A stretch of DNA of 64,000 nucleotides. It comes from an uncultured Acidimicrobiaceae bacterium. GTDB taxonomy: Bacteria; Actinomycetota; Acidimicrobiia; Acidimicrobiales; Bog-793. The stretch covers positions 641,031 through 705,030 of the forward strand of contig CAVXNB010000003.1 in NCBI GenBank assembly GCA_963763085.1. The letters run 5' to 3'. Below, piece after piece: positions 1-64,000 of the stretch. Within the stretch, counting starts at the first letter, position 1. Every line of letters starts with the position of its first letter. The notes under the pieces are model-generated. The model made no database searches, was not told the DNA's origin, and worked only from the letters and a program-made list of their open reading frames with translations. The translations under genes and the position numbers were made by a program.

Positions 1-221
1 CCGGCCATCGCCCGCCCGGCGATGAGCATCTCGGGCACGAAGAAGTCGCCCCGCTCGAAGCGCGCTCCGACCTCTTCCAACGAGGGGATGAGCGAGTCGA
101 ACAGCAACGTCTCGGGGTTGAGGCCCATCTCGAGCCCGGCGTTCGTGAGCTCGAGCACGGCGGGGGCGTTGCCCACGAGCGTGGCGTCGTACATCTCTTT
201 GAGCAGCTCTTCCTGGTTCAC
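1..221 (-). CDS. Corrinoid (B12-binding) methyltransferase protein, N-terminal cap domain, runs off window
   Basis: Own translation from GTG at 221: MNQEELLKEMYDATLVGNAPAVLELTNAGLEMGLNPETLLFDSLIPSLEEVGARFERGDFFVPEMLIAGRAM, the MetH/MtbC cap motif; start overlaps the iclR stop (GTGA). Confidence 0.88.
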   Translation of the reverse strand, partial: MNQEELLKEMYDATLVGNAPAVLELTNAGLEMGLNPETLLFDSLIPSLEEVGARFERGDFFVPEMLIAGRAMA

Positions 222-985
222 GCTGCACCTTCCTTGTGTGGCCGGTAGCCGAGCACCGCGGACAGGGCGTTGGCCTCGGCCATGCACTGGGCGGCGACGT
301 CGGCCAACCGGGAGGGGCTGAATCGAGTCGAGGGGCCGGAGACCGAGATCGCGGCAACGGCCGCGGCCCCGTTCCGGTACACCGGTGCTGCGACGGCGAC
401 GAGGCCAGGCTCGAGCTCCTCGTCGGTGACGGCGAAGCCTCGCCGGCGGACCTCCGACAGCTCCGAGTTGAGCTGGGAACGACGAGTGATCGTCTTCGGC
501 GTCAGCCGTGCCAGGCGCCCGGCCGGGAGCGTGGCGGCCCCCGAGGCGAGAAGCACCTTGCCGAGCGCTGTGCAGTGAAGCGGCACCGAGCGCCCGAGCC
601 AGTTCGTGCCTCCCAGCACGTAGTGCGTGTCCACTTGAGCGATCTGCTCGACCATCCCCCGGTGCACGACGCCGAGGTTGATCGTCTCGCGCGTGACCTC
701 GCCGAGTCGCTCGAGATACGGGCGCGCGACGCCGACAAGGTCGGTCTCGGCGTTGCCGCGCAACGCGTAGCGGACGAACGCGTCCCCGGGCCTGAACGCG
801 CCGCTCGACTCGCGCCGGATCAGCCCGTTGCGCTCGAGCGCGAGCAGTATGCGCGACGTCGTGCTCCTCGCGAGCCCGGTGGAGGTCGCCAGCTCCGTGA
901 ACGTGACGGAGTCCGTCGCGTCCACGACCTGGCGGAGGAGGGTTGCGGCTCGGTCGATCGACTGCGAGCCGGTCGGTCTTGTCAT
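218..985 (-). CDS. IclR family transcriptional regulator
   Basis: QSIDRA..HTH (LARSTTSRIL), HCTALGKVLLA and RGFAVTDEELEPG..VAAPV motifs; ATG at 985 preferred over ORF start 1021. Confidence 0.93.
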   Translation of the reverse strand: MTRPTGSQSIDRAATLLRQVVDATDSVTFTELATSTGLARSTTSRILLALERNGLIRRESSGAFRPGDAFVRYALRGNAETDLVGVARPYLERLGEVTRETINLGVVHRGMVEQIAQVDTHYVLGGTNWLGRSVPLHCTALGKVLLASGAATLPAGRLARLTPKTITRRSQLNSELSEVRRRGFAVTDEELEPGLVAVAAPVYRNGAAAVAAISVSGPSTRFSPSRLADVAAQCMAEANALSAVLGYRPHKEGAA

Positions 986-1096
986 GGCGCTCACTTGCAC
1001 TTGTTCCACGTTACGAGACAAAGTTCTACTATGTGAGTGTAGGGTTCACGCCCAGGAGCGTCAAGCGAGCGGTAATCCGCGTGGAACGAGGTGGCG

Positions 1097-2537
1097 ATGT
1101 TCGTCAACAAAATGGCCCGGTACGAGCTTCTCTCCCCCGAAGCGGTCGAGATCCTCGACCGTGGCTGGCGTCGAATCGTCTCGGAGATCGGCATCCAGTT
1201 CGTGAAACCCGAGGCCGTCGAACTGTTCCGCCAGGCCGGCCAGACCGTCGACGAACAGACGGTCAAGCTCGATCCCGATTTCGTGCTCGAACAGGTGGCC
1301 AAGGCGCCACGCGAGTTCGACGTGCAAGCGCGCAACCCCGCCAACACGGTGCACATCGGCGGTGACCACATGGTCTTCAGCGGGGTATACGGTCCGCCGT
1401 TCGTGAGGGAGGCGGACGTCCGTCGCGACGCCACCATGACCGACTTCCGCAAGTTCTCGATGCTGGCCCAGAGCTTCCCGGAGCTCGACTCGGCCGGAGG
1501 CGTCATCTGCGAGCCCAACGATGCGCCGCTCGACTCCCGGCACCTCGACATGATCTTCGCTCTACAGACCCTCACCGACAAGATCTACATGGGCAACGTC
1601 GTCTCGGGTCCGAACGCCGTCGACACCATCAAGATGACCGAGATCCTCTTCGGCGGCCGTGAGACCATCGAGCAGACGCCGGCGACGATCTCGCTCATCA
1701 ATTGCAATTCGCCGCTGCGGTGGGACGATCGCATGCTCGACGCCCAGTTCGAATACAACCTTGCCAACCAGCCGGTCGTGCTCACGCCGTTCCTCTTGAT
1801 GGGGGCGATGTCACCCGGTGACTATCCCGGCCGCGCTGGTCCAGCAATTGGCCGAGGCGCTGTCAGGAATTGCGCTCGCGCAGCTCATCCGCCCGGGATG
1901 CCCGGTCATCTTCGGGTCGTTCCTGTCGAACATCGACATGCAGTCGGGCTCGCCGTGCTTCGGAACACCCGAATCCGCGATCGGCCTGCTCTGCACGGGG
2001 CAGCTTGCCAGGCACTTCGGCCTGCCGTTTCGAACCGGGGGCGGCCTGACCTCGAGCCAGACACCGGACGCCCAGGCCGCCTACGAGGCGCTCATGACAA
2101 TGCTGCCGACCTTCCTCGCCGGGACGAATTGGGTCATGCATTCCGCCGGTTGGCTCGAGGGCGGCCTCGTGAGCTGCTACGAGAAGTTCATCATCGACAT
2201 CGAGCTGCTGAGGATGCTGCGGGTCGAGTTCACGCCGCTCGAGATCGACGAGGCCGCGCTGGCCTTCGACGCTCATCTCGAGGTCGGCCATGGCGGTCAT
2301 TTCCTCGGCGCGGAGCACACGATGACCCGCTTCCGTGATTGTTTCTACCGCCCGATCCTGTCGTCCTCGATGAACTTCGAGCGCTGGTCCCGCCAGGGAG
2401 CGCTCGACGCCGCCGCGCGGGCGTCCGCGATCTATCAGAAGACACTCGACGAATACGAGCAGCCGCCACTCGACGACGCCATCCGCGAAGAGCTCGAGGA
2501 CTACGTCAACCGCAGGCGCGCCGAGCTCGGGGACTGA
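1097..2537 (+). CDS. Trimethylamine methyltransferase (MttB superfamily, non-pyrrolysine, MtgB-like); +1 frameshift near 1815
   Basis: ORFs 1091..2338 and 1818..2537 join (LMGAMSP|VTIPAAL) if one C is removed from tcacccggtg; motifs NCNSPLRW, GSPCFGTPE, HSAGWLEGGL; no in-frame amber codon. Confidence 0.9.
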
Positions 2538-2555
2538 CTGAAGCGCCGGCGGTGC

Positions 2556-3662
2556 TCAGCCGACCCGGTAGCGGGCCAGCGCGTCCTCGTCCAGGACGAT
2601 GCCCAGGCCGGGCCTGGCCGGCACCACGAGATCCCCGGCGGCGTCCACCTCGAGTCGCTCGCCGAGCATGAAGTCCCGCCGCTCAGGGACCCACGAGGGG
2701 GGATCGAAGGGATACTCGAGATACGGGCCGCCCCCGACGCCGGCCGCGAGATGGAGGTTCACCAGCAGCCCGATCCCGTTCGACCACGTGTGCGGGGAGA
2801 ACCACCTCGACTTCGCCAGGACGAGCTCGGCGAAGGTCCTGGCGCGCGAAATCCCCACCGACAGCACCGCGTCGGGTTGGTAGACGTCGAGCGCGTCCGC
2901 CTCGAGCAGTGCCAACAGCTCGGGAAAGCTCCGCACCATCTCGCCGCCGGCGACGCGTACCGGGCCGTCGGCGCGGAGCCCGGCAAGCCCCTTCAGATCG
3001 GATCCCTCCAGCGGCTCCTCGAGCCAGAACAGGTCGAGCTCGGCCAGCTGGGCCGCGATGTGCCGCGCGGCGCGGGGGTCGAGAGCCGGGCGCGTGTCGC
3101 CGGCCATGCGCCAACCCTGGTTGAGATCGACCATCAGCGTCATAGCCGGCAGCGCCTCGCGCACGGCCCTGACCGCCGCCAACCCGGTGTCGAGGTTCTC
3201 CGGGTCGATCCGCAGCTTCATGGCCCGCAGTCCCATGGCCGCGAATTCGTGCGCGACCTCAACCCGGCGCGCCGGCTCGACCAGTGCTCCCGTCGAACCG
3301 TAGGCCGGCAACCGGTCGGTCACGCCACCGAGGAGGCGCGCCACGGGCACGCCGTAGACCTGGCCGGCGATGTCCCAGAGGGCCGCTTCGAGTGGCCACG
3401 GCCGAGGGCCGTGGAACGCGATGGTCTCGAGAGCCCGCACGTGGCGGCCGATGGCGAGCGGGTCCTCACCGATGAACAGTTCGGCATACGGCTCGAAACC
3501 GTCCATCGTGTCGCCCGACCCGACGCCGCGCAGGCCCTCGTCGGTGTCCACGAACACGAGCGTCGCCGCATAGCGCCGTCGGGGGACGGGATCCCAAGCA
3601 GCGGGGAAGGGCGGATCGAGCGGTAGCTCGAGGCGGACGAGCTCGATCCGGCTGATCTTCAC
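2556..3662 (-). CDS. Mandelate racemase/muconate lactonizing enzyme (enolase superfamily)
   Basis: KxR (MKLR), metal ligands in DLNQ, WLEEP and GGE, QPD, PHTW. Confidence 0.9.
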   Translation of the reverse strand: MKISRIELVRLELPLDPPFPAAWDPVPRRRYAATLVFVDTDEGLRGVGSGDTMDGFEPYAELFIGEDPLAIGRHVRALETIAFHGPRPWPLEAALWDIAGQVYGVPVARLLGGVTDRLPAYGSTGALVEPARRVEVAHEFAAMGLRAMKLRIDPENLDTGLAAVRAVREALPAMTLMVDLNQGWRMAGDTRPALDPRAARHIAAQLAELDLFWLEEPLEGSDLKGLAGLRADGPVRVAGGEMVRSFPELLALLEADALDVYQPDAVLSVGISRARTFAELVLAKSRWFSPHTWSNGIGLLVNLHLAAGVGGGPYLEYPFDPPSWVPERRDFMLGERLEVDAAGDLVVPARPGLGIVLDEDALARYRVG

Positions 3663-4153
3663 GGGGTGCGGTAGAAGGGGTTCCAGGGGTCCTTGCCGGC
3701 GAGCAGGAACTCCTCAACCGTGGGGAATCCCGCCTTGCCGTTCCGCAGCGACTGGAACATCGCCTCGGTGTTGTTGGCGTAAACGGCCTCGGCGTCGTCG
3801 GCCTCCGGATTCACCCAGACCGCCGCGATGAGGACCAGATCGCCACAGTCCGAAGCATCTATGGTCCCGTCCTCGAGGGCGAGGGCGACACCGGTCGCAA
3901 CACCCGCCTGGGCCGGGCCCCAGGTGAGGTCGCCGTGCGACGGGCTCGAGATCGCAGCCTTGTTCACGAACAGCGTGGGCGGAGTGACCGCGACCCCCGG
4001 TCGCCCGATCGCCACGAAACGGGCATAGCCGGCGCTCGGGCTCGCGAGCGAGCTCGCCCACGCCGCTCCGACGGGCCCCTGGCGTTCGCCGAGGACCGTG
4101 TTGATGTGGGCCGCGTTCCTGCCGGGTCCGATGAACGACTCACCGATCTGCAA
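3659..4153 (-). CDS. fae: Formaldehyde-activating enzyme (Fae) family protein
   Basis: IGESFIG..NAAHINTVLG...PPTLFVNK..TWGPAQAGVA.GV...LIAAVWV; TTG start with GGGAGGAG RBS. Confidence 0.82.
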   Translation of the reverse strand: MQIGESFIGPGRNAAHINTVLGERQGPVGAAWASSLASPSAGYARFVAIGRPGVAVTPPTLFVNKAAISSPSHGDLTWGPAQAGVATGVALALEDGTIDASDCGDLVLIAAVWVNPEADDAEAVYANNTEAMFQSLRNGKAGFPTVEEFLLAGKDPWNPFYRTP

Positions 4154-5276
4154 GGCCGTTCTCCTCCCAGGGCCGGAGGACGCCACGAGCGACCTCGCCG
4201 CTGTTCATGTCCGCGAACGCCTTGTTGACGTCCTCGAGCCGGTACCGGCGGGTGACGAGCCGGTCGAGTGGCAAGCGACCCTCGGCGTGGAGCCGCAGGA
4301 TCATGGGCATGTCGATCGCAGGGCGGGACGAGCCGTAGAGGGTTCCGGTGACCACCTTCTCGGAACGGACGAGCTCTGGCCCCGGAAGCGTCACCGTCGC
4401 CTCTAGCGGCGGTATCCCGACGGTGACGATCATCCCGCCGGGTCTCGTCGCCGCGAACGCCAGCTCGGTCAGCCTCGTCAACCCGGCCGCCTCGAAGGCG
4501 TAGTCCAATCCCCCACCGGAGTGCTCCAGCAGTGCCTCGAGCAGATCTGGGTCGCGCCCGTCGAGCGCCACGGTCGCGCCGAGCTCGATCGCCAGCGCCC
4601 TTTTGCTCTCGACGGGCTCGACGCTGATGATCGTCTCTGCGCCGGCGAGGCGAGCGCCCATGACGGCGGAGAGGCCGACACCGCCCGCCCCGAAGACGGC
4701 CACGCTCGACCCCGGAGTCACCTTCGCCCGGTTGACGACGGCTCCGATACCGGTCATCACGGCGCATCCGACGAGCGCGGCGACCTCGAGATCGGCGCCT
4801 GGCGGAAGCACGATGCAGGAACGGGCCGAGACGACCGCGTCCCGGGCGAACGTGGACAGGTACGAGTAGTGGTGAACCGGCTGCCCGTCGCGGGACAGGC
4901 GCATTCCGCCGCCGGGAAGCGATCCGCTCATCTCCGACAGCGCAACCTCGCAGAGCGAGAGGCGGCCCTCGAGGCACCGGCGACAGCGACCACAGTTGGG
5001 CAGCCACGACAGCACGACCTGATCGCCGACCGAGAGGGTCGTCACCTCCGCGCCGAGCTCTTCGACGACGCCGGCGCCTTCGTGGCCGAGAACCGCTGGA
5101 AGAGGGGTCGGCGACGATCCGCTCACCGCGTTCCAGTCGCTGTGGCACACACCACTCGCCTCGATCCGGACGCGGACCTCTCCCTTCCCCGGAGGCGCCA
5201 ATTCGAGGTCTCCGACCTCGAGCGCGCCTCCGATCTCGTCGAGCACCGCCGCTCTGGTGATCATCGCGGCCGTCAT
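4140..5276 (-). CDS. Zn-dependent alcohol dehydrogenase (class III/formaldehyde dehydrogenase-like MDR)
   Basis: GVCHSD, GHEGAG, CGRCRRC..C, GCAVMTG, GAGGVG. Confidence 0.92.
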   Translation of the reverse strand: MTAAMITRAAVLDEIGGALEVGDLELAPPGKGEVRVRIEASGVCHSDWNAVSGSSPTPLPAVLGHEGAGVVEELGAEVTTLSVGDQVVLSWLPNCGRCRRCLEGRLSLCEVALSEMSGSLPGGGMRLSRDGQPVHHYSYLSTFARDAVVSARSCIVLPPGADLEVAALVGCAVMTGIGAVVNRAKVTPGSSVAVFGAGGVGLSAVMGARLAGAETIISVEPVESKRALAIELGATVALDGRDPDLLEALLEHSGGGLDYAFEAAGLTRLTELAFAATRPGGMIVTVGIPPLEATVTLPGPELVRSEKVVTGTLYGSSRPAIDMPMILRLHAEGRLPLDRLVTRRYRLEDVNKAFADMNSGEVARGVLRPWEENGLADR

Positions 5277-5345
5277 GGCGTGGGCCCCACAGCGAGCGGC
5301 TCGAGCCCGGCTCTCGCATCGACTCGTCTGATCACGTCGCAGATC

Positions 5346-6853
5346 CTAGAGGTCGGGCGGTCCCGCCAGGACGAGCGAGGCGGCGGCTGTGATGTCCGGA
5401 CCGAGCGGGCGGTCGGCGAGGTCGCTCGACAGCACGGCGCCGGCTCGCTCGAGCCAGGCGCGCCCCGCCGGGGTCGTTGGGCCAAGCCCTCGGAGCCCGA
5501 TCGCGCGACCGCGGCGACGAGCTCGGCGCCGACCACGATGCCGAGGGCATCGATGGCGTCCCCGAGCTGCTCCACGCCAAGGGGGGCGTGACTGGCGAGA
5601 TGCTCGATCCCCGCCGAGACGGTCACGGGCCAGCACGACGTGCTCGTCGCCGCGAGGCGCAACCGGTCCATCGCCGATTGCGCCGTGTACTCGAGGATCA
5701 TCACGCCAGAGGCGCCGGGCGTGCCGTCGGTGAGGAATCGGGTGACGCCCGTCATCGAGGGGTCGCAGGCGAGGCTGAGGCGTGCGAGGGACCCGAGACC
5801 CACGCCGGCCAGGGTGCTGCGCACCTGGTCGAGAGCGACCGCGAGCTCGCTCGTGAGAAAGTTCCCGTTCGCGAGCGCGACATCGCCGTCGTCTCCGGCG
5901 ATCGCGCCGGCGCAACCGTCTCCGGCGATGAGCGGGTTCTCCGCCGCAGCGTTGATGTCGACCTCTACGATCCCGACGAGACGGTCCAGGGAGTCCTGGG
6001 CGGCGCCGTTGAGCTGCGGAGCGCACCTGAGCCCGAACGGATCCTGAAGGCTGGCGGCGACCCCGGGGAGGCCGTCGCCGAGGACCTCGCGCACCCGGCG
6101 GGCCGAGATCGACGGTCCCCGGAACGGGCGGGCCGCGTGCACGCGGGGATCGAAGGCGGCGAGGTTGCCGCCACACGCCAGCGCGCTCAGCCCGGCCACT
6201 GCATCGGCCGAGGCGACAAGGCGGGCTGCGTCGGTTGCCAGGAGCGCCGCACGCCCGAGGGTGCACGCATTGCTCGACATGAGCGCGAGCCCGTCGCCGG
6301 CGCCGAACTCGACCGGTGGCGGTGGGCTGTCGCCGTCGTGCCAGACGCCCTCGCCCGCGAGTGCGAGCCCGACTTCCGCCAGAGCTGTCAGGTCGCCGGT
6401 CCCGATCCCGCCGAGCGCGTGCACCACCGGCGTCGCACCCGACTCGAGCGCGGCGACGATCCGATCCACGACCACCGGTTCGATGCCGGCGCCTCCGGCG
6501 AGGAGCTGGTTCGCCCGTACGACGAGCAGAGCCCGGGTCTGCGCCCGATCAAGGACCCGCCCGACTCCGCCGGCGTGGCTCCTGAGCAGAGCAAGGGAGT
6601 GGTGCCGCGCCTCGGTCGCCGGCACCGGCTCGAGCAGCTTGGCCCCCACGCCCGTCGTTCGGCCGTAGACGTGAGCCCCGCTGGCGATGACTCGTGAGGC
6701 GCGCTGCGACGAAGCCTCGACACGATCGCGGGCGGCAGGCGACACGGTGACGCCGGCGCCGAACCGAGCCACCGCCGTCACGGCGGCGATGTCGAGGCTC
6801 CTCCCGTCGAGCTCGATGGTCGTCCTCGCCGCTTCGGCCGAGCGACCCGTCAC
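5346..6853 (-). CDS. Histidine/aromatic ammonia-lyase-fold protein lacking the ASG (MIO) motif; frameshift near 5505
   Basis: VYGRTTGVG, LLRSHAGGVG, QDPFGLRCAPQ, ENPL..NGNF; MIO loop reads GGIGTGDL; C-terminus (..DRPLGPDI..) continues in the frame ending at 5346. Confidence 0.85.
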
Positions 6854-7842
6854 GCGTTGCGGGTCGGCAGGCCGGCGGCCTTCCAGGCACGGATGCCGCC
6901 GTCAACGTCGGTGGCACGGAGCAGGCCGAGGTGGCGCAGACTCGCCGCAGCCAGGCTCGAGGCGTACCCCTCGGAGCACAGCACGATGATCTGCGCGTCG
7001 TAGCGGGCAAGCTCGACGATCCGGGCGTCGCTCCTGGGATCGAGGCGCCACTCCAGCACGTTGCGCCCGATGATGACCGAGCCCGGCACCTCGCCTTCCT
7101 CGCGCCGCTGCTCGAGGGGCCGGATGTCGACCATCGTCGCTCCGGCGGCCATGGCCCGATAGGCGGACTCGGGATCGAGTCGTTCGATCTCGAGGCGAGC
7201 GTCGGCCAGGAGATCGTCGACGCTCTGCAGGGCTCGACGCCGGCGGAGCTCCCGACGCGGCCCTTCCGGCGACGTCACGACGACGGTCTCGTTCGCGACC
7301 AAGCCGCCTGGCGTTAGCTCGTAGTAGGTCATCGTGACGAGCGGCGGCGAGTAGGCGTGGACGCTGACGGCTTGGGCACTGCCGGAATGGCTGACGTTGT
7401 GCACGTGCGCGGGACCGAAGAAGATCCGCTCGGACGCCGACAACCGGCGCGTGCGGACGCGGTGGCCGCCCCCGGTGCGGAGCTGCTCGAGCAGCACGCC
7501 GTCGGCGACGCAGAAGGAGCCGGACGATCCGCCGTGGTCGTGCCAATCGGTGTCCTGCCCCGGTTGCCACGCGAGCAACCAGACGTCACAGGTCTCGGAG
7601 CGATGGAGCGGCATATACCAGCGCTGGGCGGCCGACGCGACGACGAGGTCCTGCCACAGCCTCCGCTTGGCCGCCACCGCGCCGGTCAGCAGGCCGAGCT
7701 GGCGAGGCGACAGCCGGGCTTGTCCGTGAACGTAAGGGCCAACGAATTCTGCGATCTTCCGCCGGCGGTCATCGTCGATGACGGCCGCGCCCGTCGCGCC
7801 CTCCTCCACTTCCAACCCCGTGCGGCCTTCGGATGCGAGCAT
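6850..7842 (-). CDS. Cysteine/thiol dioxygenase fused to rhodanese domain
   Basis: DVWLLAWxPGQxTxWHDH..HVH..SVHAYSPPL (3-His cupin), then VDIRP..GRNVLEWRLDP..VLCSEGYASS..GG..AW (rhodanese), in one frame; start uncertain. Confidence 0.85.
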   Translation of the reverse strand: MLASEGRTGLEVEEGATGAAVIDDDRRRKIAEFVGPYVHGQARLSPRQLGLLTGAVAAKRRLWQDLVVASAAQRWYMPLHRSETCDVWLLAWQPGQDTDWHDHGGSSGSFCVADGVLLEQLRTGGGHRVRTRRLSASERIFFGPAHVHNVSHSGSAQAVSVHAYSPPLVTMTYYELTPGGLVANETVVVTSPEGPRRELRRRRALQSVDDLLADARLEIERLDPESAYRAMAAGATMVDIRPLEQRREEGEVPGSVIIGRNVLEWRLDPRSDARIVELARYDAQIIVLCSEGYASSLAAASLRHLGLLRATDVDGGIRAWKAAGLPTRNA

Positions 7843-8001
7843 CGTTCCCCTGGTCACTCCAACTGCCAATTCATGCCTTCCAGAAGGGAGAATTGTACCT
7901 GATACAGCCGGTGCACTGGAGATACCGCGCACGGGGCGCGGATCGGGCCCGGCTTCACAGCCGGGCCCGCGTCCGTGCACAACCGCCCTAAGGCGGCGGA
8001 T

Positions 8002-9723
8002 TCAGCTCTTCGTGGCGTTCCAGAGGAACAACTGCGCCTGCCCCGTCGGGTAGACACCCTTGACGTTCTTTGCCGTCGCGCAGAGATAGTCGTAGAAGTA
8101 CGGAAAGATGATCGGAGTCTCGTCGAGGAGAAGCTTCTCGATCTTGGCGGCTAGCGTGCGCTGCTCGGACAGGTCAACGGCGGCCACGAACTCCTTCGAG
8201 AGCTTGTCGTAGGTGGCGTTGTTGAAGTGAGCGGCGTTCCAGGCGCCCGTACCCTTCTTCTTGTTGTAGGTCTGAAGCGGCGCCTCGAGATACAGGTTCG
8301 GCACCGCCCGGGCTCCGTAGTCGACCAGGCTCATCTCCCCGTCCAGCCAGTCCGACTTCCCGAACACGCCATCGCCGTAGTACTTGCCGGGCTCCTCGAC
8401 CACGACGGTGATGTCGACGTTGATCGCCTGTGCCGCCTGCTGGACGATTGTCGCGAAGTGGGGAATCTCCTGGGTCGTCTCGGTGAGCAGTGGGGTCGCG
8501 AAGCCGCCCGGGACGCCCGCCTTGGCGAGCAGCTGCTTGGCCTTCTTCAGGTCCATGCTGCGCTGGCCGACGACCGGGTTGTAGGACTTGAAACCGGGGT
8601 AGAACGGGTTGTCGTTGCCGATCACCGCGAGGTCGTCGAACAGCGCCTTGATGATGGCCGGGCGGTCGAGCGTGAAGGCGATGGCCTGGCGGACATACTT
8701 GCTCGTGAACGGGTGCTTGTCGCACCGCATGGAGAGCTGCCGTTGCAGGGCGCACTTCAGCTTGATCACGTTCCAGTTCCCGTTGAGCAGCTGAGGGCTG
8801 ATGTTGTAGGTGAACTGGTCCATGACGTCGATCGAGCCGGCCTCGAGGGCCGCGGCCATCGGCTGCTCGTTGGCGTAGAAGGTGACGACGACCTTGCTCG
8901 GCTTGGCCGGTGAGCCCCAGTGGTGCGGATTGCGGACCAAGGTGCAGCCGGACTCGGGTGAGAAGGACGAGATCTTGAACTTGTTCGTGCCGATGAAGCC
9001 GGGACCTACCTTGTTGTAATTGCTGTAGTCGTAGCCGTGAGGGACGATGATCATGTTGTAGTTGTCTTCGGAGCAGGCGTCGACGAAGCTCGCATCCGGC
9101 GCCTCGAGATGGAAACGAACGTGATGGTTGTCGAGCTTCTCGACTCCGCCGGGGCTGAGCGTGCCACCGAAGACCGACAGAGCGTTGCCGCCGGTTACCG
9201 TGCTGGCCTGGGACTTGAAGCTGTAGACGACGTCGTCGACGGTCATCGGCTTGCCGTTGTTGAACTTGACGCCCTGACGAATCTTGAAAGTCCAGACCGA
9301 GGCGTTGTGGTTCGAGTACCAGCTCGTCGCGAGCCACGGGTGGTAGACCAGCTTCTGGTCGCTGAAGACGAGAAACTCACCGATGTTGCCGAGCACTTCG
9401 AGGCCGCCCTGGTCTTCGATGAGAATCGGGTTGAGTGCCGTGGCAGGTTTGATCATCCCGACATTGATCGTCCCGCCGGATGCGGCCGCGGTCCTCGGGG
9501 ACGTGGCTTCCCTTGCGGCGAGCGGGCGCTCGTGACGTTCGAGGACGCCACCGCGGGCGGCGATGATGCTGCCGACCACTGGGACCGACATGCCGAACAT
9601 GGTGGCGCGCCGCATGAAGTCGCGCCGCGTGATCCGGTCCCCCAGGTATTCGTCGATGACGTGTTCGAGTATCGGCCCGGATTCCTTGCGGATCGGGTCT
9701 ATCCGACCATAGTCAGTTTCCAC
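8002..9723 (-). CDS. Peptide/nickel-type ABC substrate-binding protein (family 5), twin-arginine signal
   Basis: TRRDFMRR; WTFKIRQGVKFNNG..VDDVVYSF; VRQAIAFTLDR. Confidence 0.92.
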   Translation of the reverse strand: METDYGRIDPIRKESGPILEHVIDEYLGDRITRRDFMRRATMFGMSVPVVGSIIAARGGVLERHERPLAAREATSPRTAAASGGTINVGMIKPATALNPILIEDQGGLEVLGNIGEFLVFSDQKLVYHPWLATSWYSNHNASVWTFKIRQGVKFNNGKPMTVDDVVYSFKSQASTVTGGNALSVFGGTLSPGGVEKLDNHHVRFHLEAPDASFVDACSEDNYNMIIVPHGYDYSNYNKVGPGFIGTNKFKISSFSPESGCTLVRNPHHWGSPAKPSKVVVTFYANEQPMAAALEAGSIDVMDQFTYNISPQLLNGNWNVIKLKCALQRQLSMRCDKHPFTSKYVRQAIAFTLDRPAIIKALFDDLAVIGNDNPFYPGFKSYNPVVGQRSMDLKKAKQLLAKAGVPGGFATPLLTETTQEIPHFATIVQQAAQAINVDITVVVEEPGKYYGDGVFGKSDWLDGEMSLVDYGARAVPNLYLEAPLQTYNKKKGTGAWNAAHFNNATYDKLSKEFVAAVDLSEQRTLAAKIEKLLLDETPIIFPYFYDYLCATAKNVKGVYPTGQAQLFLWNATKS

Positions 9724-9820
9724 GGTCTCCCCCTTTTGTCAGGTTTGTGGTGTCGGTCGTGCGAGATGAGTTGGGAGCATAGCGTGCCCACCATAATCAA
9801 GCCGAAACGCCTTCGTCACC

Positions 9821-11920
9821 TCAGTTTTCCTGCCCGGAGGGCTCCATCGTATCCGACACTGTCGGCATCCGAGCCGCGGCCTCCTGCAGGGTGCGGAGAT
9901 CGGCGAGCGGGATGTGGCAGCTCATCATGTGACCCGGCTCGACCTCGACGAGTGGCGGCTCGGTGGACTCGCACACCCCGCTCGACAGCCGGCGCGGGCA
10001 GCGGGTGTGAAAGACGCAGCCCGACGGGGGGTGGGCCGGGCTGGGGATGTCCCCGGTCAACTTGATGCGTTCCCGGCGCTGGCCGTCCAGGCTCGGCACC
10101 GCCGAGAGCAGCGCCTCGGTGTAGGGATGGTGCGGACCGGAGAACACGGTCTCGGCGAGTCCGAACTCCATGACACGGCCGAGGTAGAGCACGGCGATCC
10201 GATCGGCCAGGTAGCGCACGACACCGAGGTCGTGCGAGATGAACAGGTACGTCACCTGTTCGCGGCTCTGGAGGTCGGCGAGCAGGTTCAAGATCGCAGC
10301 TTGGACCGACACGTCGAGGGCAGAGGTCGGCTCGTCGCACACGATGACACGCGGGACGCCCGCGAAGGCCCGGGCGATCGCCACCCTCTGTTTGAGGCCT
10401 CCGGACAGCTGGGTCGGATGAAGAGGCAGGTGCCGGTTCTCCATCCGCACCGAGTGCACGATCTCGGTGAGCCGCGCTTCGCGCTCGGCGCCGGAAAGTC
10501 CGGCGAGCTTGTAAAGCGCCCTCCCGATCAGGTACCGAACGCTGTGACGCCGGTTCAGGGCAGAGTCTGGGTTCTGGAAGACGATCTGCACCGCCTTGAG
10601 CTGGTCGTGGCTACGTTCGGCGGAGGTGGAGCCGAGCGGGCTCCCCTCGAGCTCGATCACAGCACCCCCGTCCGGTGGCGTCAGGCCGAGCAACACGCGC
10701 GCGAGCGTGGTCTTCCCGCTGCCCGACTCCCCGACGAGCCCGAGCGTCTCGCCGAGACGGATGTCAAGGTTCACACCTACGAGGGCCTGCACCTTCTCCC
10801 CGCTCACCGAGAAGGTCTTCGAGACGCCCCGGAGGCGGATCACCGGATCCGCTCCCGGGTCTGCGACCACGAGCCCCACGTCCTCCGGTGTCGTCCTCGG
10901 GAGCGTCGCCGCCCGCTCATGGAAGTGGCAGCGCGATATCCGATCCGCGCTCACCGGGTACATCGGCGGCTCTTCCTCCAGGCAGCGCTGCTCGGCGAGC
11001 GCGCAACGCTCGGCGAAGATGCAGCCGGCAGGCGTTGAACCAGGCGCCGGCAGGAATCCCGGGATCGTGTCGAGGCGACCATGGTCCTTGCGGTGGCCGC
11101 GGCGGGGGATGCAGCGCAAAAGCCCCACAGTGTAGGGGTGCCGGGGCTGCTCGAAGACCTGCTGCGCCGGTCCCTCCTCCACGATCTCGCCGGCATACAT
11201 GACCCCGACGCGGTCACACATCTTGGCGATCACGGCGAGGTTGTGGCTGATGAACAGCACCGAGGTGTGGAATTCCTGGCCGAGCAGCTCCACAAGGTCG
11301 AGCACCTCGGCCTCGACGGTGGCGTCGAGGGCGGTGGTCGGCTCGTCCAGGATCAGCAGGGACGGTTCCGAGGCCAGTGCCATGGCGATGACGACCCTCT
11401 GCAGCATGCCCCCTGAGAGCTGGTGCGGGTAGGACTTGAGCACCCGTCCAGGATCGGAGATCTGGACCGTCTTCAGCGCCTCCTCGGCGCGCTGGAGTGC
11501 CTCGCGCTTGCCGAGCCCGGCGATCTCGAAGACCTCGGCGACCTGACGCCCGACGCGGATCGAGGGGTTGAGTGCGCGACCGGGCTCCTGGTACACCATC
11601 GAGACCGTGCCCGCCCTCATCGCGCGCAGCGCGCCCTTGTTCAACGAAGCCAGGTCCTGGCCGTTCACGGCGATCGACCCCGCGCTGAGCCGCCCGTTGC
11701 GCGGCAGGTAGCGCGCGATGGCGAGCGCCATCGTCGACTTGCCGGAGCCGGATTCCCCGACGAGCCCGAACGACTCGTGCCGGCCGATCTGGAACGAGAC
11801 GTCTCGCAGCGCCAGCCGGTCCTTGTCCCGGACCCGGTAGGTCACCTCGGCGTGATCGACCTCGAGCGCGAGCGCCTGGTCGTGGGTGGCGTCGAGGTCC
11901 GCCGGGGCTTCGATGGTCAT
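9821..11920 (-). CDS. ABC transporter ATP-binding protein, fused DppD/DppF-type
   Basis: Two GESGSGK Walker A, LSGG signatures, two HPYT oligopeptide C-terminal domains; ATG at 11920 overlaps the permease stop. Confidence 0.93.
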   Translation of the reverse strand: MTIEAPADLDATHDQALALEVDHAEVTYRVRDKDRLALRDVSFQIGRHESFGLVGESGSGKSTMALAIARYLPRNGRLSAGSIAVNGQDLASLNKGALRAMRAGTVSMVYQEPGRALNPSIRVGRQVAEVFEIAGLGKREALQRAEEALKTVQISDPGRVLKSYPHQLSGGMLQRVVIAMALASEPSLLILDEPTTALDATVEAEVLDLVELLGQEFHTSVLFISHNLAVIAKMCDRVGVMYAGEIVEEGPAQQVFEQPRHPYTVGLLRCIPRRGHRKDHGRLDTIPGFLPAPGSTPAGCIFAERCALAEQRCLEEEPPMYPVSADRISRCHFHERAATLPRTTPEDVGLVVADPGADPVIRLRGVSKTFSVSGEKVQALVGVNLDIRLGETLGLVGESGSGKTTLARVLLGLTPPDGGAVIELEGSPLGSTSAERSHDQLKAVQIVFQNPDSALNRRHSVRYLIGRALYKLAGLSGAEREARLTEIVHSVRMENRHLPLHPTQLSGGLKQRVAIARAFAGVPRVIVCDEPTSALDVSVQAAILNLLADLQSREQVTYLFISHDLGVVRYLADRIAVLYLGRVMEFGLAETVFSGPHHPYTEALLSAVPSLDGQRRERIKLTGDIPSPAHPPSGCVFHTRCPRRLSSGVCESTEPPLVEVEPGHMMSCHIPLADLRTLQEAAARMPTVSDTMEPSGQEN

Positions 11921-12898
11921 TGCGCGAGCACCGACTCGATCGCGTCGGCGACGAGGTTGACCGCCACCACGAGCGAGACGATGGCGAGCGCCGGGAAGAG
12001 CGTCTCCCACCAGTAGCCCGCGGGGAGATACGAGTAGCTGTAGAAGATGTCGGCGCCCCAGTCCGGCGTCGGCGGCTGAATCCCGAAGCCGAGGAACGAA
12101 AGGGTCGCGATGGCAAAGATCGCGTACCCGAGGCGCACCGTGAACTCGACGAGGATGGGCGAAAACACGTTGGGGAGGATCTCGGCGAACATGATGTGGA
12201 TTGCGCCTTCGCCTCGCAGGGATGCGGCCGCGACGTAGTCGAGCTCGCGCTCTTGAAGAACGGCCGTGCGGACGGTGCGGGCGATGATCAAGGCGAACAC
12301 GAATCCGATGACGACGATGAGCGTGAGCTTCGAGGGGCCGAGGGCAACCACGAACAGGAACGCCAGGATCACCACCGGAAGGGCGAGCACGGCATCGACC
12401 AGCCGGCCGACGACGTTGTCGATGACGCCCCTGAAGTAGCCCTGGACGAGACCGATTGCCGTGCCGACGACGGTGCCGAGGAGCGTCGCGAGCGGGGCGA
12501 CGATGAGGATGTCGCGCGAACCGGCGAGGACACGCGAGAGGACGTCGCGCCCGCTCGAGTCGGTGCCGAACCAGTGAGCCGCCGAGGGCGCGAGGTTGTA
12601 CTGGAGGAGGTTCCCCTGGGTCGGGTTGTAGGGAACGAAGTACTGGCTGAACAGTGCACAGACCACCCAGAAGAGGAGAATTGAACGCGCCGATGATGAA
12701 GGTGGGGGACCGCACGAGCTGGTGGAGGTGCTCGCGGCGGATTCTCCGGGCGGAGACGTCGACCGTACCCGCGGCGGAACCGGGTCTGACCGGGGCCGAA
12801 CCGGACATCGGCGGAGGCGTGAGCGAGGGAGCCTCGAGATCGACGGGGCTCGCCGCCGACGGGGCCATCACGCCGTCACCTAGCTCGCCGCTCGGCAT
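11917..12898 (-). CDS. ABC permease (DppC-like); frameshift near 12680
   Basis: HWFGTDSSGRDVLSR, EILPNV, LSFLGFGIQPPTPDWG; N-terminus (..LVRSPTFIIGAF) lies in the adjacent frame. Confidence 0.88.
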
Positions 12899-13851
12899 CA
12901 GTCAGCCCCCTGCAGCCGCACCCGGGGGTTGAGCAAGGTTTGAAGGACGTCGGCGATGATGGTTGCGACGAGGTAGACGACGCCAATGACGAGAATGCCG
13001 GCCTCGAGCATCGGGAAGTCCTTGTCCGTCGCCGCCGTGAAGATCAGCCGCCCGAGCCCGTCATAGTTGAACAACGTCTCGACGACGACCAAGCCTCCGA
13101 TCAGGTAGCCGCACTGGGTGGCGACGACGGTGATCGTCGGCAGCAACGAATTGCGCAGCACGTGCCGGAAGATCACCACCCGGCGCGGAAGCCCCTTCAA
13201 CGTCGCCGTGCGCACGTAGTCGGAATCGAGCGCCTCCACCGTCCCCGCCCTGGCCATGCGGGCGATGTAGCCGAACAGCACGAGGACGAGCGGGATGGCA
13301 GGCAGCAACAGATACCTGAGCTGGGTGGCGAAGGAGGCGCCGGCGGGCCAAGCGGCCGTGACGGGGAGCACCTTCAACCAGATCGCGAAGACGACGATGA
13401 GCACGATGCCTGAGACGAACTCAGGCACGGTCGAGAACGACAGGCCGAAGACGCTGATGAATCGGTCGGTTCCCTTGCCAACGTGGAGAGCAGCGACGAC
13501 GCCGCCGAGGATGGCGAGGGGCACCACGATGACGAACGCCACGGCAGCCAGCTTCAGCGAGTGGCCGAGCGCCGTCACCACGAAGGGGCGTACGGGCGAC
13601 TGGTACTGGTAGGAGGTCCCCATGTTGCCCCGGACGAAGTCCGAGACCCAGCTCCAGTACTGGGTGAGAAGCGGCCGGTCGACGCCGAGGCTCTTGTTGA
13701 GGGCGTTCACAGCGTGCTGCGACGCGAACGGGCCGAGGATCGCCCGCCCCGGATTGCCGGGCAGGACCTGGCCCGCGAAGAAGATGATGATGCTCAAGAG
13801 GACAAGCGTCACCAACGCCAGCCCCAAACGCTTCAGCAGGAACACCGTCAA
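12898..13851 (-). CDS. ABC permease (DppB-like)
   Basis: DYVRTATLKGL..RHVLRNSLLP, VETLFNYDGLG, NPRVR. Confidence 0.93.
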   Translation of the reverse strand: MTVFLLKRLGLALVTLVLLSIIIFFAGQVLPGNPGRAILGPFASQHAVNALNKSLGVDRPLLTQYWSWVSDFVRGNMGTSYQYQSPVRPFVVTALGHSLKLAAVAFVIVVPLAILGGVVAALHVGKGTDRFISVFGLSFSTVPEFVSGIVLIVVFAIWLKVLPVTAAWPAGASFATQLRYLLLPAIPLVLVLFGYIARMARAGTVEALDSDYVRTATLKGLPRRVVIFRHVLRNSLLPTITVVATQCGYLIGGLVVVETLFNYDGLGRLIFTAATDKDFPMLEAGILVIGVVYLVATIIADVLQTLLNPRVRLQGAD

Positions 13852-13958
13852 GCCGTGGACCCCCTTCCCCCAGCTTGCAATACGGTCCTAAGCGGGCCGA
13901 CGAACGACGGTACCAGTGGTGAACGCTAGCGGCCGAGATCCAGGAGCACAACGCGCCT

Positions 13959-15422
13959 CTACAGGCCCGTATCCAGGGTACCGCTCAGTGCCGCCGCGCC
14001 GATGAGCTCCGCGAGGCGCCCGGCCTCGACCCCCTGGTCTCGGACGACCTTTCCGTCGACGGGTGCGAACAGCGATCGCACAAGCTCCAGCAGTGGTTCG
14101 AGTGGCGGGGCGGGGCGCCGATCGGTGACATAGAGGGCCTGACTCGAGACGATGGCGAGGATCGCGAGCGTCTCCTCCAGGCACTCGGCCGCCCTGCGCT
14201 CCTTCCGGTAGGCGCTGAACGTCGCCGAGGAGACGTCGTTCTGGGGATCGTTGATGCTCGCCGGCAGCAATGTCGGCGCGGCGGCGGTGCGCGCCTCCTC
14301 GGCGAATGAGCCGGCCACCCACCCGAACAGGTTCGTCGCCCCTCCCGCCGAGTCGGGTTCGAAACCGCGGGGGTTGAGAAAGTGTGGCAAGCCGGACACG
14401 CTGCTCAGGTGCATCGCCGTGACCTGGCGCTCGGCCAGGAGCGCGAGCTCCGCCCAGGCGAGCGAGAGCATGCCGAGGGCGGCCGGGGCGGCTGCATTGT
14501 GGTAGCCGCCGGTCGACAGCACCCGCCCGAACGGATGAGCCGCGTCGGGCATCACGTAGACGGGATTCTGCGTGACCGAGCGAAGAGCCACGGAGGCGGC
14601 CCGCTCAGTCTCGTCCACCGCTCGGCGCGCCTGACCCAACAGGCGGGGAACGATACGGAAACTCACCGGGGCCTGGTGGCCGAGGCGACCCTCGGCTTCG
14701 GCGCCGTCGAGATGGGAACGGATCGACCGCAACGCCGCCGTTTCCTGATCGTCGCCCCAGAGGGACTCGAGCACCTCGTCGTAGGCTTCGAGCGGCGCTT
14801 TGATGGCATCGATCGACAGGGCGAAGAACCGCTCGGCGACCGAGAGGCGGTGACGGGCGTGCAGCGCCGCGTCGGCGAGCAAGGCCGACGACGCCGGCGA
14901 GCCGTTGATGAGGGCCATCCCTTCGCCCTCCTCGAATCCGAGGTCCGACAGCCCCATCGTCACGTGACGCATGGGCAGGACCTCCCCGGCTCCGACCTGC
15001 CCGTCCAGCGGCACGCGCGGAAGCGGGAGATCGAGCAGCCCTGCGACGCGCTCGGCGACGACGGGGCGGACCTTCGCATGGCCCTCGACGAAGTCCGCGA
15101 GCCGCGCGAAGAGGATCCCGCGCACCACCCGGTCGTCGAGGAACCCGCCCCCGAAGCCCCGGCCCGAGCGGCCACCGAACGAACGCGCGAACGCCCGCTG
15201 GTCCTCGGCGGGAATCGCCACGGTCACCTCGAGCCCGGCCCGCGTGGTGATGCCGTAGAAGAAGGCGGTCCGGTCCGAGTCGAGCAGGGCTATGAACGCC
15301 GCCCGTGCCTCGCCCATGACCTTTCTGGCGACCGGCCCGATCTCGACCGACTCTCCGTCGACCGCAACACGGCGGAAATTCTCGATCGTGAAGTCGTCCC
15401 GGGTGTCGACGACGACGGTCAT
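13959..15422 (-). CDS. Second ammonia-lyase-fold protein lacking the ASG (MIO) motif
   Basis: FYGITT, ARLADFVEGHAKVRP, MALINGSP, QAPVSFRIVP, QNPV..GGYH, QND; MIO loop reads GQVGAGEVL; ATG at 15422 with GAGGAGG RBS. Confidence 0.83.
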   Translation of the reverse strand: MTVVVDTRDDFTIENFRRVAVDGESVEIGPVARKVMGEARAAFIALLDSDRTAFFYGITTRAGLEVTVAIPAEDQRAFARSFGGRSGRGFGGGFLDDRVVRGILFARLADFVEGHAKVRPVVAERVAGLLDLPLPRVPLDGQVGAGEVLPMRHVTMGLSDLGFEEGEGMALINGSPASSALLADAALHARHRLSVAERFFALSIDAIKAPLEAYDEVLESLWGDDQETAALRSIRSHLDGAEAEGRLGHQAPVSFRIVPRLLGQARRAVDETERAASVALRSVTQNPVYVMPDAAHPFGRVLSTGGYHNAAAPAALGMLSLAWAELALLAERQVTAMHLSSVSGLPHFLNPRGFEPDSAGGATNLFGWVAGSFAEEARTAAAPTLLPASINDPQNDVSSATFSAYRKERRAAECLEETLAILAIVSSQALYVTDRRPAPPLEPLLELVRSLFAPVDGKVVRDQGVEAGRLAELIGAAALSGTLDTGL

Positions 15423-15430
15423 CTGCCTCC

Positions 15431-17581
15431 TCAGCTTCGGCTCGCGACTGCGGCCGCAGGAGCGTACTGGGCGGCGGCAGGCGGGGCGCCCACGCCGACT
15501 CGTGAGCTCCAGCGCTCCCACAGAGCCTCCGCCAGCCGTACCGTTACCGGTCCGGTTCTCCAGGACCGATAGCCGCGCAGCTCCCCCACCGGCGTCACGC
15601 CCCTTATGGCACTCGTCAGCAGCACCTCGTCGGCCGACGCGAGATCGCAGAGGGCGAGCGGCCCGACCGACACCTCCAAGCCGATGGCAGCGGCCGCGCG
15701 GAGGAGGAGCTCCCTGGTCGATCCCGGGAGGATGCGACCGTCGGCGGCCGGCGTGCTGACCACCGTTCCCGAGACCGCGAAGACGTTCGCCCTCTCCGTC
15801 TCGAGGAGCGAACCGTCGATGTCGACCAGGAGAAGCTGCTCGTGCTCGCGCAAGCCGAGTGCGCTGCGACGCTCGGCCAGGATGCGGCGATCCTGCCATT
15901 TGTGCGGACCGAGACCGCCCGGGACCACGTCCGGTACCAACACCACCGGAGACACCGGCAAACCGGAGAATGCCTCCGGGGCCGGCGCGATGGAGAGCTC
16001 GCTCTCGAGCGCCCCGCCCGATGTCGGGTACACGTGCACCCGCAGACGTTGAGGACCGTGGGATCGCGCTGCGCACTCGACCACGTCGGCGCCGAGACGG
16101 GCCGCCGGGCGCGACCCGTAGAGGCACGAGACGCTCGCCGCCAGCCTGCCGAGATGCGATTCGAGGTCGACCGGGCGGCCGGCGAGGACGAGGATCGTCT
16201 CGAAGACGCCGGCGTCGATTTCGGGCCTGCCGGACCCGCGCCGGGCAGCCTCACACCGGAGCGACGGGTCGAGCTCGGCGCCGATCGCTCCGAGCAGCGG
16301 CCGAGCCTTGTCGAAGCACTCCTCGAGCTCCCGGGCCGGGTCGGAGTCGGCAACGACTCCGCCGCCGACTCCGAGCCAGACCTTGCCGCCCGCCACCTCG
16401 AACGTCCGGATGGCGACGTTCAGCTCGAGTCCGGATAGCGGGCTCGCGATCCCGATGGCTCCGGTGTACACCTCGCGTGCGGTCGTCTCGAGCGAGGCGA
16501 TGAGCTCCATCGCCCGGACCTTCGGCGCCCCGGTGACCGAACCGGGTGGGAATGCCGCCCGCAGGAGATCGGCGTCGGACGCCCCGGCGGACAGCTCGCC
16601 GGTCACGTCCGAGACGAGGTGCCAGACGCCCGGGTGCTCCTCGGCGCGGCACAGCTCGGGAACCGCCACGCTGCCGTAGCGGCAAACGCGCCCGAGATCG
16701 TTGCGCATGAGATCGACGATCATCACGTTCTCCGCCCGGTCCTTGGCCGAACCGAGGAGGCGGCGACGGCCCGGCTCGGCGCTGCCGTTGCGCTTCGCCG
16801 TGCCCTTGACTGGCGAGCTGAGGACATGACGACCCCGGCGCCGCAGGAAGAGCTCCGGCGAGAAGCTCGCCACGGCGAACGAGGGATGGCCGAGGTAGGC
16901 ACCGAAACGAGGCTCGAGAACACCTGCGCCGGCGCAGAACAGCTCGAGAGGCTCTCCCGAGAAATCCGCCTGGAGACGTGTGCAGACATTCACCTGGTAG
17001 ACGTCACCCGAGCGGATGTGCTCGATGGCCCGCGACACCGCCCGCACGTGCGTCTCGGGCTCCGGGCTCATCAGAAACGGGCCGCATTCGAACTCGCCCC
17101 CCTCCCCCACGCACGCCGTGCCGCGCCGCTGCCAGGCATCGAGGCGCGACTCGAGCCGCTCTGACTGCTCGTCGGACCACAGGGCTTCGAACCACCACGC
17201 GCCGTCGGCGTCGCAGCGCAGGACGTGATCGTAGAAGGCGAGGATCGACCCCGGCACCGGGACCGGGCGGTCCGGTGGGGACGGCAGCCGCTCGACGAGG
17301 CCTCCGAGCCCGTAGCCCAGGTACCCGACCCAGCCCCCACCGGTCGCTCCGGCGAGCCCCGAGGTGACCTCGGGCTGGTTGTCGAACACCGAAAAGGGGT
17401 CGTCGGCGTCTTCGAGGACGACGAGCGGGTCAGAGCCCACCAGGGCGCCCCCACCGGCCCAGGCGCCCACCAAGGCGAAGGGTCGTGCTTCTGCGCTCGC
17501 CGCCCTGAGCACCTCGCTCGGGCTTGCCCGCAGCGCGAGCGGCGCACGGACGACGCGAACCGACGGTGGGACGCGGATCAC
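15431..17581 (-). CDS. Aminodeoxychorismate synthase component I fused to class IV aminotransferase/ADC lyase (PabB-PabC)
   Basis: GDVYQVN, SPELFL, PVKGT, ENVMIVDLMRND, PPGSVTGAPK; then GVFETIL, HKW, ILPG.TR. Confidence 0.88.
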   Translation of the reverse strand: MIRVPPSVRVVRAPLALRASPSEVLRAASAEARPFALVGAWAGGGALVGSDPLVVLEDADDPFSVFDNQPEVTSGLAGATGGGWVGYLGYGLGGLVERLPSPPDRPVPVPGSILAFYDHVLRCDADGAWWFEALWSDEQSERLESRLDAWQRRGTACVGEGGEFECGPFLMSPEPETHVRAVSRAIEHIRSGDVYQVNVCTRLQADFSGEPLELFCAGAGVLEPRFGAYLGHPSFAVASFSPELFLRRRGRHVLSSPVKGTAKRNGSAEPGRRRLLGSAKDRAENVMIVDLMRNDLGRVCRYGSVAVPELCRAEEHPGVWHLVSDVTGELSAGASDADLLRAAFPPGSVTGAPKVRAMELIASLETTAREVYTGAIGIASPLSGLELNVAIRTFEVAGGKVWLGVGGGVVADSDPARELEECFDKARPLLGAIGAELDPSLRCEAARRGSGRPEIDAGVFETILVLAGRPVDLESHLGRLAASVSCLYGSRPAARLGADVVECAARSHGPQRLRVHVYPTSGGALESELSIAPAPEAFSGLPVSPVVLVPDVVPGGLGPHKWQDRRILAERRSALGLREHEQLLLVDIDGSLLETERANVFAVSGTVVSTPAADGRILPGSTRELLLRAAAAIGLEVSVGPLALCDLASADEVLLTSAIRGVTPVGELRGYRSWRTGPVTVRLAEALWERWSSRVGVGAPPAAAQYAPAAAVASRS

Positions 17582-17988
17582 CCGGAGCGGTCCGGCCCCG
17601 CTCGTGTGACCGTCACGGACAGCACGACCCTCTGCTCGCGCTCCATCGCACTCCGGTAGTCGTCCCAATCCGGGTGCTCTCCGCTGATCGAGCGGTAGTA
17701 CTCCACGAGCGGTTCCATGGCTTCAGGAAGCGAGATCACCTCGGCCGTTCCGTCGACTTGAACCCACGGTCCGTAGAAGCCGTCCGTGAACACGAGAATC
17801 GAGACCCTCGGATCGCGGCGGACATTCTTGGTCTTGAACGCGGTTTCCCGGCTCGACACCACGACGCGGCCGCTGGCGTCGACCGTGGCGGCCACCGGCG
17901 AGAGCTGGGGCGAGCCGTCTCCCCGCCGAGTGGAGATCACCGCCCGGTGGTTCTCCCGTACGAACTGTCTTGCTTGCTCGAGGTCCAT
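17578..17988 (-). CDS. PPOX class F420-dependent oxidoreductase
   Basis: STRRGDGSPQLSPV, KTKNVRRDPRVS, HPDWDDYR.AM. Confidence 0.88.
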   Translation of the reverse strand: MDLEQARQFVRENHRAVISTRRGDGSPQLSPVAATVDASGRVVVSSRETAFKTKNVRRDPRVSILVFTDGFYGPWVQVDGTAEVISLPEAMEPLVEYYRSISGEHPDWDDYRSAMEREQRVVLSVTVTRAGPDRSG

Positions 17989-18103
17989 GGCCCTGACAAT
18001 AAGGCTCGTCGCCGGCCGGTGCCGCGAGGTGCCGGCGCGGCACGGCGGTTGGTGCTGTCGCCCGCTGAGCTCCGCCGCTACCCTCAGCTAGGTGGCCTTG
18101 ACG

Positions 18104-18325
18104 ATGAAGGATTGGCTCCAGCAGTTCGCCTCGGAGCTCGGAACCACCGCTCCGGACGACGACGAAATCGAGAATCTCCTCGCCCTCGCGGGGGTTGCTG
18201 CGCACGTGTCCGAGAGAAAGGCCGCTCCGATCTCCTGCTTCATCGCCGCTCGCGCCGGAGTCGATTTGCAAGATGCGTTGGCGATCGCGAAACGTCTCGC
18301 CGCCGGAATCGAAGGCGCTTCCTAG
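18104..18325 (+). CDS. Small protein, DUF6457-like
   Basis: W...LLALAGVAAH..ERKAAPISCFIA pattern. Confidence 0.65.
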   Translation: MKDWLQQFASELGTTAPDDDEIENLLALAGVAAHVSERKAAPISCFIAARAGVDLQDALAIAKRLAAGIEGAS

Positions 18326-18335
18326 CGGTCTCGGA

Positions 18336-19034
18336 CTACGACCTGCCCGATTTGCGCCGCTCGCGAGGAGGAGCGACGTAGCCGGCAAGCTGACCCCCGT
18401 TTCCCGTCAGGTCCGCCTTGTACTGGTCCGTCCCCGACTCCACCACACTGAAGCCGGTCCGGTCGCCGTCGCCGTTCACGACGTCCGGGCCCCTCGCTCC
18501 GGGCGAGTAGCCCACGACGACGGCGACGTGCTCGGCCGCGGATTTGTCGGCGTCGAGGCCGTAGACGGCGATGTCCCCCGGTTGCGGCGCGTAGCCGGAG
18601 CCGACGGGGTGCCACGTGTGATGCGCCACGCCCCAGCGGTAGAAGCTCACCGAGCCGGCATTGATGTCCTCTGCTCCGAAGCCGTAGACGAACCGGACGC
18701 CGGCCCGCCGCCAGACCCAGGCCGCGAAGTCCGCGCACCATTCCTCGTCACGGTTCTCGTTGTTACAGTCGTCGGCCCCGACGCGCCAATAGGCGCTGAA
18801 ACGGTTGCAGTAGGTGTTCTGCGGATCAGTCCGGTAGCCGAGTTGGCCGATGGCGAGTGCGACGATCCGTGCGCGCTGCGGAGACAGCTTCGGGCCCGCT
18901 GCACCGCCGCCGCCGAAGACGAGGGCCCCGCCCGCGGCGATGGCGATCACGGCGAGAACGACCGCGAGGCGGTGGCGGCGGATCGACCTTTTGCGAGCGC
19001 GTCGCCGCCGTACGGCCGCCGGGGCTTCGGGCAC
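18336..19034 (-). CDS. Membrane-anchored CHAP-domain peptidoglycan amidase
   Basis: N-terminal TM; WCADFAAWVW (Cys), PQPGDIAVY, HVAVV (His). Confidence 0.8.
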   Translation of the reverse strand: MPEAPAAVRRRRARKRSIRRHRLAVVLAVIAIAAGGALVFGGGGAAGPKLSPQRARIVALAIGQLGYRTDPQNTYCNRFSAYWRVGADDCNNENRDEEWCADFAAWVWRRAGVRFVYGFGAEDINAGSVSFYRWGVAHHTWHPVGSGYAPQPGDIAVYGLDADKSAAEHVAVVVGYSPGARGPDVVNGDGDRTGFSVVESGTDQYKADLTGNGGQLAGYVAPPRERRKSGRS

Positions 19035-19115
19035 CCACCAACTCTGTCGTACCTAGGGGTCTGAGAGGCGGCACCCTCGGCAACGAGGCACCTCCTCACC
19101 AGGTCCAGCTCCCTA

Positions 19116-19132
19116 TTGCGCCCAGGTCGCAA
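19116..19132. promoter_or_regulatory. Candidate Nur/Fur-family box upstream of the NiCoT gene
   Basis: TTGCGC-CCAGG-TCGCAA inverted repeat about 50 bp before the ATG; resembles the Streptomyces Nur consensus tTGCaa-N5-ttGCAA. Confidence 0.5.
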
Positions 19133-19181
19133 CTAGGTAGACTCACGACACCCGTTGCGTGCTGGTGTTCGAGGAGGGCAG

Positions 19182-20357
19182 ATGGCAACCACAGCGGCCG
19201 GCGAGCCCGTCGGGCGCCTGAAGGCGATCCAAGACGCGCTGAGCCCGAGGGAGTGGAGCAGGGTCGCCGGCATGGCGGCGGTCGTGATCGGCCTCAACGT
19301 CGCGGGATGGCTGATGCTGCTCACGGCGACCGGCCACCACTACCACCTGAGCAAAACGGGGCTCTTCGGAATCGGGACCGGTGTGCTCGCTTACACGCTC
19401 GGAATGCGCCACGCGTTCGATGCCGACCACATCGCGGCGATCGACAACACGACCCGCAAGCTCATGGCGGAGGGCAAGCGCCCATTGAGTGTCGGATTTT
19501 TCTTCTCGCTCGGTCATTCCTCGATCGTCTTCGGCTTGGCGCTGTTTCTGAATTTCGGCATCCGGGCCCTCGACAGCCAGGTGAAGAGCGGGTCCTCCGG
19601 GCTGCACAAGTGGACGAACATCGTGGGGACGTCGGTGTCCGGTTTCTTCCTGTATCTCATCGCCGCGCTCAACATCGTCATCCTCGTGTCGATCATCCGG
19701 GTCTTCGCAGACATGCGCAAAGGCAAGTACGACGACGAGGAGCTGGAGGAGCAGCTCAACAAGCGCGGCCTCATGAACCGTTTCCTCGGCGGCCTAGCCC
19801 GCAGAATCGACACGTCGTGGAAGATGTACCCGGTCGGTGTGCTGTTCGGGCTCGGGTTCGACACCGCGACCGAGGTCGCGCTGCTCGTCCTGTCGGGAAC
19901 CGCCGTTGCGAGCGGGCTGCCCTTCTACGCAGTCCTGTCGCTCCCGCTACTTTTCGCTGCAGGGATGTGCCTGTTCGACACGTTGGACGGGTGCTTCATG
20001 AACTTCGCCTACGGCTGGGCGTTCTCGAGACCGATCCGCAAGGTGTACTACAACATCATCATCACCGGGCTCTCGGTCGCGGTCGCCTTCGTGATCGGGA
20101 CGATCGAGCTCGTCGGGCTCCTGTCGACCGAGCTCGATCTGCACGGCGCCTTCTGGGACGCGATGGCCGGCTTCAATATCAATCGGGCCGGCTTCATCAT
20201 CGTCGGCTTGTTCGTCGTCACGTGGGCGGTCGCCCTCGGGATCTGGCGCTTCGGCCGCATCGAGGCGCGCTGGGACCGTTCGGCCGCTCTCGCCAGGACC
20301 GAGACCGCCCCGGGGTCGCTGCACATGGAGCGCCGGCTCGAGGGCCAGCTTGACTGA
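19182..20357 (+). CDS. High-affinity nickel/cobalt transporter (NiCoT, HoxN/HupN/NixA)
   Basis: GMRHAFDADHIAAIDN, FFSLGHSS, LFGLGFDTATE signatures. Confidence 0.95.
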   Translation: MATTAAGEPVGRLKAIQDALSPREWSRVAGMAAVVIGLNVAGWLMLLTATGHHYHLSKTGLFGIGTGVLAYTLGMRHAFDADHIAAIDNTTRKLMAEGKRPLSVGFFFSLGHSSIVFGLALFLNFGIRALDSQVKSGSSGLHKWTNIVGTSVSGFFLYLIAALNIVILVSIIRVFADMRKGKYDDEELEEQLNKRGLMNRFLGGLARRIDTSWKMYPVGVLFGLGFDTATEVALLVLSGTAVASGLPFYAVLSLPLLFAAGMCLFDTLDGCFMNFAYGWAFSRPIRKVYYNIIITGLSVAVAFVIGTIELVGLLSTELDLHGAFWDAMAGFNINRAGFIIVGLFVVTWAVALGIWRFGRIEARWDRSAALARTETAPGSLHMERRLEGQLD

Positions 20358-20751
20358 GCCCCGGGGCGTGGCTGACATTCGAGCGAAGATCGCGACGCGG
20401 CTACGAGCCGTTCCGGGCGTCGTGGAAGCCGATTCGATGTTCCGCGACGAGCCGGCGTACTGGGTCAACGGCAAGGAAGTGGCGCACTTCGAGGACGACG
20501 ACGCCATCGAGATCCGCCTCACGAGGGCCGAGATCCGGGAGCGCCGATCAGAGCTGCGGGCCGACGCCCGGGTGACCCTGCGTCCGAGCGGCGCCGACTG
20601 GCTCACGGTTCGATACGAGTCGGCTCAGGACGTCGACTCCGTCATCGAGCTCGTGGAGATCGCCGAGCGGGCGCACCGTGCCGCGCCCGGGGAGACGACG
20701 AAGCCTCCCCCGGAGGGTCGAGACCTGGACCGCCGCCGCCGGTTCCATTGA
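20350..20751 (+). CDS. Luciferase-like/DUF5519-type small protein
   Basis: AYWVNGKEVAHF..IEIRLT..W.TVR pattern. Confidence 0.55.
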   Translation: MTEPRGVADIRAKIATRLRAVPGVVEADSMFRDEPAYWVNGKEVAHFEDDDAIEIRLTRAEIRERRSELRADARVTLRPSGADWLTVRYESAQDVDSVIELVEIAERAHRAAPGETTKPPPEGRDLDRRRRFH

Positions 20752-20771
20752 GCCCGCGGTCAGCCCAAAGC

Positions 20772-21938
20772 TCAGACCAGGGCCCGCACCCCTCGCTTGG
20801 CGAGCTGGTCGGCGATGATCAGGCGCTGCACCTCGCTCGTTCCCTCCCAGATCCTTTCGACCCGGAGCTCGCGGAAGAAACGCTCCGCGACGTTCTCCCG
20901 CATGTACCCGCGGCCGCCGAAGATCTGCACGGCGCGGTCCGCCACCCGGTTCGCCATCTCTGACGCGAACAGCTTCACCATCGACGCGTGCGCGTGCTGG
21001 ACCTTGACGTCCGTGCCGGCATCGATGCCCCGCGCCGTCTCGTACACGATCGACCGCGCGGCGAACAGCTCCGTCAGACTGTCCGCCAGCATCGCCTGGA
21101 TGAGCTGAAAATCGATGATCGCAGTCCCGTAGACCACGCGCTCCTTCGCGAACGCCGTGGCCTCCTCGATCAGCCGGTCGGCGGCGCCAATGCATCGGGC
21201 CGCGACCATGACCCTCTCGAAACGGAACCACTCGTACGCGAACACCATCCCGCCCCCCTCGGCGCCGACGAGGTGCGAGGCGGGAACGCGCACGTCCTCG
21301 AAGGCGACGATCGGGTGATGGTGGTCGATCGAGTGGGAGTAGGCGGGAGTGCGCACCACACGAACTCCCGGCGTCGGCAGATCGACGATGAACATCGCGT
21401 GCTCGCCGGCGTGCGAGCCGCCGGTCAGCTTCGCCTGGAAGAAGGCGTAGGAGGCGTCGTTGTAGGACGTGACGTGCCACTTGACACCGTTGAGCACGTA
21501 CTCGTCGCCGTCGCGCCGGGCCGTCGCCTGGATAGCGTCCACGTCCGATCCGGCGCCCTCCTCGGTGATCGCGTAGCACTCAGAGGCTTCGCCCCTCACG
21601 CCGGGAATGATCCACTTCTCGAGCTGATGGGGTGTTGCCACGGGCGGGAACCACTGCGGCGGGGTGGTCACCATCCAGCCGAGTGCATTCGTCGCCCGAC
21701 CGACCTGTTCCTGGACGAGGACTTGCTGCAGCATTGTGTAGCCGCCGCCGCCCAGCTCCGCCGGCATGTTCGTCGCCAGCAGCCCGAGCTCCCGAGCCCG
21801 CTCATAGTGCCGGGCCTTGACATCGCCCGGCAGGACGCCGTCGTTCAGCTCTGCGTCGACTTCGTAGGGGATCACCTCGTCGATGAGGAGGCGCGCACGC
21901 GCCTGGACCTCGAGGTCCTCGGTGGACAACTGGTACAT
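20772..21938 (-). CDS. Acyl-CoA dehydrogenase
   Basis: YAITEEGAGSD, LNGVKW, VQIFGGRGY, RIWEGTSEVQR. Confidence 0.95.
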   Translation of the reverse strand: MYQLSTEDLEVQARARLLIDEVIPYEVDAELNDGVLPGDVKARHYERARELGLLATNMPAELGGGGYTMLQQVLVQEQVGRATNALGWMVTTPPQWFPPVATPHQLEKWIIPGVRGEASECYAITEEGAGSDVDAIQATARRDGDEYVLNGVKWHVTSYNDASYAFFQAKLTGGSHAGEHAMFIVDLPTPGVRVVRTPAYSHSIDHHHPIVAFEDVRVPASHLVGAEGGGMVFAYEWFRFERVMVAARCIGAADRLIEEATAFAKERVVYGTAIIDFQLIQAMLADSLTELFAARSIVYETARGIDAGTDVKVQHAHASMVKLFASEMANRVADRAVQIFGGRGYMRENVAERFFRELRVERIWEGTSEVQRLIIADQLAKRGVRALV

Positions 21939-21971
21939 GGAGCGCTCCTGGGTTTCTTAGGCGCCGGCGGC

Positions 21972-21991
21972 TTGACTGGCTGTTCAGTCTA
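21972..21991. promoter_or_regulatory. Palindromic operator copy 1 (TTGACTGGCTGTTCAGTCTA)
   Basis: Matches copies at 25850, 27684 and 33630; immediately upstream of the acyl-CoA dehydrogenase. Confidence 0.7.
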
Positions 21992-24176
21992 GGCCGAGCG
22001 GGGCGGCGTCTCCCCTGGCGACGACCAGAGCGTCGAGCGCCACCACGCCGTCGGGCCCGCAGCGGAGCGGGTTGATGTCGAGAGCCTCGAGCCCGCCGCT
22101 CAGCTCCTCGGCGAGGACAGAGACCGCGACGACCGCGTCGACCACGGCCTCGAGATCGGCAGCGGGCTGTCCGCGGACCCCATCCAGTAGCCGGCGGACA
22201 CCCAGCCGGCCGATCAGGCGCCGCGCCAGGTCCCGGTCGATCGGAGGCAGACCGACGGCGCGGTCGGCGAGGAGCTCGACCAGGATCCCGCCGGCGCCCA
22301 CGACCACCAGCGGGCCGAGCTGAGGGTCGCGCACGAGCCCCAACGACAGCTCGACGCCGTCGGGCGCCGTCGCTGCCACGAGCACGCGCTTGCCGAGCCT
22401 TTCGGCCAGGTCGTCGAATGCGCCGGCGACCTCGTCCGCGCCGGCCAGGCCGAGCACGACGCCCCCGACGTCGGACTTGTGCGCGATCGCGGGTTCGTCG
22501 GTCTTCAGCACCACGGGGTAGCCGAGGCGGTTCGCCGCCTCGACCGCGGCAGCCCGGTCGGACACGGCCACGGCGGGCACGGCTCCGATCCCGTACGCGG
22601 CCAGCAAGCCGAACGCATCGGCGCCCGCTATCGGTCCCGACGCCAGCCGTGCGAGCCAGTGGGCCTGGCGGACGTCGTCGAGCCCGCTCGGGAGGTCCTG
22701 GGCCGGCGCGGCGGCGCCGTGCCGGTCGTCCCGGTCGTGCCGCTCGTGCCGGTCGTGCCGGTCGTGCCACTCGAGCAGATGCTTCATGGCGAGCAGGCCC
22801 GTCCGGGTGCCCTCGAGCACCGGGACGCCTGCCGCCCGCAGCCGCGCCGCCGCCTCGGGGTTGATCGCACTGTGCAGATTGGCCAGCAGAGCCACGGGCT
22901 TGGTCGTCGAGTTGAAGGCGTCGATCACGGCTAGCTCGTTGTCGGTGTCGCCGTCGAGCTCCTGCACGAGGTCGAGGCAGGCGGCGACCGCGGCGACGGC
23001 ATCGTCCTCCGCCAGAGCGACGAGCGACGACGTGAGCACCCGCCGGGAGTCGGCTCCGGTGTCCCACACGTCGAGAGGATTGCCGGGCTCGAGGCCGGGG
23101 TCGATGATGCCGGCAAGGCGGTGACAAGTGGTCTCGGAGATCGGTGCGAACGGGACGCCGAGCGCGTCGGCGACGTCGACGACGAGCGCGCGCTCGGCTC
23201 CCGAATCGTGCGCCGTCGCGATCCCGGTCCCGCCCGATGTGGTCGAGGCCGGCCTGCCGGCGGCGAAGAGCTCGAGCGTGTCGGTCATCTCGTCGAGATC
23301 CCTCACCCTGATGACCCCGTAAGCGTCGAACAGGGCCTCCCAGGCCCCGTCGTCCCCGGCGAGGGCGCCCGAGTGGGCAGCCACCATGGCGCGGCCGGTC
23401 GGCGAACCGCCGACCGTGAGCGCCACGACCGGGATACCGCCCGCGGCCGCGCGGGCGAGCGCCGACCGCAACGCCTCGGGCTCCCGCAGGGCCTCGAGGA
23501 GCAGCGCCACGATGCCAGTGCCGGGGAGGTCGAGCGCGTAGTCGATATACGAGGCGGCCGGCGTGACGAGCTCCTGGCCCGAGGAAACCGCGAGCGTGAA
23601 GCCGAGCCGCCGGCGGGTCCTGAGCAACGCCGAGAATGCGGAACCGGAGTGGCTGACGAACGCGACCGGGCCGCTGGGCAGTGGATCGGGCTCGAGGTAG
23701 CCGATCGCCCGGAGCCCGTGCTCGAGATTGACGAAGCCCATGCAGCCGCCGCCGCACAACGCCATCTCGGCTCCCCGGGCGATGGCCGCGAGCCGTTCCC
23801 GCAACGAGGGTCCCGCCGGCGCGCCGAGGTCGTGGGCGCTGCCGAAGATGACGGCGGACCGGTCGCCGCGCGCCGCGGCGCGTCCGAGCTCGGCCTCGAG
23901 CGCCTCGTCTCGCACGCCCAGAAGAACGAGATCGACAGGTTCCGGAAGGTCGTCGAGCGACGGCACGCAGGCTCGCCCGAGGACCCGGTCGTAGCGAGGG
24001 TTCACCGGGTACATCTCGACCGGGCCCGGGCTGCGGGCGACCTCGCTCGTCATGCGCCAGCCGAAGCTTCCCGCCCGTTCGCTGGCGCCGACGACTGCGA
24101 CCGTGCGTGCCTCGAGCATCGATCGCACTGCGTCTCGCCCGCCGTCGTCGGCTGCGCTGGCCTCCCGGGCGCTCAC
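21984..24176 (-). CDS. ADP-forming acetate/acyl-CoA ligase (CoA-binding + ATP-grasp)
   Basis: VAVVGAS, YPVNP, SHSGSA, AHSGALAG (phospho-His), GYPVVLK..HKSDVGGV, DINPL. Confidence 0.9.
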   Translation of the reverse strand: MSAREASAADDGGRDAVRSMLEARTVAVVGASERAGSFGWRMTSEVARSPGPVEMYPVNPRYDRVLGRACVPSLDDLPEPVDLVLLGVRDEALEAELGRAAARGDRSAVIFGSAHDLGAPAGPSLRERLAAIARGAEMALCGGGCMGFVNLEHGLRAIGYLEPDPLPSGPVAFVSHSGSAFSALLRTRRRLGFTLAVSSGQELVTPAASYIDYALDLPGTGIVALLLEALREPEALRSALARAAAGGIPVVALTVGGSPTGRAMVAAHSGALAGDDGAWEALFDAYGVIRVRDLDEMTDTLELFAAGRPASTTSGGTGIATAHDSGAERALVVDVADALGVPFAPISETTCHRLAGIIDPGLEPGNPLDVWDTGADSRRVLTSSLVALAEDDAVAAVAACLDLVQELDGDTDNELAVIDAFNSTTKPVALLANLHSAINPEAAARLRAAGVPVLEGTRTGLLAMKHLLEWHDRHDRHERHDRDDRHGAAAPAQDLPSGLDDVRQAHWLARLASGPIAGADAFGLLAAYGIGAVPAVAVSDRAAAVEAANRLGYPVVLKTDEPAIAHKSDVGGVVLGLAGADEVAGAFDDLAERLGKRVLVAATAPDGVELSLGLVRDPQLGPLVVVGAGGILVELLADRAVGLPPIDRDLARRLIGRLGVRRLLDGVRGQPAADLEAVVDAVVAVSVLAEELSGGLEALDINPLRCGPDGVVALDALVVARGDAAPLGLD

Positions 24177-25822
24177 CGGTCGCGACGGAGCAGCCGGGCT
24201 GCCCGCGTCCCGGCCTGCTCGATTCGCCGGTCTGCGATGGCCGCCTTCGCCGCCTGCCAGCCCGGAATGCCACAGACCCCCCCGCCGGCGTGCGTTGCCG
24301 AGCTGGCGTAGTAGAGGCCCTTGATGGGCGTCCGGTAGTTGGCGTAGCCAGGCGCCGGCCGCATGTGGAACAACTGCTCGAGCGAGAGCTCGCCGTGGAA
24401 GATGTTGCCCCCCACGAGGCCGTACTCGTGCTCCATCTCGTAGGGCCCGACGACGTCCCGGTGCAGGATGGAGGCCCTGAAATTCGGGGCCAGCTCCTCG
24501 TAGCAGTCGATCATCCGGTCGGCGTACGCCTCGAGCTCGTCCTTGTGAGGCTCGGCGCTCCAGTCGGCGGGAACCCATTGGGTGAACAACGACATGATGT
24601 GTGTGCCCTCCGGGCACAGGGTGCGGTCGAACGTCGTCGGGATGACGCTGTCGCTGAACGGGCGGGCGGCGGGGCGGCCCTCCCGCGCATCCTGAAAGGC
24701 CCGCTCGATGTACTCGACCGACGGGGCCATCTCCACCGAACCCGTGTGGTGCTCCTGGAGGTTCGTCCCGGGATCGGCGGAGAAATTCGGGAGCTCGCTG
24801 AGGGCGAGATTGACCTTCACGACACCGCTGCGGCTCTTCCAGTGCTCGATGTCCCGGACGAAGTCGCTCGGCAGCTCGTCACGAGCGATGTGCTCCAGGA
24901 ACGCGGTTCTGGGGTGAAGGCTCGTGATCACGAGCGGCGCTGTGATCTCTTCGCCCTCCTCCAGCACGGCGCCACGGACCCTGCCGCCCTCGACCAGTAG
25001 ACGCGCGACGCCGGCGTTGGTGCGCACTTCGGCGCCGAAGCCGACCGCGGCCCTCCTGATGGCCCCCGACACGGCGCCCATCCCACCCTCTGGGAAGCCC
25101 CAGCTGCCAAGGTGGCCGTCGCCGACGTCGCCGATGGAGTGGTGCGCCATCACGTAGGCCGTCCCGGGCTCGTACGGCCCGGCCCAGGTCCCGATGACGC
25201 CGTTCACCGCCATCGCGGCCTTGACCTGCGGCGACTCGAACCAGTCGTCCAGCAGGTCGGCAATGCTCATCGTCATGAGCCGGGTCACGCCTGCGATGGT
25301 CCGGACATCGAGGCCCTTGTGACGCCAGACCAACCGCAGGGTGTCGCGCACGTCGGCCGGCCTGCGAGATCCGAGGTTGGGCGGAACAGTGAGCAGGAGC
25401 GGGCCGAGCACTTCGGCGAGGCCGCTCATCCAGGCGTCCCACTTCGGCATCGCCTCGGCGTCCTTCCGGGACCACTTCACGATCTCCTCGTGGTTGCGCC
25501 TGGAGTCGTCGGCGAAGATCTTGATCGACCCGCCTTCGGGAAAGGCCTGGTAGTACGGTCCCATCGGGAAGATCTTGTAGCCGTTCCGCTCGAGGTCGAG
25601 GTCCTTGATGATCGTCGGCGGCATCAGGCTCATCACGTACGACAACCGCGTCACCTTGAACTCCGGCGCATCCGGCCATGGGCTCTCCGTGGTCGCCGCG
25701 CCTCCGGTCGTCGGGCGGGACTCGAGCACCAAGGTGTCGGCTCCCGATCGCGCGAGGTACGCCGCTGCGACGAGGCCGTTATGGCCCCCGCCGACCACGA
25801 TCGCGTCGTATGTGGACTTCAT
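24173..25822 (-). CDS. Phytoene dehydrogenase-like FAD-dependent oxidoreductase
   Basis: VVGGGHNGLVAAAYLA, GGMGAVS, GGNIFHGEL, THAGGGVCGIPG. Confidence 0.9.
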   Translation of the reverse strand: MKSTYDAIVVGGGHNGLVAAAYLARSGADTLVLESRPTTGGAATTESPWPDAPEFKVTRLSYVMSLMPPTIIKDLDLERNGYKIFPMGPYYQAFPEGGSIKIFADDSRRNHEEIVKWSRKDAEAMPKWDAWMSGLAEVLGPLLLTVPPNLGSRRPADVRDTLRLVWRHKGLDVRTIAGVTRLMTMSIADLLDDWFESPQVKAAMAVNGVIGTWAGPYEPGTAYVMAHHSIGDVGDGHLGSWGFPEGGMGAVSGAIRRAAVGFGAEVRTNAGVARLLVEGGRVRGAVLEEGEEITAPLVITSLHPRTAFLEHIARDELPSDFVRDIEHWKSRSGVVKVNLALSELPNFSADPGTNLQEHHTGSVEMAPSVEYIERAFQDAREGRPAARPFSDSVIPTTFDRTLCPEGTHIMSLFTQWVPADWSAEPHKDELEAYADRMIDCYEELAPNFRASILHRDVVGPYEMEHEYGLVGGNIFHGELSLEQLFHMRPAPGYANYRTPIKGLYYASSATHAGGGVCGIPGWQAAKAAIADRRIEQAGTRAARLLRRDR

Positions 25823-25849
25823 GACTGCGGGACTCCGTTTCTCGGAAGG

Positions 25850-25869
25850 TTGACTGACCGTTCAGTTTA
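25850..25869. promoter_or_regulatory. Palindromic operator copy 2 (TTGACTGACCGTTCAGTTTA)
   Basis: In the divergent gap between the oxidoreductase and tetR. Confidence 0.75.
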
Positions 25870-25940
25870 GGCGCCTGATACGTTGGCGGACAAGACCCGC
25901 ACGGGACCTGCGAGGACCTGCAAGGAGCGAGGATGCACCG

Positions 25941-26598
25941 GTGAGCGTGGACGACGGGGAGCTGAACGGCGCGCCCGAGGTCCGGCGTGAGCAGATGATC
26001 CGCGCCGCGCTCGAGGTCATCCAGGAGCGCGGCTTCCCCGATACGCGCATCGCTGACGTCGCGCAACGTGCCGGGGTCAGCCCGGCGCTCGTCATCTATT
26101 ACTTCGGCACCAAGGACAGCTTGCTGACCGAGGCCATGCGCTTCTCGGAGGACGCCTTCTACGACCTCGGCGCAAGGCGCATGGAGGCGATCGCCAGCGC
26201 CAAGGGACGACTCGAGGAGATCGTCGCGCTCGACGTGCCTCCCGACCGACGAGGACGACGCGGCGGACTCGTGGACGCTCTGGCTCGATCTCTGGGCCCA
26301 GGCCGCCAGGCATCCGGCCGTCGCCCGGGTACGCGAGGAATTCGACGAGCACTGGCGCGAGACGCTGCGCACCATCGTTCGCAAAGGTCAGGCCGACGGG
26401 GAGTTCCGCGCGATCGACGCCGACGACTTCGCCGTCGGCTTCTCGGCTCTGCTGGACGGGCTTGCGATTCAGATCGCGCTCCGGGATCCCGTCGTGGACG
26501 GCCGGCGGGCGTTCGAGTTGAGCATGAGGGTTGCGGCCGCGCAGCTCGGTTTCGAGTGGTCGCCCTCTGATCGGTCCCCGCCGGCGCGCAAGGCTTAG
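25941..26598 (+). CDS. TetR family regulator with BetI-type C-terminal domain; frameshift near 26231
   Basis: IADVAQRAGVSPALVIYYFGTKDSLL; after the shift WTLWLDLWAQA...ALLDGLAIQ, stop at 26598. Confidence 0.88.
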
Positions 26599-26623
26599 CC
26601 CGCGCGGACCACCTCTGGTGCGT

Positions 26624-27592
26624 CTATGGCGCGGCCGCATCCCCGCGGCGCGCGATCAGCAGGTGGTACAGCAAGATGAGCTGCGTTATGGCAAGCGGAC
26701 CGCTGTCGACGCCCGGCTCGATCTGGCCCAATGAGGGCGGGACGGGCTCCGGCACGCCGAGGCGTGACCACACCTCGGTCGCGATCTCGTCGGAGGTGGA
26801 CTTCGGCGCGTAGCCGTGGATGTGCAAGGCGTCGACCGGCTTGCCGTCGCGGTCGCGGATCAGCTTCAGGTGGACGGCCTTGCGGTGGTCGTCGGTGAGG
26901 ATCGAGGACAGGTCGGGGTGCGGGATCGTCGGGCGAAGCAGGAGCGTGGCGCTGAGCGGGTCGTCGGTTGCCTCGTGGCGCTCCTCGATCGGCCCGAAGC
27001 TCACGACGATGTCGGCGAAGGCACGTTGCGGCCGGATGTAGGCGGCCGAGTCCGGCTCGCGGCGTTCGAGGTCCGCCAGGACCTGGTCGCGCTCATAGCC
27101 GCGCTGGGCGCAGTCGCGCTTGATCTTCCACGCGTGGCGGATCACCTCGGGCGGGTCGAGGTAGGCCGTGACATCAAAACAAGCCCTCGCGAGCCGCGAG
27201 TGCAACGGCAACAGCCCCTCGACGATGACGAACTCCCTCGGCTCGACGAGCACCGGGCGCTCCAGGGTGCCCTGGCTGTGGTTGTAGACCGGCTTGAGGA
27301 TCGGCTGGCCGAGTGAAAGGAGCTGGAGGTGCTGCTCCATGATCTCGACGTAGTTGCACCTCGGATCGAGCGGCGTGAACGGGAGGCTCCGGCGCTCGAC
27401 ACGGTCGTAGCTGTGGTAGTCGTCGACGCAGATCGCCGTGATGCGCTCCGGCCCGAGCGCCCGGGTCAACCCGCGGGTGAGCGTCGTCTTTCCGGCGGCG
27501 CTGTCGCCGGCGATGGCGAGCATCGTCGGCCGGACGCGACCTGACCCGCTGTCGCGCCAAGCCCGGCTGATCGCCATCTGCTTGTCGGGCAT
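26624..27592 (-). CDS. prk: Phosphoribulokinase (cyanobacterial/plant-like class)
   Basis: AGDSAAGKTT, DDYH.YDR..R, ILKPVYNH..G, WKIKRD..RG, YIRPQR.FAD. Confidence 0.85.
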   Translation of the reverse strand: MPDKQMAISRAWRDSGSGRVRPTMLAIAGDSAAGKTTLTRGLTRALGPERITAICVDDYHSYDRVERRSLPFTPLDPRCNYVEIMEQHLQLLSLGQPILKPVYNHSQGTLERPVLVEPREFVIVEGLLPLHSRLARACFDVTAYLDPPEVIRHAWKIKRDCAQRGYERDQVLADLERREPDSAAYIRPQRAFADIVVSFGPIEERHEATDDPLSATLLLRPTIPHPDLSSILTDDHRKAVHLKLIRDRDGKPVDALHIHGYAPKSTSDEIATEVWSRLGVPEPVPPSLGQIEPGVDSGPLAITQLILLYHLLIARRGDAAAP

Positions 27593-27683
27593 CCTGGGAC
27601 GGTACGCAACCGGGACCCGCCAGGCAAACAGCGCAGCCCTCGCGCCGCGTCCAGGCACCCCTGGACCCGGGCCCGATTCGCGT

Positions 27684-27702
27684 TAAACTGGCGTTCAGTC
27701 AA
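27684..27702. promoter_or_regulatory. Palindromic operator copy 3 (TAAACTGGCGTTCAGTCAA, inverted, 1 nt shorter)
   Basis: Between divergent prk and potA. Confidence 0.65.
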
Positions 27703-27724
27703 GCAGAAGCCGGGGGGTTGAGCG

Positions 27725-28912
27725 ATGCCAGGTGGGGAGATCCGGCTCGTCGAGCTGACCAAGCAGTTCGGCGGCATCCGTGCCGTCGACGGCATCAATC
27801 TCGAGATCGAAAGTGGCGAGTTCTTCTCGCTTCTCGGGCCGTCGGGCTGCGGGAAGACGACGACGTTGCGACTCGTGGCCGGCTTCGAGGAGCCGACCGC
27901 CGGCAACATCCTGCTCGACGGGACCGACGTGGCGCGTCTCCCCGCCCACAAGCGCAACGTCAATACCGTCTTCCAGAGCTACGCCCTCTTCCCCTTCCTC
28001 ACGGTGGCCGAGAACGTCGCCTTCGGTCTCAAGTACAAGTCGCTGTCGAAGCAGGAGTCAGCCAAGCGGGTCGGCGACGCCATCGAGTTGGTCCAGCTCA
28101 ACGGCTATGAAAAGCGGCGCCCCGGCCAGCTCTCCGGTGGCCAGCAGCAGCGGGTCGCGCTCGCCCGCGCCCTCGTGCTGAACCCGGCCGTGCTCCTGCT
28201 CGACGAGCCGCTCGGGGCCCTCGATGCGAAGCTCCGCCGCACACTCCAAGTCGAGCTGAAGGCGCTTCAGGAGCGGGTCGGGATCACGTTCATCTACGTG
28301 ACCCATGACCAGGAGGAAGCCCTCACCATGTCCGATCGGCTGGCCGTGATGGCGAGCGGGCGGATCGCCCAGATCGGAACCCCTGAAGACGTCTACGAGC
28401 AGCCGGCCGATGCCTACGTCGCCGACTTTCTCGGCATCTCGAATCTCATGGAAGCGACCGTCACGCGCCACGGCGAGGGTTGCTGCTACATCAAGCTCGG
28501 CGACTTCGAGGTAACCGCCGGGTGCGGCGCGCTCGATGCGACCGGAGCCGTGAAGATCGCCGTGCGTCCTGAGCGCGTCCGCCTCGAGCCGTTCGACGCG
28601 ACCGGTGTCAACCGCATTCCCGCCATGGTGGAGCGGCTGGTGTTCCTCGGATCGGCGACCCAGGTCATCGTCCGCCTCGCCCCGGGCGCACGGGTGCAGG
28701 CGCTCGTGCACAACGACGGCGAGCCCCTCAGCTACGAGCAGGGGACCCCCCTGCAGGCGTTCCTGCCCCCCGAAGCGGTCCGCGTGCTGCCCGAGAGCAA
28801 TATCATCGCCGGCTCGAGCTCCATCGACGAGGACGGCCTCGCACCCGAGCCGGGCGCGTTCAACCTGACCGCAGCGGTCGCTTCCGGCGCGCCGCACATG
28901 CCTGGCGAGTGA
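27725..28912 (+). CDS. potA: Polyamine-type ABC transporter ATP-binding protein
   Basis: [36 protein letters not shown]-terminus. Confidence 0.9.
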
Positions 28913-28924
28913 CGCCGGAGGACC

Positions 28925-29881
28925 CTACATCCCGGTGATGTTCGCGAGGGCGCCTTCCGAACCCGAGCCACGTTCGCCCCGGGTCATGAAGCGGTAGGCG
29001 AAGTAGCCGAGCGTCGCCACGATGAGCGAGACGAGGAGCATGATCGTCGCGATCGCGTTCAGTGCCGGGCCGTTGTTGCCGCCTCTCGTCGCCGAGTAGA
29101 TCAGCACTGATACCGGCTGGGTGGCGGACGAGGACGACAGCAGGTCGACGATGACGAAGTCGTCGATCACGCCTGCGAAGACGAGCACGGCGCTCGCGAA
29201 GATGGCCGGCGAGAGCAGGGGAACGAGGACGCGTCGGACGGCTTCGAATCTCGAAGCGCCGAGGTCGGCCGCGGCCTCCTCGTAGCTCGGGCCGATCGAC
29301 ACGAGACGGGCGATCACGATGATCGCCGGCCAGCTGATGTTCCAGACGACGAGTCCGAGGACCTCCGCCCACGTGCCGAGCTTGACCGAGGTGTAAAGCT
29401 CGCTGAAGACCGAGAACAGCGCGACACCGAAGATGAGCTCGGGGACGACGAACGACACGATCATGATGAAGTTGAAGGAGGCCGACGTCCTCGATCGCCA
29501 CCGGTTGATCCCGATGCCGAACGCCACCCCGAGCGGGACGGCGATCAATGTCGTCAGCGCAGAGAGGCGCAACGTCTGGATGATCGCCTGGTGATAGACG
29601 GCGCCGTGGAGTACGGAGTTGATCGGGTCGGTGATGTACCACCGGAGCGAGAAGCCCTGCCACACGCTCTGGGACTTTCCACTGTTGAAGGAGAAGAGGA
29701 TCGCAAGCCCGATCGGCACGATCGACCAGATCAAGTAGAGCCAGGTGAAGCCCTCGAGGAACCACGCGTGCCGCCACGGGTTCCGCCATGGCGGGTTGCG
29801 GCGGCGGCGGACCGCCGGCGTGACGGCGCCGCCGGGGTCCTTCGGCGGGGCGCCGACCCTGACCGGGGTGTCGACGGCCAT
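28925..29881 (-). CDS. Polyamine-type ABC permease (PotC-like)
   Basis: FSFN..GFSLRWY, EEAAADLGA, NAIATIML. Confidence 0.88.
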   Translation of the reverse strand: MAVDTPVRVGAPPKDPGGAVTPAVRRRRNPPWRNPWRHAWFLEGFTWLYLIWSIVPIGLAILFSFNSGKSQSVWQGFSLRWYITDPINSVLHGAVYHQAIIQTLRLSALTTLIAVPLGVAFGIGINRWRSRTSASFNFIMIVSFVVPELIFGVALFSVFSELYTSVKLGTWAEVLGLVVWNISWPAIIVIARLVSIGPSYEEAAADLGASRFEAVRRVLVPLLSPAIFASAVLVFAGVIDDFVIVDLLSSSSATQPVSVLIYSATRGGNNGPALNAIATIMLLVSLIVATLGYFAYRFMTRGERGSGSEGALANITGM

Positions 29882-30831
29882 CAGGCGCGCCGGCCCGAGT
29901 TGGCGTAGGTCTGGAAGACGTAATAGGCCATCAGCGGCAGCAGCACGACGACCAGAAGCAGCGAGAGGGCGCTCCCCTGCGGCAGCAGCCCGGGCGTCGA
30001 GAGCTGGCCGTCGATCAGGTTGCCGATCATGGCCGTCCGCGGCGTGGCCGCCAGGAGCTGGTTGGTGAAGTAGTCACCCATCATCGGCAACGCCGTCACC
30101 AGCATGCCGGTCATGATCGTCTGCCGGCTGAGAGGCAGGGTGATGCGCGTGAAGGTGCGCCACCGGTTGAGGCCGAGATCGCGGCCCGCCTCGAGGAGTC
30201 GCTGGTCGATCCGGTCGAGCCCGGCGTAGAGCACGAGGATCAGGTAGGGGATGTAGCCGTAGACGAGACCGAGGATCACCGTCGACGCCTTGCCGCCCAG
30301 CCAGTTCACCGGCTGGCTCGTCAGGTGCAGATCCATGAGCGCCTTGTTGACGTAGCCGTCGGTCTGCAGGAGGTCGATCCACGCCAGCATCCGCATCATG
30401 TAGCTGACCCAGAACGGAGCGATGAGCAACACGAGGAACAGCACCTTGCGCCGGCCAGCCCAGCGGGTCACGAAATAGGCCGTCGGGTAGGCGATGAGCA
30501 GCGACAGCACCGACGCGATCACGACGTAGACGACCGTGCGGACGAACTCCGGCCCGATGAACGCGCCGGGGCCGATGAGGTCGTGAAAGATCGCCGTGAA
30601 GTTCGCCGATTGCCAATGGAGGGGGTTCCAGGCCGGCACCGGTGACTCGAAGATGTCGAGTGTGCCGCAGGCGATCGCGATCACAACGTAGAACGGCACG
30701 ATGAACAGCAGGACGAGGGTGACGATGCCGGGCGCCGAGAAGAGCCCCCAGACCCATCGTTGCTCCCGGGAATCGCGCCCTTTACGCGCCTTGGGTTGCT
30801 TGCCGCTCACCGGTTCCGCAACGGTGGCCAC
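29881..30831 (-). CDS. Polyamine-type ABC permease (PotB-like)
   Basis: IAYPTAYF, PFWVSYMMR, LLEAGRDLG, MIGNLI. Confidence 0.88.
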   Translation of the reverse strand: MATVAEPVSGKQPKARKGRDSREQRWVWGLFSAPGIVTLVLLFIVPFYVVIAIACGTLDIFESPVPAWNPLHWQSANFTAIFHDLIGPGAFIGPEFVRTVVYVVIASVLSLLIAYPTAYFVTRWAGRRKVLFLVLLIAPFWVSYMMRMLAWIDLLQTDGYVNKALMDLHLTSQPVNWLGGKASTVILGLVYGYIPYLILVLYAGLDRIDQRLLEAGRDLGLNRWRTFTRITLPLSRQTIMTGMLVTALPMMGDYFTNQLLAATPRTAMIGNLIDGQLSTPGLLPQGSALSLLLVVVLLPLMAYYVFQTYANSGRRA

Positions 30832-30832
30832 G

Positions 30833-32113
30833 TCACAGGCCGCCCGAGAACTCGAGCCAGTCCTGCTCCCACTGCACGTCGGCCGTCGGGGGGAGCTCGA
30901 GCTCGAAGAGACCCTTGCGGAAGTACGACGGCACGACGGCCGTGCTCATAAGGCTCGGCGGCAGGATCTTCTCCTTCACGAGCAGCTGAGGCGTGATCTT
31001 CGTGAGCGGCTGGATGTAGCCGTTGTAACTGATGTTCTCGATCGCGTTCTGTACGTCGAGGAAGTAGTTGAGAAACAAGTGCGCCAGCACCGGAGCCTTC
31101 GAAGTCGACAACACGACCATGGTGTCGTTCGCCACCGGTCCGATCCCGTTGGCCGGGAACCAGTAGCCGATGACGTCGACGGGCACACCCTTCGGCATGT
31201 ACTCCGCCGCCGAGGCCATGTCGCCGGACCACGAGTGATGGATCCACACCTGGCCGCTCGGCACGTTCGTGTAGTCGTTGTTGTCGATCTGAACGCCGCC
31301 GACCAGGGTGTCGAGGTCTTGGAGCGAGGCCTTCGAGAGCTTGAGCTGCTCGTCCGACGTCGTGTTCAGGTCGGTGATGCCGTTGTACATCAGCCCGAGG
31401 GAAAGTCCCTCACGGTAGTCGTCGAGGATGGCCACCTTGCCGGCGTACTTCTTCTGCCAGGGGAACTGGTAACCGTTCTTCCAGTGGGCCGGGTTGCCGT
31501 CGACGTGGTCCTTCCGCCAGGAGATGCCGGTCGTATAGACGGTGTAGGGCACCGTGTACCGCCAGTCGAGGTCGTAGAACGGGTTCTTGTAGTCGGGCCA
31601 GGCCTGCTCGATGTTCGGGATGTAACTGTGGTTGAGCGGCTTGATCAGCTTGGTCTCGACCAGCTGACCGAGGTTGTCCGGAGTCGGGACGAACACGTCG
31701 TAGTCGGCCTCGCCGCTCTTGATCTTCGAGATCGCGTCGGTGATCGTGTTGAAGCTCGTCCACTCGACCTTGCAGTTGTACTTCTTCTGGAAGTTGTTGA
31801 TACAGGCCTGGTTCATGTACGCGGTCCAGTTGTAGAGCTTCAGCGTCGCGTTCTGCTCAGGCTTGAGCCCGCTCGCGATCGGCTGGTTGTCCTTGAATAC
31901 CGGCCAGCGCACCGGGGCGTCCTTGCGCGGGAGCGGCAGCTTGGTGATCGTGGGACTGGCGTCAGCCGAACCGCCACATGCGGAGAGCAGCCCTCCGAGG
32001 CCGGCGGCGCCCACGCCCGCGCCGATCCCCTTCAGAAGGCTTCGCCTCGAGAGCGGCGCGGTACGGCGTCCGTCCGGGGTCCATCCTTCCCTTGGATGCC
32101 TCACCCGTCCCAC
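30833..32113 (-). CDS. Polyamine-type ABC substrate-binding lipoprotein (PotD-like), Tat
   Basis: SRRSLLK + LSAC lipobox; LYNWTAY, YTVPY..TTGI, WSGD. Confidence 0.88.
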   Translation of the reverse strand: MGRVRHPREGWTPDGRRTAPLSRRSLLKGIGAGVGAAGLGGLLSACGGSADASPTITKLPLPRKDAPVRWPVFKDNQPIASGLKPEQNATLKLYNWTAYMNQACINNFQKKYNCKVEWTSFNTITDAISKIKSGEADYDVFVPTPDNLGQLVETKLIKPLNHSYIPNIEQAWPDYKNPFYDLDWRYTVPYTVYTTGISWRKDHVDGNPAHWKNGYQFPWQKKYAGKVAILDDYREGLSLGLMYNGITDLNTTSDEQLKLSKASLQDLDTLVGGVQIDNNDYTNVPSGQVWIHHSWSGDMASAAEYMPKGVPVDVIGYWFPANGIGPVANDTMVVLSTSKAPVLAHLFLNYFLDVQNAIENISYNGYIQPLTKITPQLLVKEKILPPSLMSTAVVPSYFRKGLFELELPPTADVQWEQDWLEFSGGL

Positions 32114-32214
32114 CCCCCTCCGGTGACTAGGCCCTCAGGTCGTTGAACGACCGATCAAAAGTCAACCACCATCATGCATCGCTGCGCAATGCTCCGGGGG
32201 GTCGGGAGCCGGAC

Positions 32215-33594
32215 TCACCCGCCGACGGCAGCAGCAAAACGCTCGAAGTTCCCCACTAGCCGGCCCACGTCCTGCTCGTCGTGTTGCACGGAGATCAACC
32301 ACTGCTCGGTCTTGCCCCAGGGCGGCAGGAAGACGCCGCCGTTGTGCTGGAAGAGCCAGTGGGCATGGTTGTAGCGGTCGTCGACCTCGAGAAAGTCCCG
32401 GTAGTTGCGGACCTGGTCGCGGGAAAACGTCACGCAACCCTTCGCCCCGACCGATACGACGTGAGCGGGGAGGTCCCGGGTCGCGATGACGCGGCCGAGC
32501 TCGGTGCTGATCTCTGACGCCAGCACGGCGATGTGTGCGTAGGCCTCGGGGGTGGCGACCTCGGTCAGCATGGCCCGCGTCGCCGCCATCGCGAGCGGGT
32601 TGCCGTTGAACGTGCCGACCATGTCGTAGTCGCCGTTCGCGACATGCTCCATCACCTCGGCGCTGCCCCCCACGGCTGCGGACGCGATGCCGCCCCCGAT
32701 GGCCTTGGCGAGGCACGTGATGTCCGGCGTGACCCCCGTCAAGGCGGTCGCACCCCCGTAGCCGGCCGTCAGGCCCGTCTTCACCTCGTCGAAGGTGAGC
32801 AGCGCGTCGTGCTGGTGCAGCAGGTCCTTCAACCCTGGCAGATAGCCGGCGGCGGGCAGGATGATGCCGGCGTTCATCATTATCGGCTCGATGATCATCC
32901 CGGCGATCTCCCCGGGGTGCTCGTCGAAGGCGCGCGCCACGGCGTCGAGGTCGTTGAACGGAACGATGATCGTCAGCGCCATGATGGCGTCGGGGACGCC
33001 CGAGCTGGCGGGGACGTTCGTCGGCCGGCTCGCGGGTCCGACGTCGCCGGCGTCGGGCGTGACAGACACCTGGACCGAGTCGTGGTGCCCGTGGTAGCAG
33101 CCCTCGACCTTCAGGATCAGATCGCGGCCCGTGACCGCCCGCATGAGATGAACCGCGTCCATCGTCGCCTCGGTACCCGAGTTGCAAAAACGCCAGAGAG
33201 GCTGGCCGAACCGGCCGGCGAGCTCCTCGGCGACGAAGATCGCGTCCTCTGTAGGCTGTGCGAAGTGCGTCCCGCGGCCGACCTGGGACCTCACGGCCTC
33301 GACGATCGCGGGATGGGCGTGACCAGCCAGGCTGGCGCCGTAGCCGCCGTGCAGGTCGACGTATTCGGTCCCGTCGACGTCGTAGATCTTGGAACCGGAC
33401 CCGTGACTGAGCCAAACCGCCTGCGGACGCGTGATCTGCCAGCTGGAGGTCACGCCGCCGGCGAGCGACCCTCTCGCCCGATCGATGAGCCGGCGCGACT
33501 CGGGCTGGCGGGCGAGGAACAGCGCCTCCTGCTCGGCCACGACCGCATCAAGCCGTGATGCGAGATCGGCGGGGGTGGGCGACTGGACTACCAC
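32215..33594 (-). CDS. Class III aminotransferase, glutamate-1-semialdehyde aminomutase-like
   Basis: CNSGTEATM, GCYHGHHD, FDEVKTG, LAKAIGGG, GTFNGNP. Confidence 0.88.
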   Translation of the reverse strand: MVVQSPTPADLASRLDAVVAEQEALFLARQPESRRLIDRARGSLAGGVTSSWQITRPQAVWLSHGSGSKIYDVDGTEYVDLHGGYGASLAGHAHPAIVEAVRSQVGRGTHFAQPTEDAIFVAEELAGRFGQPLWRFCNSGTEATMDAVHLMRAVTGRDLILKVEGCYHGHHDSVQVSVTPDAGDVGPASRPTNVPASSGVPDAIMALTIIVPFNDLDAVARAFDEHPGEIAGMIIEPIMMNAGIILPAAGYLPGLKDLLHQHDALLTFDEVKTGLTAGYGGATALTGVTPDITCLAKAIGGGIASAAVGGSAEVMEHVANGDYDMVGTFNGNPLAMAATRAMLTEVATPEAYAHIAVLASEISTELGRVIATRDLPAHVVSVGAKGCVTFSRDQVRNYRDFLEVDDRYNHAHWLFQHNGGVFLPPWGKTEQWLISVQHDEQDVGRLVGNFERFAAAVGG

Positions 33595-33629
33595 GAGATT
33601 TCTCCGTTTCGGAAGCAGCTTGAGCTTGC

Positions 33630-33649
33630 TTGACTGAACGTTCAGTCTA
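33630..33649. promoter_or_regulatory. Palindromic operator copy 4 (TTGACTGAACGTTCAGTCTA, near-perfect)
   Basis: Core GACTGAAC/GTTCAGTC is a perfect palindrome; between the divergent aminotransferase and mscR. Confidence 0.78.
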
Positions 33650-33739
33650 GGACTGGCGCCGTCGCCTGGCAAGGGACGGGCGCGGAGGACTACACACATA
33701 GCCGACACGTTGTTCGTCCAGGTGGAAGGAGAGGCCCAG

Positions 33740-34831
33740 ATGGCACATGACGTGAAGGGCGTCATCGCCCGAGCCAAGGGTGCGCCCGTCGAGGTCACGA
33801 CGATCGTGGTACCGGACCCCGGCCCGGGAGAGGCGCTCGTGCGCGTCCAGGCCTGCGGCGTTTGCCACACCGATCTGCACTATCGGGAGGGTGGGATCAA
33901 CGACGAGTTCCCGTTTCTGCTCGGTCACGAGGCGGCCGGCGTGGTCGAGGCGGTAGGGCCGGACGTGACGGGGGTGGCGCAGGGCGACTTCGTCATCCTC
34001 AATTGGCGAGCCGTCTGCGGCGAGTGCCGGTCGTGCCGCCGCGGCCGGCCGCAATACTGCTTCGCCACCCACAACGCCGCGCAGAAGATGACGCTCCCGG
34101 ACGGCACCCCGCTCGCACCTGCGCTCGGCATCGGCGCGTTCGCCGAGAAGACACTCGTCGCCGCCGGCCAGTGCACGAAAGTCGACGCACGTGCTCGGCC
34201 AGAGGCGGCCGGCCTGCTCGGCTGCGGTGTCATGGCGGGACTCGGCGCGTCGATGTTCACCGGCGAGGTCGGCCTCGGCGACTCGGTGGCGGTCTTCGGG
34301 TGCGGTGGCGTCGGCTGCGCGGCGATCGCCGGCGCTCGACTGGCCGGCGCTTCAACCGTCATCGGCGTCGATCTCGACCCTCGCAAGCTCGAGCTTGCAA
34401 AACAGTTCGGAGCGACCCACACCGTCAACGCCGCCGAACGAGACCCGGTCGAGGCGATCAGGGCCCTCACCGGCGGCAACGGCGCCAACGTGTGCGTAGA
34501 GGCCGTCGGGAACCCAAAGGTCATGGAACAGGCGTTCTTCGCCCGTGATCTCGCCGGAACGCTGGTCCAGGTCGGGGTGCCGACGCCGGAGATGCGCATC
34601 GACCTTCCGATGATCGAGTTCTTCGGGCGCGGTGGGCGGCTCAAGCCCAGCTGGTACGGCGACTGCTTGCCCTCCCGCGACTTTCCGATGCTGATCGACT
34701 TGTACCTGCAGGGCCGACTGGATCTGGACCGGTTCGTGTCCGAGACGATCGCGCTCGACGAAGTCGAGGAGGCCTTCCACCGCATGGAGCGCGGCGAAGT
34801 TCTCCGTTCGGTCGTGGTTATGGCCTCGTGA
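33740..34831 (+). CDS. mscR: S-(hydroxymethyl)mycothiol dehydrogenase
   Basis: [44 protein letters not shown], characteristic of AdhE2/MscR. Confidence 0.93.
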
Positions 34832-35449
34832 TCGATCACGTGGTGACGAGCGGGATCTTCTCGCTCGACGGCCAGGACTTCGAGGTCGAGAACAACATCT
34901 GGCTGGTCGGTGACGACGCCGAGGTGCTCGTGATCGACGCCGCGCACGACCATCGTCCGATTGCGTCGGCTGTCGGCGGTCGGAGCGTGGTCGCCATCGC
35001 CGTGACCCACGGCCACAACGACCACATCAACGCTGCCGGCGCTTTGTCCGACGCCGTCGGCGCCCCGATATGGATCCATCCCGACGACCTCATGCTGTGG
35101 CGGACCGTCTACACGGACCGAGCGCCGGACGAGCTCCTCGTCGACGGGCAGTGGCTGTCCGCCGGCTCGACGATGCTGCAGCGTGCTGCACACGCCGGGG
35201 CACTCGCCCGGCGGCTGCTGCTTCTACGACTCCGAGGAGGGCGTAGTGTTCTCCGGCGACACGCTGTTCAAGGGGGGCCCGGGGGCGACCGGGCGCAGCT
35301 ACTCGGACTTCCCGACGATCGTCGAGTCGATTCGAACCCGTCTTTTGACCTTGCCCCCAGAAACCAAGGTCCTCACGGGGCACGGTTCCCCGACCACCAT
35401 CGCCGACGAGGCTCCGCACCTCGAGGAGTGGATCGCCCGCGGGCACTGA
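34828..35449 (+). CDS. MBL-fold hydrolase (probable S-formylmycothiol hydrolase); frameshift near 35180
   Basis: [31 protein letters not shown]; usual partner of mscR. Confidence 0.85.
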
Positions 35450-35478
35450 AACCGGGGCGGTTCGCCGGCGGTACGTCC

Positions 35479-35586
35479 CGTGGCATAGTCGAATTTCTTT
35501 TCAAACTTGCCTCCGATCGAGATTGCGACCAGTCACAATCTTTCGCGGAGGCAAGTTGCGGAACAATTTGAACTATCCCGGAGCTC
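35479..35586. repeat. AT-rich palindromic element copy A
   Basis: AACTTGCCTCCG (35504-35515) / CGGAGGCAAGTT (35546-35557) with an inner AGATTG..CAATCT stem; homologous to 47764-47868. Confidence 0.7.
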
Positions 35587-35630
35587 CCGCCGGTTGTAAG
35601 AGCGGGCGGCGGTGCGGCGGGCCGGCGGGA

Positions 35631-36812
35631 CTAGCGGAGCACCTGGCCCGCCCGAACGACCGTGGCAACGAGATCGACGCCGGGCCGGTAGGCGAGATGT
35701 GCCGGTGTCGGTGCCTCCAGCACGGCGAGATCGCCGCGCAGTCCCGGCGCAAGCGCGCCCAGGTCGTCGCGCCTGAGCGCACGTGCACCGCCGGCGGTTG
35801 CGGCGAACAGTGCCTCGTCGGGGGTCATGCGCATCTCGCGCACGGCGAGGGCTATGACGAACGGCATGCTCGTCGTGTAGCTGGTTCCCGGATTGCAATC
35901 GGTAGCGAGCGCGACCGCGACTCCGGCGTCCAGCAACCGGCGAGCGTCCGGGTAGGGCGATCGGGTGGAGAACTCGGCTCCGGGAAGAAGCGTCGCCACG
36001 GTCTCGGAACCGGCCAACGCATCTACGTCGGCGGCCTCGAGATGCGTGCAATGGTCGGCCGACGCAGCGCCCATCTCGACCGCGAGCCGGACCCCGGGAC
36101 CGTGGGAGAGCTGGTTGGCGTGCACCCTGAGGCCGAGCCCGCGCGCACGCGCCGCCTGCAGGATCTCCCTGGAGGCGTCAACCCCGAAGGCTCCCGACTC
36201 GCAGAAGACGTCGCACCACCGGGCTTTCGGTGCACAGGCGTCGAGCATCGGGCCGGCGACGAGGGCGACGTACTCGGCTTCCCGCCCCCGGTATTCGGGT
36301 GGCACGACATGGGCGCCGAGGTACGTGACCTCCTCGGCGACCGTCTCGGCGACATCGAGGCAGCGGGACTCGTCCACGACGGTCAGGCCATAGCCCGACT
36401 TGGTCTCGAGCGTCGTGGTGCCCTGGCGCTCGGCCTCGCGGGCGAGCGCCGCCGCTTTTCTCCGGAGCACATCGTCGCCGGCGGCGCGCGTCGCCGCGAC
36501 CGTGGTGGAGATCCCGCCGGCGTCGTAGCGAGTTCCGGCCATGCGTGCCGTGAACTCGTCGACGCGGTCGCCCGCGAAAACGAGGTGGGTGTGCGAGTCC
36601 ACGAAGCCCGGGATCACGCACCGGCCCGAGACGTCGAGCAACGAGTCGGTCGCGGGCGATGAGCCGGCGTCACCGAGCCATGCGACGACACCGTCCTCGA
36701 TGACGAGGTCGACGTCGCGTCGGGTGCCGAGCGCGCCCTCTCCAAGCTCTGGCCGATTGGTCACCAGCAGCCCGATCCCGCGCACGAGGAGTGAACCGGT
36801 GGTGGGCCTCAC
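35631..36812 (-). CDS. hutI: Imidazolonepropionase
   Basis: [43 protein letters not shown]. Confidence 0.95.
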
Positions 36813-38164
36813 GTGCCGGCCCCGGCTCCATGGAGGGTCGCGAGGGCGTAGTTCATCGCCCGAGCTGGATCCTCGATCAACTGATGGCGGCGGGCTGCCA
36901 CTACCTGTCGGCCTCCGACGACGACGTCGGTGACGTCGGCGCCGGTCGCCGCGAAGACGAGCGAGGCGACCATCGCGTCCGGCCTCGTCCCGGCGAGGCG
37001 CGGCGAGTCGAGCCCGACGGTCACGAAATCGGCGAGGGCGCCCGGCACGAGCCGCCCCGCATCCGCCCAGCCGAGCGACCGGTGGCCGGCGAGCGTGGCG
37101 GCCTCCAGCAGCGCCTCGGGCGTGTGCACCCCGCGGCGGAACCTCACGAGGCGCTCGTCGAGCTCGATGCCGCGCGCCTCTTCGAACAGGTCCACGACGG
37201 CGTGGCTGTCGGAGCCGACGCACAGTGGGCTCCCGGCTTCCGCCAGCGCGCCCGCGGGGCCGACCCCGTCGGCGAGGTCGCGTTCGGTCGTCGGGCACAT
37301 GCAGATCGAGGTGCGCCGCGAACCGAGCAACTGAACGTCCGCCGGCTCGAGGTGCGTGGCGTGGACGGCGGTCGTCGACGGCCCGAGAGCACCTTCGTCC
37401 CCGAGGAGGCGCGCCGGCGTGCGGCCGTAGGCAGCCAGGCAGCCCTCGTTCTCGGCGGTCTGCTCGGAAAGATGGACGTGCAGAGGCGCATCACGTTCGG
37501 ATGCCCAGGCAGCGACCGGACCGATGGAAGGCGCGTCGACGGCTCGGACGCTGTGCACAGCAGCGCCGATCCGTGCGAGCCGACCGCCCACGAGGGCTCC
37601 GGCGCGCTCCGCCCACGCCTCGACGGAGCCGTCCCCGAACCGCAGCTGCACCCCCTCGAGCTCCCGGTCGAACCCGCCCTTCAGATAGCACGTGTCGAGA
37701 AGGGTGATCCTTATGCCGGCGCCGGCGGCGGCGTCGATCAGGACCTGGCCCATCGCGTTCGGATCGCTGTACGGCACGCCGCCGGGCCCGTGGTGCAGAT
37801 AGTGGAACTCCCCCACCACCGTGACGCCGCTCAGTGCCATCTCGGCGAACAACGCCTGAGCGAGGTTGAAGTAGCTCTCGGGATCGAGGCGCTCGGCGAC
37901 GGCGTACATCTGCTCCCGCCATGTCCAGAAGTCGCCCGGACCGGTCTGGGACCTCCCTCGGAGCGCCCGGTGGAACGCGTGCGAATGAACGTTGGCGAGC
38001 CCCGGGAGGGTGACACCCGGAAGCACGACGGCCCCGTCCGGCAGGTCACTGCCCGGCGTCACCCGGACGAGGCGATCCGCTTCGACATCGAGCAGCACCG
38101 ATCCCGCCACCTCGCCGCGCCCGGGATCACCGACGATCCCGAACTCGCAGAAGTACGACGTCAA
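36809..38164 (-). CDS. hutF: Formimidoylglutamate deiminase
   Basis: [41 protein letters not shown]. Confidence 0.95.
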
Positions 38165-39837
38165 GCGAGCCGGCCGGGAGCCTCGAAGCCCATCGGAACG
38201 GGCACCCCGTGGGCCTCGGCGTGCTCGCGCGCCTGGACGTAGCCGGCATCGACGTGTCGCAGCACGCCCGTCAGCGGGTCGTTCGCAAGGACGCGGGAGA
38301 GCTTCGCCTCGGCCAGCAGGCTGCCATCCGCGACGCTCACCTGGCCGGCGTGGATGGACCGGCCGATCCCGACACCGCCGCCGTGGTGGATGGACACCCA
38401 GGATGCGCCCGAGGAGGCGTTGACGAGCGCGTTCAGAAGCGGCCAGTCGGCGATGGCGTCGGAGCCGTCGGCCATCGCCTCGGTCTCGCGGTAGGGCGAC
38501 GCCACCGAGCCGGCGTCGAGGTGATCCCTGCCGATGACGACCGGTGCGGCGAGCTCGCCCGATGCCACCAGGGCGTTGAACTCGAGACCCGCCCGGTCTC
38601 GCTCCCCGTGGCCGAGCCAGCAGATCCTCGCCGGAAGGCCCTGGAAGGCGACGCGCTCGGAGGCCATGCGGATCCAGCGCGACATCGACTCGTTCTCGGG
38701 GAACATGCGGAGCATGGCGCGGTCCGTCGTTTCGATGTCGCGGGGATCGCCGGAGAGCGCCGCCCACCGAAACGGCCCCTTTCCCTCGCAGAACAGCGGA
38801 CGGATGTAGGCGGGGACGAAGCCCGGAAAGTCGAACGCCCGGTCGAAGCCGCCGAGCAGCGCCTCGCCGCGGATGGAGTTGCCGTAGTCGAAGACCTCCG
38901 CTCCTGCGTCGAGGAAGCCGACCATCGCCTCGACGTGGATCGTCATCGAGGCTCGCGCCCGTTCGGTGAACTCTCGGGGGTCGCGCTCGCGCTCGGACGC
39001 CCAGTCCTCGAAGGAGACGCCGAGCGGGAGATACGCGAGAGGGTCGTGGGCCGAAGTCTGGTCAGTCACGATGTCGACTTCGATCCCCATCGAGAGAAGC
39101 CGGGGCAGGACGTCGGCGGCGTTGCCCTCGAGCCCGATCGACAGCGGTCGCCGGGCTGCCTTGGCCTCCAGCGCCTGGCGGACGGCGTCCTCGAGGTCGT
39201 TCGCCCGGGCGTCGAGATACCGCGTCTCGATGCGGCGTTCGATCCTCGAGGGGTCGCACTCGATGCAGAGCGCGACGCCCCCGTTCATCGTGACCGCGAG
39301 CGGCTGCGCCCCGCCCATGCCGCCGAGGCCGGCGGTGAGGGTCAGGGTGCCGAGGAGCGAGTCGCCGAATCGCTTGCGGGCGATGGCCGCGAACGTCTCG
39401 TAGGTGCCCTGGAGGATGCCCTGACTCCCGATGTAGATCCACGAGCCCGCTGTCATCTGCCCGTACATCGTCAGGCCGAGAGCCTCGAGACGGCGGAACT
39501 CCTCCCACGTCGCCCACTGCGGCACGAGGTTCGAATTCGCGATCAGGACCCGAGGCGCCCACTCGTGGGTCCGGACGACCCCGACGGGCTTGCCCGACTG
39601 CACGAGCAGGGTCTCGTCGTCGCCAAGCTCACGGAGCTCCCGGATTATCGCCTCGAAGGCATCCCACGACCGGGCGGCGCGGCCGGTGCCGCCGTAGACG
39701 ACCAGGTTGTCCGGATGCTCGGCCACGTCCGGGTCGAGATTGTTCATGAGCATGCGGAGCGCCGCTTCCTGAGGCCATCCCTTGCAGGAGCGCTCGGTGC
39801 CTCGGGGCGACCGAACGACGCGGGGGCCGGCGGTCAC
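38161..39837 (-). CDS. hutU: Urocanate hydratase
   Basis: [45 protein letters not shown]. Confidence 0.96.
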
Positions 39838-40628
39838 CGCTGTACCAGGAGAGCGAGAAGCGCTTCGTGTATCCGCCCGTTCGTGGCGAGCCCGTCGCCA
39901 CCGTCGGCCGTCGGCACGCCTCGTAGATCCGAGAATCGCCCTCCTGCCTCCTCGAGGATCACCGGCATCGGTGCAAGATCGTAAAGGGCGGCCTCCCCGT
40001 CGACCATCGCGTCCACCCTTCCCGTCGCGACCAGGGCGTAGCCATAGCCGTCGCCCCACGTCCGGAGCTGGAGACCGGCACGCTTGACCCCGAGCAGCGC
40101 CGCCTCTTCCCATTCGCTGAAGCTGCTCGTCGTGAGGTAGCTCCCGGCCACCGCCTCGCGCTCGCTCACGTGAGCCGGCACGCCGTTGCACCGGCAGCCG
40201 AGGCCCCTCGCGGCGTACACCGTCTCTCCGAGCGCCGGCATGTTGATCACGCCGACCGCGATGCCCTGTTCGTCCTCGACCGCAAGCAGGTTGGAGTAGA
40301 GGGGCACCCCGTGCGTGAAGGCCTTCGTGCCGTCGATCGGGTCGATGATCCACCGGCGACCCGTCTCGCTCGGCTTCTCCGCCTCTTCCTCGCCCAGAAT
40401 CCCGTCGCCGGGGTGTCGGAGCTCGAGCTCCTCACGGATCATTCGCTCAGCCTCCCGGTCTGCCTGGGTCACCGGCGTGCCGTCCTCCTTCCAGTCGACG
40501 GCGAGCCCGACCGTGCGGAAATAGCCCAGCGTCACCTCACCCGCCTGGCGGGTCAGGTCGAGGGCCTCCTCCAGGAGGTGGGTGAGGGGGTTGGGTTGCA
40601 CGGGGTCTGGTTTCTCGGCGGGGTCCAT
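39834..40628 (-). CDS. hisN: Histidinol-phosphatase, inositol monophosphatase family
   Basis: [42 protein letters not shown]. Confidence 0.8.
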
Positions 40629-40732
40629 CGCGGGAGGCCTCCTCACTGGCGACCGTAGGGCTCGCCGTCGGGGCGCCGCAAGAACCGCATGATCGCCTCA
40701 AGGCTCGAGAGCGGGGCGCCGATACACCGAAG

Positions 40733-41806
40733 ATGGATCAGACTCGGCAAATCCGCCTGCCCGTTCGCGCCGCGCGGCTCGCCGCCCTCGTCTGCCTCCC
40801 GCTGCTACTCGCCGGCGTCCCCGTCGCGGTCGGGGCCACGGGTGCCACATCGGTCCCCCGGACGACGGTCGCGAAGGGCCCGGCGGTGCCCGGGGCCCCG
40901 AAGTGCCAGATGTTCCCGGCCGACAACGTCTGGAACACCGACATCTCCAAGCTGCCGGTCAACAAGCACAGCGCCACCTGGATGGCCAACATGGGCTCGT
41001 CCACGACGTACCTGCATCCCGACTTCGGGCCGAACGAGGGCGGCTATCCCTACGGCATGCCATGGACGGTGATCAACCCCAAGACGCAGGTGTTCATCCA
41101 CCTGAAGTTCGAGTACGGGAGCGAGAGCAACAAGGGCCCGTACCCGTTCGGTCCGAAGACGCCGATCGAGGGCGGCCCGAACGCGGGAGGGGACCGGCAC
41201 GCACTCATGGTCGATCCTGCGACGTGCGTCCTGTACGAGCTCTGGGACGCGCACTACGTGTCCAGGAAGGACTCGACCGCCGGCTCGGGGGCGATCTGGA
41301 GCCTCAACTCGAACGCGCTGCGACCGGCCGGCTGGACCTCGGCCGACGCGGCAGGTCTCCCGATCCTTCCCGGCCTCCTGCTGTACCAAGAGGTGCTCTC
41401 CGGAAAGGTCGACCATGCGATCCGGTTCACGGCCGAATGCACCGACAACGCCTACCTCTGGCCGGCGCGTCACAAGGCCGGCTCGTGCGGCGCCAATTAC
41501 CCCCCGATGGGGGCACGCTTCCGGCTGAGCGCCGGCTTCAGCGCCTCGAGGATCTGCAAGAAGGGCTCGCCCTACTGTGGCCAGCTCGCCGTCGTGATCC
41601 GTGCAATGCAGCACTACGGCCTCATCCTCGCCGACAACGGCAGCAACTGGTTCTTCCAGGGCAGTGCTTACCCGCAATGGCCGATCACCCTCGTCGACAT
41701 GATGAAGCAGATCCCCGCCAAGGACTTCGTCGCCGTCAACGAGTCGTGCCTCGAGGTCAGCGGGAACTCGGCGCTGGCCTCCGCCGCACGCTGCCCGAAA
41801 GGCTGA
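40733..41806 (+). CDS. Secreted conserved hypothetical protein
   Basis: Signal peptide; FPADNVWN, GDRH, YELW, WTSADAAGLPILPGL, YGLILADNG; several Cys. Confidence 0.75.
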   Translation: MDQTRQIRLPVRAARLAALVCLPLLLAGVPVAVGATGATSVPRTTVAKGPAVPGAPKCQMFPADNVWNTDISKLPVNKHSATWMANMGSSTTYLHPDFGPNEGGYPYGMPWTVINPKTQVFIHLKFEYGSESNKGPYPFGPKTPIEGGPNAGGDRHALMVDPATCVLYELWDAHYVSRKDSTAGSGAIWSLNSNALRPAGWTSADAAGLPILPGLLLYQEVLSGKVDHAIRFTAECTDNAYLWPARHKAGSCGANYPPMGARFRLSAGFSASRICKKGSPYCGQLAVVIRAMQHYGLILADNGSNWFFQGSAYPQWPITLVDMMKQIPAKDFVAVNESCLEVSGNSALASAARCPKG

Positions 41807-41853
41807 CCGGGCTCTTTCCGGCCTCGTCCGACCGCCGGTAGCCTGCTCGGACT

Positions 41854-42702
41854 GTGCCAGCGACTCGAGCCACGACGCCCGACGGCATCCCGCTCGCTCT
41901 GCACGACCTCGGCGGCGAGGGCCGGCCGGCGCTCCTCGTCCACGCGACGGGGTTCCACGGCCGCGTGTTCCTCCCGCTCGCCCGCAGCCTCGGTGACCAC
42001 TTCCACTGCCTGGCGCCCGATCTCCGAGGGCACGGCGAGTCGGGGACGCCGGGGGATCTGGGTTTCAACTGGGTCGGTTTCGGGACCGATGTGCTGGCGG
42101 CAGTGGATGCGCTCGGCCTGGACAAGCCCGTCGGGATCGGCCATTCCTGCGGTGGGGCCGCGCTCCTCCTGGCAGAGGAGGCACGCCCCGGCACGTTCTC
42201 CGCTCTCTACTGCTTCGAGCCGGTGGTGCGTCCCGCCGACAACCCGCCGCCGCCGGAGATGTCCAGCTCCCTCGTGCGGGCCGCTCGCCAGCGCAGGGAG
42301 ATCTTCGCTGGGAGGCGCCAGGCCTACGACAACTACGCCTCCAAGCCTCCGCTCAGCGCCCTGGACCCGGAGGCGCTCGCTGCTTACGTGGAGTTCGGTT
42401 TCGAGGACCTGGCGGACGGCTCGGTCCGGCTCCTGTGCCGCGGCGAGAACGAGGCGCGGATCTACGAGGCAAGCTTCAGCCACCCCGCCTTCTCCCGCCT
42501 CGCCGCGGTCGGCTGCCCGACGCTGGTGGCGTGCGGCGCCAAGTCGGACGACTTCACCCCGGAGGTGCTCGCACCGGTGGTGCAGCGACTCCCGTCAGGA
42601 AGGCTCGAGGTGCTTGCGGAGCTCGGGCATTTCGGACCTCTCGAGCGGCCCGCCGTCGTGGCCGAATCGATCATCCGTGGCCTTGACCCACCCCCGGCGT
42701 AG
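41854..42702 (+). CDS. Alpha/beta hydrolase
   Basis: HATGF, DLRGHG, GHSCGG nucleophile elbow, GHFGP. Confidence 0.88.
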   Translation: MPATRATTPDGIPLALHDLGGEGRPALLVHATGFHGRVFLPLARSLGDHFHCLAPDLRGHGESGTPGDLGFNWVGFGTDVLAAVDALGLDKPVGIGHSCGGAALLLAEEARPGTFSALYCFEPVVRPADNPPPPEMSSSLVRAARQRREIFAGRRQAYDNYASKPPLSALDPEALAAYVEFGFEDLADGSVRLLCRGENEARIYEASFSHPAFSRLAAVGCPTLVACGAKSDDFTPEVLAPVVQRLPSGRLEVLAELGHFGPLERPAVVAESIIRGLDPPPA

Positions 42703-42712
42703 CCTGGCGGCA

Positions 42713-43654
42713 ATGGCTCCCCCGGTCACTGACTTGCCTCTCCCGAGCACGCTCTCGCCCTCGAAAATCACGGCGTTCACGAATTGCCCGCTCGCCTTCC
42801 GTTTCTCGGTGGTCGAGCACCTTCCCGAACCACCCTCAGCTGCCGCCTTGAAGGGCACCCTGGTCCACCGGGCACTCGAGCTGCTGTTCGCGGGACACGA
42901 GCGAGGCGCGAGGAGCAGGCAGGCCGCACAACATGCCCTTCATCTCGCCTGGGGTGAGCTGCTCGATGGCGACGAGCTCGGGGGCTTGGGTTTGGACGAG
43001 GGCGGGAGCGCTGCGTTTCTGGCCGAGGCGGGTGTGCTCGTGGACCGGTACTTCGAGCTCGAGAACCCCGACAACGTCAGAGCCGTGGGACTCGAGCTGC
43101 AGTTGAGCACCGAGCTCAACGGCGTCACCGTCCGCGGCGTCATCGACCGCCTCGACGAGCTCGACGACGGCAGTCTTGCGGTCGTCGACTACAAGACCGG
43201 CCGCGCACCGCGCATCGAACACTCGAGATCGCGGCTGACCGCAGTCCAGATGTATGCGCTCATGTGCGAGGCCGAGATGGGAAGACGTCCGGCGGTCGTG
43301 CGTCTTCTCTACCTGCGAGACCGGGTCGTGATCTCTGCCGCCCCGACCGACCAGGCCATGCGCGGCACCCGACAGCGAGCGCTCGGCGTGTGGTCCGCCA
43401 TCGAGAGGGCGTGCCGAAAGGACGACTTCCGCCCGAATCCTTCAACGCTCTGCCGTTTCTGCGCCTTCCAGGCATACTGCCCTTCGTTCGGCGGAGATCC
43501 TGCCCTCGCCGCCTTGACGCTTGGCTCAACCAGGCTCGCCGAGCCCGAGCCCGAGGCCGGGGCCGCCACGCCGGCGCTGGCCGCCACGCCGGCGCTGGCC
43601 GCAGCGGGTGTGGGATCCACGACAACCGGCTCAGGTGGCCTGCTCGGCGGATGA
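42713..43654 (+). CDS. RecB-family PD-(D/E)XK exonuclease with Fe-S Cys
   Basis: LSPS...CPL, GTLVH, RGVIDRL..VDYKTG, LCRFC...CP. Confidence 0.9.
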   Translation: MAPPVTDLPLPSTLSPSKITAFTNCPLAFRFSVVEHLPEPPSAAALKGTLVHRALELLFAGHERGARSRQAAQHALHLAWGELLDGDELGGLGLDEGGSAAFLAEAGVLVDRYFELENPDNVRAVGLELQLSTELNGVTVRGVIDRLDELDDGSLAVVDYKTGRAPRIEHSRSRLTAVQMYALMCEAEMGRRPAVVRLLYLRDRVVISAAPTDQAMRGTRQRALGVWSAIERACRKDDFRPNPSTLCRFCAFQAYCPSFGGDPALAALTLGSTRLAEPEPEAGAATPALAATPALAAAGVGSTTTGSGGLLGG

Positions 43655-44190
43655 CGGCCCTCATAGCGGCGCTCGACGCTCGTGTCGAGGCCCTCTTTGC
43701 CCGGTTGCGAGGCGACCGCATCGCGGATCGCGTGTTCTACACGGCTTCTGCACTCGGTGATTTCGGGTTGCTCTGGCTCGTGCTCGGTCTCTTACGAATC
43801 CTGCGCGGCCGCGCCGGGGACACGCGTGCGGGGATGCGTGCGATCGTGACGACCGGCATCGAGTCCGTCGTTGTCAACGCTGGGATGAAGTCGCTCTTCA
43901 GACGGAGGCGTCCGAGGCCGGTGGAGGCGCACCCACTGCCGTTTCGCCAACCGCTCACCTCGAGCTTCCCGAGCGGCCACGCGACGGCGGCGTTCTGCGC
44001 CGCAACCTTGCTGGCCGAGAACGAGAGGCGAGCGCCCGCCTATTACGCGCTCGCCACCGTCGTCGCGCTGAGCCGTGTCTACACCAAGATCCACCACGCC
44101 TCGGATGTCGCCGGAGGCATCGGGATCGGCCTTGTGCTCGGCCGTGTGGCGCGGCGTATCGTCCCTCTCGAACGGGAACGAGCCCGCTGA
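43651..44190 (+). CDS. PAP2 family phosphatase
   Basis: K..FRRRRP, SFPSGHA, SRVY..IHHASDV. Confidence 0.9.
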
Positions 44191-44213
44191 CCGCGTCGCG
44201 GAGGAGTGCAGAG

Positions 44214-44708
44214 GTGAAGGTAGCCATCGTCATGGGAAGCGACTCCGACGAGCCGGTCATGCGGGACGCGGCCGAGGTCCTCGACGAGCTCGGCATCGGC
44301 TGGGAGATGCGTGTGCTGTCGGCGCACCGGACACCCGACGACACCATCGCCTACGCCCGGGGCGCGGCGGACCGTGACGTGGGCGTGATAATCGCGGGTG
44401 CCGGCGGCTCAGCCCACCTTGCCGGCGTCATCGCGGCAGTGACCACGCTGCCGGTAATAGGTGTCCCGATCGCACTTTCGAAGCTCGACGGGCTCGACTC
44501 GTTGCTCTCCATGGTCCAGATGCCCCGCGGCATCCCCGTCGCCACCGTGGCGATCGACGGTGCCCGCAACGCCGGCCTGCTGGCGGCGAGGATCCTCGGC
44601 GTCGGCGACAGCGGTCTCAAGGGCGCGCTCGTCGCCCATGCCGAGCGGCTCGCCGACGGCGTGCGCGCCCGGGACCGGGCGATGCAGGAACGGCTCGGGT
44701 CCGCCTAG
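44214..44708 (+). CDS. purE: N5-CAIR mutase
   Basis: [37 protein letters not shown]. Confidence 0.97.
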
Positions 44709-44737
44709 GGCGGACGCCGCCGGCGGGGCGAGCCGGC

Positions 44738-44781
44738 GCCGGCCGGGCTACCGGGCGCCGGCCGGGCTACCGGGCGCCGGT
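44738..44781. repeat. Short GC-rich tandem repeat (GCCGGCCGGGCTACCGGGC x2) between convergent genes
   Basis: Direct duplication visible after the purE stop. Confidence 0.55.
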
Positions 44782-44791
44782 CGCCGGCCCG

Positions 44792-45751
44792 TCAGGCGGG
44801 CGTGTCGCCGGGCTCGGGCTCGGGCTCGTCCCCGTTCGCCGTCGGTGTCGACGTTGCCAGCTCGCCGGCGGCGCCCGTCTGAGGGGCGACGGGCGCCGGC
44901 GGTTGCGGCGGCGGGCTCGCCGGCGCAGGCGCTCTCACGGCGAAGGGGCTTCCTTCATCGCCGGCGCCGGAACGCCGGACGAATTCGAGGAGCTCGATCG
45001 GTATCGGGAAGATCAGCGTGGAGTTGTGCTCCGTCGCGACCTCGGCCAGCGTCTGCAGCGATCGCAGCTGCATCGAACCGGGGGCTGAGGCGAGCATCGT
45101 CGCCGCCTCCGACAGCTCCCGCGACGCCTCCAGCTCGCCGGTGGCGGCAATCACCTTGGCGCGACGCTCACGTTCGGCTTCTGCCTGGCGGGACATGGCC
45201 CGTACGAGCTCGGCCGGAAGCGAGATGTCCCTGATCTGGACCTCGTGCACCTCGACGCCGAAGCCCTGCGTGGACAACGCGATCTGCGCCTTCAGCTCGT
45301 TGTTGATGTCCTCTCTGTGGGCAAGAAGGTTGTCGAGCTCGTGGCGTCCGATGATCGACCGCAAGCTCGTCATGGCGATGCGCTGGCTCGCGAGCCGGAA
45401 ATTGTCCACACCCACGACGGCCCGGACGGGATCGGCGACACGGAAGTAGACGACCGCATCGACCTGCAAGGTGACGTTGTCGGCCGTGATCGCCGACTGC
45501 GGCGGGATGTCGACCACCTCGACTCTGAGGTTCACCTTGACGACCCGGTCGATCCCCGGAATGCGGAAGATGAGCCCCGGGCCCTTTGCCTGTGAGCGAA
45601 TCCGTCCGAAACGGAAGAACACCGCCCGCTGGTACTCGGTCACCACCACGAGGAGCGACCGAACGAGGATGAGCGCTACCACGGCGAGCACGACGAGGCC
45701 ACCGATGATGCCCCCGACCACGGCGTCGGAGGCAAGAATGCCTGCTACCAC
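44792..45751 (-). CDS. SPFH/stomatin (slipin) family protein
   Basis: TM, YQRAVFFRFGR, ITADNV..VDAVVY, QAEAERERRAKVI. Confidence 0.92.
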   Translation of the reverse strand: MVAGILASDAVVGGIIGGLVVLAVVALILVRSLLVVVTEYQRAVFFRFGRIRSQAKGPGLIFRIPGIDRVVKVNLRVEVVDIPPQSAITADNVTLQVDAVVYFRVADPVRAVVGVDNFRLASQRIAMTSLRSIIGRHELDNLLAHREDINNELKAQIALSTQGFGVEVHEVQIRDISLPAELVRAMSRQAEAERERRAKVIAATGELEASRELSEAATMLASAPGSMQLRSLQTLAEVATEHNSTLIFPIPIELLEFVRRSGAGDEGSPFAVRAPAPASPPPQPPAPVAPQTGAAGELATSTPTANGDEPEPEPGDTPA

Positions 45752-45755
45752 GCCT

Positions 45756-46724
45756 TCAGTCTGCCATGTTCCGCGTCGGGGCGAGCAGGCGGGCCGTCTG
45801 GCGAGAAGTGACGCCGGCAAAAGGCAACGGCATCAGCACCGGAATCGTGACCCCGTTGGCCACGTAGCGCTGGACGTGGTCCCAGCACTGGGCCGGCGAT
45901 CCGTGCACGACCAACTCGTCGACGACTTCGTCGCTGATCGTCCCCAAGGCGCCCTTCCGGTCGCCCGCTCGCCACAGATCCCACATCGCCCGCAGCTTCG
46001 GGCCGCGTCCGATCCACTCCTGGAAGGCGGCGTAAACCTGGACGTTCAGGTAGGCGGCGATGAGCATCTTCGCCTGGGCCCGGACCTCAGCCGCGTCCTC
46101 GGATGGACAGATGTAGATGCGGCAGACGACTTCCTTGCCTGGGCCGACCTCGGGCACGATCTGCTTCACGTCCTCGGCCGAGAGCCAGTTGATGACGGTG
46201 CCGTCGGCCTCCCGTCCTGCGAGGCGCAACATGCCCGGGCGCAAGGCCGCCACCAGGATCGGCGGAACGATGGCAGGCGGCCGCTCCAAACGGAACCCCC
46301 TCACTCGGAAGGTGTCGTATTCGCGATCGACCTTGTCGCCCGTGAGTGCCTCTTTGAGGAAGCGGACCATGTCACGGTTTCTCTTGTAGGGCTCCGCGAA
46401 GACCAGCCCGTTCCAGCGCTCCACGATCACGTCGGACGAGGTTCCCAGCCCGAACACGAAGCGGCCCGGTGCCGCCTCGGCCAGCGTCGCCACACTCATC
46501 GCGAGCGTCGCCGGGCCGCGCGTGAACGACGGGACGATGCCCGTGCCGACGCGCAACGACGGTGCCCACGCCGCCGCCATCGCCAGCGGGACGAACCCGT
46601 CGGTCCCGCTCGCCTCTGCCGACCACACGTCGGTGTAGCCGAGGTCGACCAGTTCCTCGATGATCTCCTTGTGCTCGGCGAGCGGAGTGCGGTCGAAGGG
46701 AATGGTGATGCCGTAAGGGGACAT
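45756..46724 (-). CDS. LLM class F420-dependent oxidoreductase
   Basis: GYTDVWSAE, RGPATLA, GRFVFGLGTS, AALRPGMLRLAG.EADG. Confidence 0.9.
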   Translation of the reverse strand: MSPYGITIPFDRTPLAEHKEIIEELVDLGYTDVWSAEASGTDGFVPLAMAAAWAPSLRVGTGIVPSFTRGPATLAMSVATLAEAAPGRFVFGLGTSSDVIVERWNGLVFAEPYKRNRDMVRFLKEALTGDKVDREYDTFRVRGFRLERPPAIVPPILVAALRPGMLRLAGREADGTVINWLSAEDVKQIVPEVGPGKEVVCRIYICPSEDAAEVRAQAKMLIAAYLNVQVYAAFQEWIGRGPKLRAMWDLWRAGDRKGALGTISDEVVDELVVHGSPAQCWDHVQRYVANGVTIPVLMPLPFAGVTSRQTARLLAPTRNMAD

Positions 46725-46790
46725 CGCCGCATCCTACGGCGCTCGGCCGGGCGGTTCGATGCCTCACACGCGCCCGCTACCGTCAGTCCC

Positions 46791-47711
46791 GTGAAGACGC
46801 TGGCCGAGAGACTCGGTTACGGTCCGGACGACCGCGTGCTCGTGGTGAGCTGCGCCGAGCTCGGCGTCTTTCACGCCGGCAACGTGGCGATCTACGAAGC
46901 CCTCCGCACCGGAGCCGCGACCACCGCCACCTTGATGGTCCCGGCCCCTTGGGCTCGGGGCGCGGCGGCGCAGTACCGCGGCGAGGACGTCGGCATCGAG
47001 CTGACGCTGAACGCCGAGCACGACCTCTACCGCTGGGGACCGATCACCCAGGCGCCGTCGTTGCTCGACGGCGACGGGGGCTTCCCGCGGACGGCTGCGG
47101 ACCTTTGGGACCACGCCGATCTCGACGAGGTGCGCCGGGAATGCCGGGCTCAGCTCGAGCGGGCCATCTACTGGGGCTTCGACGTGAGCCATCTCGATGC
47201 GCACCTCGACGCCGTCCAGCTGAAGCCGGAGTTCTTCGACGTCTTTCTCGACCTCGCGGACGAATTCCGCCTGCCGCTGCGTCTGCCGGACGCGGGGGCG
47301 CAGCGGCTCGCCGGGTTCCCGTTTCGAGAGCTGGCCGCCGACCGAGGCGTCCTGTCGCCCGACCGGGTGATCCTGGGCGCCGGGCAGACCGGCGCTGGCG
47401 AGGCAGCCGGGCCGATCGGCGCGGGCGCCGGCGCCGGCGCCGGCGGGGCGGCGTCAGCCGACGACGACGGCGCAGGAGAGCACGCAAAGCTCGTGGAGCT
47501 GTTCGCCGACCTCGAGCCGGGCGTCACCGAGATGTCGTTCCGGCCCGCGCTCGACACCCTGGAGCTCCGGGCAGCGGCTCCCGACTGGAAGCGGCGCACC
47601 GCCGACCGCAAGCTGCTCGAGGGCGACGCGGCGGTTGCGCAGGCAGCGGAGGTGGCCGACGTGGAGCTCCTCGGCTACCGCGCCCTTCGAGAGCTCATGC
47701 GGTCGTCCTGA
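46791..47711 (+). CDS. ChbG/YdjC-family deacetylase-like protein
   Basis: LAERLGY, LMVPAPW, LTLNAE, SHLDAH; GTG at 46791. Confidence 0.8.
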   Translation: MKTLAERLGYGPDDRVLVVSCAELGVFHAGNVAIYEALRTGAATTATLMVPAPWARGAAAQYRGEDVGIELTLNAEHDLYRWGPITQAPSLLDGDGGFPRTAADLWDHADLDEVRRECRAQLERAIYWGFDVSHLDAHLDAVQLKPEFFDVFLDLADEFRLPLRLPDAGAQRLAGFPFRELAADRGVLSPDRVILGAGQTGAGEAAGPIGAGAGAGAGGAASADDDGAGEHAKLVELFADLEPGVTEMSFRPALDTLELRAAAPDWKRRTADRKLLEGDAAVAQAAEVADVELLGYRALRELMRSS

Positions 47712-47763
47712 TCGGCCCTATCCGGGTCGAGGGCCGGGCGGCCGGGCGGCCGGGCGGCCGGGC

Positions 47764-47868
47764 GAGAGCCGGGGACATTAAAAAAGAAGTCTCAACTTGC
47801 TTCCAAGTTAGGTTGCGCGCAGTCACTGTTTCGAAGGCAAGTTTGAAACGAAAATTGGTTGTGCCCCG
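47764..47868. repeat. AT-rich palindromic element copy B (inverted relative to copy A)
   Basis: AACTTGCTTCC (47794-47804) / GAAGGCAAGTT (47833-47843); flanks align to 35479-35586. Confidence 0.7.
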
Positions 47869-47916
47869 TGGGCGCTCCTGGCGCAAAAAAACAAAAAATC
47901 CGAGCAACCGCGGCGC

Positions 47917-48303
47917 TCAGTACTCGGTGACCGCCTGGATCTCGGTTTGCAGCTGCTTGTACTCGGCGGAGTTCGTGATCGGCAGGAGTGCCAGAAGCTT
48001 TGCCATGTTCCCGGTGACCTTCACGCGTCCCTGCATGAACGCGGCGTTGGCGTCGAGCTCGCCCTTCTGAATGCGCATGGCGTCCTCGTAGCTCTGGGTG
48101 AGCGTCACTTCGGCATCCGGCAGCTCGCCGAGCTTCGACTCGAGGAGCTTGCCGTTCTCGAGGACCCAGTAGTAGCGGACGTCGCCGTCGGGGGTGCCGG
48201 TTATGACGTATTGCATCCTCGCCGAGGCTCCCGGGCGCTCTGGCTGTCCCTCACTGAGCCGCTGCTGCTCGTCGAGCCACTCCTGGCTCAGCCACTTGGC
48301 CAT
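47917..48303 (-). CDS. SCP2 sterol-binding domain protein
   Basis: WLSQEW, GELDANAAFMQGRVKVTGNM. Confidence 0.88.
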   Translation of the reverse strand: MAKWLSQEWLDEQQRLSEGQPERPGASARMQYVITGTPDGDVRYYWVLENGKLLESKLGELPDAEVTLTQSYEDAMRIQKGELDANAAFMQGRVKVTGNMAKLLALLPITNSAEYKQLQTEIQAVTEY

Positions 48304-48361
48304 CTCGTCCCTCCTCAGTGTGCCGGTGGCATCTCCGCCGGCGCCTCAAGTCGCACGGATG

Positions 48362-49231
48362 TTACCGGCTCGTCGGAAGACGCACCCCTGCGAACAGGTC
48401 CTCTTCGGGAGGATGGGTATCGACGAGGCTGCGCGCCAGGATGTAGTCGTCGTAGGGGTGAATGGCCTTCAGCACCTCGGGTGGCAGGCCGAACCAGAAC
48501 TTCGAGGTCGGATCGACCTGGGTGGCGTGGGCAAGCAGCGCCAGCCGGCGGACATCCTCAAAGCCGGTCAGGTCGATAGAGGTCGTGATCTTGTCGTCGT
48601 CGCTCGGGCGGTCGAGCCACCGCTCGTCGTAGGGGGATTCCAGCCCCAGCTCGAGAAACTTCGCATGCGTCGCCACGATCCGCGCCCTCGACCAGACCGA
48701 GTAGTACATCTTCAAAGGAGCGAACGGCGGTCCTGCGTTCGGGAACCGAGCCGGATCCCCGGAGGCGTCGAAGGCCGCCACCGAGATGTCGTGAACCCTG
48801 ATGTGGTCAGGGTGCGGGTAGTACTGCTGATCCTCGCCGTAAGTCAGGATCACCTGTGGGCGCACGCGGCGAACTTCGGCGACGAGGCGCTCGACGGTCT
48901 CCTCGAGCGGGCGGGCGGCGAACGAGCGAAGGTCCGAATTCGCCTCTGTGTCGGGCATCCCCGAGTCGCGGTAACCGAGGAGAACCACCTCGTCGTAGCC
49001 GATGATCTCGGCCGCCCGGTCGAGCTCGCCGCGGCGGACCGCCGCCAGATCGGCCCGAACCTCCGGCGTGTCCATGGCGGGATTGAGAATCTCGCCCTCC
49101 TCGCCGCCGGTACAGGTCACGAGAACGGTGTGAACGCCCGCGGCGTGGTACTTGGCGACCGTGCCCGCCCCCTTCGACGCCTCGTCATCTGGGTGCGCGT
49201 GCACGCTCAGAAGGCAGAGCTGCTCGTCCAT
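48362..49231 (-). CDS. mca: Mycothiol conjugate amidase
   Basis: VHAHPDDEASKG, CTGGEEG.ILNP, YPHPDHI, LLAHATQVDP. Confidence 0.9.
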   Translation of the reverse strand: MDEQLCLLSVHAHPDDEASKGAGTVAKYHAAGVHTVLVTCTGGEEGEILNPAMDTPEVRADLAAVRRGELDRAAEIIGYDEVVLLGYRDSGMPDTEANSDLRSFAARPLEETVERLVAEVRRVRPQVILTYGEDQQYYPHPDHIRVHDISVAAFDASGDPARFPNAGPPFAPLKMYYSVWSRARIVATHAKFLELGLESPYDERWLDRPSDDDKITTSIDLTGFEDVRRLALLAHATQVDPTSKFWFGLPPEVLKAIHPYDDYILARSLVDTHPPEEDLFAGVRLPTSR

Positions 49232-49312
49232 GGCTGGCCACGCTATCGGGGCGGGGAGAAGGGCGGCGCCGACCCGCCTATGCTGGCCGGTAGAACAGCA
49301 AGGGAGCACTTC

Positions 49313-50178
49313 ATGGGTGTGATGAAACGGCTGACGAACATCGTCCAGGCCAAGGCGAACAAAGTCCTCGACAAGGCCGAGGACCCCGCGAGACGCTCGA
49401 TCTCTCCTACGAGAAGCAGATCGAGCAGCTCCAGCAAGTCAAGCGTGGCCTCGCCGATGTGGCGACGGCGAAGAAGCGGATCGAGCTCCAGGCTCAGCAG
49501 TTGCAGCAGGCGGCCGCCAAGCTGCAGAGCCAGGCACGACAGGCGCTCGCGCAGAATCGTGAGGACCTCGCCACCGAGGCGCTCACGCGGCGATCGGGGA
49601 TCGCCTCGCAGCTCGAGGGGCTGAAGACCCAGCACGACCAGCTGGCCCAACAGCAGGAGCGGCTCGAGGCGACTACCCAGCAGCTCCAGGCACGCGTCGA
49701 GGCGTTCCGCACGCAGAAGGAGACGCTGAAGGCCTCGTACACCGCCGCCCAGGCGCAGACGAGGATCGGCGAAGCCGTATCGGGCATCTCGGAGTCGATG
49801 AGCGACACCGGCATGGCGATGCAGCGGGCCCAGGACAAGATCGCCCAGATGCAGGCACGAGCCGGCGCCGTCGACGAGCTACTCGCGTCCGGAACCCTGA
49901 CGGATCTGTCCGGGTCGACGGACCCGATCCAGGCCCAACTGGACAAGACGGCCTCCGCCGGCGAGGTGGAGCTTCAGCTCGCCCAGCTCAAGAGCGAACT
50001 GAACCCTCCCGCTGCGGCACCGAGCGGCGAGCTCGGCGCGGGCGCGGCTGCGGCCTCCGACGAGCCGGTCGACGGTGAAGTCGTTCCCGACCAGCAGCCG
50101 CCGCCTCCGGCCGCGGCCTCCGCCGCCCCGGCAGCGTCCAACGACCCGTTCAGCCTGGACGACGGGAGCGGATCATGA
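49313..50178 (+). CDS. pspA: PspA/IM30 family protein; frameshift near 49388
   Basis: KANKVLDKAEDP|RETLD.SYEKQ..., FRTQKETLKA.YTAAQAQ, ARAGAVDELL. Confidence 0.9.
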
Positions 50179-50453
50179 TCGTGCGCATCCTCGGTCAGGG
50201 GCAGTTCGAGCTCAACGAGAGTCAGATCGCCCCCATGGAGGAGCTCGACCAACAGCTCGTGGCGGCGCTCGACGCCGGAGACGAGTCGAGGTTCCGGGAC
50301 ATTCTCGCCCGGTTGCGCCACATCGTGCGGTCGGAGGGGGTGCCGGTTCCGGCTGACCGTTTCGTGCCGTCCGACCTGACGTTGCCCGACGAGCACGCGT
50401 CGCTCGCCGAAGTCCGCGAGCTCCTGGCATCCGAGGACGCCGGGGAGTCCTGA
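50175..50453 (+). CDS. PspA-associated protein PspAA
   Basis: MIVRILGQGQF..LD..PSD..LP; position after pspA. Confidence 0.82.
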   Translation: MIVRILGQGQFELNESQIAPMEELDQQLVAALDAGDESRFRDILARLRHIVRSEGVPVPADRFVPSDLTLPDEHASLAEVRELLASEDAGES

Positions 50454-50458
50454 GTCAC

Positions 50459-51398
50459 GTGGCAAAGACCCGCTTTCCTGCGGACCGTGGTCTCACGGCC
50501 CGCATGCTCACGACCGTCTTCCTGCTCGGGCTGCTGTACGCCCTGTTCGTCACGGTCCTGTTCCTCGTCGGAGTGAAGCTCGTCTTCATCCTCGTCATCG
50601 CGTTCGCGCTGCTGTTCGTGCAGTACTTCTTTTCGGACCGCATCGCCCTGTACTCGATGGGCGGCAAGATCGTGACCCGCGAGCAGGCACCGCAGCTCCA
50701 CGGGGTGGTCGACCGGTTGTGTGCCATGGCCAATATGCCCAAGCCCCAGGTGGCCATCGCCAACGTCGACATGCCGAACGCCTTCGCGACCGGTCGCGAC
50801 CAGAAGCATGCCGTCGTCTGCGTCACCACGGGCATCCTGCGACGCCTCGACGAGCCCGAGCTCGAGGCCGTGCTCGCCCATGAGCTGTCCCACGTCGCCC
50901 ACCGTGATGTCGCCGTCATGACCATCGCCAGCTTTCTCGGGATCCTGGCCGGCCTTCTCACCCGCGTCCTCCTCTACGCCGGGCTCTTCGGGGGCTTCGG
51001 AGGTGGCAACAACAGGAATCAGGGCGGTGGCAACGCCGGCGGACAGGTGGCTCTGATCGAGCTCGGCATGCTTGCTTTCTCGGCGGTCGTGTACGCGATC
51101 AGCTTCCTCCTCATCCGCACGCTGTCGCGCTACCGGGAGCTCGCCGCGGACCGGTCGGGGGCGATCCTGATCGGCCAACCGCGCCTGCTCGCCCAGGCGC
51201 TGGTGAAGGTGACGGGGGAGATGTCGCGGATCCCGCACGCGCGACCTCCGTGCGGCGGAACACTTCAACGCCTTCTTCTTCGCCCCCGCGTTCGCGAAGG
51301 GCGTGAGCCTTTCGACGCTCTTCTCGACCCACCCCACGCTCGAGCGGCGCCTCCAGCAGCTGACCGAGCTCGAGGCCCAGATGGGGCACGCGGCGTGA
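50459..51398 (+). CDS. htpX: Zinc metalloprotease HtpX; frameshift near 51236
   Basis: PNAFATGR, AHELSH, LSRYRE..AD; FSTHP motif in the shifted frame ending at 51398. Confidence 0.9.
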
Positions 51399-52003
51399 AG
51401 CTCTTCGACGTGCTTCTCGGCCGCACGAAGCCCGTCAAGCCCGACCTCGATCATCTCTTCGGACTCCCGGGCGCAGAGATCACCCTCGAGGCTTCTGCCG
51501 GGCTCCGCCCCACGGGGCAGGCCGGCGTCTGCTTCAAACCGGCATCCGGACAGCAGTTCGCCCAGACCACCTCGGAGGTGGAGCAGCTGCTCGACCTCGG
51601 CGGCAGTGCCAAGATCCACGAGGAGTCCGACTCCTACGGCTATCGGTGGGTCGTGATCTCCGACGACGACTTCAGCGACCTCATCAACCAGGTGCACGTC
51701 GTCAACACGACGCTCGAGGAGAACGGCTGGGGCCCGCAGCTCCTTTGCTCGGTGTTCGGATTCGAGCCGGTCCCGGGCGGCGCCGCCGACGCCGGCGCCG
51801 CCACGGGTGCCCAGAAGGTTGCCGGAACGTATCTCGTCTACCTGTACAAACGGGGCACGTTCTACCCCTTCGTGCCGCTGCCCGCGACGGAGAAGCGCGA
51901 TTCAGACCAGGAGCGCCTGCTGAACGTCATGCTGGCCACGGACCTCCAGATGGAGCCCGACCTCGAGCGCTGGTTCCCTCTGTGGGGGGTCCCGGTCCGC
52001 TGA
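51395..52003 (+). CDS. PspA-associated protein PspAB
   Basis: LLGRTKP...LDHLF, DSYGY.W, LVYLYKRGTFYPF, RWFPLW. Confidence 0.82.
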   Translation: MKLFDVLLGRTKPVKPDLDHLFGLPGAEITLEASAGLRPTGQAGVCFKPASGQQFAQTTSEVEQLLDLGGSAKIHEESDSYGYRWVVISDDDFSDLINQVHVVNTTLEENGWGPQLLCSVFGFEPVPGGAADAGAATGAQKVAGTYLVYLYKRGTFYPFVPLPATEKRDSDQERLLNVMLATDLQMEPDLERWFPLWGVPVR

Positions 52004-52004
52004 G

Positions 52005-53141
52005 CTACCCGCGCCCGCGCCCGCGCCGCCGTGCCGGGACGAGCGGGCTGCCCCGGCGGAAGGGATCCCACGCCGCAGGGGCACTTCGCAGGTAGCCGAC
52101 GACAGCCTCGGAGATCACGGCGGGTTCGAGGTCGGACGCACCGTCCGGTTCGGGTCGCATCCGGGTCGTGATGGACCCGACACCGTCCGCCACCCACCGG
52201 ACACCGGAGGGCTCGGAGGCGCTCAGCAGATCCGCCAGCGGCCCCAGGTCGGGCCGCAGTGGCACGCGCCGGCTCATGTACCGGACCCAACCCTCGTAGC
52301 GCAGGTAGAGCTCGCAACGGCCGGCCTCGAACACGAGCATCCGCGAGGCCGGCGTTGCGCTGTGCAGCGCGACCCGGTTGAGCTCTCCTCCGTCGCAACC
52401 CTCCGCAAGCGCACGCCGCGCGTCGCCGGCATCGGTCACCCGCGTCACGACCGCAAGATCCACGTGCGGAATCTCGGCGATGACCACCGCGCCGGCCCGG
52501 AGATCATCCAGCGTCGCCGCGAACGCCGTGTCCTCCTCCTCCCAGAAGCGCCGGAAACGCTCGGGATGCTCGAGCAGCTCCACGGTCCGCTCGAGCACGG
52601 CCCGGTACGGTGGGCCCGAGCCGCTCCCGGGCCGCTCGGCGGCGAATTCCGTTTCTGATGTGCCGCCGGCCGCGTCAAGGGCCATCGGCCCGATCGCGAA
52701 GGCGATCCGCGCAGCACGGCGGGATTGCACGACTCCGAAGTCGCCGCAGGACGCCACCTCGACGAGCACGCCCTCGTGCTGCAAGGCAGTCTCCGGATCG
52801 GTCATGGCGAACACCGACACGAGCCCGTCCTCGTCGAAGTGGTCGTTGGTGACCGCCTCGGCCCGCGCTCCAGCCTCGATCGCTCGACGGATCTCCGTCC
52901 CGGATCGGCCGGTCGCCCGACGACCGGAGCCGCCGTTGCCGCCGCCGGCGGCGGCGCGCAGGAACGCGAACACGATCTGAGCCGAGAGATCGCGAGCCAG
53001 AATCCCTGGAGTCGGGCTCTGGGGCCAGTGCGAGAGGGTCAGGACCGAACCGGGTCGGGTCGTCCCGTCGACGAGCACATGGGGCCGGTCTCCCAGCTCC
53101 TCGACAGGCACATAGGGAAGAGCCCGCATCACTTCGCTCAA
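52005..53141 (-). CDS. Conserved hypothetical protein (DUF6687-like)
   Basis: VDG..LTLSHWP..TP, NDHFDEDG, GDF motifs. Confidence 0.6.
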   Translation of the reverse strand: MSEVMRALPYVPVEELGDRPHVLVDGTTRPGSVLTLSHWPQSPTPGILARDLSAQIVFAFLRAAAGGGNGGSGRRATGRSGTEIRRAIEAGARAEAVTNDHFDEDGLVSVFAMTDPETALQHEGVLVEVASCGDFGVVQSRRAARIAFAIGPMALDAAGGTSETEFAAERPGSGSGPPYRAVLERTVELLEHPERFRRFWEEEDTAFAATLDDLRAGAVVIAEIPHVDLAVVTRVTDAGDARRALAEGCDGGELNRVALHSATPASRMLVFEAGRCELYLRYEGWVRYMSRRVPLRPDLGPLADLLSASEPSGVRWVADGVGSITTRMRPEPDGASDLEPAVISEAVVGYLRSAPAAWDPFRRGSPLVPARRRGRGRG

Positions 53142-54436
53142 CCTTCGAGCGCGGCCTCGTCCAGAAGATCGGCGAACTTTGCCATCGCGACAGCGCGACG
53201 TGTCGGGACGTGTTCGGTCGGGACCTCGACGCTCCGGTAGCGCTTCAACGCGTGCCGGGCGACGGTGACACGGTGCACTTCGTCCGGGCCGTCATAGATT
53301 CGAGCGGCCCGTGCCGCCCGGTACATGTGCTCCAGCGGAAGATCCGTCGAGTAACCGAGCGATCCGTGAACCTGAATCGCCCTGTCGATCACGTCGTAGA
53401 GGACCTTCGCCCCGAAGTACTTGATCATGGCGATCTCGTCGCGGGCGGCGGAAGCCCCTTCCTTGTCCATCTTCCACGCCGCGTGCAGGGTCAGAAGCCG
53501 CGCCGCGCTCATCTCGACCAGCGAATCGGCCACCCAGTTCTGGACTGTCTGCTTCTCCGCCAGGTACGAGCCATGTGTGTAGCGGGAGACCGCCCGCTCG
53601 CACAGCATGTCGAACGCCCGACGGGATTGCCCCAGCCAGCGCATGCAGTGGTGGATCCGCCCCGGCCCGAGGCGCTGCTGGGCGAGACGGAACCCGTCGC
53701 CTTCGTTGCCCAGGAGATTGCCGACCGGCACCCGCACGTCGCGGTAGACGATCTCGGAGTGGGCACCGAATTTGCCGAAGTGCTCGACCGGGTCCTCCAT
53801 CGTGGCGACGTCGCGCAAGACCTCGACCCCGGGTGTCGCCGCGGGCACGAGGATCATCGACGAGCCCTGGTAGGCATGGACGTCCGGATTCGTCACGGCC
53901 ATCACGATGAGCACGTCGGCGATCGAGCCGTTTGTCGTGAACCACTTGTGGCCGTTGATGACCCACTCGTCGCCGTCGCGCACCGCCGTCGTCGAGATCA
54001 GCGTCGGGTCCGCGCCGGCGCCGGGCTCGGTCATGGAAAACCCGCTGCGGATCCTGCCGGCGAGGAGCGGTTCGAGCCATTGCGTCCGCTGGTCCTGGCG
54101 GCCCGTGGCCTCGATGCCGATCGCGATGAGCTCGGCGTTGCCTGAGTCGGGGGCGTTGTTGCCGAACGCGACCGGCCCGTACGGCGTCTGGCCGAGAATC
54201 TCGTGCATCAGTCCGAGCTTGACCTGGCCGAATCCTCCGCCGCCCAGTTCGGGCGGTAGATGCGAGGCCCACAGTCCCTGGCGGCGCACCTCCTCCTGGA
54301 GCGGTTCGAGGACACGCGTCAGCTGCCGCTGGCTCAGATTCAGGGTCTCGAGGGGGAAGATCTCTTCGCGGACGAAGGCGCGCATCCAGGCGAGCTTCTG
54401 TTCAAACTCCGGCTCGGTCTCGAAGTCCCAGGCCAT
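53138..54436 (-). CDS. Acyl-CoA dehydrogenase (ACAD10/11-like)
   Basis: NNAPDSGNAE, FSMTEP, RLGPGRIHHCMR, RIYDGPDEVHR. Confidence 0.94.
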   Translation of the reverse strand: MAWDFETEPEFEQKLAWMRAFVREEIFPLETLNLSQRQLTRVLEPLQEEVRRQGLWASHLPPELGGGGFGQVKLGLMHEILGQTPYGPVAFGNNAPDSGNAELIAIGIEATGRQDQRTQWLEPLLAGRIRSGFSMTEPGAGADPTLISTTAVRDGDEWVINGHKWFTTNGSIADVLIVMAVTNPDVHAYQGSSMILVPAATPGVEVLRDVATMEDPVEHFGKFGAHSEIVYRDVRVPVGNLLGNEGDGFRLAQQRLGPGRIHHCMRWLGQSRRAFDMLCERAVSRYTHGSYLAEKQTVQNWVADSLVEMSAARLLTLHAAWKMDKEGASAARDEIAMIKYFGAKVLYDVIDRAIQVHGSLGYSTDLPLEHMYRAARAARIYDGPDEVHRVTVARHALKRYRSVEVPTEHVPTRRAVAMAKFADLLDEAALEG

Positions 54437-54531
54437 GACGGATCTCCTCACGCGGTCGCTGCGTCACGCGCTGTCCGCGTTCGACGCCCTGGCCAACCTT
54501 ATGCGAGGACGCGAATCGTGCGTCCTGCCGC

Positions 54532-56865
54532 TCAGCCGATGGCGGGACAGGAAGCGGTCGGGCAGACAATGTAATTGTCGACCAACCACAGCGGCACGCC
54601 GGCGGGGAGCACGTGCGGCGGTGCCGCGAATTCCAGCCGCGAGTCGAAACTGAACTGCTTCGTGTACCCGCTCTGGCCGACGTAGCCGAACGGGCCTCGG
54701 AAGTAGCTCAGGTCGGCTCCGTTGAGGTTTACGCCGCCCGACAGCGGCGTCGTGTCCCAATTCTCCACGCCGAAGGAGCCGTTCAAGCCGAAGATCGCCG
54801 CGTCGACGATGATGTTGGTCGGGTTGCACACCGTCGGCCAGATGTCGGCCGGGTCATTGGGATACGAGGTGCCGTTGATAACGGTACCGGCGTTGGTCGG
54901 GGCGCCGGTACCGTCGCCGAACCCGTGATTGATGCAGTCCTGCGGGTTCTCGAGAGGGTTGGTAAACGTGGGCTGGTTGCCGGAGATGAGGACGTCGTAC
55001 TTGGCCGAAAGGCCCAGGATGTCCGGAGTTGTGGAGCTCGTGCACGCCGAGACCGAGGACGGGTTCGTGGCCGACGCGCCCCCGGATCCGTCGGCGCACT
55101 GATAGGTCAGGTCCCGCGTGATCATGATGTTGGCGCTGGACGCGATGGTGAGCTGGCCGTGCAGCTCTCCTTCGACGTAGACGTCACCTTCGTAGCACTG
55201 CGGGCTCGTCGCGGGGTTCGAGTACTGATAGGGATTGAAGCACGGCGTTGAGCCGTCGCTCGGAACACTTGGCGGGATAGGCGCCCCGCTGGAATTCGTC
55301 TGCAGCGTGTAGTCCTGCACGTAGACCACGCCGTCACTCGGCAAGGCGATGCCGGTGATGAACGGATTCGCCGCCGAGAACGTGGAGCCGCCCGAGCAGC
55401 TCGACGTCGTGATGGTCGTGTTGGTCGAGAGCGGGCTCCAGACGTTCATGGTCGTGCTGGTGCCGGTCGTGACGAGCTGAATCATCGTAGGCCCGACATA
55501 GGTGCAACCCGTTCCGGTCGTCCCCGTGGGCGGGCTGCTCGTCCCGTACTGGGCGAGGGCGCTGTTCAGGCTCGGAAGGCTCTGGGAGCCGTTGAGCGAG
55601 ACGCCGTGGGCGATGTTCGGGTTGGCGCCCGACCCGCCGCAGTTAACACTGTCGACCGTGTAGCCCTCGGGAACGTAGTCGCCGATGAGCGACGTCGGAT
55701 AGGGGCCGTTGGCGCCGGAGTTCGCAGCCGTGACGAGCACCGATCCGGGTACCTGGTACAGGTAGGGAACATCGGAGGGGGCACCGGACGTGAGCGAGAC
55801 GGGTGAGCCGTTGAAAGTGGGCGAACCGCAGACGTGAAGCTGGTCGTTCGTGTACACCGGACCGTTGAAGTTCTCACCTGAGACGAAGTCATAGGGTGCC
55901 TCGCAGGGAAGACTCTGGGTGGTCACCGTGGTCGTGCCGCTCGAGCTGACGACGCCGCTCCCGTTGACGTTGAAGCTGAAGCCGGAGTTCTGCAGATACG
56001 GCCCGTAGTAGGGGTGCGAGTTCGAATACGTCGTGCCCCCGATCGTGAGCCCCAACGAGTCGATGAAGGTGTTCTGGCTGTACGTGTCGTACTGGCAGGT
56101 GGCTTGCCAGACCGAGACGTCGTTCACGTTCACGGTGGTGCCGGAGCCGTTGGTGTAGCTGTAGGAGATGTTGTACTGGGTCTCCGCTGTCGAGGTCGTG
56201 GCGCCGCCGGAGGTGCTCGTCGTGACGTTGATGCCCTGAATCGTCTGCGAGGAAGGATCGAGCACCTCGATGTTGGAGTAATAGGCGTCGTCGAGAATCG
56301 AGGACGTGCTGAAGCTCGCCTCGGCGTTGACGTAGGAGTACGTCCCACGCGTGCCGGCTCGACCCGTGACGCTGAGCACGATCGTTCCCGCGGCCGCGCC
56401 GGTCTGGCTGAACAGGCTCGAGTCGTTCGGCGAGTAGTGGAAGGCCTCGGGTGGACTCGTTCCCGACAGGTCGCACGTCGAGGACAGTCCCGCTCCGCAC
56501 CAACCCTGGTTGGGGTTGGACGTCGAGAGCGCCGCCAGTGCGGCGTCGTTGGTCGGGTTGTTGCCTGAGTTGTAGGCGTAGTAGGCGGAGTACGAGTCGA
56601 GATTGTCCCGGTACCACTGGATGCCCGCCTCGGCGGCGGCGAGCGCGGCCGCCTTGTTCGTGGACCTGGCGAGCAGAGGGGTATCGGAGGTCACCTGCCC
56701 GGCCATGACGGGTGCGAGCGTCGCGAGGAGCACGAGAAGCACCAGGACGATGACGATCGTCTGGCCCGACTCGTCCCGACTCTCGAGGCGCCGCCGGAGA
56801 CGGTCGGAGACGGCCCGAAGAACCGGGCGCTGCAGAGGCCGACGCACGGCCGAGACCCGGGTCAT
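54532..56865 (-). CDS. Large PilX-like type IV minor pilin (paralog 1)
   Basis: Basic leader, ESG|QTIVIVLVLL (no Glu5), AALAAAEAGI PilX motif, C-terminal GYTKQFSFDSRL..APP. Confidence 0.8.
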   Translation of the reverse strand: MTRVSAVRRPLQRPVLRAVSDRLRRRLESRDESGQTIVIVLVLLVLLATLAPVMAGQVTSDTPLLARSTNKAAALAAAEAGIQWYRDNLDSYSAYYAYNSGNNPTNDAALAALSTSNPNQGWCGAGLSSTCDLSGTSPPEAFHYSPNDSSLFSQTGAAAGTIVLSVTGRAGTRGTYSYVNAEASFSTSSILDDAYYSNIEVLDPSSQTIQGINVTTSTSGGATTSTAETQYNISYSYTNGSGTTVNVNDVSVWQATCQYDTYSQNTFIDSLGLTIGGTTYSNSHPYYGPYLQNSGFSFNVNGSGVVSSSGTTTVTTQSLPCEAPYDFVSGENFNGPVYTNDQLHVCGSPTFNGSPVSLTSGAPSDVPYLYQVPGSVLVTAANSGANGPYPTSLIGDYVPEGYTVDSVNCGGSGANPNIAHGVSLNGSQSLPSLNSALAQYGTSSPPTGTTGTGCTYVGPTMIQLVTTGTSTTMNVWSPLSTNTTITTSSCSGGSTFSAANPFITGIALPSDGVVYVQDYTLQTNSSGAPIPPSVPSDGSTPCFNPYQYSNPATSPQCYEGDVYVEGELHGQLTIASSANIMITRDLTYQCADGSGGASATNPSSVSACTSSTTPDILGLSAKYDVLISGNQPTFTNPLENPQDCINHGFGDGTGAPTNAGTVINGTSYPNDPADIWPTVCNPTNIIVDAAIFGLNGSFGVENWDTTPLSGGVNLNGADLSYFRGPFGYVGQSGYTKQFSFDSRLEFAAPPHVLPAGVPLWLVDNYIVCPTASCPAIG

Positions 56866-58133
56866 CACGGTGTTCCCGTTCCGGTCCACGGTCCCGACGC
56901 CGCGTAGGTCGAGTTGCCGCCGTAGCTGGCGGTGACGTTGTACACCTTCCCGCTGTTCAGCCCGGACTTCGAGAACACCGCCGTGCCTGAGCTGAGGGTG
57001 GTCGAGCCGCTGTAGGTCGTACATCCTCCGAAGCCGCAGCTACCCGACTGTTGCAGGGTGAAGCTGACTTGTCCGGTCGCCGCAGACGGGGACACCGTCG
57101 CCGTGATGGTGAGCGTGCCGCTGACGGGTTTGGTGACGACCGCGGTGATCGACGTGGCGAAGGGAACGACGATCGAGTCCACCGCCGACGTCGAGGGCTG
57201 GAAGTCGCTTGTGCCGGAGAAGGAGGCGCTCACGCTGTAGGTGCCTCCCGAGCCCGGCGTGAAGCTGCAGGAGGCGGTTCCGGTCGTGGTGTTCACGTCG
57301 ACCGGCGCTGTGCAGACGGACAGCACGGTCGCACCTTGGCTCACGCTGAAGGTCACGTTCCCTCCGTCCGGTACCGGGCTGACGGTCGCGGTGAGCGCCA
57401 ACGGTGAGCCGACCGCGATGGTCCCGCTGGCGGTGACCGAGATCGACGACGTCGGGGCCGGGGCGCCGGCAGCGTTCTGGAGATAGATCGTCGTCTGGAA
57501 GTTGCTCGCCCGTACGGCGTGGAACCCGTACTTCGGTGTGTGCGGCCCGGCCAGGAACGTCACGTCGACGGCCACGGCAACGATCTCGCTGAGCTGGGCA
57601 TTCGTCGGCGCAGTCGTGGAGGAGAGCCCCACCGGCGTGGTGCTGTAGTTGTTGTAGAAGTACGTGAACACCGCCGAGGAGTTCACGGCATCGTAGGTGC
57701 CGATGCTCGTCGTGACCCCACCGTCGGGCGTGAGCGAGGTCGTGAAGGTGGCGTCGAGGGCAGGATTGCCGGAGTTGTGGAGCACAGCCTGCAGGGTCGC
57801 CGTCTGCGCGGTGCCGCTCGAGTTGACGCCGGCCAGGATGCTGGCGTTGAGCGTCGTCGCGTTCGAGCCCGGCAGGATCACGATCGCGGCGTGGAGGTAT
57901 TGCATCAGTGCCTGTCCCGCGGTCTGGTCCTGCTGCACCCCGGTCATCGTGTCGTGGACGTTCTGGCTCTGCTGGAACAGGTTCGTCACGAGGGCGAGCA
58001 CGATCGGGACGATCACCGAGATGATGACGAGCGTGACGAGCGTCTCGATCAGCGTGAAGCCCTCGTCCTCGCCTTCGTGTATCCGGTCCCGGTGCCGGTA
58101 GCGTCGAAGGGCGGCTGCCAGGCGAGCTCTCAT
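56865..58133 (-). CDS. Type IV prepilin (PilW-like) with two C-terminal Ig-like domains
   Basis: DEG|FTLIETLV; LTATVSP..G.VTF..YSVSASFSG..PS and ..YNVTASYGG repeats. Confidence 0.85.
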   Translation of the reverse strand: MRARLAAALRRYRHRDRIHEGEDEGFTLIETLVTLVIISVIVPIVLALVTNLFQQSQNVHDTMTGVQQDQTAGQALMQYLHAAIVILPGSNATTLNASILAGVNSSGTAQTATLQAVLHNSGNPALDATFTTSLTPDGGVTTSIGTYDAVNSSAVFTYFYNNYSTTPVGLSSTTAPTNAQLSEIVAVAVDVTFLAGPHTPKYGFHAVRASNFQTTIYLQNAAGAPAPTSSISVTASGTIAVGSPLALTATVSPVPDGGNVTFSVSQGATVLSVCTAPVDVNTTTGTASCSFTPGSGGTYSVSASFSGTSDFQPSTSAVDSIVVPFATSITAVVTKPVSGTLTITATVSPSAATGQVSFTLQQSGSCGFGGCTTYSGSTTLSSGTAVFSKSGLNSGKVYNVTASYGGNSTYAASGPWTGTGTP

Positions 58134-59728
58134 CCGACCGTCACCCCCAGGGCCGTCGTCACGGGCGAGCTGCACGGGGCGGCCTGAGGGCTCGAGGACT
58201 CGCAGTAGCCCGTCGGCAGCATCCAGACGTAGACCGGAGTGGTATGTGAAGAGGTCACGCTCACGGCGGGGTTCGAACCGGTCACCGTCGCCAGGATCTG
58301 GAACTGACCGAGGGGAAGCCCCGTCGCAACGGTTCCGGAAGTGCCGTTGAGCGTCATCGTGTCGCCTCCTCCGGCGTCCACCGCGGTCAGCTTGGTGATG
58401 GTCCCGGCGTCGCTCTTCGGCGCTGCCACTGTGAGCGTGAGCGGGTAGACGGGCAACGTGATCGTTACGGTCGTGTTCGACACGGCCTGGAAGCTCGTCG
58501 CGACGTCACTTCCATAGACAGCGTCGCCGTTGGAATCCTGATACGAGGGTTCGCTGTCGGCCTGGTCACCCGCCCAGGCCGAGTAGTTCGGGTTCGTACC
58601 CGTGACCGCCGGCCCGGGATAGAGCAGGGCGGTCTGGGCGCTCGCCGAACTGGAGTTGAAGGCAGTGCTGCCGTTGCCGATCACACACGTCTCGGCCGCG
58701 AGGCTCGAGCACAGCAGGGTCGAGCTCTGCACCGAGATCGGGAGGTAGGGCGCCGGGGCCACGGCCGAGGTCCCGCCTGCGAAGCTCATCGTTTGGAACT
58801 TCACCGTCGTGGTCGCGCCGGGCGCCAGGATGATGTTTGGGTTGGAGACGACGGTCACCGTATTCGGCTGCACCGAGATACCGGTCCGGGTCGGCTGGCC
58901 GGTTGCTGTCGCCGCGTTGGAAAGCTCGTTCGGGTCGACGTAGGGAGACACGGGCGAGACCGTGACGTTGTACGTCCAGCCGGCGCCGGCGAAGAGGTCG
59001 GCGAACACCGCGCAGCCGGTCGAGCCGGTGTTGGCCGATTCCGTGGTGCTCTCGTTGCTCGGGACGGTCTCCCCGGAGCACTGCGAGCCGGCGCAGGAAC
59101 CCGTGACCGTGATATTGATCGGCGTCGTGGTCTCGAGCGTGGCGTCGTCGGAGTTGTAGACCGGCACGGCGATCTCCGCGGCATTGTTGTCGGCGAGATC
59201 GGCCAGCGCGGGAGACACGAGCGTCGTCGCGACGACGTGGCCCTGCTGGCCGCCGTTGTGACCCCAGCTCACCGTCGCCTTGACCGTCCAGATGCGGCTG
59301 GAGAGCTGGCCCGGCGGCGCGATGCAGATCGTTGACGCGGCGCCGGTGCCGGCGACGAGCTCCCAGTCGAGGGTGACAGTGAACGGGTCCTTCCCCGAGT
59401 ACTGCGTCGAGGTCGTTACGCCGGCGGTGGGGTTCACCCCGTTGGCCGTCTGGTACTGGGCGGTCTCGAGCGCCTGGGTGGCGAGGTCGGAGGCCTCGAC
59501 GCGCAGGTGAAGGGCGTTCGAGCTGCTCTCGGTCGCGATGGCGAGATGCGTGACCGGCACGACGACGAGAGCGAGCAGCGCAACCGAGACGACCGCTTCG
59601 ACGATCCCGAAGCCCGCGTCGTCGCCCCTGCGTAAGCGGCTGAGGCGCGACGCGCTGAACCTTGGTCGCAATCTTCCGGCGTGCAGACGCCGACCGATGG
59701 CCCACTTCTCCCTCGCGCAAAGTGACAT
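58130..59728 (-). CDS. Large type IV prepilin (PilV-like)
   Basis: DAG|FGIVEAVVSVALL, LATQALE; Thr/Ser/Gly-rich beta domains with Cys pairs. Confidence 0.8.
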   Translation of the reverse strand: MSLCAREKWAIGRRLHAGRLRPRFSASRLSRLRRGDDAGFGIVEAVVSVALLALVVVPVTHLAIATESSSNALHLRVEASDLATQALETAQYQTANGVNPTAGVTTSTQYSGKDPFTVTLDWELVAGTGAASTICIAPPGQLSSRIWTVKATVSWGHNGGQQGHVVATTLVSPALADLADNNAAEIAVPVYNSDDATLETTTPINITVTGSCAGSQCSGETVPSNESTTESANTGSTGCAVFADLFAGAGWTYNVTVSPVSPYVDPNELSNAATATGQPTRTGISVQPNTVTVVSNPNIILAPGATTTVKFQTMSFAGGTSAVAPAPYLPISVQSSTLLCSSLAAETCVIGNGSTAFNSSSASAQTALLYPGPAVTGTNPNYSAWAGDQADSEPSYQDSNGDAVYGSDVATSFQAVSNTTVTITLPVYPLTLTVAAPKSDAGTITKLTAVDAGGGDTMTLNGTSGTVATGLPLGQFQILATVTGSNPAVSVTSSHTTPVYVWMLPTGYCESSSPQAAPCSSPVTTALGVTVG

Positions 59729-59793
59729 TTGTATCGCTCCCGGACAACAGCCCTAGCCAGGCAGCGAATATCCTACACAGTTTCGCGCTCACA

Positions 59794-59822
59794 GTGTCAA
59801 CTCAGCCACGCTGAGTTGACAC
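59794..59822. promoter_or_regulatory. Perfect 13-bp inverted repeat (xth terminator or pilin-operon operator)
   Basis: GTGTCAACTCAGC-CAC-GCTGAGTTGACAC between the xth stop and the pilV-like start. Confidence 0.65.
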
Positions 59823-59829
59823 ACGGAAG

Positions 59830-60603
59830 TCAAACTAGGAAATCGACCAACACCGGAGCGTGGTCGGACGGCTGCTTGCCCTTGCGGGCGTTGCGGTCGA
59901 TCAGAGCAAAGCTGGCCCGATCCGCCAGCACCCGCGTTGCCAGCAGGAGATCGATCCGCATGCCGCGACCCGAGTGAAAATCGCCTGCACGGTAGTCCCA
60001 CCACGAGAACAGGCGCGGGGTCTCGGGATAGAGGGACCGGAACACGTCGGTCAGCCCGAAGGCGAGCACGTCCGTGAGCGCGCTCCGCTCCTCCGGGGTG
60101 ACGTGCGTGGCTCCGACGAAGAACGCCGGGTCGAAGACGTCGAGATCGGTGGGCGCGACGTTGAAGTCTCCGCAGACCACGAGCGGCTCGCCCGGGTCGG
60201 CCGTCTCGTCCAGCTGCCGGCGCAGGTCGCGCAGGAACTCGAGCTTCGCCTCGAAGAACTCGGTGCCAACGGCACGCCCGTTCGGGACGTAGACGCTCAT
60301 GACCCGCACACCGCCGCACGTCGCCGCGATCAGCCGGCGCTCGGCCGCCTCCTCGCCTCCGCTGAAGCCGGATGCGACGTCGTCGAGGCCGACCCTGGAG
60401 GCGATGGCGACGCCGTTCCAGCGCCCGTCCCCGTGATGGGCCACCTCATAGCCCAGCTTCTGGAACCGGTCGGATGGGAAGGCGTCGTCGGCCAGCTTGG
60501 TCTCCTGAAAGCAGCACACGTCGGGTTCGCTCTGCTGTAGCCATTCCTCGACCCGCTCGAGTCGCGCCCGCAGCGAGTTGACATTCCAGGTGGCGATTCG
60601 CAC
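59830..60603 (-). CDS. xth: Exodeoxyribonuclease III
   Basis: ATWNVNS, QETK, NGVAI, GDFN, SWWDYR, RID, SDHAP. Confidence 0.96.
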   Translation of the reverse strand: MRIATWNVNSLRARLERVEEWLQQSEPDVCCFQETKLADDAFPSDRFQKLGYEVAHHGDGRWNGVAIASRVGLDDVASGFSGGEEAAERRLIAATCGGVRVMSVYVPNGRAVGTEFFEAKLEFLRDLRRQLDETADPGEPLVVCGDFNVAPTDLDVFDPAFFVGATHVTPEERSALTDVLAFGLTDVFRSLYPETPRLFSWWDYRAGDFHSGRGMRIDLLLATRVLADRASFALIDRNARKGKQPSDHAPVLVDFLV

Positions 60604-60616
60604 GTGGTTGCTCCGA

Positions 60617-61039
60617 TCAGGATGGGATTGGCGCGAGGACGAAGAGCATGTCCGCCTCGCACGCGACGTGTCCGCCGACTCGGGCGATCCCGTGCCCCGC
60701 CCCGCCGCGCGACGACAACCGGCTGATCGAGACCTCGAGATCCAGCGTGTCGCCCGGCACGACCTGACGGCGAAAGCGAGCCCGGTCGATGCCGCCGAAG
60801 AGCGGCAGGCGGCCCTCGTAGCGCCCGTCGGCGAGAACGACCGCGGCGGCGAGCTGGGCGAGCGACTCGACCATGAGGACGCCGGGCAACACCGGGTTGC
60901 CCGGGAAGTGGCCGGCGAAGAACTCCTCCTCCCCGGTCAGATGCCACCGGCCGGTCGCCGAGACCGCTGGGGCGAGCTCGACGATCTCGGAGACGAGAAG
61001 AAACGGTGGTCGGTGCGGAATCAGCTCCTCAACGCGCAC
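60617..61039 (-). CDS. fabZ: 3-hydroxyacyl-ACP dehydratase
   Basis: IPHRPPFLLV, FFAGHFPGNPVLPGVLMVESLAQ, V.PGD.L. Confidence 0.93.
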   Translation of the reverse strand: MRVEELIPHRPPFLLVSEIVELAPAVSATGRWHLTGEEEFFAGHFPGNPVLPGVLMVESLAQLAAAVVLADGRYEGRLPLFGGIDRARFRRQVVPGDTLDLEVSISRLSSRGGAGHGIARVGGHVACEADMLFVLAPIPS

Positions 61040-61084
61040 AGTGGGTTCACCGTAGCGCGGGCTGCGGAAGCGCTCAGGCCTTGT

Positions 61085-63434
61085 TCAGCCGATCGCCGGG
61101 CAGGGATTCGAGCCGTTCTGATTGAGAGGTGGGCTGCACAGGACGTAGGTGTCGTTCTGCCAGAGCGAGACCCCCTGCGGAAGAAGATTCGGCGGGAGCG
61201 CGTACGCCAGCCGCTGGTCGAAGCTGAACTCCTTGTTGTAGCCGTTGGATCCGGAGATGCCGAACGGGCCTCGGTATTCGCTCAAGTCCGACCCGTTGAA
61301 GTTGGCATTGCCGGACTGGGGCGTCGTGTTCCAGTTCTCGACGCCGAAGGAGCCGTTGAGGGCGAAGACAGCCGCGTCGATGACGACGTTCTGCGGGTTG
61401 CACAGCGTCGGCCAGACGGCCTTCGGGTCGTTCGGGTAGGACTTGCCGCCGATCGTGGTTCCGGTATTGGTGGGGGTCCCGGTGCCGTCGCCGTATCCGT
61501 TGGTGCTGCAATTCGGCGGGTTCCCGGTGTTCCCGGAGATGAGGACGTCGTACTGCGCCGACAGCCCGAGGATGTCGGGGGTCGTCGGATGTCGTGCACG
61601 CCGTGAGCGAGGACGGGTCCGTCGCCACGGCCCCGCCACCGTTGTCGGCGCAGGCGTACGTCAGGTCACGCGTGACCATGATGTTGGCTGCGGACGCCAC
61701 TGAGAGCTGGCCGTGCAGCTCGCCCTCGATGTAGACGTCACCCTCGAGACACTGGGCGCTGCTGGCGGGTTGACTGTTCTGATACGGGTTGAAGCAGGGA
61801 TTCGAGGCCGAGGTCATGCCGTCGGCAACCACCGGAGCCGGGGAACCCGTCGGAAGCACGTAGTTCTGCACGTAGATGTCACCGTCGGTCGGCAGCGGGA
61901 TGCCGGTGATGAACGGGTTGGCCGTCGAGAAGGTGCCTCCGCCCGAGCAGGTGGAGGTCGTGGTCGTCGTGTTGCTCGAAAGCGGGCTCCAGACGTCCAT
62001 CGTCGTCGTGCCACCCGAGGTCACGAGCTCGATCATGGTCGGACCGACATACGTGCAGCCCGTCCCGATCGTGCCCGTCGGTGGGTTGTTCGTCGCGTAC
62101 TGCTGCAACGCCGTGTTCAGGCTGGGCAGGCTCTGGGCACCGTTCAGTGCCAGTCCGTGGGCAAGGCTGGGATTGTCGTTCGTTCCGCCGCAGTTGACGG
62201 TGTCCACCGTGTAACCAGCCGGAACGTAGTCGCCGACGAGCGACGACGGATACGGCCCGTTGGCACCGGAGTTGGCAGCCGTGACGAGGACGGACCCCGG
62301 CACGTTGTAGAGGTAGGGCACGTCTGAGGGTGCGCCGGAGGTGAGCGACACCGGCGCGCCGTTGAAAGCGGGCGATCCACAGACGTGAAGCTGGTCATTC
62401 GAATAGACGGGCCCGTTGAAGGTCTCACCCGAGAGAAAGTCGTAGGGCGACTCGCACGGCAGCGAGCCGCCCGACGGTACGGTCAGCTTCGTCGTGGCGG
62501 TGGCTGAACCCGTTGCGACAGCCACGCCGCTCTTGTTGGTCTCGAAGGTCACGGAGTTTCCGAAGTACGGGCCGTAGTACGGATGCGATTTCGAATATGC
62601 GGTGAGGCCCGACACCCCGAGGGTCCCCAGAGCGTCGATGAAGTTGTTGGGGCTGTAGGTGTCGTACTGGCAAAGGTCTTGCCAGAGCGAAGGCGGCGAG
62701 CCGCCGGTTGGTGGAACGGTCACGGTAGCGCCCGCGCCGTTCACGTAGCTGTACGAGACGGGGTACTGGGTCTCGGGAGTAGTTGTCGAGCCGCCACCGC
62801 CCGAGAGGGGCGTGGCACTGACGTTCATGGACTGAATCGTGTCCGAGTTCGGATCCAGCACTTCGTAGTTGGAGTAGTAGGTGTCCTGGATCGGAGACGA
62901 CGTGCTGAAGCTCGCCTGGGCATAGACGTAGGAGTAGTCGCCGCGGGTGCCCGCCCGGCCGACCACGTTGAGCACGACGGTGCCTGCCGCGCTCCCCGAC
63001 TCGAGGAACAGGTTCGTGGCGTTGGGCACGTAGTGGAACGCCTCGGGCGGGTTGGTGCCTCCGAGATCGCACGTCGAGGCTTGGCCGGCTCCGCAATAAC
63101 CCGAGAGAGCGCCGTCGTTGACCGGGTTGTTGGCCGCTGTGTAGGTGTAATAGTTGGAATACGAGTCGAGGTTGTCGCGGTACCACTGGATCCCGGCTTC
63201 GGCTGCGGCGAGCGCGGCGCTCTTGTTCGTCGACTTGTTGAGCAGCGAAGTGTCGCCGATGACCTGGCCCGCCATGAGGGGAGCCAGGGTCGCGAGAAGG
63301 ACCAGGAGCACCAGGACGATCACGATCGTCTGGCCGGAGTCGTCCCGGTGCTCGAGCCGTCGCCTGAGCCGGTCGCACGCTGCACGAAGCGGCCGGGGCC
63401 GGACCGGAAGCTGCGTCACGGTCCGCGCCGTCAT
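61085..63434 (-). CDS. Large PilX-like type IV minor pilin (paralog 2); frameshift near 61590
   Basis: DSG|QTIVIVLVLL; collinear with 54532..56865; C-terminus in ORF 61085..61639. Confidence 0.8.
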
Positions 63435-64000
63435 GGCAGCGTCCCTGTCGAGGTCGCCGACGTCGAAGCCGAGTAGGTCGAGTTGCCTTGGTACGTCGCG
63501 AACACGGAGTAGCTCGCCCCGCGTGAAAGCGCGTTCTGGGACCAGGTTGCCGGTTGCCGGCTCAGAGTCGAAGGGCCGCCGTAGTTCGTGCAGCTGACCG
63601 AAGAATCCGGTCGTGCACACCTGGAGCGTGAACTCGACTTGACCCGTGGCTGCCGGCGGGCGACACCGTCGCGGTCACGGTGATCGTGTCTGTGCCGTGG
63701 CTGGTCGACGTCCCGACGATGCTAATGCGTGGTTGTCGTCGCCACCGGCACCACGATCGGGGATCACCGCCGACGTCGAGGGCTGGAAGTCACTCGTGCC
63801 GGAGAAGGAGGCGGTCACGTCGTAGGTGCCTCCCGCCCCGGGGGTGAACGTGCAGGTCGCGGTACCGGTGGTCGTGTTCACGTCGACGGGCGCCGTGCAG
63901 ACGGAAAGCGGGGATCCGCCGTAGGTGATCGACGAAGGTCACGTTGCCGCCGTCGGGAACCGGGCTCACGGTCGCTGTCAACGTGAGCGGTGAGTTGACC
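63431..64000 (-). CDS. C-terminal Ig-like part of second PilW-like pilin (partial, several frameshifts)
   Basis: Fragments LTATVSPVPDGGNVTF and VNTTTGTATCTFTPGAGGTYDVTASFSGTSDFQPSTSA are nearly identical to 56865..58133. Confidence 0.75.

Follow-up and report, generated by a model that had tools for sequence, protein, structure and literature searches.

A probable operon for ergothioneine-like trimethylated histidines beside a putative choline/glycine-betaine demethylation island in an uncultured Acidimicrobiaceae bacterium

The question raised by this locus is whether a close-set series of genes for handling trimethylammonium compounds encodes one pathway or more than one. Ergothioneine is a widespread antioxidant whose breakdown releases trimethylamine, and in the known routes the first enzyme is ergothionase or ergothioneine dioxygenase. 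The DNA analysed is a window of 64,000 nucleotides (assembly GCA_963763085.1, contig CAVXNB010000003.1, positions 641,031-705,030, forward strand) from an uncultured Acidimicrobiaceae bacterium whose genome comprises 8 contigs and is only 85.8% complete. The host is a soil actinobacterium. The initial annotation had joined the genes it listed into a single route. Its inventory proved accurate, every named gene being found where it had been placed, and its readings of the dioxygenase and the first lyase and the presence of the hut genes are supported, but the B12-dependent step is not, since its methyltransferase and corrinoid protein appear to form a separate module. We put at about an even chance the reading in which two independent units abut at 2537/2556, one a choline/glycine-betaine island and the other an operon importing and degrading an N-alpha-trimethyl-histidine that carries sulfur, with ergothioneine as the likeliest substrate.

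The methyltransferase island

The methyltransferase gene (1091..2537, plus strand) encodes an MtgB-like member of the MttB superfamily, matching Pfam MTTB at positions 24-262 and 264-500, and an additional base at 1817 breaks the gene into two halves. Neither half contains an in-frame stop (no in-frame TAG) and the enzyme is therefore of the non-Pyl type, as had been proposed. Among solved chains the nearest is 4yyc, deposited as a putative methyltransferase with no substrate named, followed by the glycine betaine methyltransferases 9yce and 2qne. Divergent from this gene, and part of the same module, is an IclR-family regulator (218..1021, minus strand). The window opens with the 5' part of a corrinoid protein gene of the glycine-betaine module (1..287, minus strand; B12-binding_2 cap at 3-287), which in full encodes 244 amino acids and extends upstream beyond the window edge; its best NCBIfam match is MtgC, at 210 bits, under the cut-off of 370. 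Also near MttB are a methyl-corrinoid:tetrahydrofolate methyltransferase and a corrinoid reactivase (RACo), the Pterin_bind methyltransferase of the island scoring 297 bits against a cut-off of 259, and upstream lie genes for choline dehydrogenase, aldehyde dehydrogenase, an MTHFR-like protein and a dimethylglycine-dehydrogenase-type enzyme. This gene content suggests that MttB forms the end of a choline/glycine-betaine demethylation island that takes in positions 1-2537 and about 15 kb upstream and is separate from the lyase operon.

The minus-strand operon

The second unit (2556-15422, minus strand) probably serves the import and breakdown of ergothioneine-like trimethylated histidines. At its upstream end the lyase 2 start codon directly adjoins the stop codon of a PabB-PabC gene, so transcription could start before lyase 2. 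Lyase 2 (13959..15422; clade L2b) and lyase 1 (5346..6853, with its true end at 5346; clade L1) both have the HAL fold, matching PF00221 with E values of 3e-56 and 5e-96 respectively. The loop that reads GASGDL in the genome's own HutH, a genuine enzyme with ASG encoded on another contig, reads GIG-TGDL in lyase 1 and VGA-GEV in lyase 2, one residue shorter in each. The Ala-Ser-Gly triad is absent from both, and they therefore lack the MIO cofactor, as had been claimed. Lyase 1 retains the residues matching Tyr53, His83, Gln277, Arg283 and Glu414 of P. putida HAL; of these, the His and Glu that bind the imidazole lie in SHAGG and GIEH. In the Bertsova preprints this Tyr/His/Gln/Arg/Glu pattern without Ala-Ser-Gly is the one described for trimethylammonia-lyases, and by these residues lyase 1 looks like a histidine-betaine-type trimethylammonia-lyase, a prediction that supports the original reading of this gene. 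Lyase 2, like lyase 1, retains the equivalents of the catalytic Tyr53 and of the carboxylate ligands Gln277 and Arg283, but His83 and Glu414 are missing (GRGFGG and QND); it is predicted to be incapable of binding imidazole in the HAL manner, and the histidine-type substrate originally suggested for it is doubtful. Lys384 of the T. denticola ergothionase binds the thiolate and separates ergothionase from histidine betaine lyase; when this position is located provisionally, by spacing only (the 28 residues given for Swoo_3913), lyase 1 would have Tyr there, lyase 2 would have Trp, and the L2a lyases from three other genomes (L005, L145 and L133) would have Lys.

Next to lyase 1 is a protein that joins a CDO_I cupin to a rhodanese domain whose active-site Cys is conserved (6850..7842; the open reading frame was called as 6850-7980, and a start at 7842, giving 330 aa, is probable). 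The best solved matches of the dioxygenase are 8qfr and 8qfl, with a phmmer E value of 7e-23 vs 8.5e-9 for the B. subtilis CDO. In Foldseek, with a model of pLDDT 80, these entries, the ergothioneine dioxygenase of Thermocatellispora tengchongensis, were also the closest in fold, with TM scores of 0.82-0.86 on the target, and identity to the solved enzyme is about 34-45% (32-35% in the Foldseek matches). The cupin, of CDO type, has a three-His metal site and carries the His147/Tyr149 motif; WHDH and HAYSPPL are invariant across 40 fused homologues, and the latter contains H147 and Y149, both mutated in the 8QFx entries. Sequence and predicted fold thus point the same way, to an ergothioneine-dioxygenase-like domain, and the assignment to the thiol dioxygenases of this type is upheld. 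The rhodanese-fused form is frequent in metagenomes; of the 8000 candidates that were scored, 965 proteins reached E<=1e-10. In published work on ergothioneine dioxygenase the partner is reportedly a metal-dependent desulfinase, for which no candidate was recognised here.

The importer has a Dpp/Opp-type composition, with a family-5 solute-binding protein (SBP_bac_5; 8002..9723) bearing a twin-arginine signal, a double ABC ATPase with two ABC_tran and two oligo_HPY domains (9821..11920), and permeases of DppC type (11917..12898) and DppB type (12898..13851). An apparent fusion protein, an open reading frame of 1025 aa, was ruled out, the DppC gene having a frame change near 12690 and the double ATPase beginning at 11920. 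The nearest solved relative of the binding protein is HbpA, which binds glutathione. The transport known for ergothioneine is by betaine-type importers; a peptide-type ABC system is present as annotated, but uptake of a betaine by it is doubtful. The last three genes encode a zinc alcohol dehydrogenase of class III/NDMA-dependent type (4140..5276), a Fae-family protein (3659..4186; TIGR03126, 131.6 bits against a cut-off of 118) and, at the end of the operon, an enolase-superfamily enzyme (MR_MLE; 2556..3662). Lyase 2 recurs together with the importer of peptide type and the dehydrogenase: in G323 orthologues of the binding protein (57%) and of the dehydrogenase (80%) lie beside lyase-2 paralogues and the same importer respectively, and both G323 and G317 have the lyase-2/binding-protein/dehydrogenase set without lyase 1 or the dioxygenase. 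These genes may form a co-travelling sub-module for a related compound.

Parts of the operon recur elsewhere. The dioxygenase, permeases (68% and 60% identity), dehydrogenase, Fae-like and enolase genes and three MIO-less lyases occur within 28 kb in G487, where the Fae-like and enolase genes accompany the importer and the enolase copy (59% identical) comes after the dehydrogenase and Fae. An L2-type lyase, dioxygenase, rhodanese and L1-type lyase co-occur in L145 and L133 and, beside an OpuA-type importer, in L005 (Euzebyales), while L144 and L146 have partial sets; the dioxygenase/rhodanese/MIO-less-lyase set lies beside betaine-type importers in two lineages of distant Actinomycetota. None of the 11 lyases analysed from these loci and G487 has the Ala-Ser-Gly triad. 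Among 57 loci with lyase-1 relatives, hutU lies within 10 kb in 20, mostly from the single genus Kribbella, and an OpuAC betaine-type binding protein in 12. In the window itself hutU, hutF and hutI (35631..39822, minus strand) lie 20-24 kb from the operon and all three score above the NCBIfam equivalog cut-offs, confirming their reported presence about 20 kb away.

Alternative readings and the proposed route

Three frame changes in 15 kb, in MttB, in lyase 1 near 5500 and in DppC, could mean that the frameshifts are real and the region a relic. This is very improbable. Contigs of runs X1 and X2, differing at 2 letters over about 270 bases, lack the extra base at 1817, and MttB is in frame in 12 relatives (L001 and 11/11 family loci); the MttB frameshift is an assembly error. 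Independent contigs were compared at the MttB site, and the changes in lyase 1 and DppC would likewise be long-read assembly errors by the genome-wide pattern, which is typical of such indels (8 contigs, the completeness noted above and a second MttB paralogue also split). Moreover, neither stop codons nor deletions are present and GC3 is high across all genes. Frameshifts in long-read metagenome genomes should not be taken at face value. It is also improbable, if somewhat less so, that a single pathway operates in which MttB and the corrinoid protein also take methyl groups from the imported ergothioneine- or hercynine-like betaine, and Fae and the alcohol dehydrogenase capture the C1 units. 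Adjacency of the units is kept in a sister genome (L001/G315), both handle trimethylammonium compounds, and a Fae-like gene (31%) adjoins MttB in one family genome (L122). However, the corrinoid-IclR-MttB trio is kept on its own in 11/11 family loci, with the operon genes absent nearby and IclR adjoining MttB in 10/11, and MttB is found in 14/40 family genomes vs 1/40 for lyase 1 and 3/24 for lyase 2. The MttB gene also lies on the opposite strand, ending a complete choline/glycine-betaine set, the corrinoid protein scores best to MtgC, and a demethylated substrate would no longer carry the leaving group on which MIO-less lyases depend. Fae is an enzyme of tetrahydromethanopterin-dependent C1 metabolism, and a search of the 85.8%-complete genome turned up neither Mch (PF02289) nor Ftr (PF01913), which makes C1 capture doubtful. 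Of the conservation expected of the neighbourhood, the dioxygenase/rhodanese/lyase set recurs in distant Actinomycetota, but the MttB trio stands apart, and the lesson is that neighbouring units should not be taken for a single pathway.

A more serious contender, though still on the unlikely side, is an operon for a non-histidine compound, the dioxygenase-rhodanese protein being a general thiol/persulfide detoxifier and the lyases acting on other trimethylammonio acids or peptide-like betaines taken up by the Dpp-type importer. The dioxygenase-rhodanese module is indeed widespread without lyases (14/14 loci examined in Acidimicrobiia have none, and a lyase lies within 10 kb at only 4/20 dioxygenase loci in a phylum sample), and the HbpA-like importer, the lost imidazole ligands of lyase 2 and the gene sets of G323 and G317 agree with it. 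Against this, all the HAL histidine-binding residues checked are kept in lyase 1, its relatives lie beside hut genes and betaine-type importers, and among solved thiol dioxygenases the ergothioneine enzyme is by far the nearest to the cupin.

If the operon does act on ergothioneine, the dioxygenase-rhodanese protein would oxidise the thione to a sulfinate, loss of SO2/sulfite would give hercynine, with the rhodanese domain handling the sulfur, lyase 1 would eliminate trimethylamine to give urocanate, and HutU, HutI and HutF would complete the breakdown. No EgtD turned up in the 85.8%-complete genome, which fits scavenging of ergothioneine and not turnover of a home-made supply. The link between dioxygenase and hercynine-type lyase would, if true, complete an O2-dependent route to urocanate in soil actinobacteria, and the lyase-2 clade and the dehydrogenase/Fae-like/enolase trio may hold new betaine chemistry. 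Only tentatively can this be extended to Actinomycetota at large, as an undescribed aerobic route in which ergothioneine dioxygenase, here rhodanese-fused, and a new clade of MIO-less hercynine lyases feed the Hut pathway, whilst a second new clade with its imidazole ligands lost, together with the peptide-type importer and the conserved trio, degrades another trimethylammonium compound, the Fae-fold enzyme working there without a tetrahydromethanopterin pathway.

Comparison with known systems

The lyases share the HAL fold without Ala-Ser-Gly with the ergothionases (T. denticola 6S7J and SO_3057), with Swoo_3913 and with SO_3299, the last two being a histidine betaine lyase and an N(pi)-methyl-histidine-betaine lyase; lyase 1 resembles them in its Tyr base, Gln and Arg carboxylate ligands and imidazole ligands, the last of which lyase 2 lacks. 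Unlike those four, the lyases here are cytoplasmic, actinobacterial and not coupled to periplasmic reductases; their clades have motifs of their own (in L1: G-TGDL, SSNA and MILEYTA), and 6S7J (E 1e-31) is no nearer to them than ordinary HALs are. The dioxygenase shares the cupin/CDO fold, WHDH and HAYSPPL with the T. tengchongensis enzyme (PDB 8QFL-8QFR) but is fused to a rhodanese, whereas the solved chains, of 179-184 residues, carry none. The hutU, hutF and hutI genes of the window correspond to the Hut pathway (HutH, HutU, HutI and HutF), although entry here would be by trimethylamine elimination and not deamination. The methyltransferase island resembles the MtgB/MtgC/MtgA system in its MTTB fold without Pyl, its adjacent corrinoid protein, pterin-binding methyltransferase and RACo, and the closeness of 9yce and 2qne; it differs in that the closest solved chain is 4yyc, and in its setting among a choline dehydrogenase and a dimethylglycine-dehydrogenase-type enzyme.

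Gene layout and reading frames

All the genes named in the initial annotation were confirmed with Pfam and NCBIfam, with corrections to their gene models. The window has a G+C content of about 68% and lies on contig C3 of a 4.69 Mb genome in 8 contigs with a completeness score of 85.8%. At its left edge Pfam and NCBIfam identify a corrinoid protein gene that crosses the window start (minus strand), an IclR gene (218-1021, minus strand) and the gene for the non-Pyl MttB-superfamily methyltransferase MttB (1091-2537, plus strand). A single minus-strand run, referred to here as the operon, comprises genes for an enolase-superfamily enzyme (2556-3662), Fae (3659-4186), a Zn-ADH (4140-5276), the HAL-fold lyase 1 (extending to 6853, with its homologous C-terminus ending at 5346), a CDO_I-rhodanese protein (6850-7980, the true start probably being 7842, giving 330 aa), an SBP_bac_5 binding protein with a twin-arginine signal (8002-9723), permeases and ATPases (9821-13851) and lyase 2 (13959-15422). 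Among the importer genes, DppC (11917-12898, minus strand) encodes eight hydrophobic stretches and shifts frame near 12690, and the double ATPase gene (minus strand), whose first base is 11920, shows an ATGA overlap; a "1025-aa" ORF considered as a fused permease-ATPase was rejected as a shadow ORF. A PabB-PabC fusion (chorismate-binding plus class IV aminotransferase; 15431-17988, minus strand) is separated by 8 bases from the lyase 2 start, its stop overlapping the lyase 2 ribosome-binding site, and a PNPOx-like gene lies upstream of it; the operon may start in this region. Genes for a CHAP-domain protein, a NicO nickel/cobalt transporter and a small luciferase-domain protein at 18336-20751, between the operon and acyl-CoA genes, have no apparent link to the finding.

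Frame changes occur in three genes, MttB, lyase 1 and DppC. The MttB gene has one surplus G at 1817, which puts Pfam MTTB positions 24-262 and 264-500 in successive frames; contigs from two sequencing runs (X1 and X2), differing at 2 letters over approximately 270 bases, are without the surplus base, and the frame is intact in the sister genome (L001) and at 11/11 family loci. In lyase 1 the frame changes near 5500: past residue ~450 the first frame reads as Arg/Pro-rich text, and the homologous C-terminus is found in another frame. Since a second MttB paralogue (G000:C4:1550285-1551722) is also split, at another place, in an assembly of 8 contigs at 85.8% completeness, the frame changes suggest long-read indel errors and not decay, the read-based check having covered MttB alone. 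A metallo-beta-lactamase-fold gene in two frames (34828-35571 and 35183-35449, plus strand) fits, together with the split paralogue, frequent indel errors in the assembly.

The methyltransferase and a probable neighbouring betaine island

The initial annotation had made B12-dependent demethylation by MttB a step of the operon's pathway. The genomic context probably places this step elsewhere, as the trio of MttB, corrinoid protein and IclR is conserved without the operon genes. MttB is present in 14 of 40 other genomes of the family (search at 1e-40), lyase 1 in one of the 40 (G315), and lyase 2 in 3/24 genomes of a separate family sample (G315, G317 and G323). When the C-terminal half of MttB was run against the class, 0/250 other genomes matched, a figure that says little because the cut-off of E<=1e-90 was too strict; the family count comes from the looser threshold. 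At the 11 family loci fetched, the corrinoid protein gene is adjacent to MttB in all 11 and IclR in 10, and no lyase, dioxygenase, binding-protein, enolase or ADH orthologue lies within 10 kb; a Fae-like gene (31% identity) is found at one.

Directly upstream of the window (G000:C3:626001-641030) the minus-strand run goes on with the remainder of the corrinoid protein, for which MtgC is the best NCBIfam match, under cut-off, followed by a methyl-THF:corrinoid methyltransferase (pterin-binding) domain (297 bits, cut-off 259), a corrinoid reactivase (RACo), DUF1638 and an MTHFR-like protein. Farther out are an ammonium transporter, choline dehydrogenase (841 bits, cut-off 732), ETF, a DAO-GCV_T enzyme of the dimethylglycine-dehydrogenase type and an aldehyde dehydrogenase, making this a complete choline/glycine-betaine set. 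Among solved chains 4yyc is nearest to MttB, followed by two glycine betaine methyltransferases, 9yce and 2qne; the Pyl-type 7xcl is much more distant. Judged from gene content, the simplest reading is that MttB and the upstream genes would form an island for choline to glycine betaine to dimethylglycine, whose final gene converges on the lyase operon by chance, and it is highly probable that B12 demethylation belongs to this island.

The proposed C1 capture is likewise unsupported. Fae scores above its NCBIfam cut-off, but as neither Mch nor Ftr was found in the genome (85.8% complete) a canonical formaldehyde-to-methanopterin role for it is doubtful. The closest solved structures to the enolase-superfamily enzyme are of the acid-sugar dehydratase type; an HpbD-type betaine epimerase was also considered and remains speculation, because none of the six solved matches at E<=1e-20 is an HpbD-type chain.

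The dioxygenase, the lyases and the proposed Hut route

What remains of the single pathway originally proposed is a putative ergothioneine/hercynine-type route through the dioxygenase-rhodanese and a MIO-less lyase into the Hut pathway. This route is the best reading, and we put its chances at about even. Among solved structures 8qfr/8qfl are the best matches of the cupin domain (E 7e-23), the next family, represented by B. subtilis CDO, reaching 8.5e-9, and with an AlphaFold model (pLDDT 80) the same entries rank top by Foldseek (TM 0.82-0.86), under the title of ergothioneine dioxygenase (ETDO) of Thermocatellispora tengchongensis. Residues H147 and Y149, mutated in these entries, fall within HAYSPPL, a motif that, like WHDH, does not vary across 40 fused homologues. 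EgtD, of ergothioneine synthesis, was not found in the genome (85.8% complete).

Both lyases lack the Ala-Ser-Gly (ASG) triad from which MIO is formed and have a loop one residue shorter than that of HAL; the true HutH, with ASG, is on contig C4. Lyase 1 retains the histidine-binding residues Tyr53, His83, Gln277, Arg283 and Glu414 (P. putida HAL numbering), with Phe replacing Tyr280 and Ser replacing Asn195, which is the pattern given for trimethylammonia-lyases in two preprints. Ergothionase 6S7J ranked 9 and 14 in searches of solved structures. The genes hutU (892 bits, cut-off 375), hutF (619, cut-off 362) and hutI (373, cut-off 298) form one operon at 35.6-39.9 kb. A second urocanase paralogue (G000:C3:749405-751978; L132:9405-11978), about 45 kb past the window end, has as its best NCBIfam match "S-methyl thiourocanate hydratase" (798 bits, under the cut-off of 880), ahead of thiourocanate hydratase (675) and hutU (625); its substrate may come from one of the MIO-less lyases. 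No literature was found on "thiourocanate hydratase".

The clade that includes lyase 2, L2b, is marked by the motifs G-AGE, GRGFGG (replacing SHA.G), QAPVSFRI and STGGYHN, and by Asn, Asp or Thr at the Glu414 position; from these ligand-site replacements it is predicted that lyase 2 cannot bind imidazole as HAL does. The one description that an ESM Atlas search gave for lyase 2 was "aromatic amino acid lyase". One family genome (G323) has three L2b genes with the binding protein (57%), permeases (71-78%) and ADH (80%), and neither lyase 1 nor dioxygenase, and in another (G317) a 37% binding protein is flanked by two L2b genes. Because L2b genes thus adjoin importer orthologues, lyase 2, importer and ADH are read from gene order as a sub-module that is merged here with a dioxygenase/lyase-1 sub-module. 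Lyases of another clade, L2a, which adjoin dioxygenases elsewhere, keep Glu414 and have Arg for His83; they also have a Lys at the place of the thiolate-binding Lys384 of ergothionase, mapped by spacing and not by alignment with 6S7J, which is a lead and not a result.

The genome encodes four further MIO-less HAL-fold paralogues (C8:422922-424358, C4:587959-589389, C1:828785-830124 and C1:575081-576355); three share the lyase-2 type, one of these being split, and the fourth is of a third type. A family-5 binding protein gene adjoins that at C1:575081, and the paralogue contexts hold no second copy of the cluster.

Recurrence and relation to known systems

Among 57 loci with lyase-1 relatives the entire gene set was found only in the sister genome. 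Parts of it recur more widely. A Euzebyales locus (L005) has an OpuA-type betaine importer and overlapping genes for lyases of the L2 and L1 types, followed by separate CDO and rhodanese genes. Of 400 other Actinomycetota, 42 genomes were positive, and in 20 dioxygenase loci sampled from these rhodanese is adjacent in nine and HAL-fold lyases lie within 10 kb in four (L133, L144, L145 and L146), L145 having an L2-lyase, CDO, rhodanese and an L1-lyase (47% identity) in the order of the window. Genome G487 carries CDO, both permease genes (68% and 60%), ADH, Fae and enolase (59%), again in the window's order, and three lyases as well, the whole within 28 kb. The Ala-Ser-Gly triad is missing from 11/11 lyases at these recurrence loci. 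In Kribbella a lyase-1 relative occurs with IclR, a true hutH (Cys-Ser-Gly), hutU and an OpuA-type importer. HutU lies within 10 kb in 20 of the 57 loci and an OpuAC protein in 12, linkages that are not independent because they are mostly from Kribbella. Kribbella matches resembling lyase 2 were rejected because they have a Cys-Ser-Gly triad and are ordinary HutH. In Sciscionella (L007:11175-12989) a lyase-1 relative adjoins a further, distinct MIO-less HAL-fold variant, which has three loop residues deleted and retains His83, Tyr280 and Glu414. Two observations count against co-conservation. Within the Acidimicrobiia, all 14 loci with dioxygenase and/or rhodanese were without lyase, binding-protein, Fae, enolase or MttB genes, a 28% ADH-family match occurring at one and a 33% IclR match at one, and the fused dioxygenase-rhodanese is frequent in metagenomes. 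The tallies of 116/301 (class) and 43/401 (phylum) take in three genomes that carry an unpublished flag, and nothing else claimed here depends on them.

No description of the gene combination was found in the literature searched, supplements excluded, and the primary ETDO paper, which lay outside the search, may already treat neighbouring genes. The ergothioneine dioxygenase, trimethylammonia-lyases, MtgB systems and Hut pathway are already known; what is new is the physical coupling of these known parts in Actinomycetota, together with two uncharacterised lyase clades and a conserved ADH/Fae-like/enolase trio.
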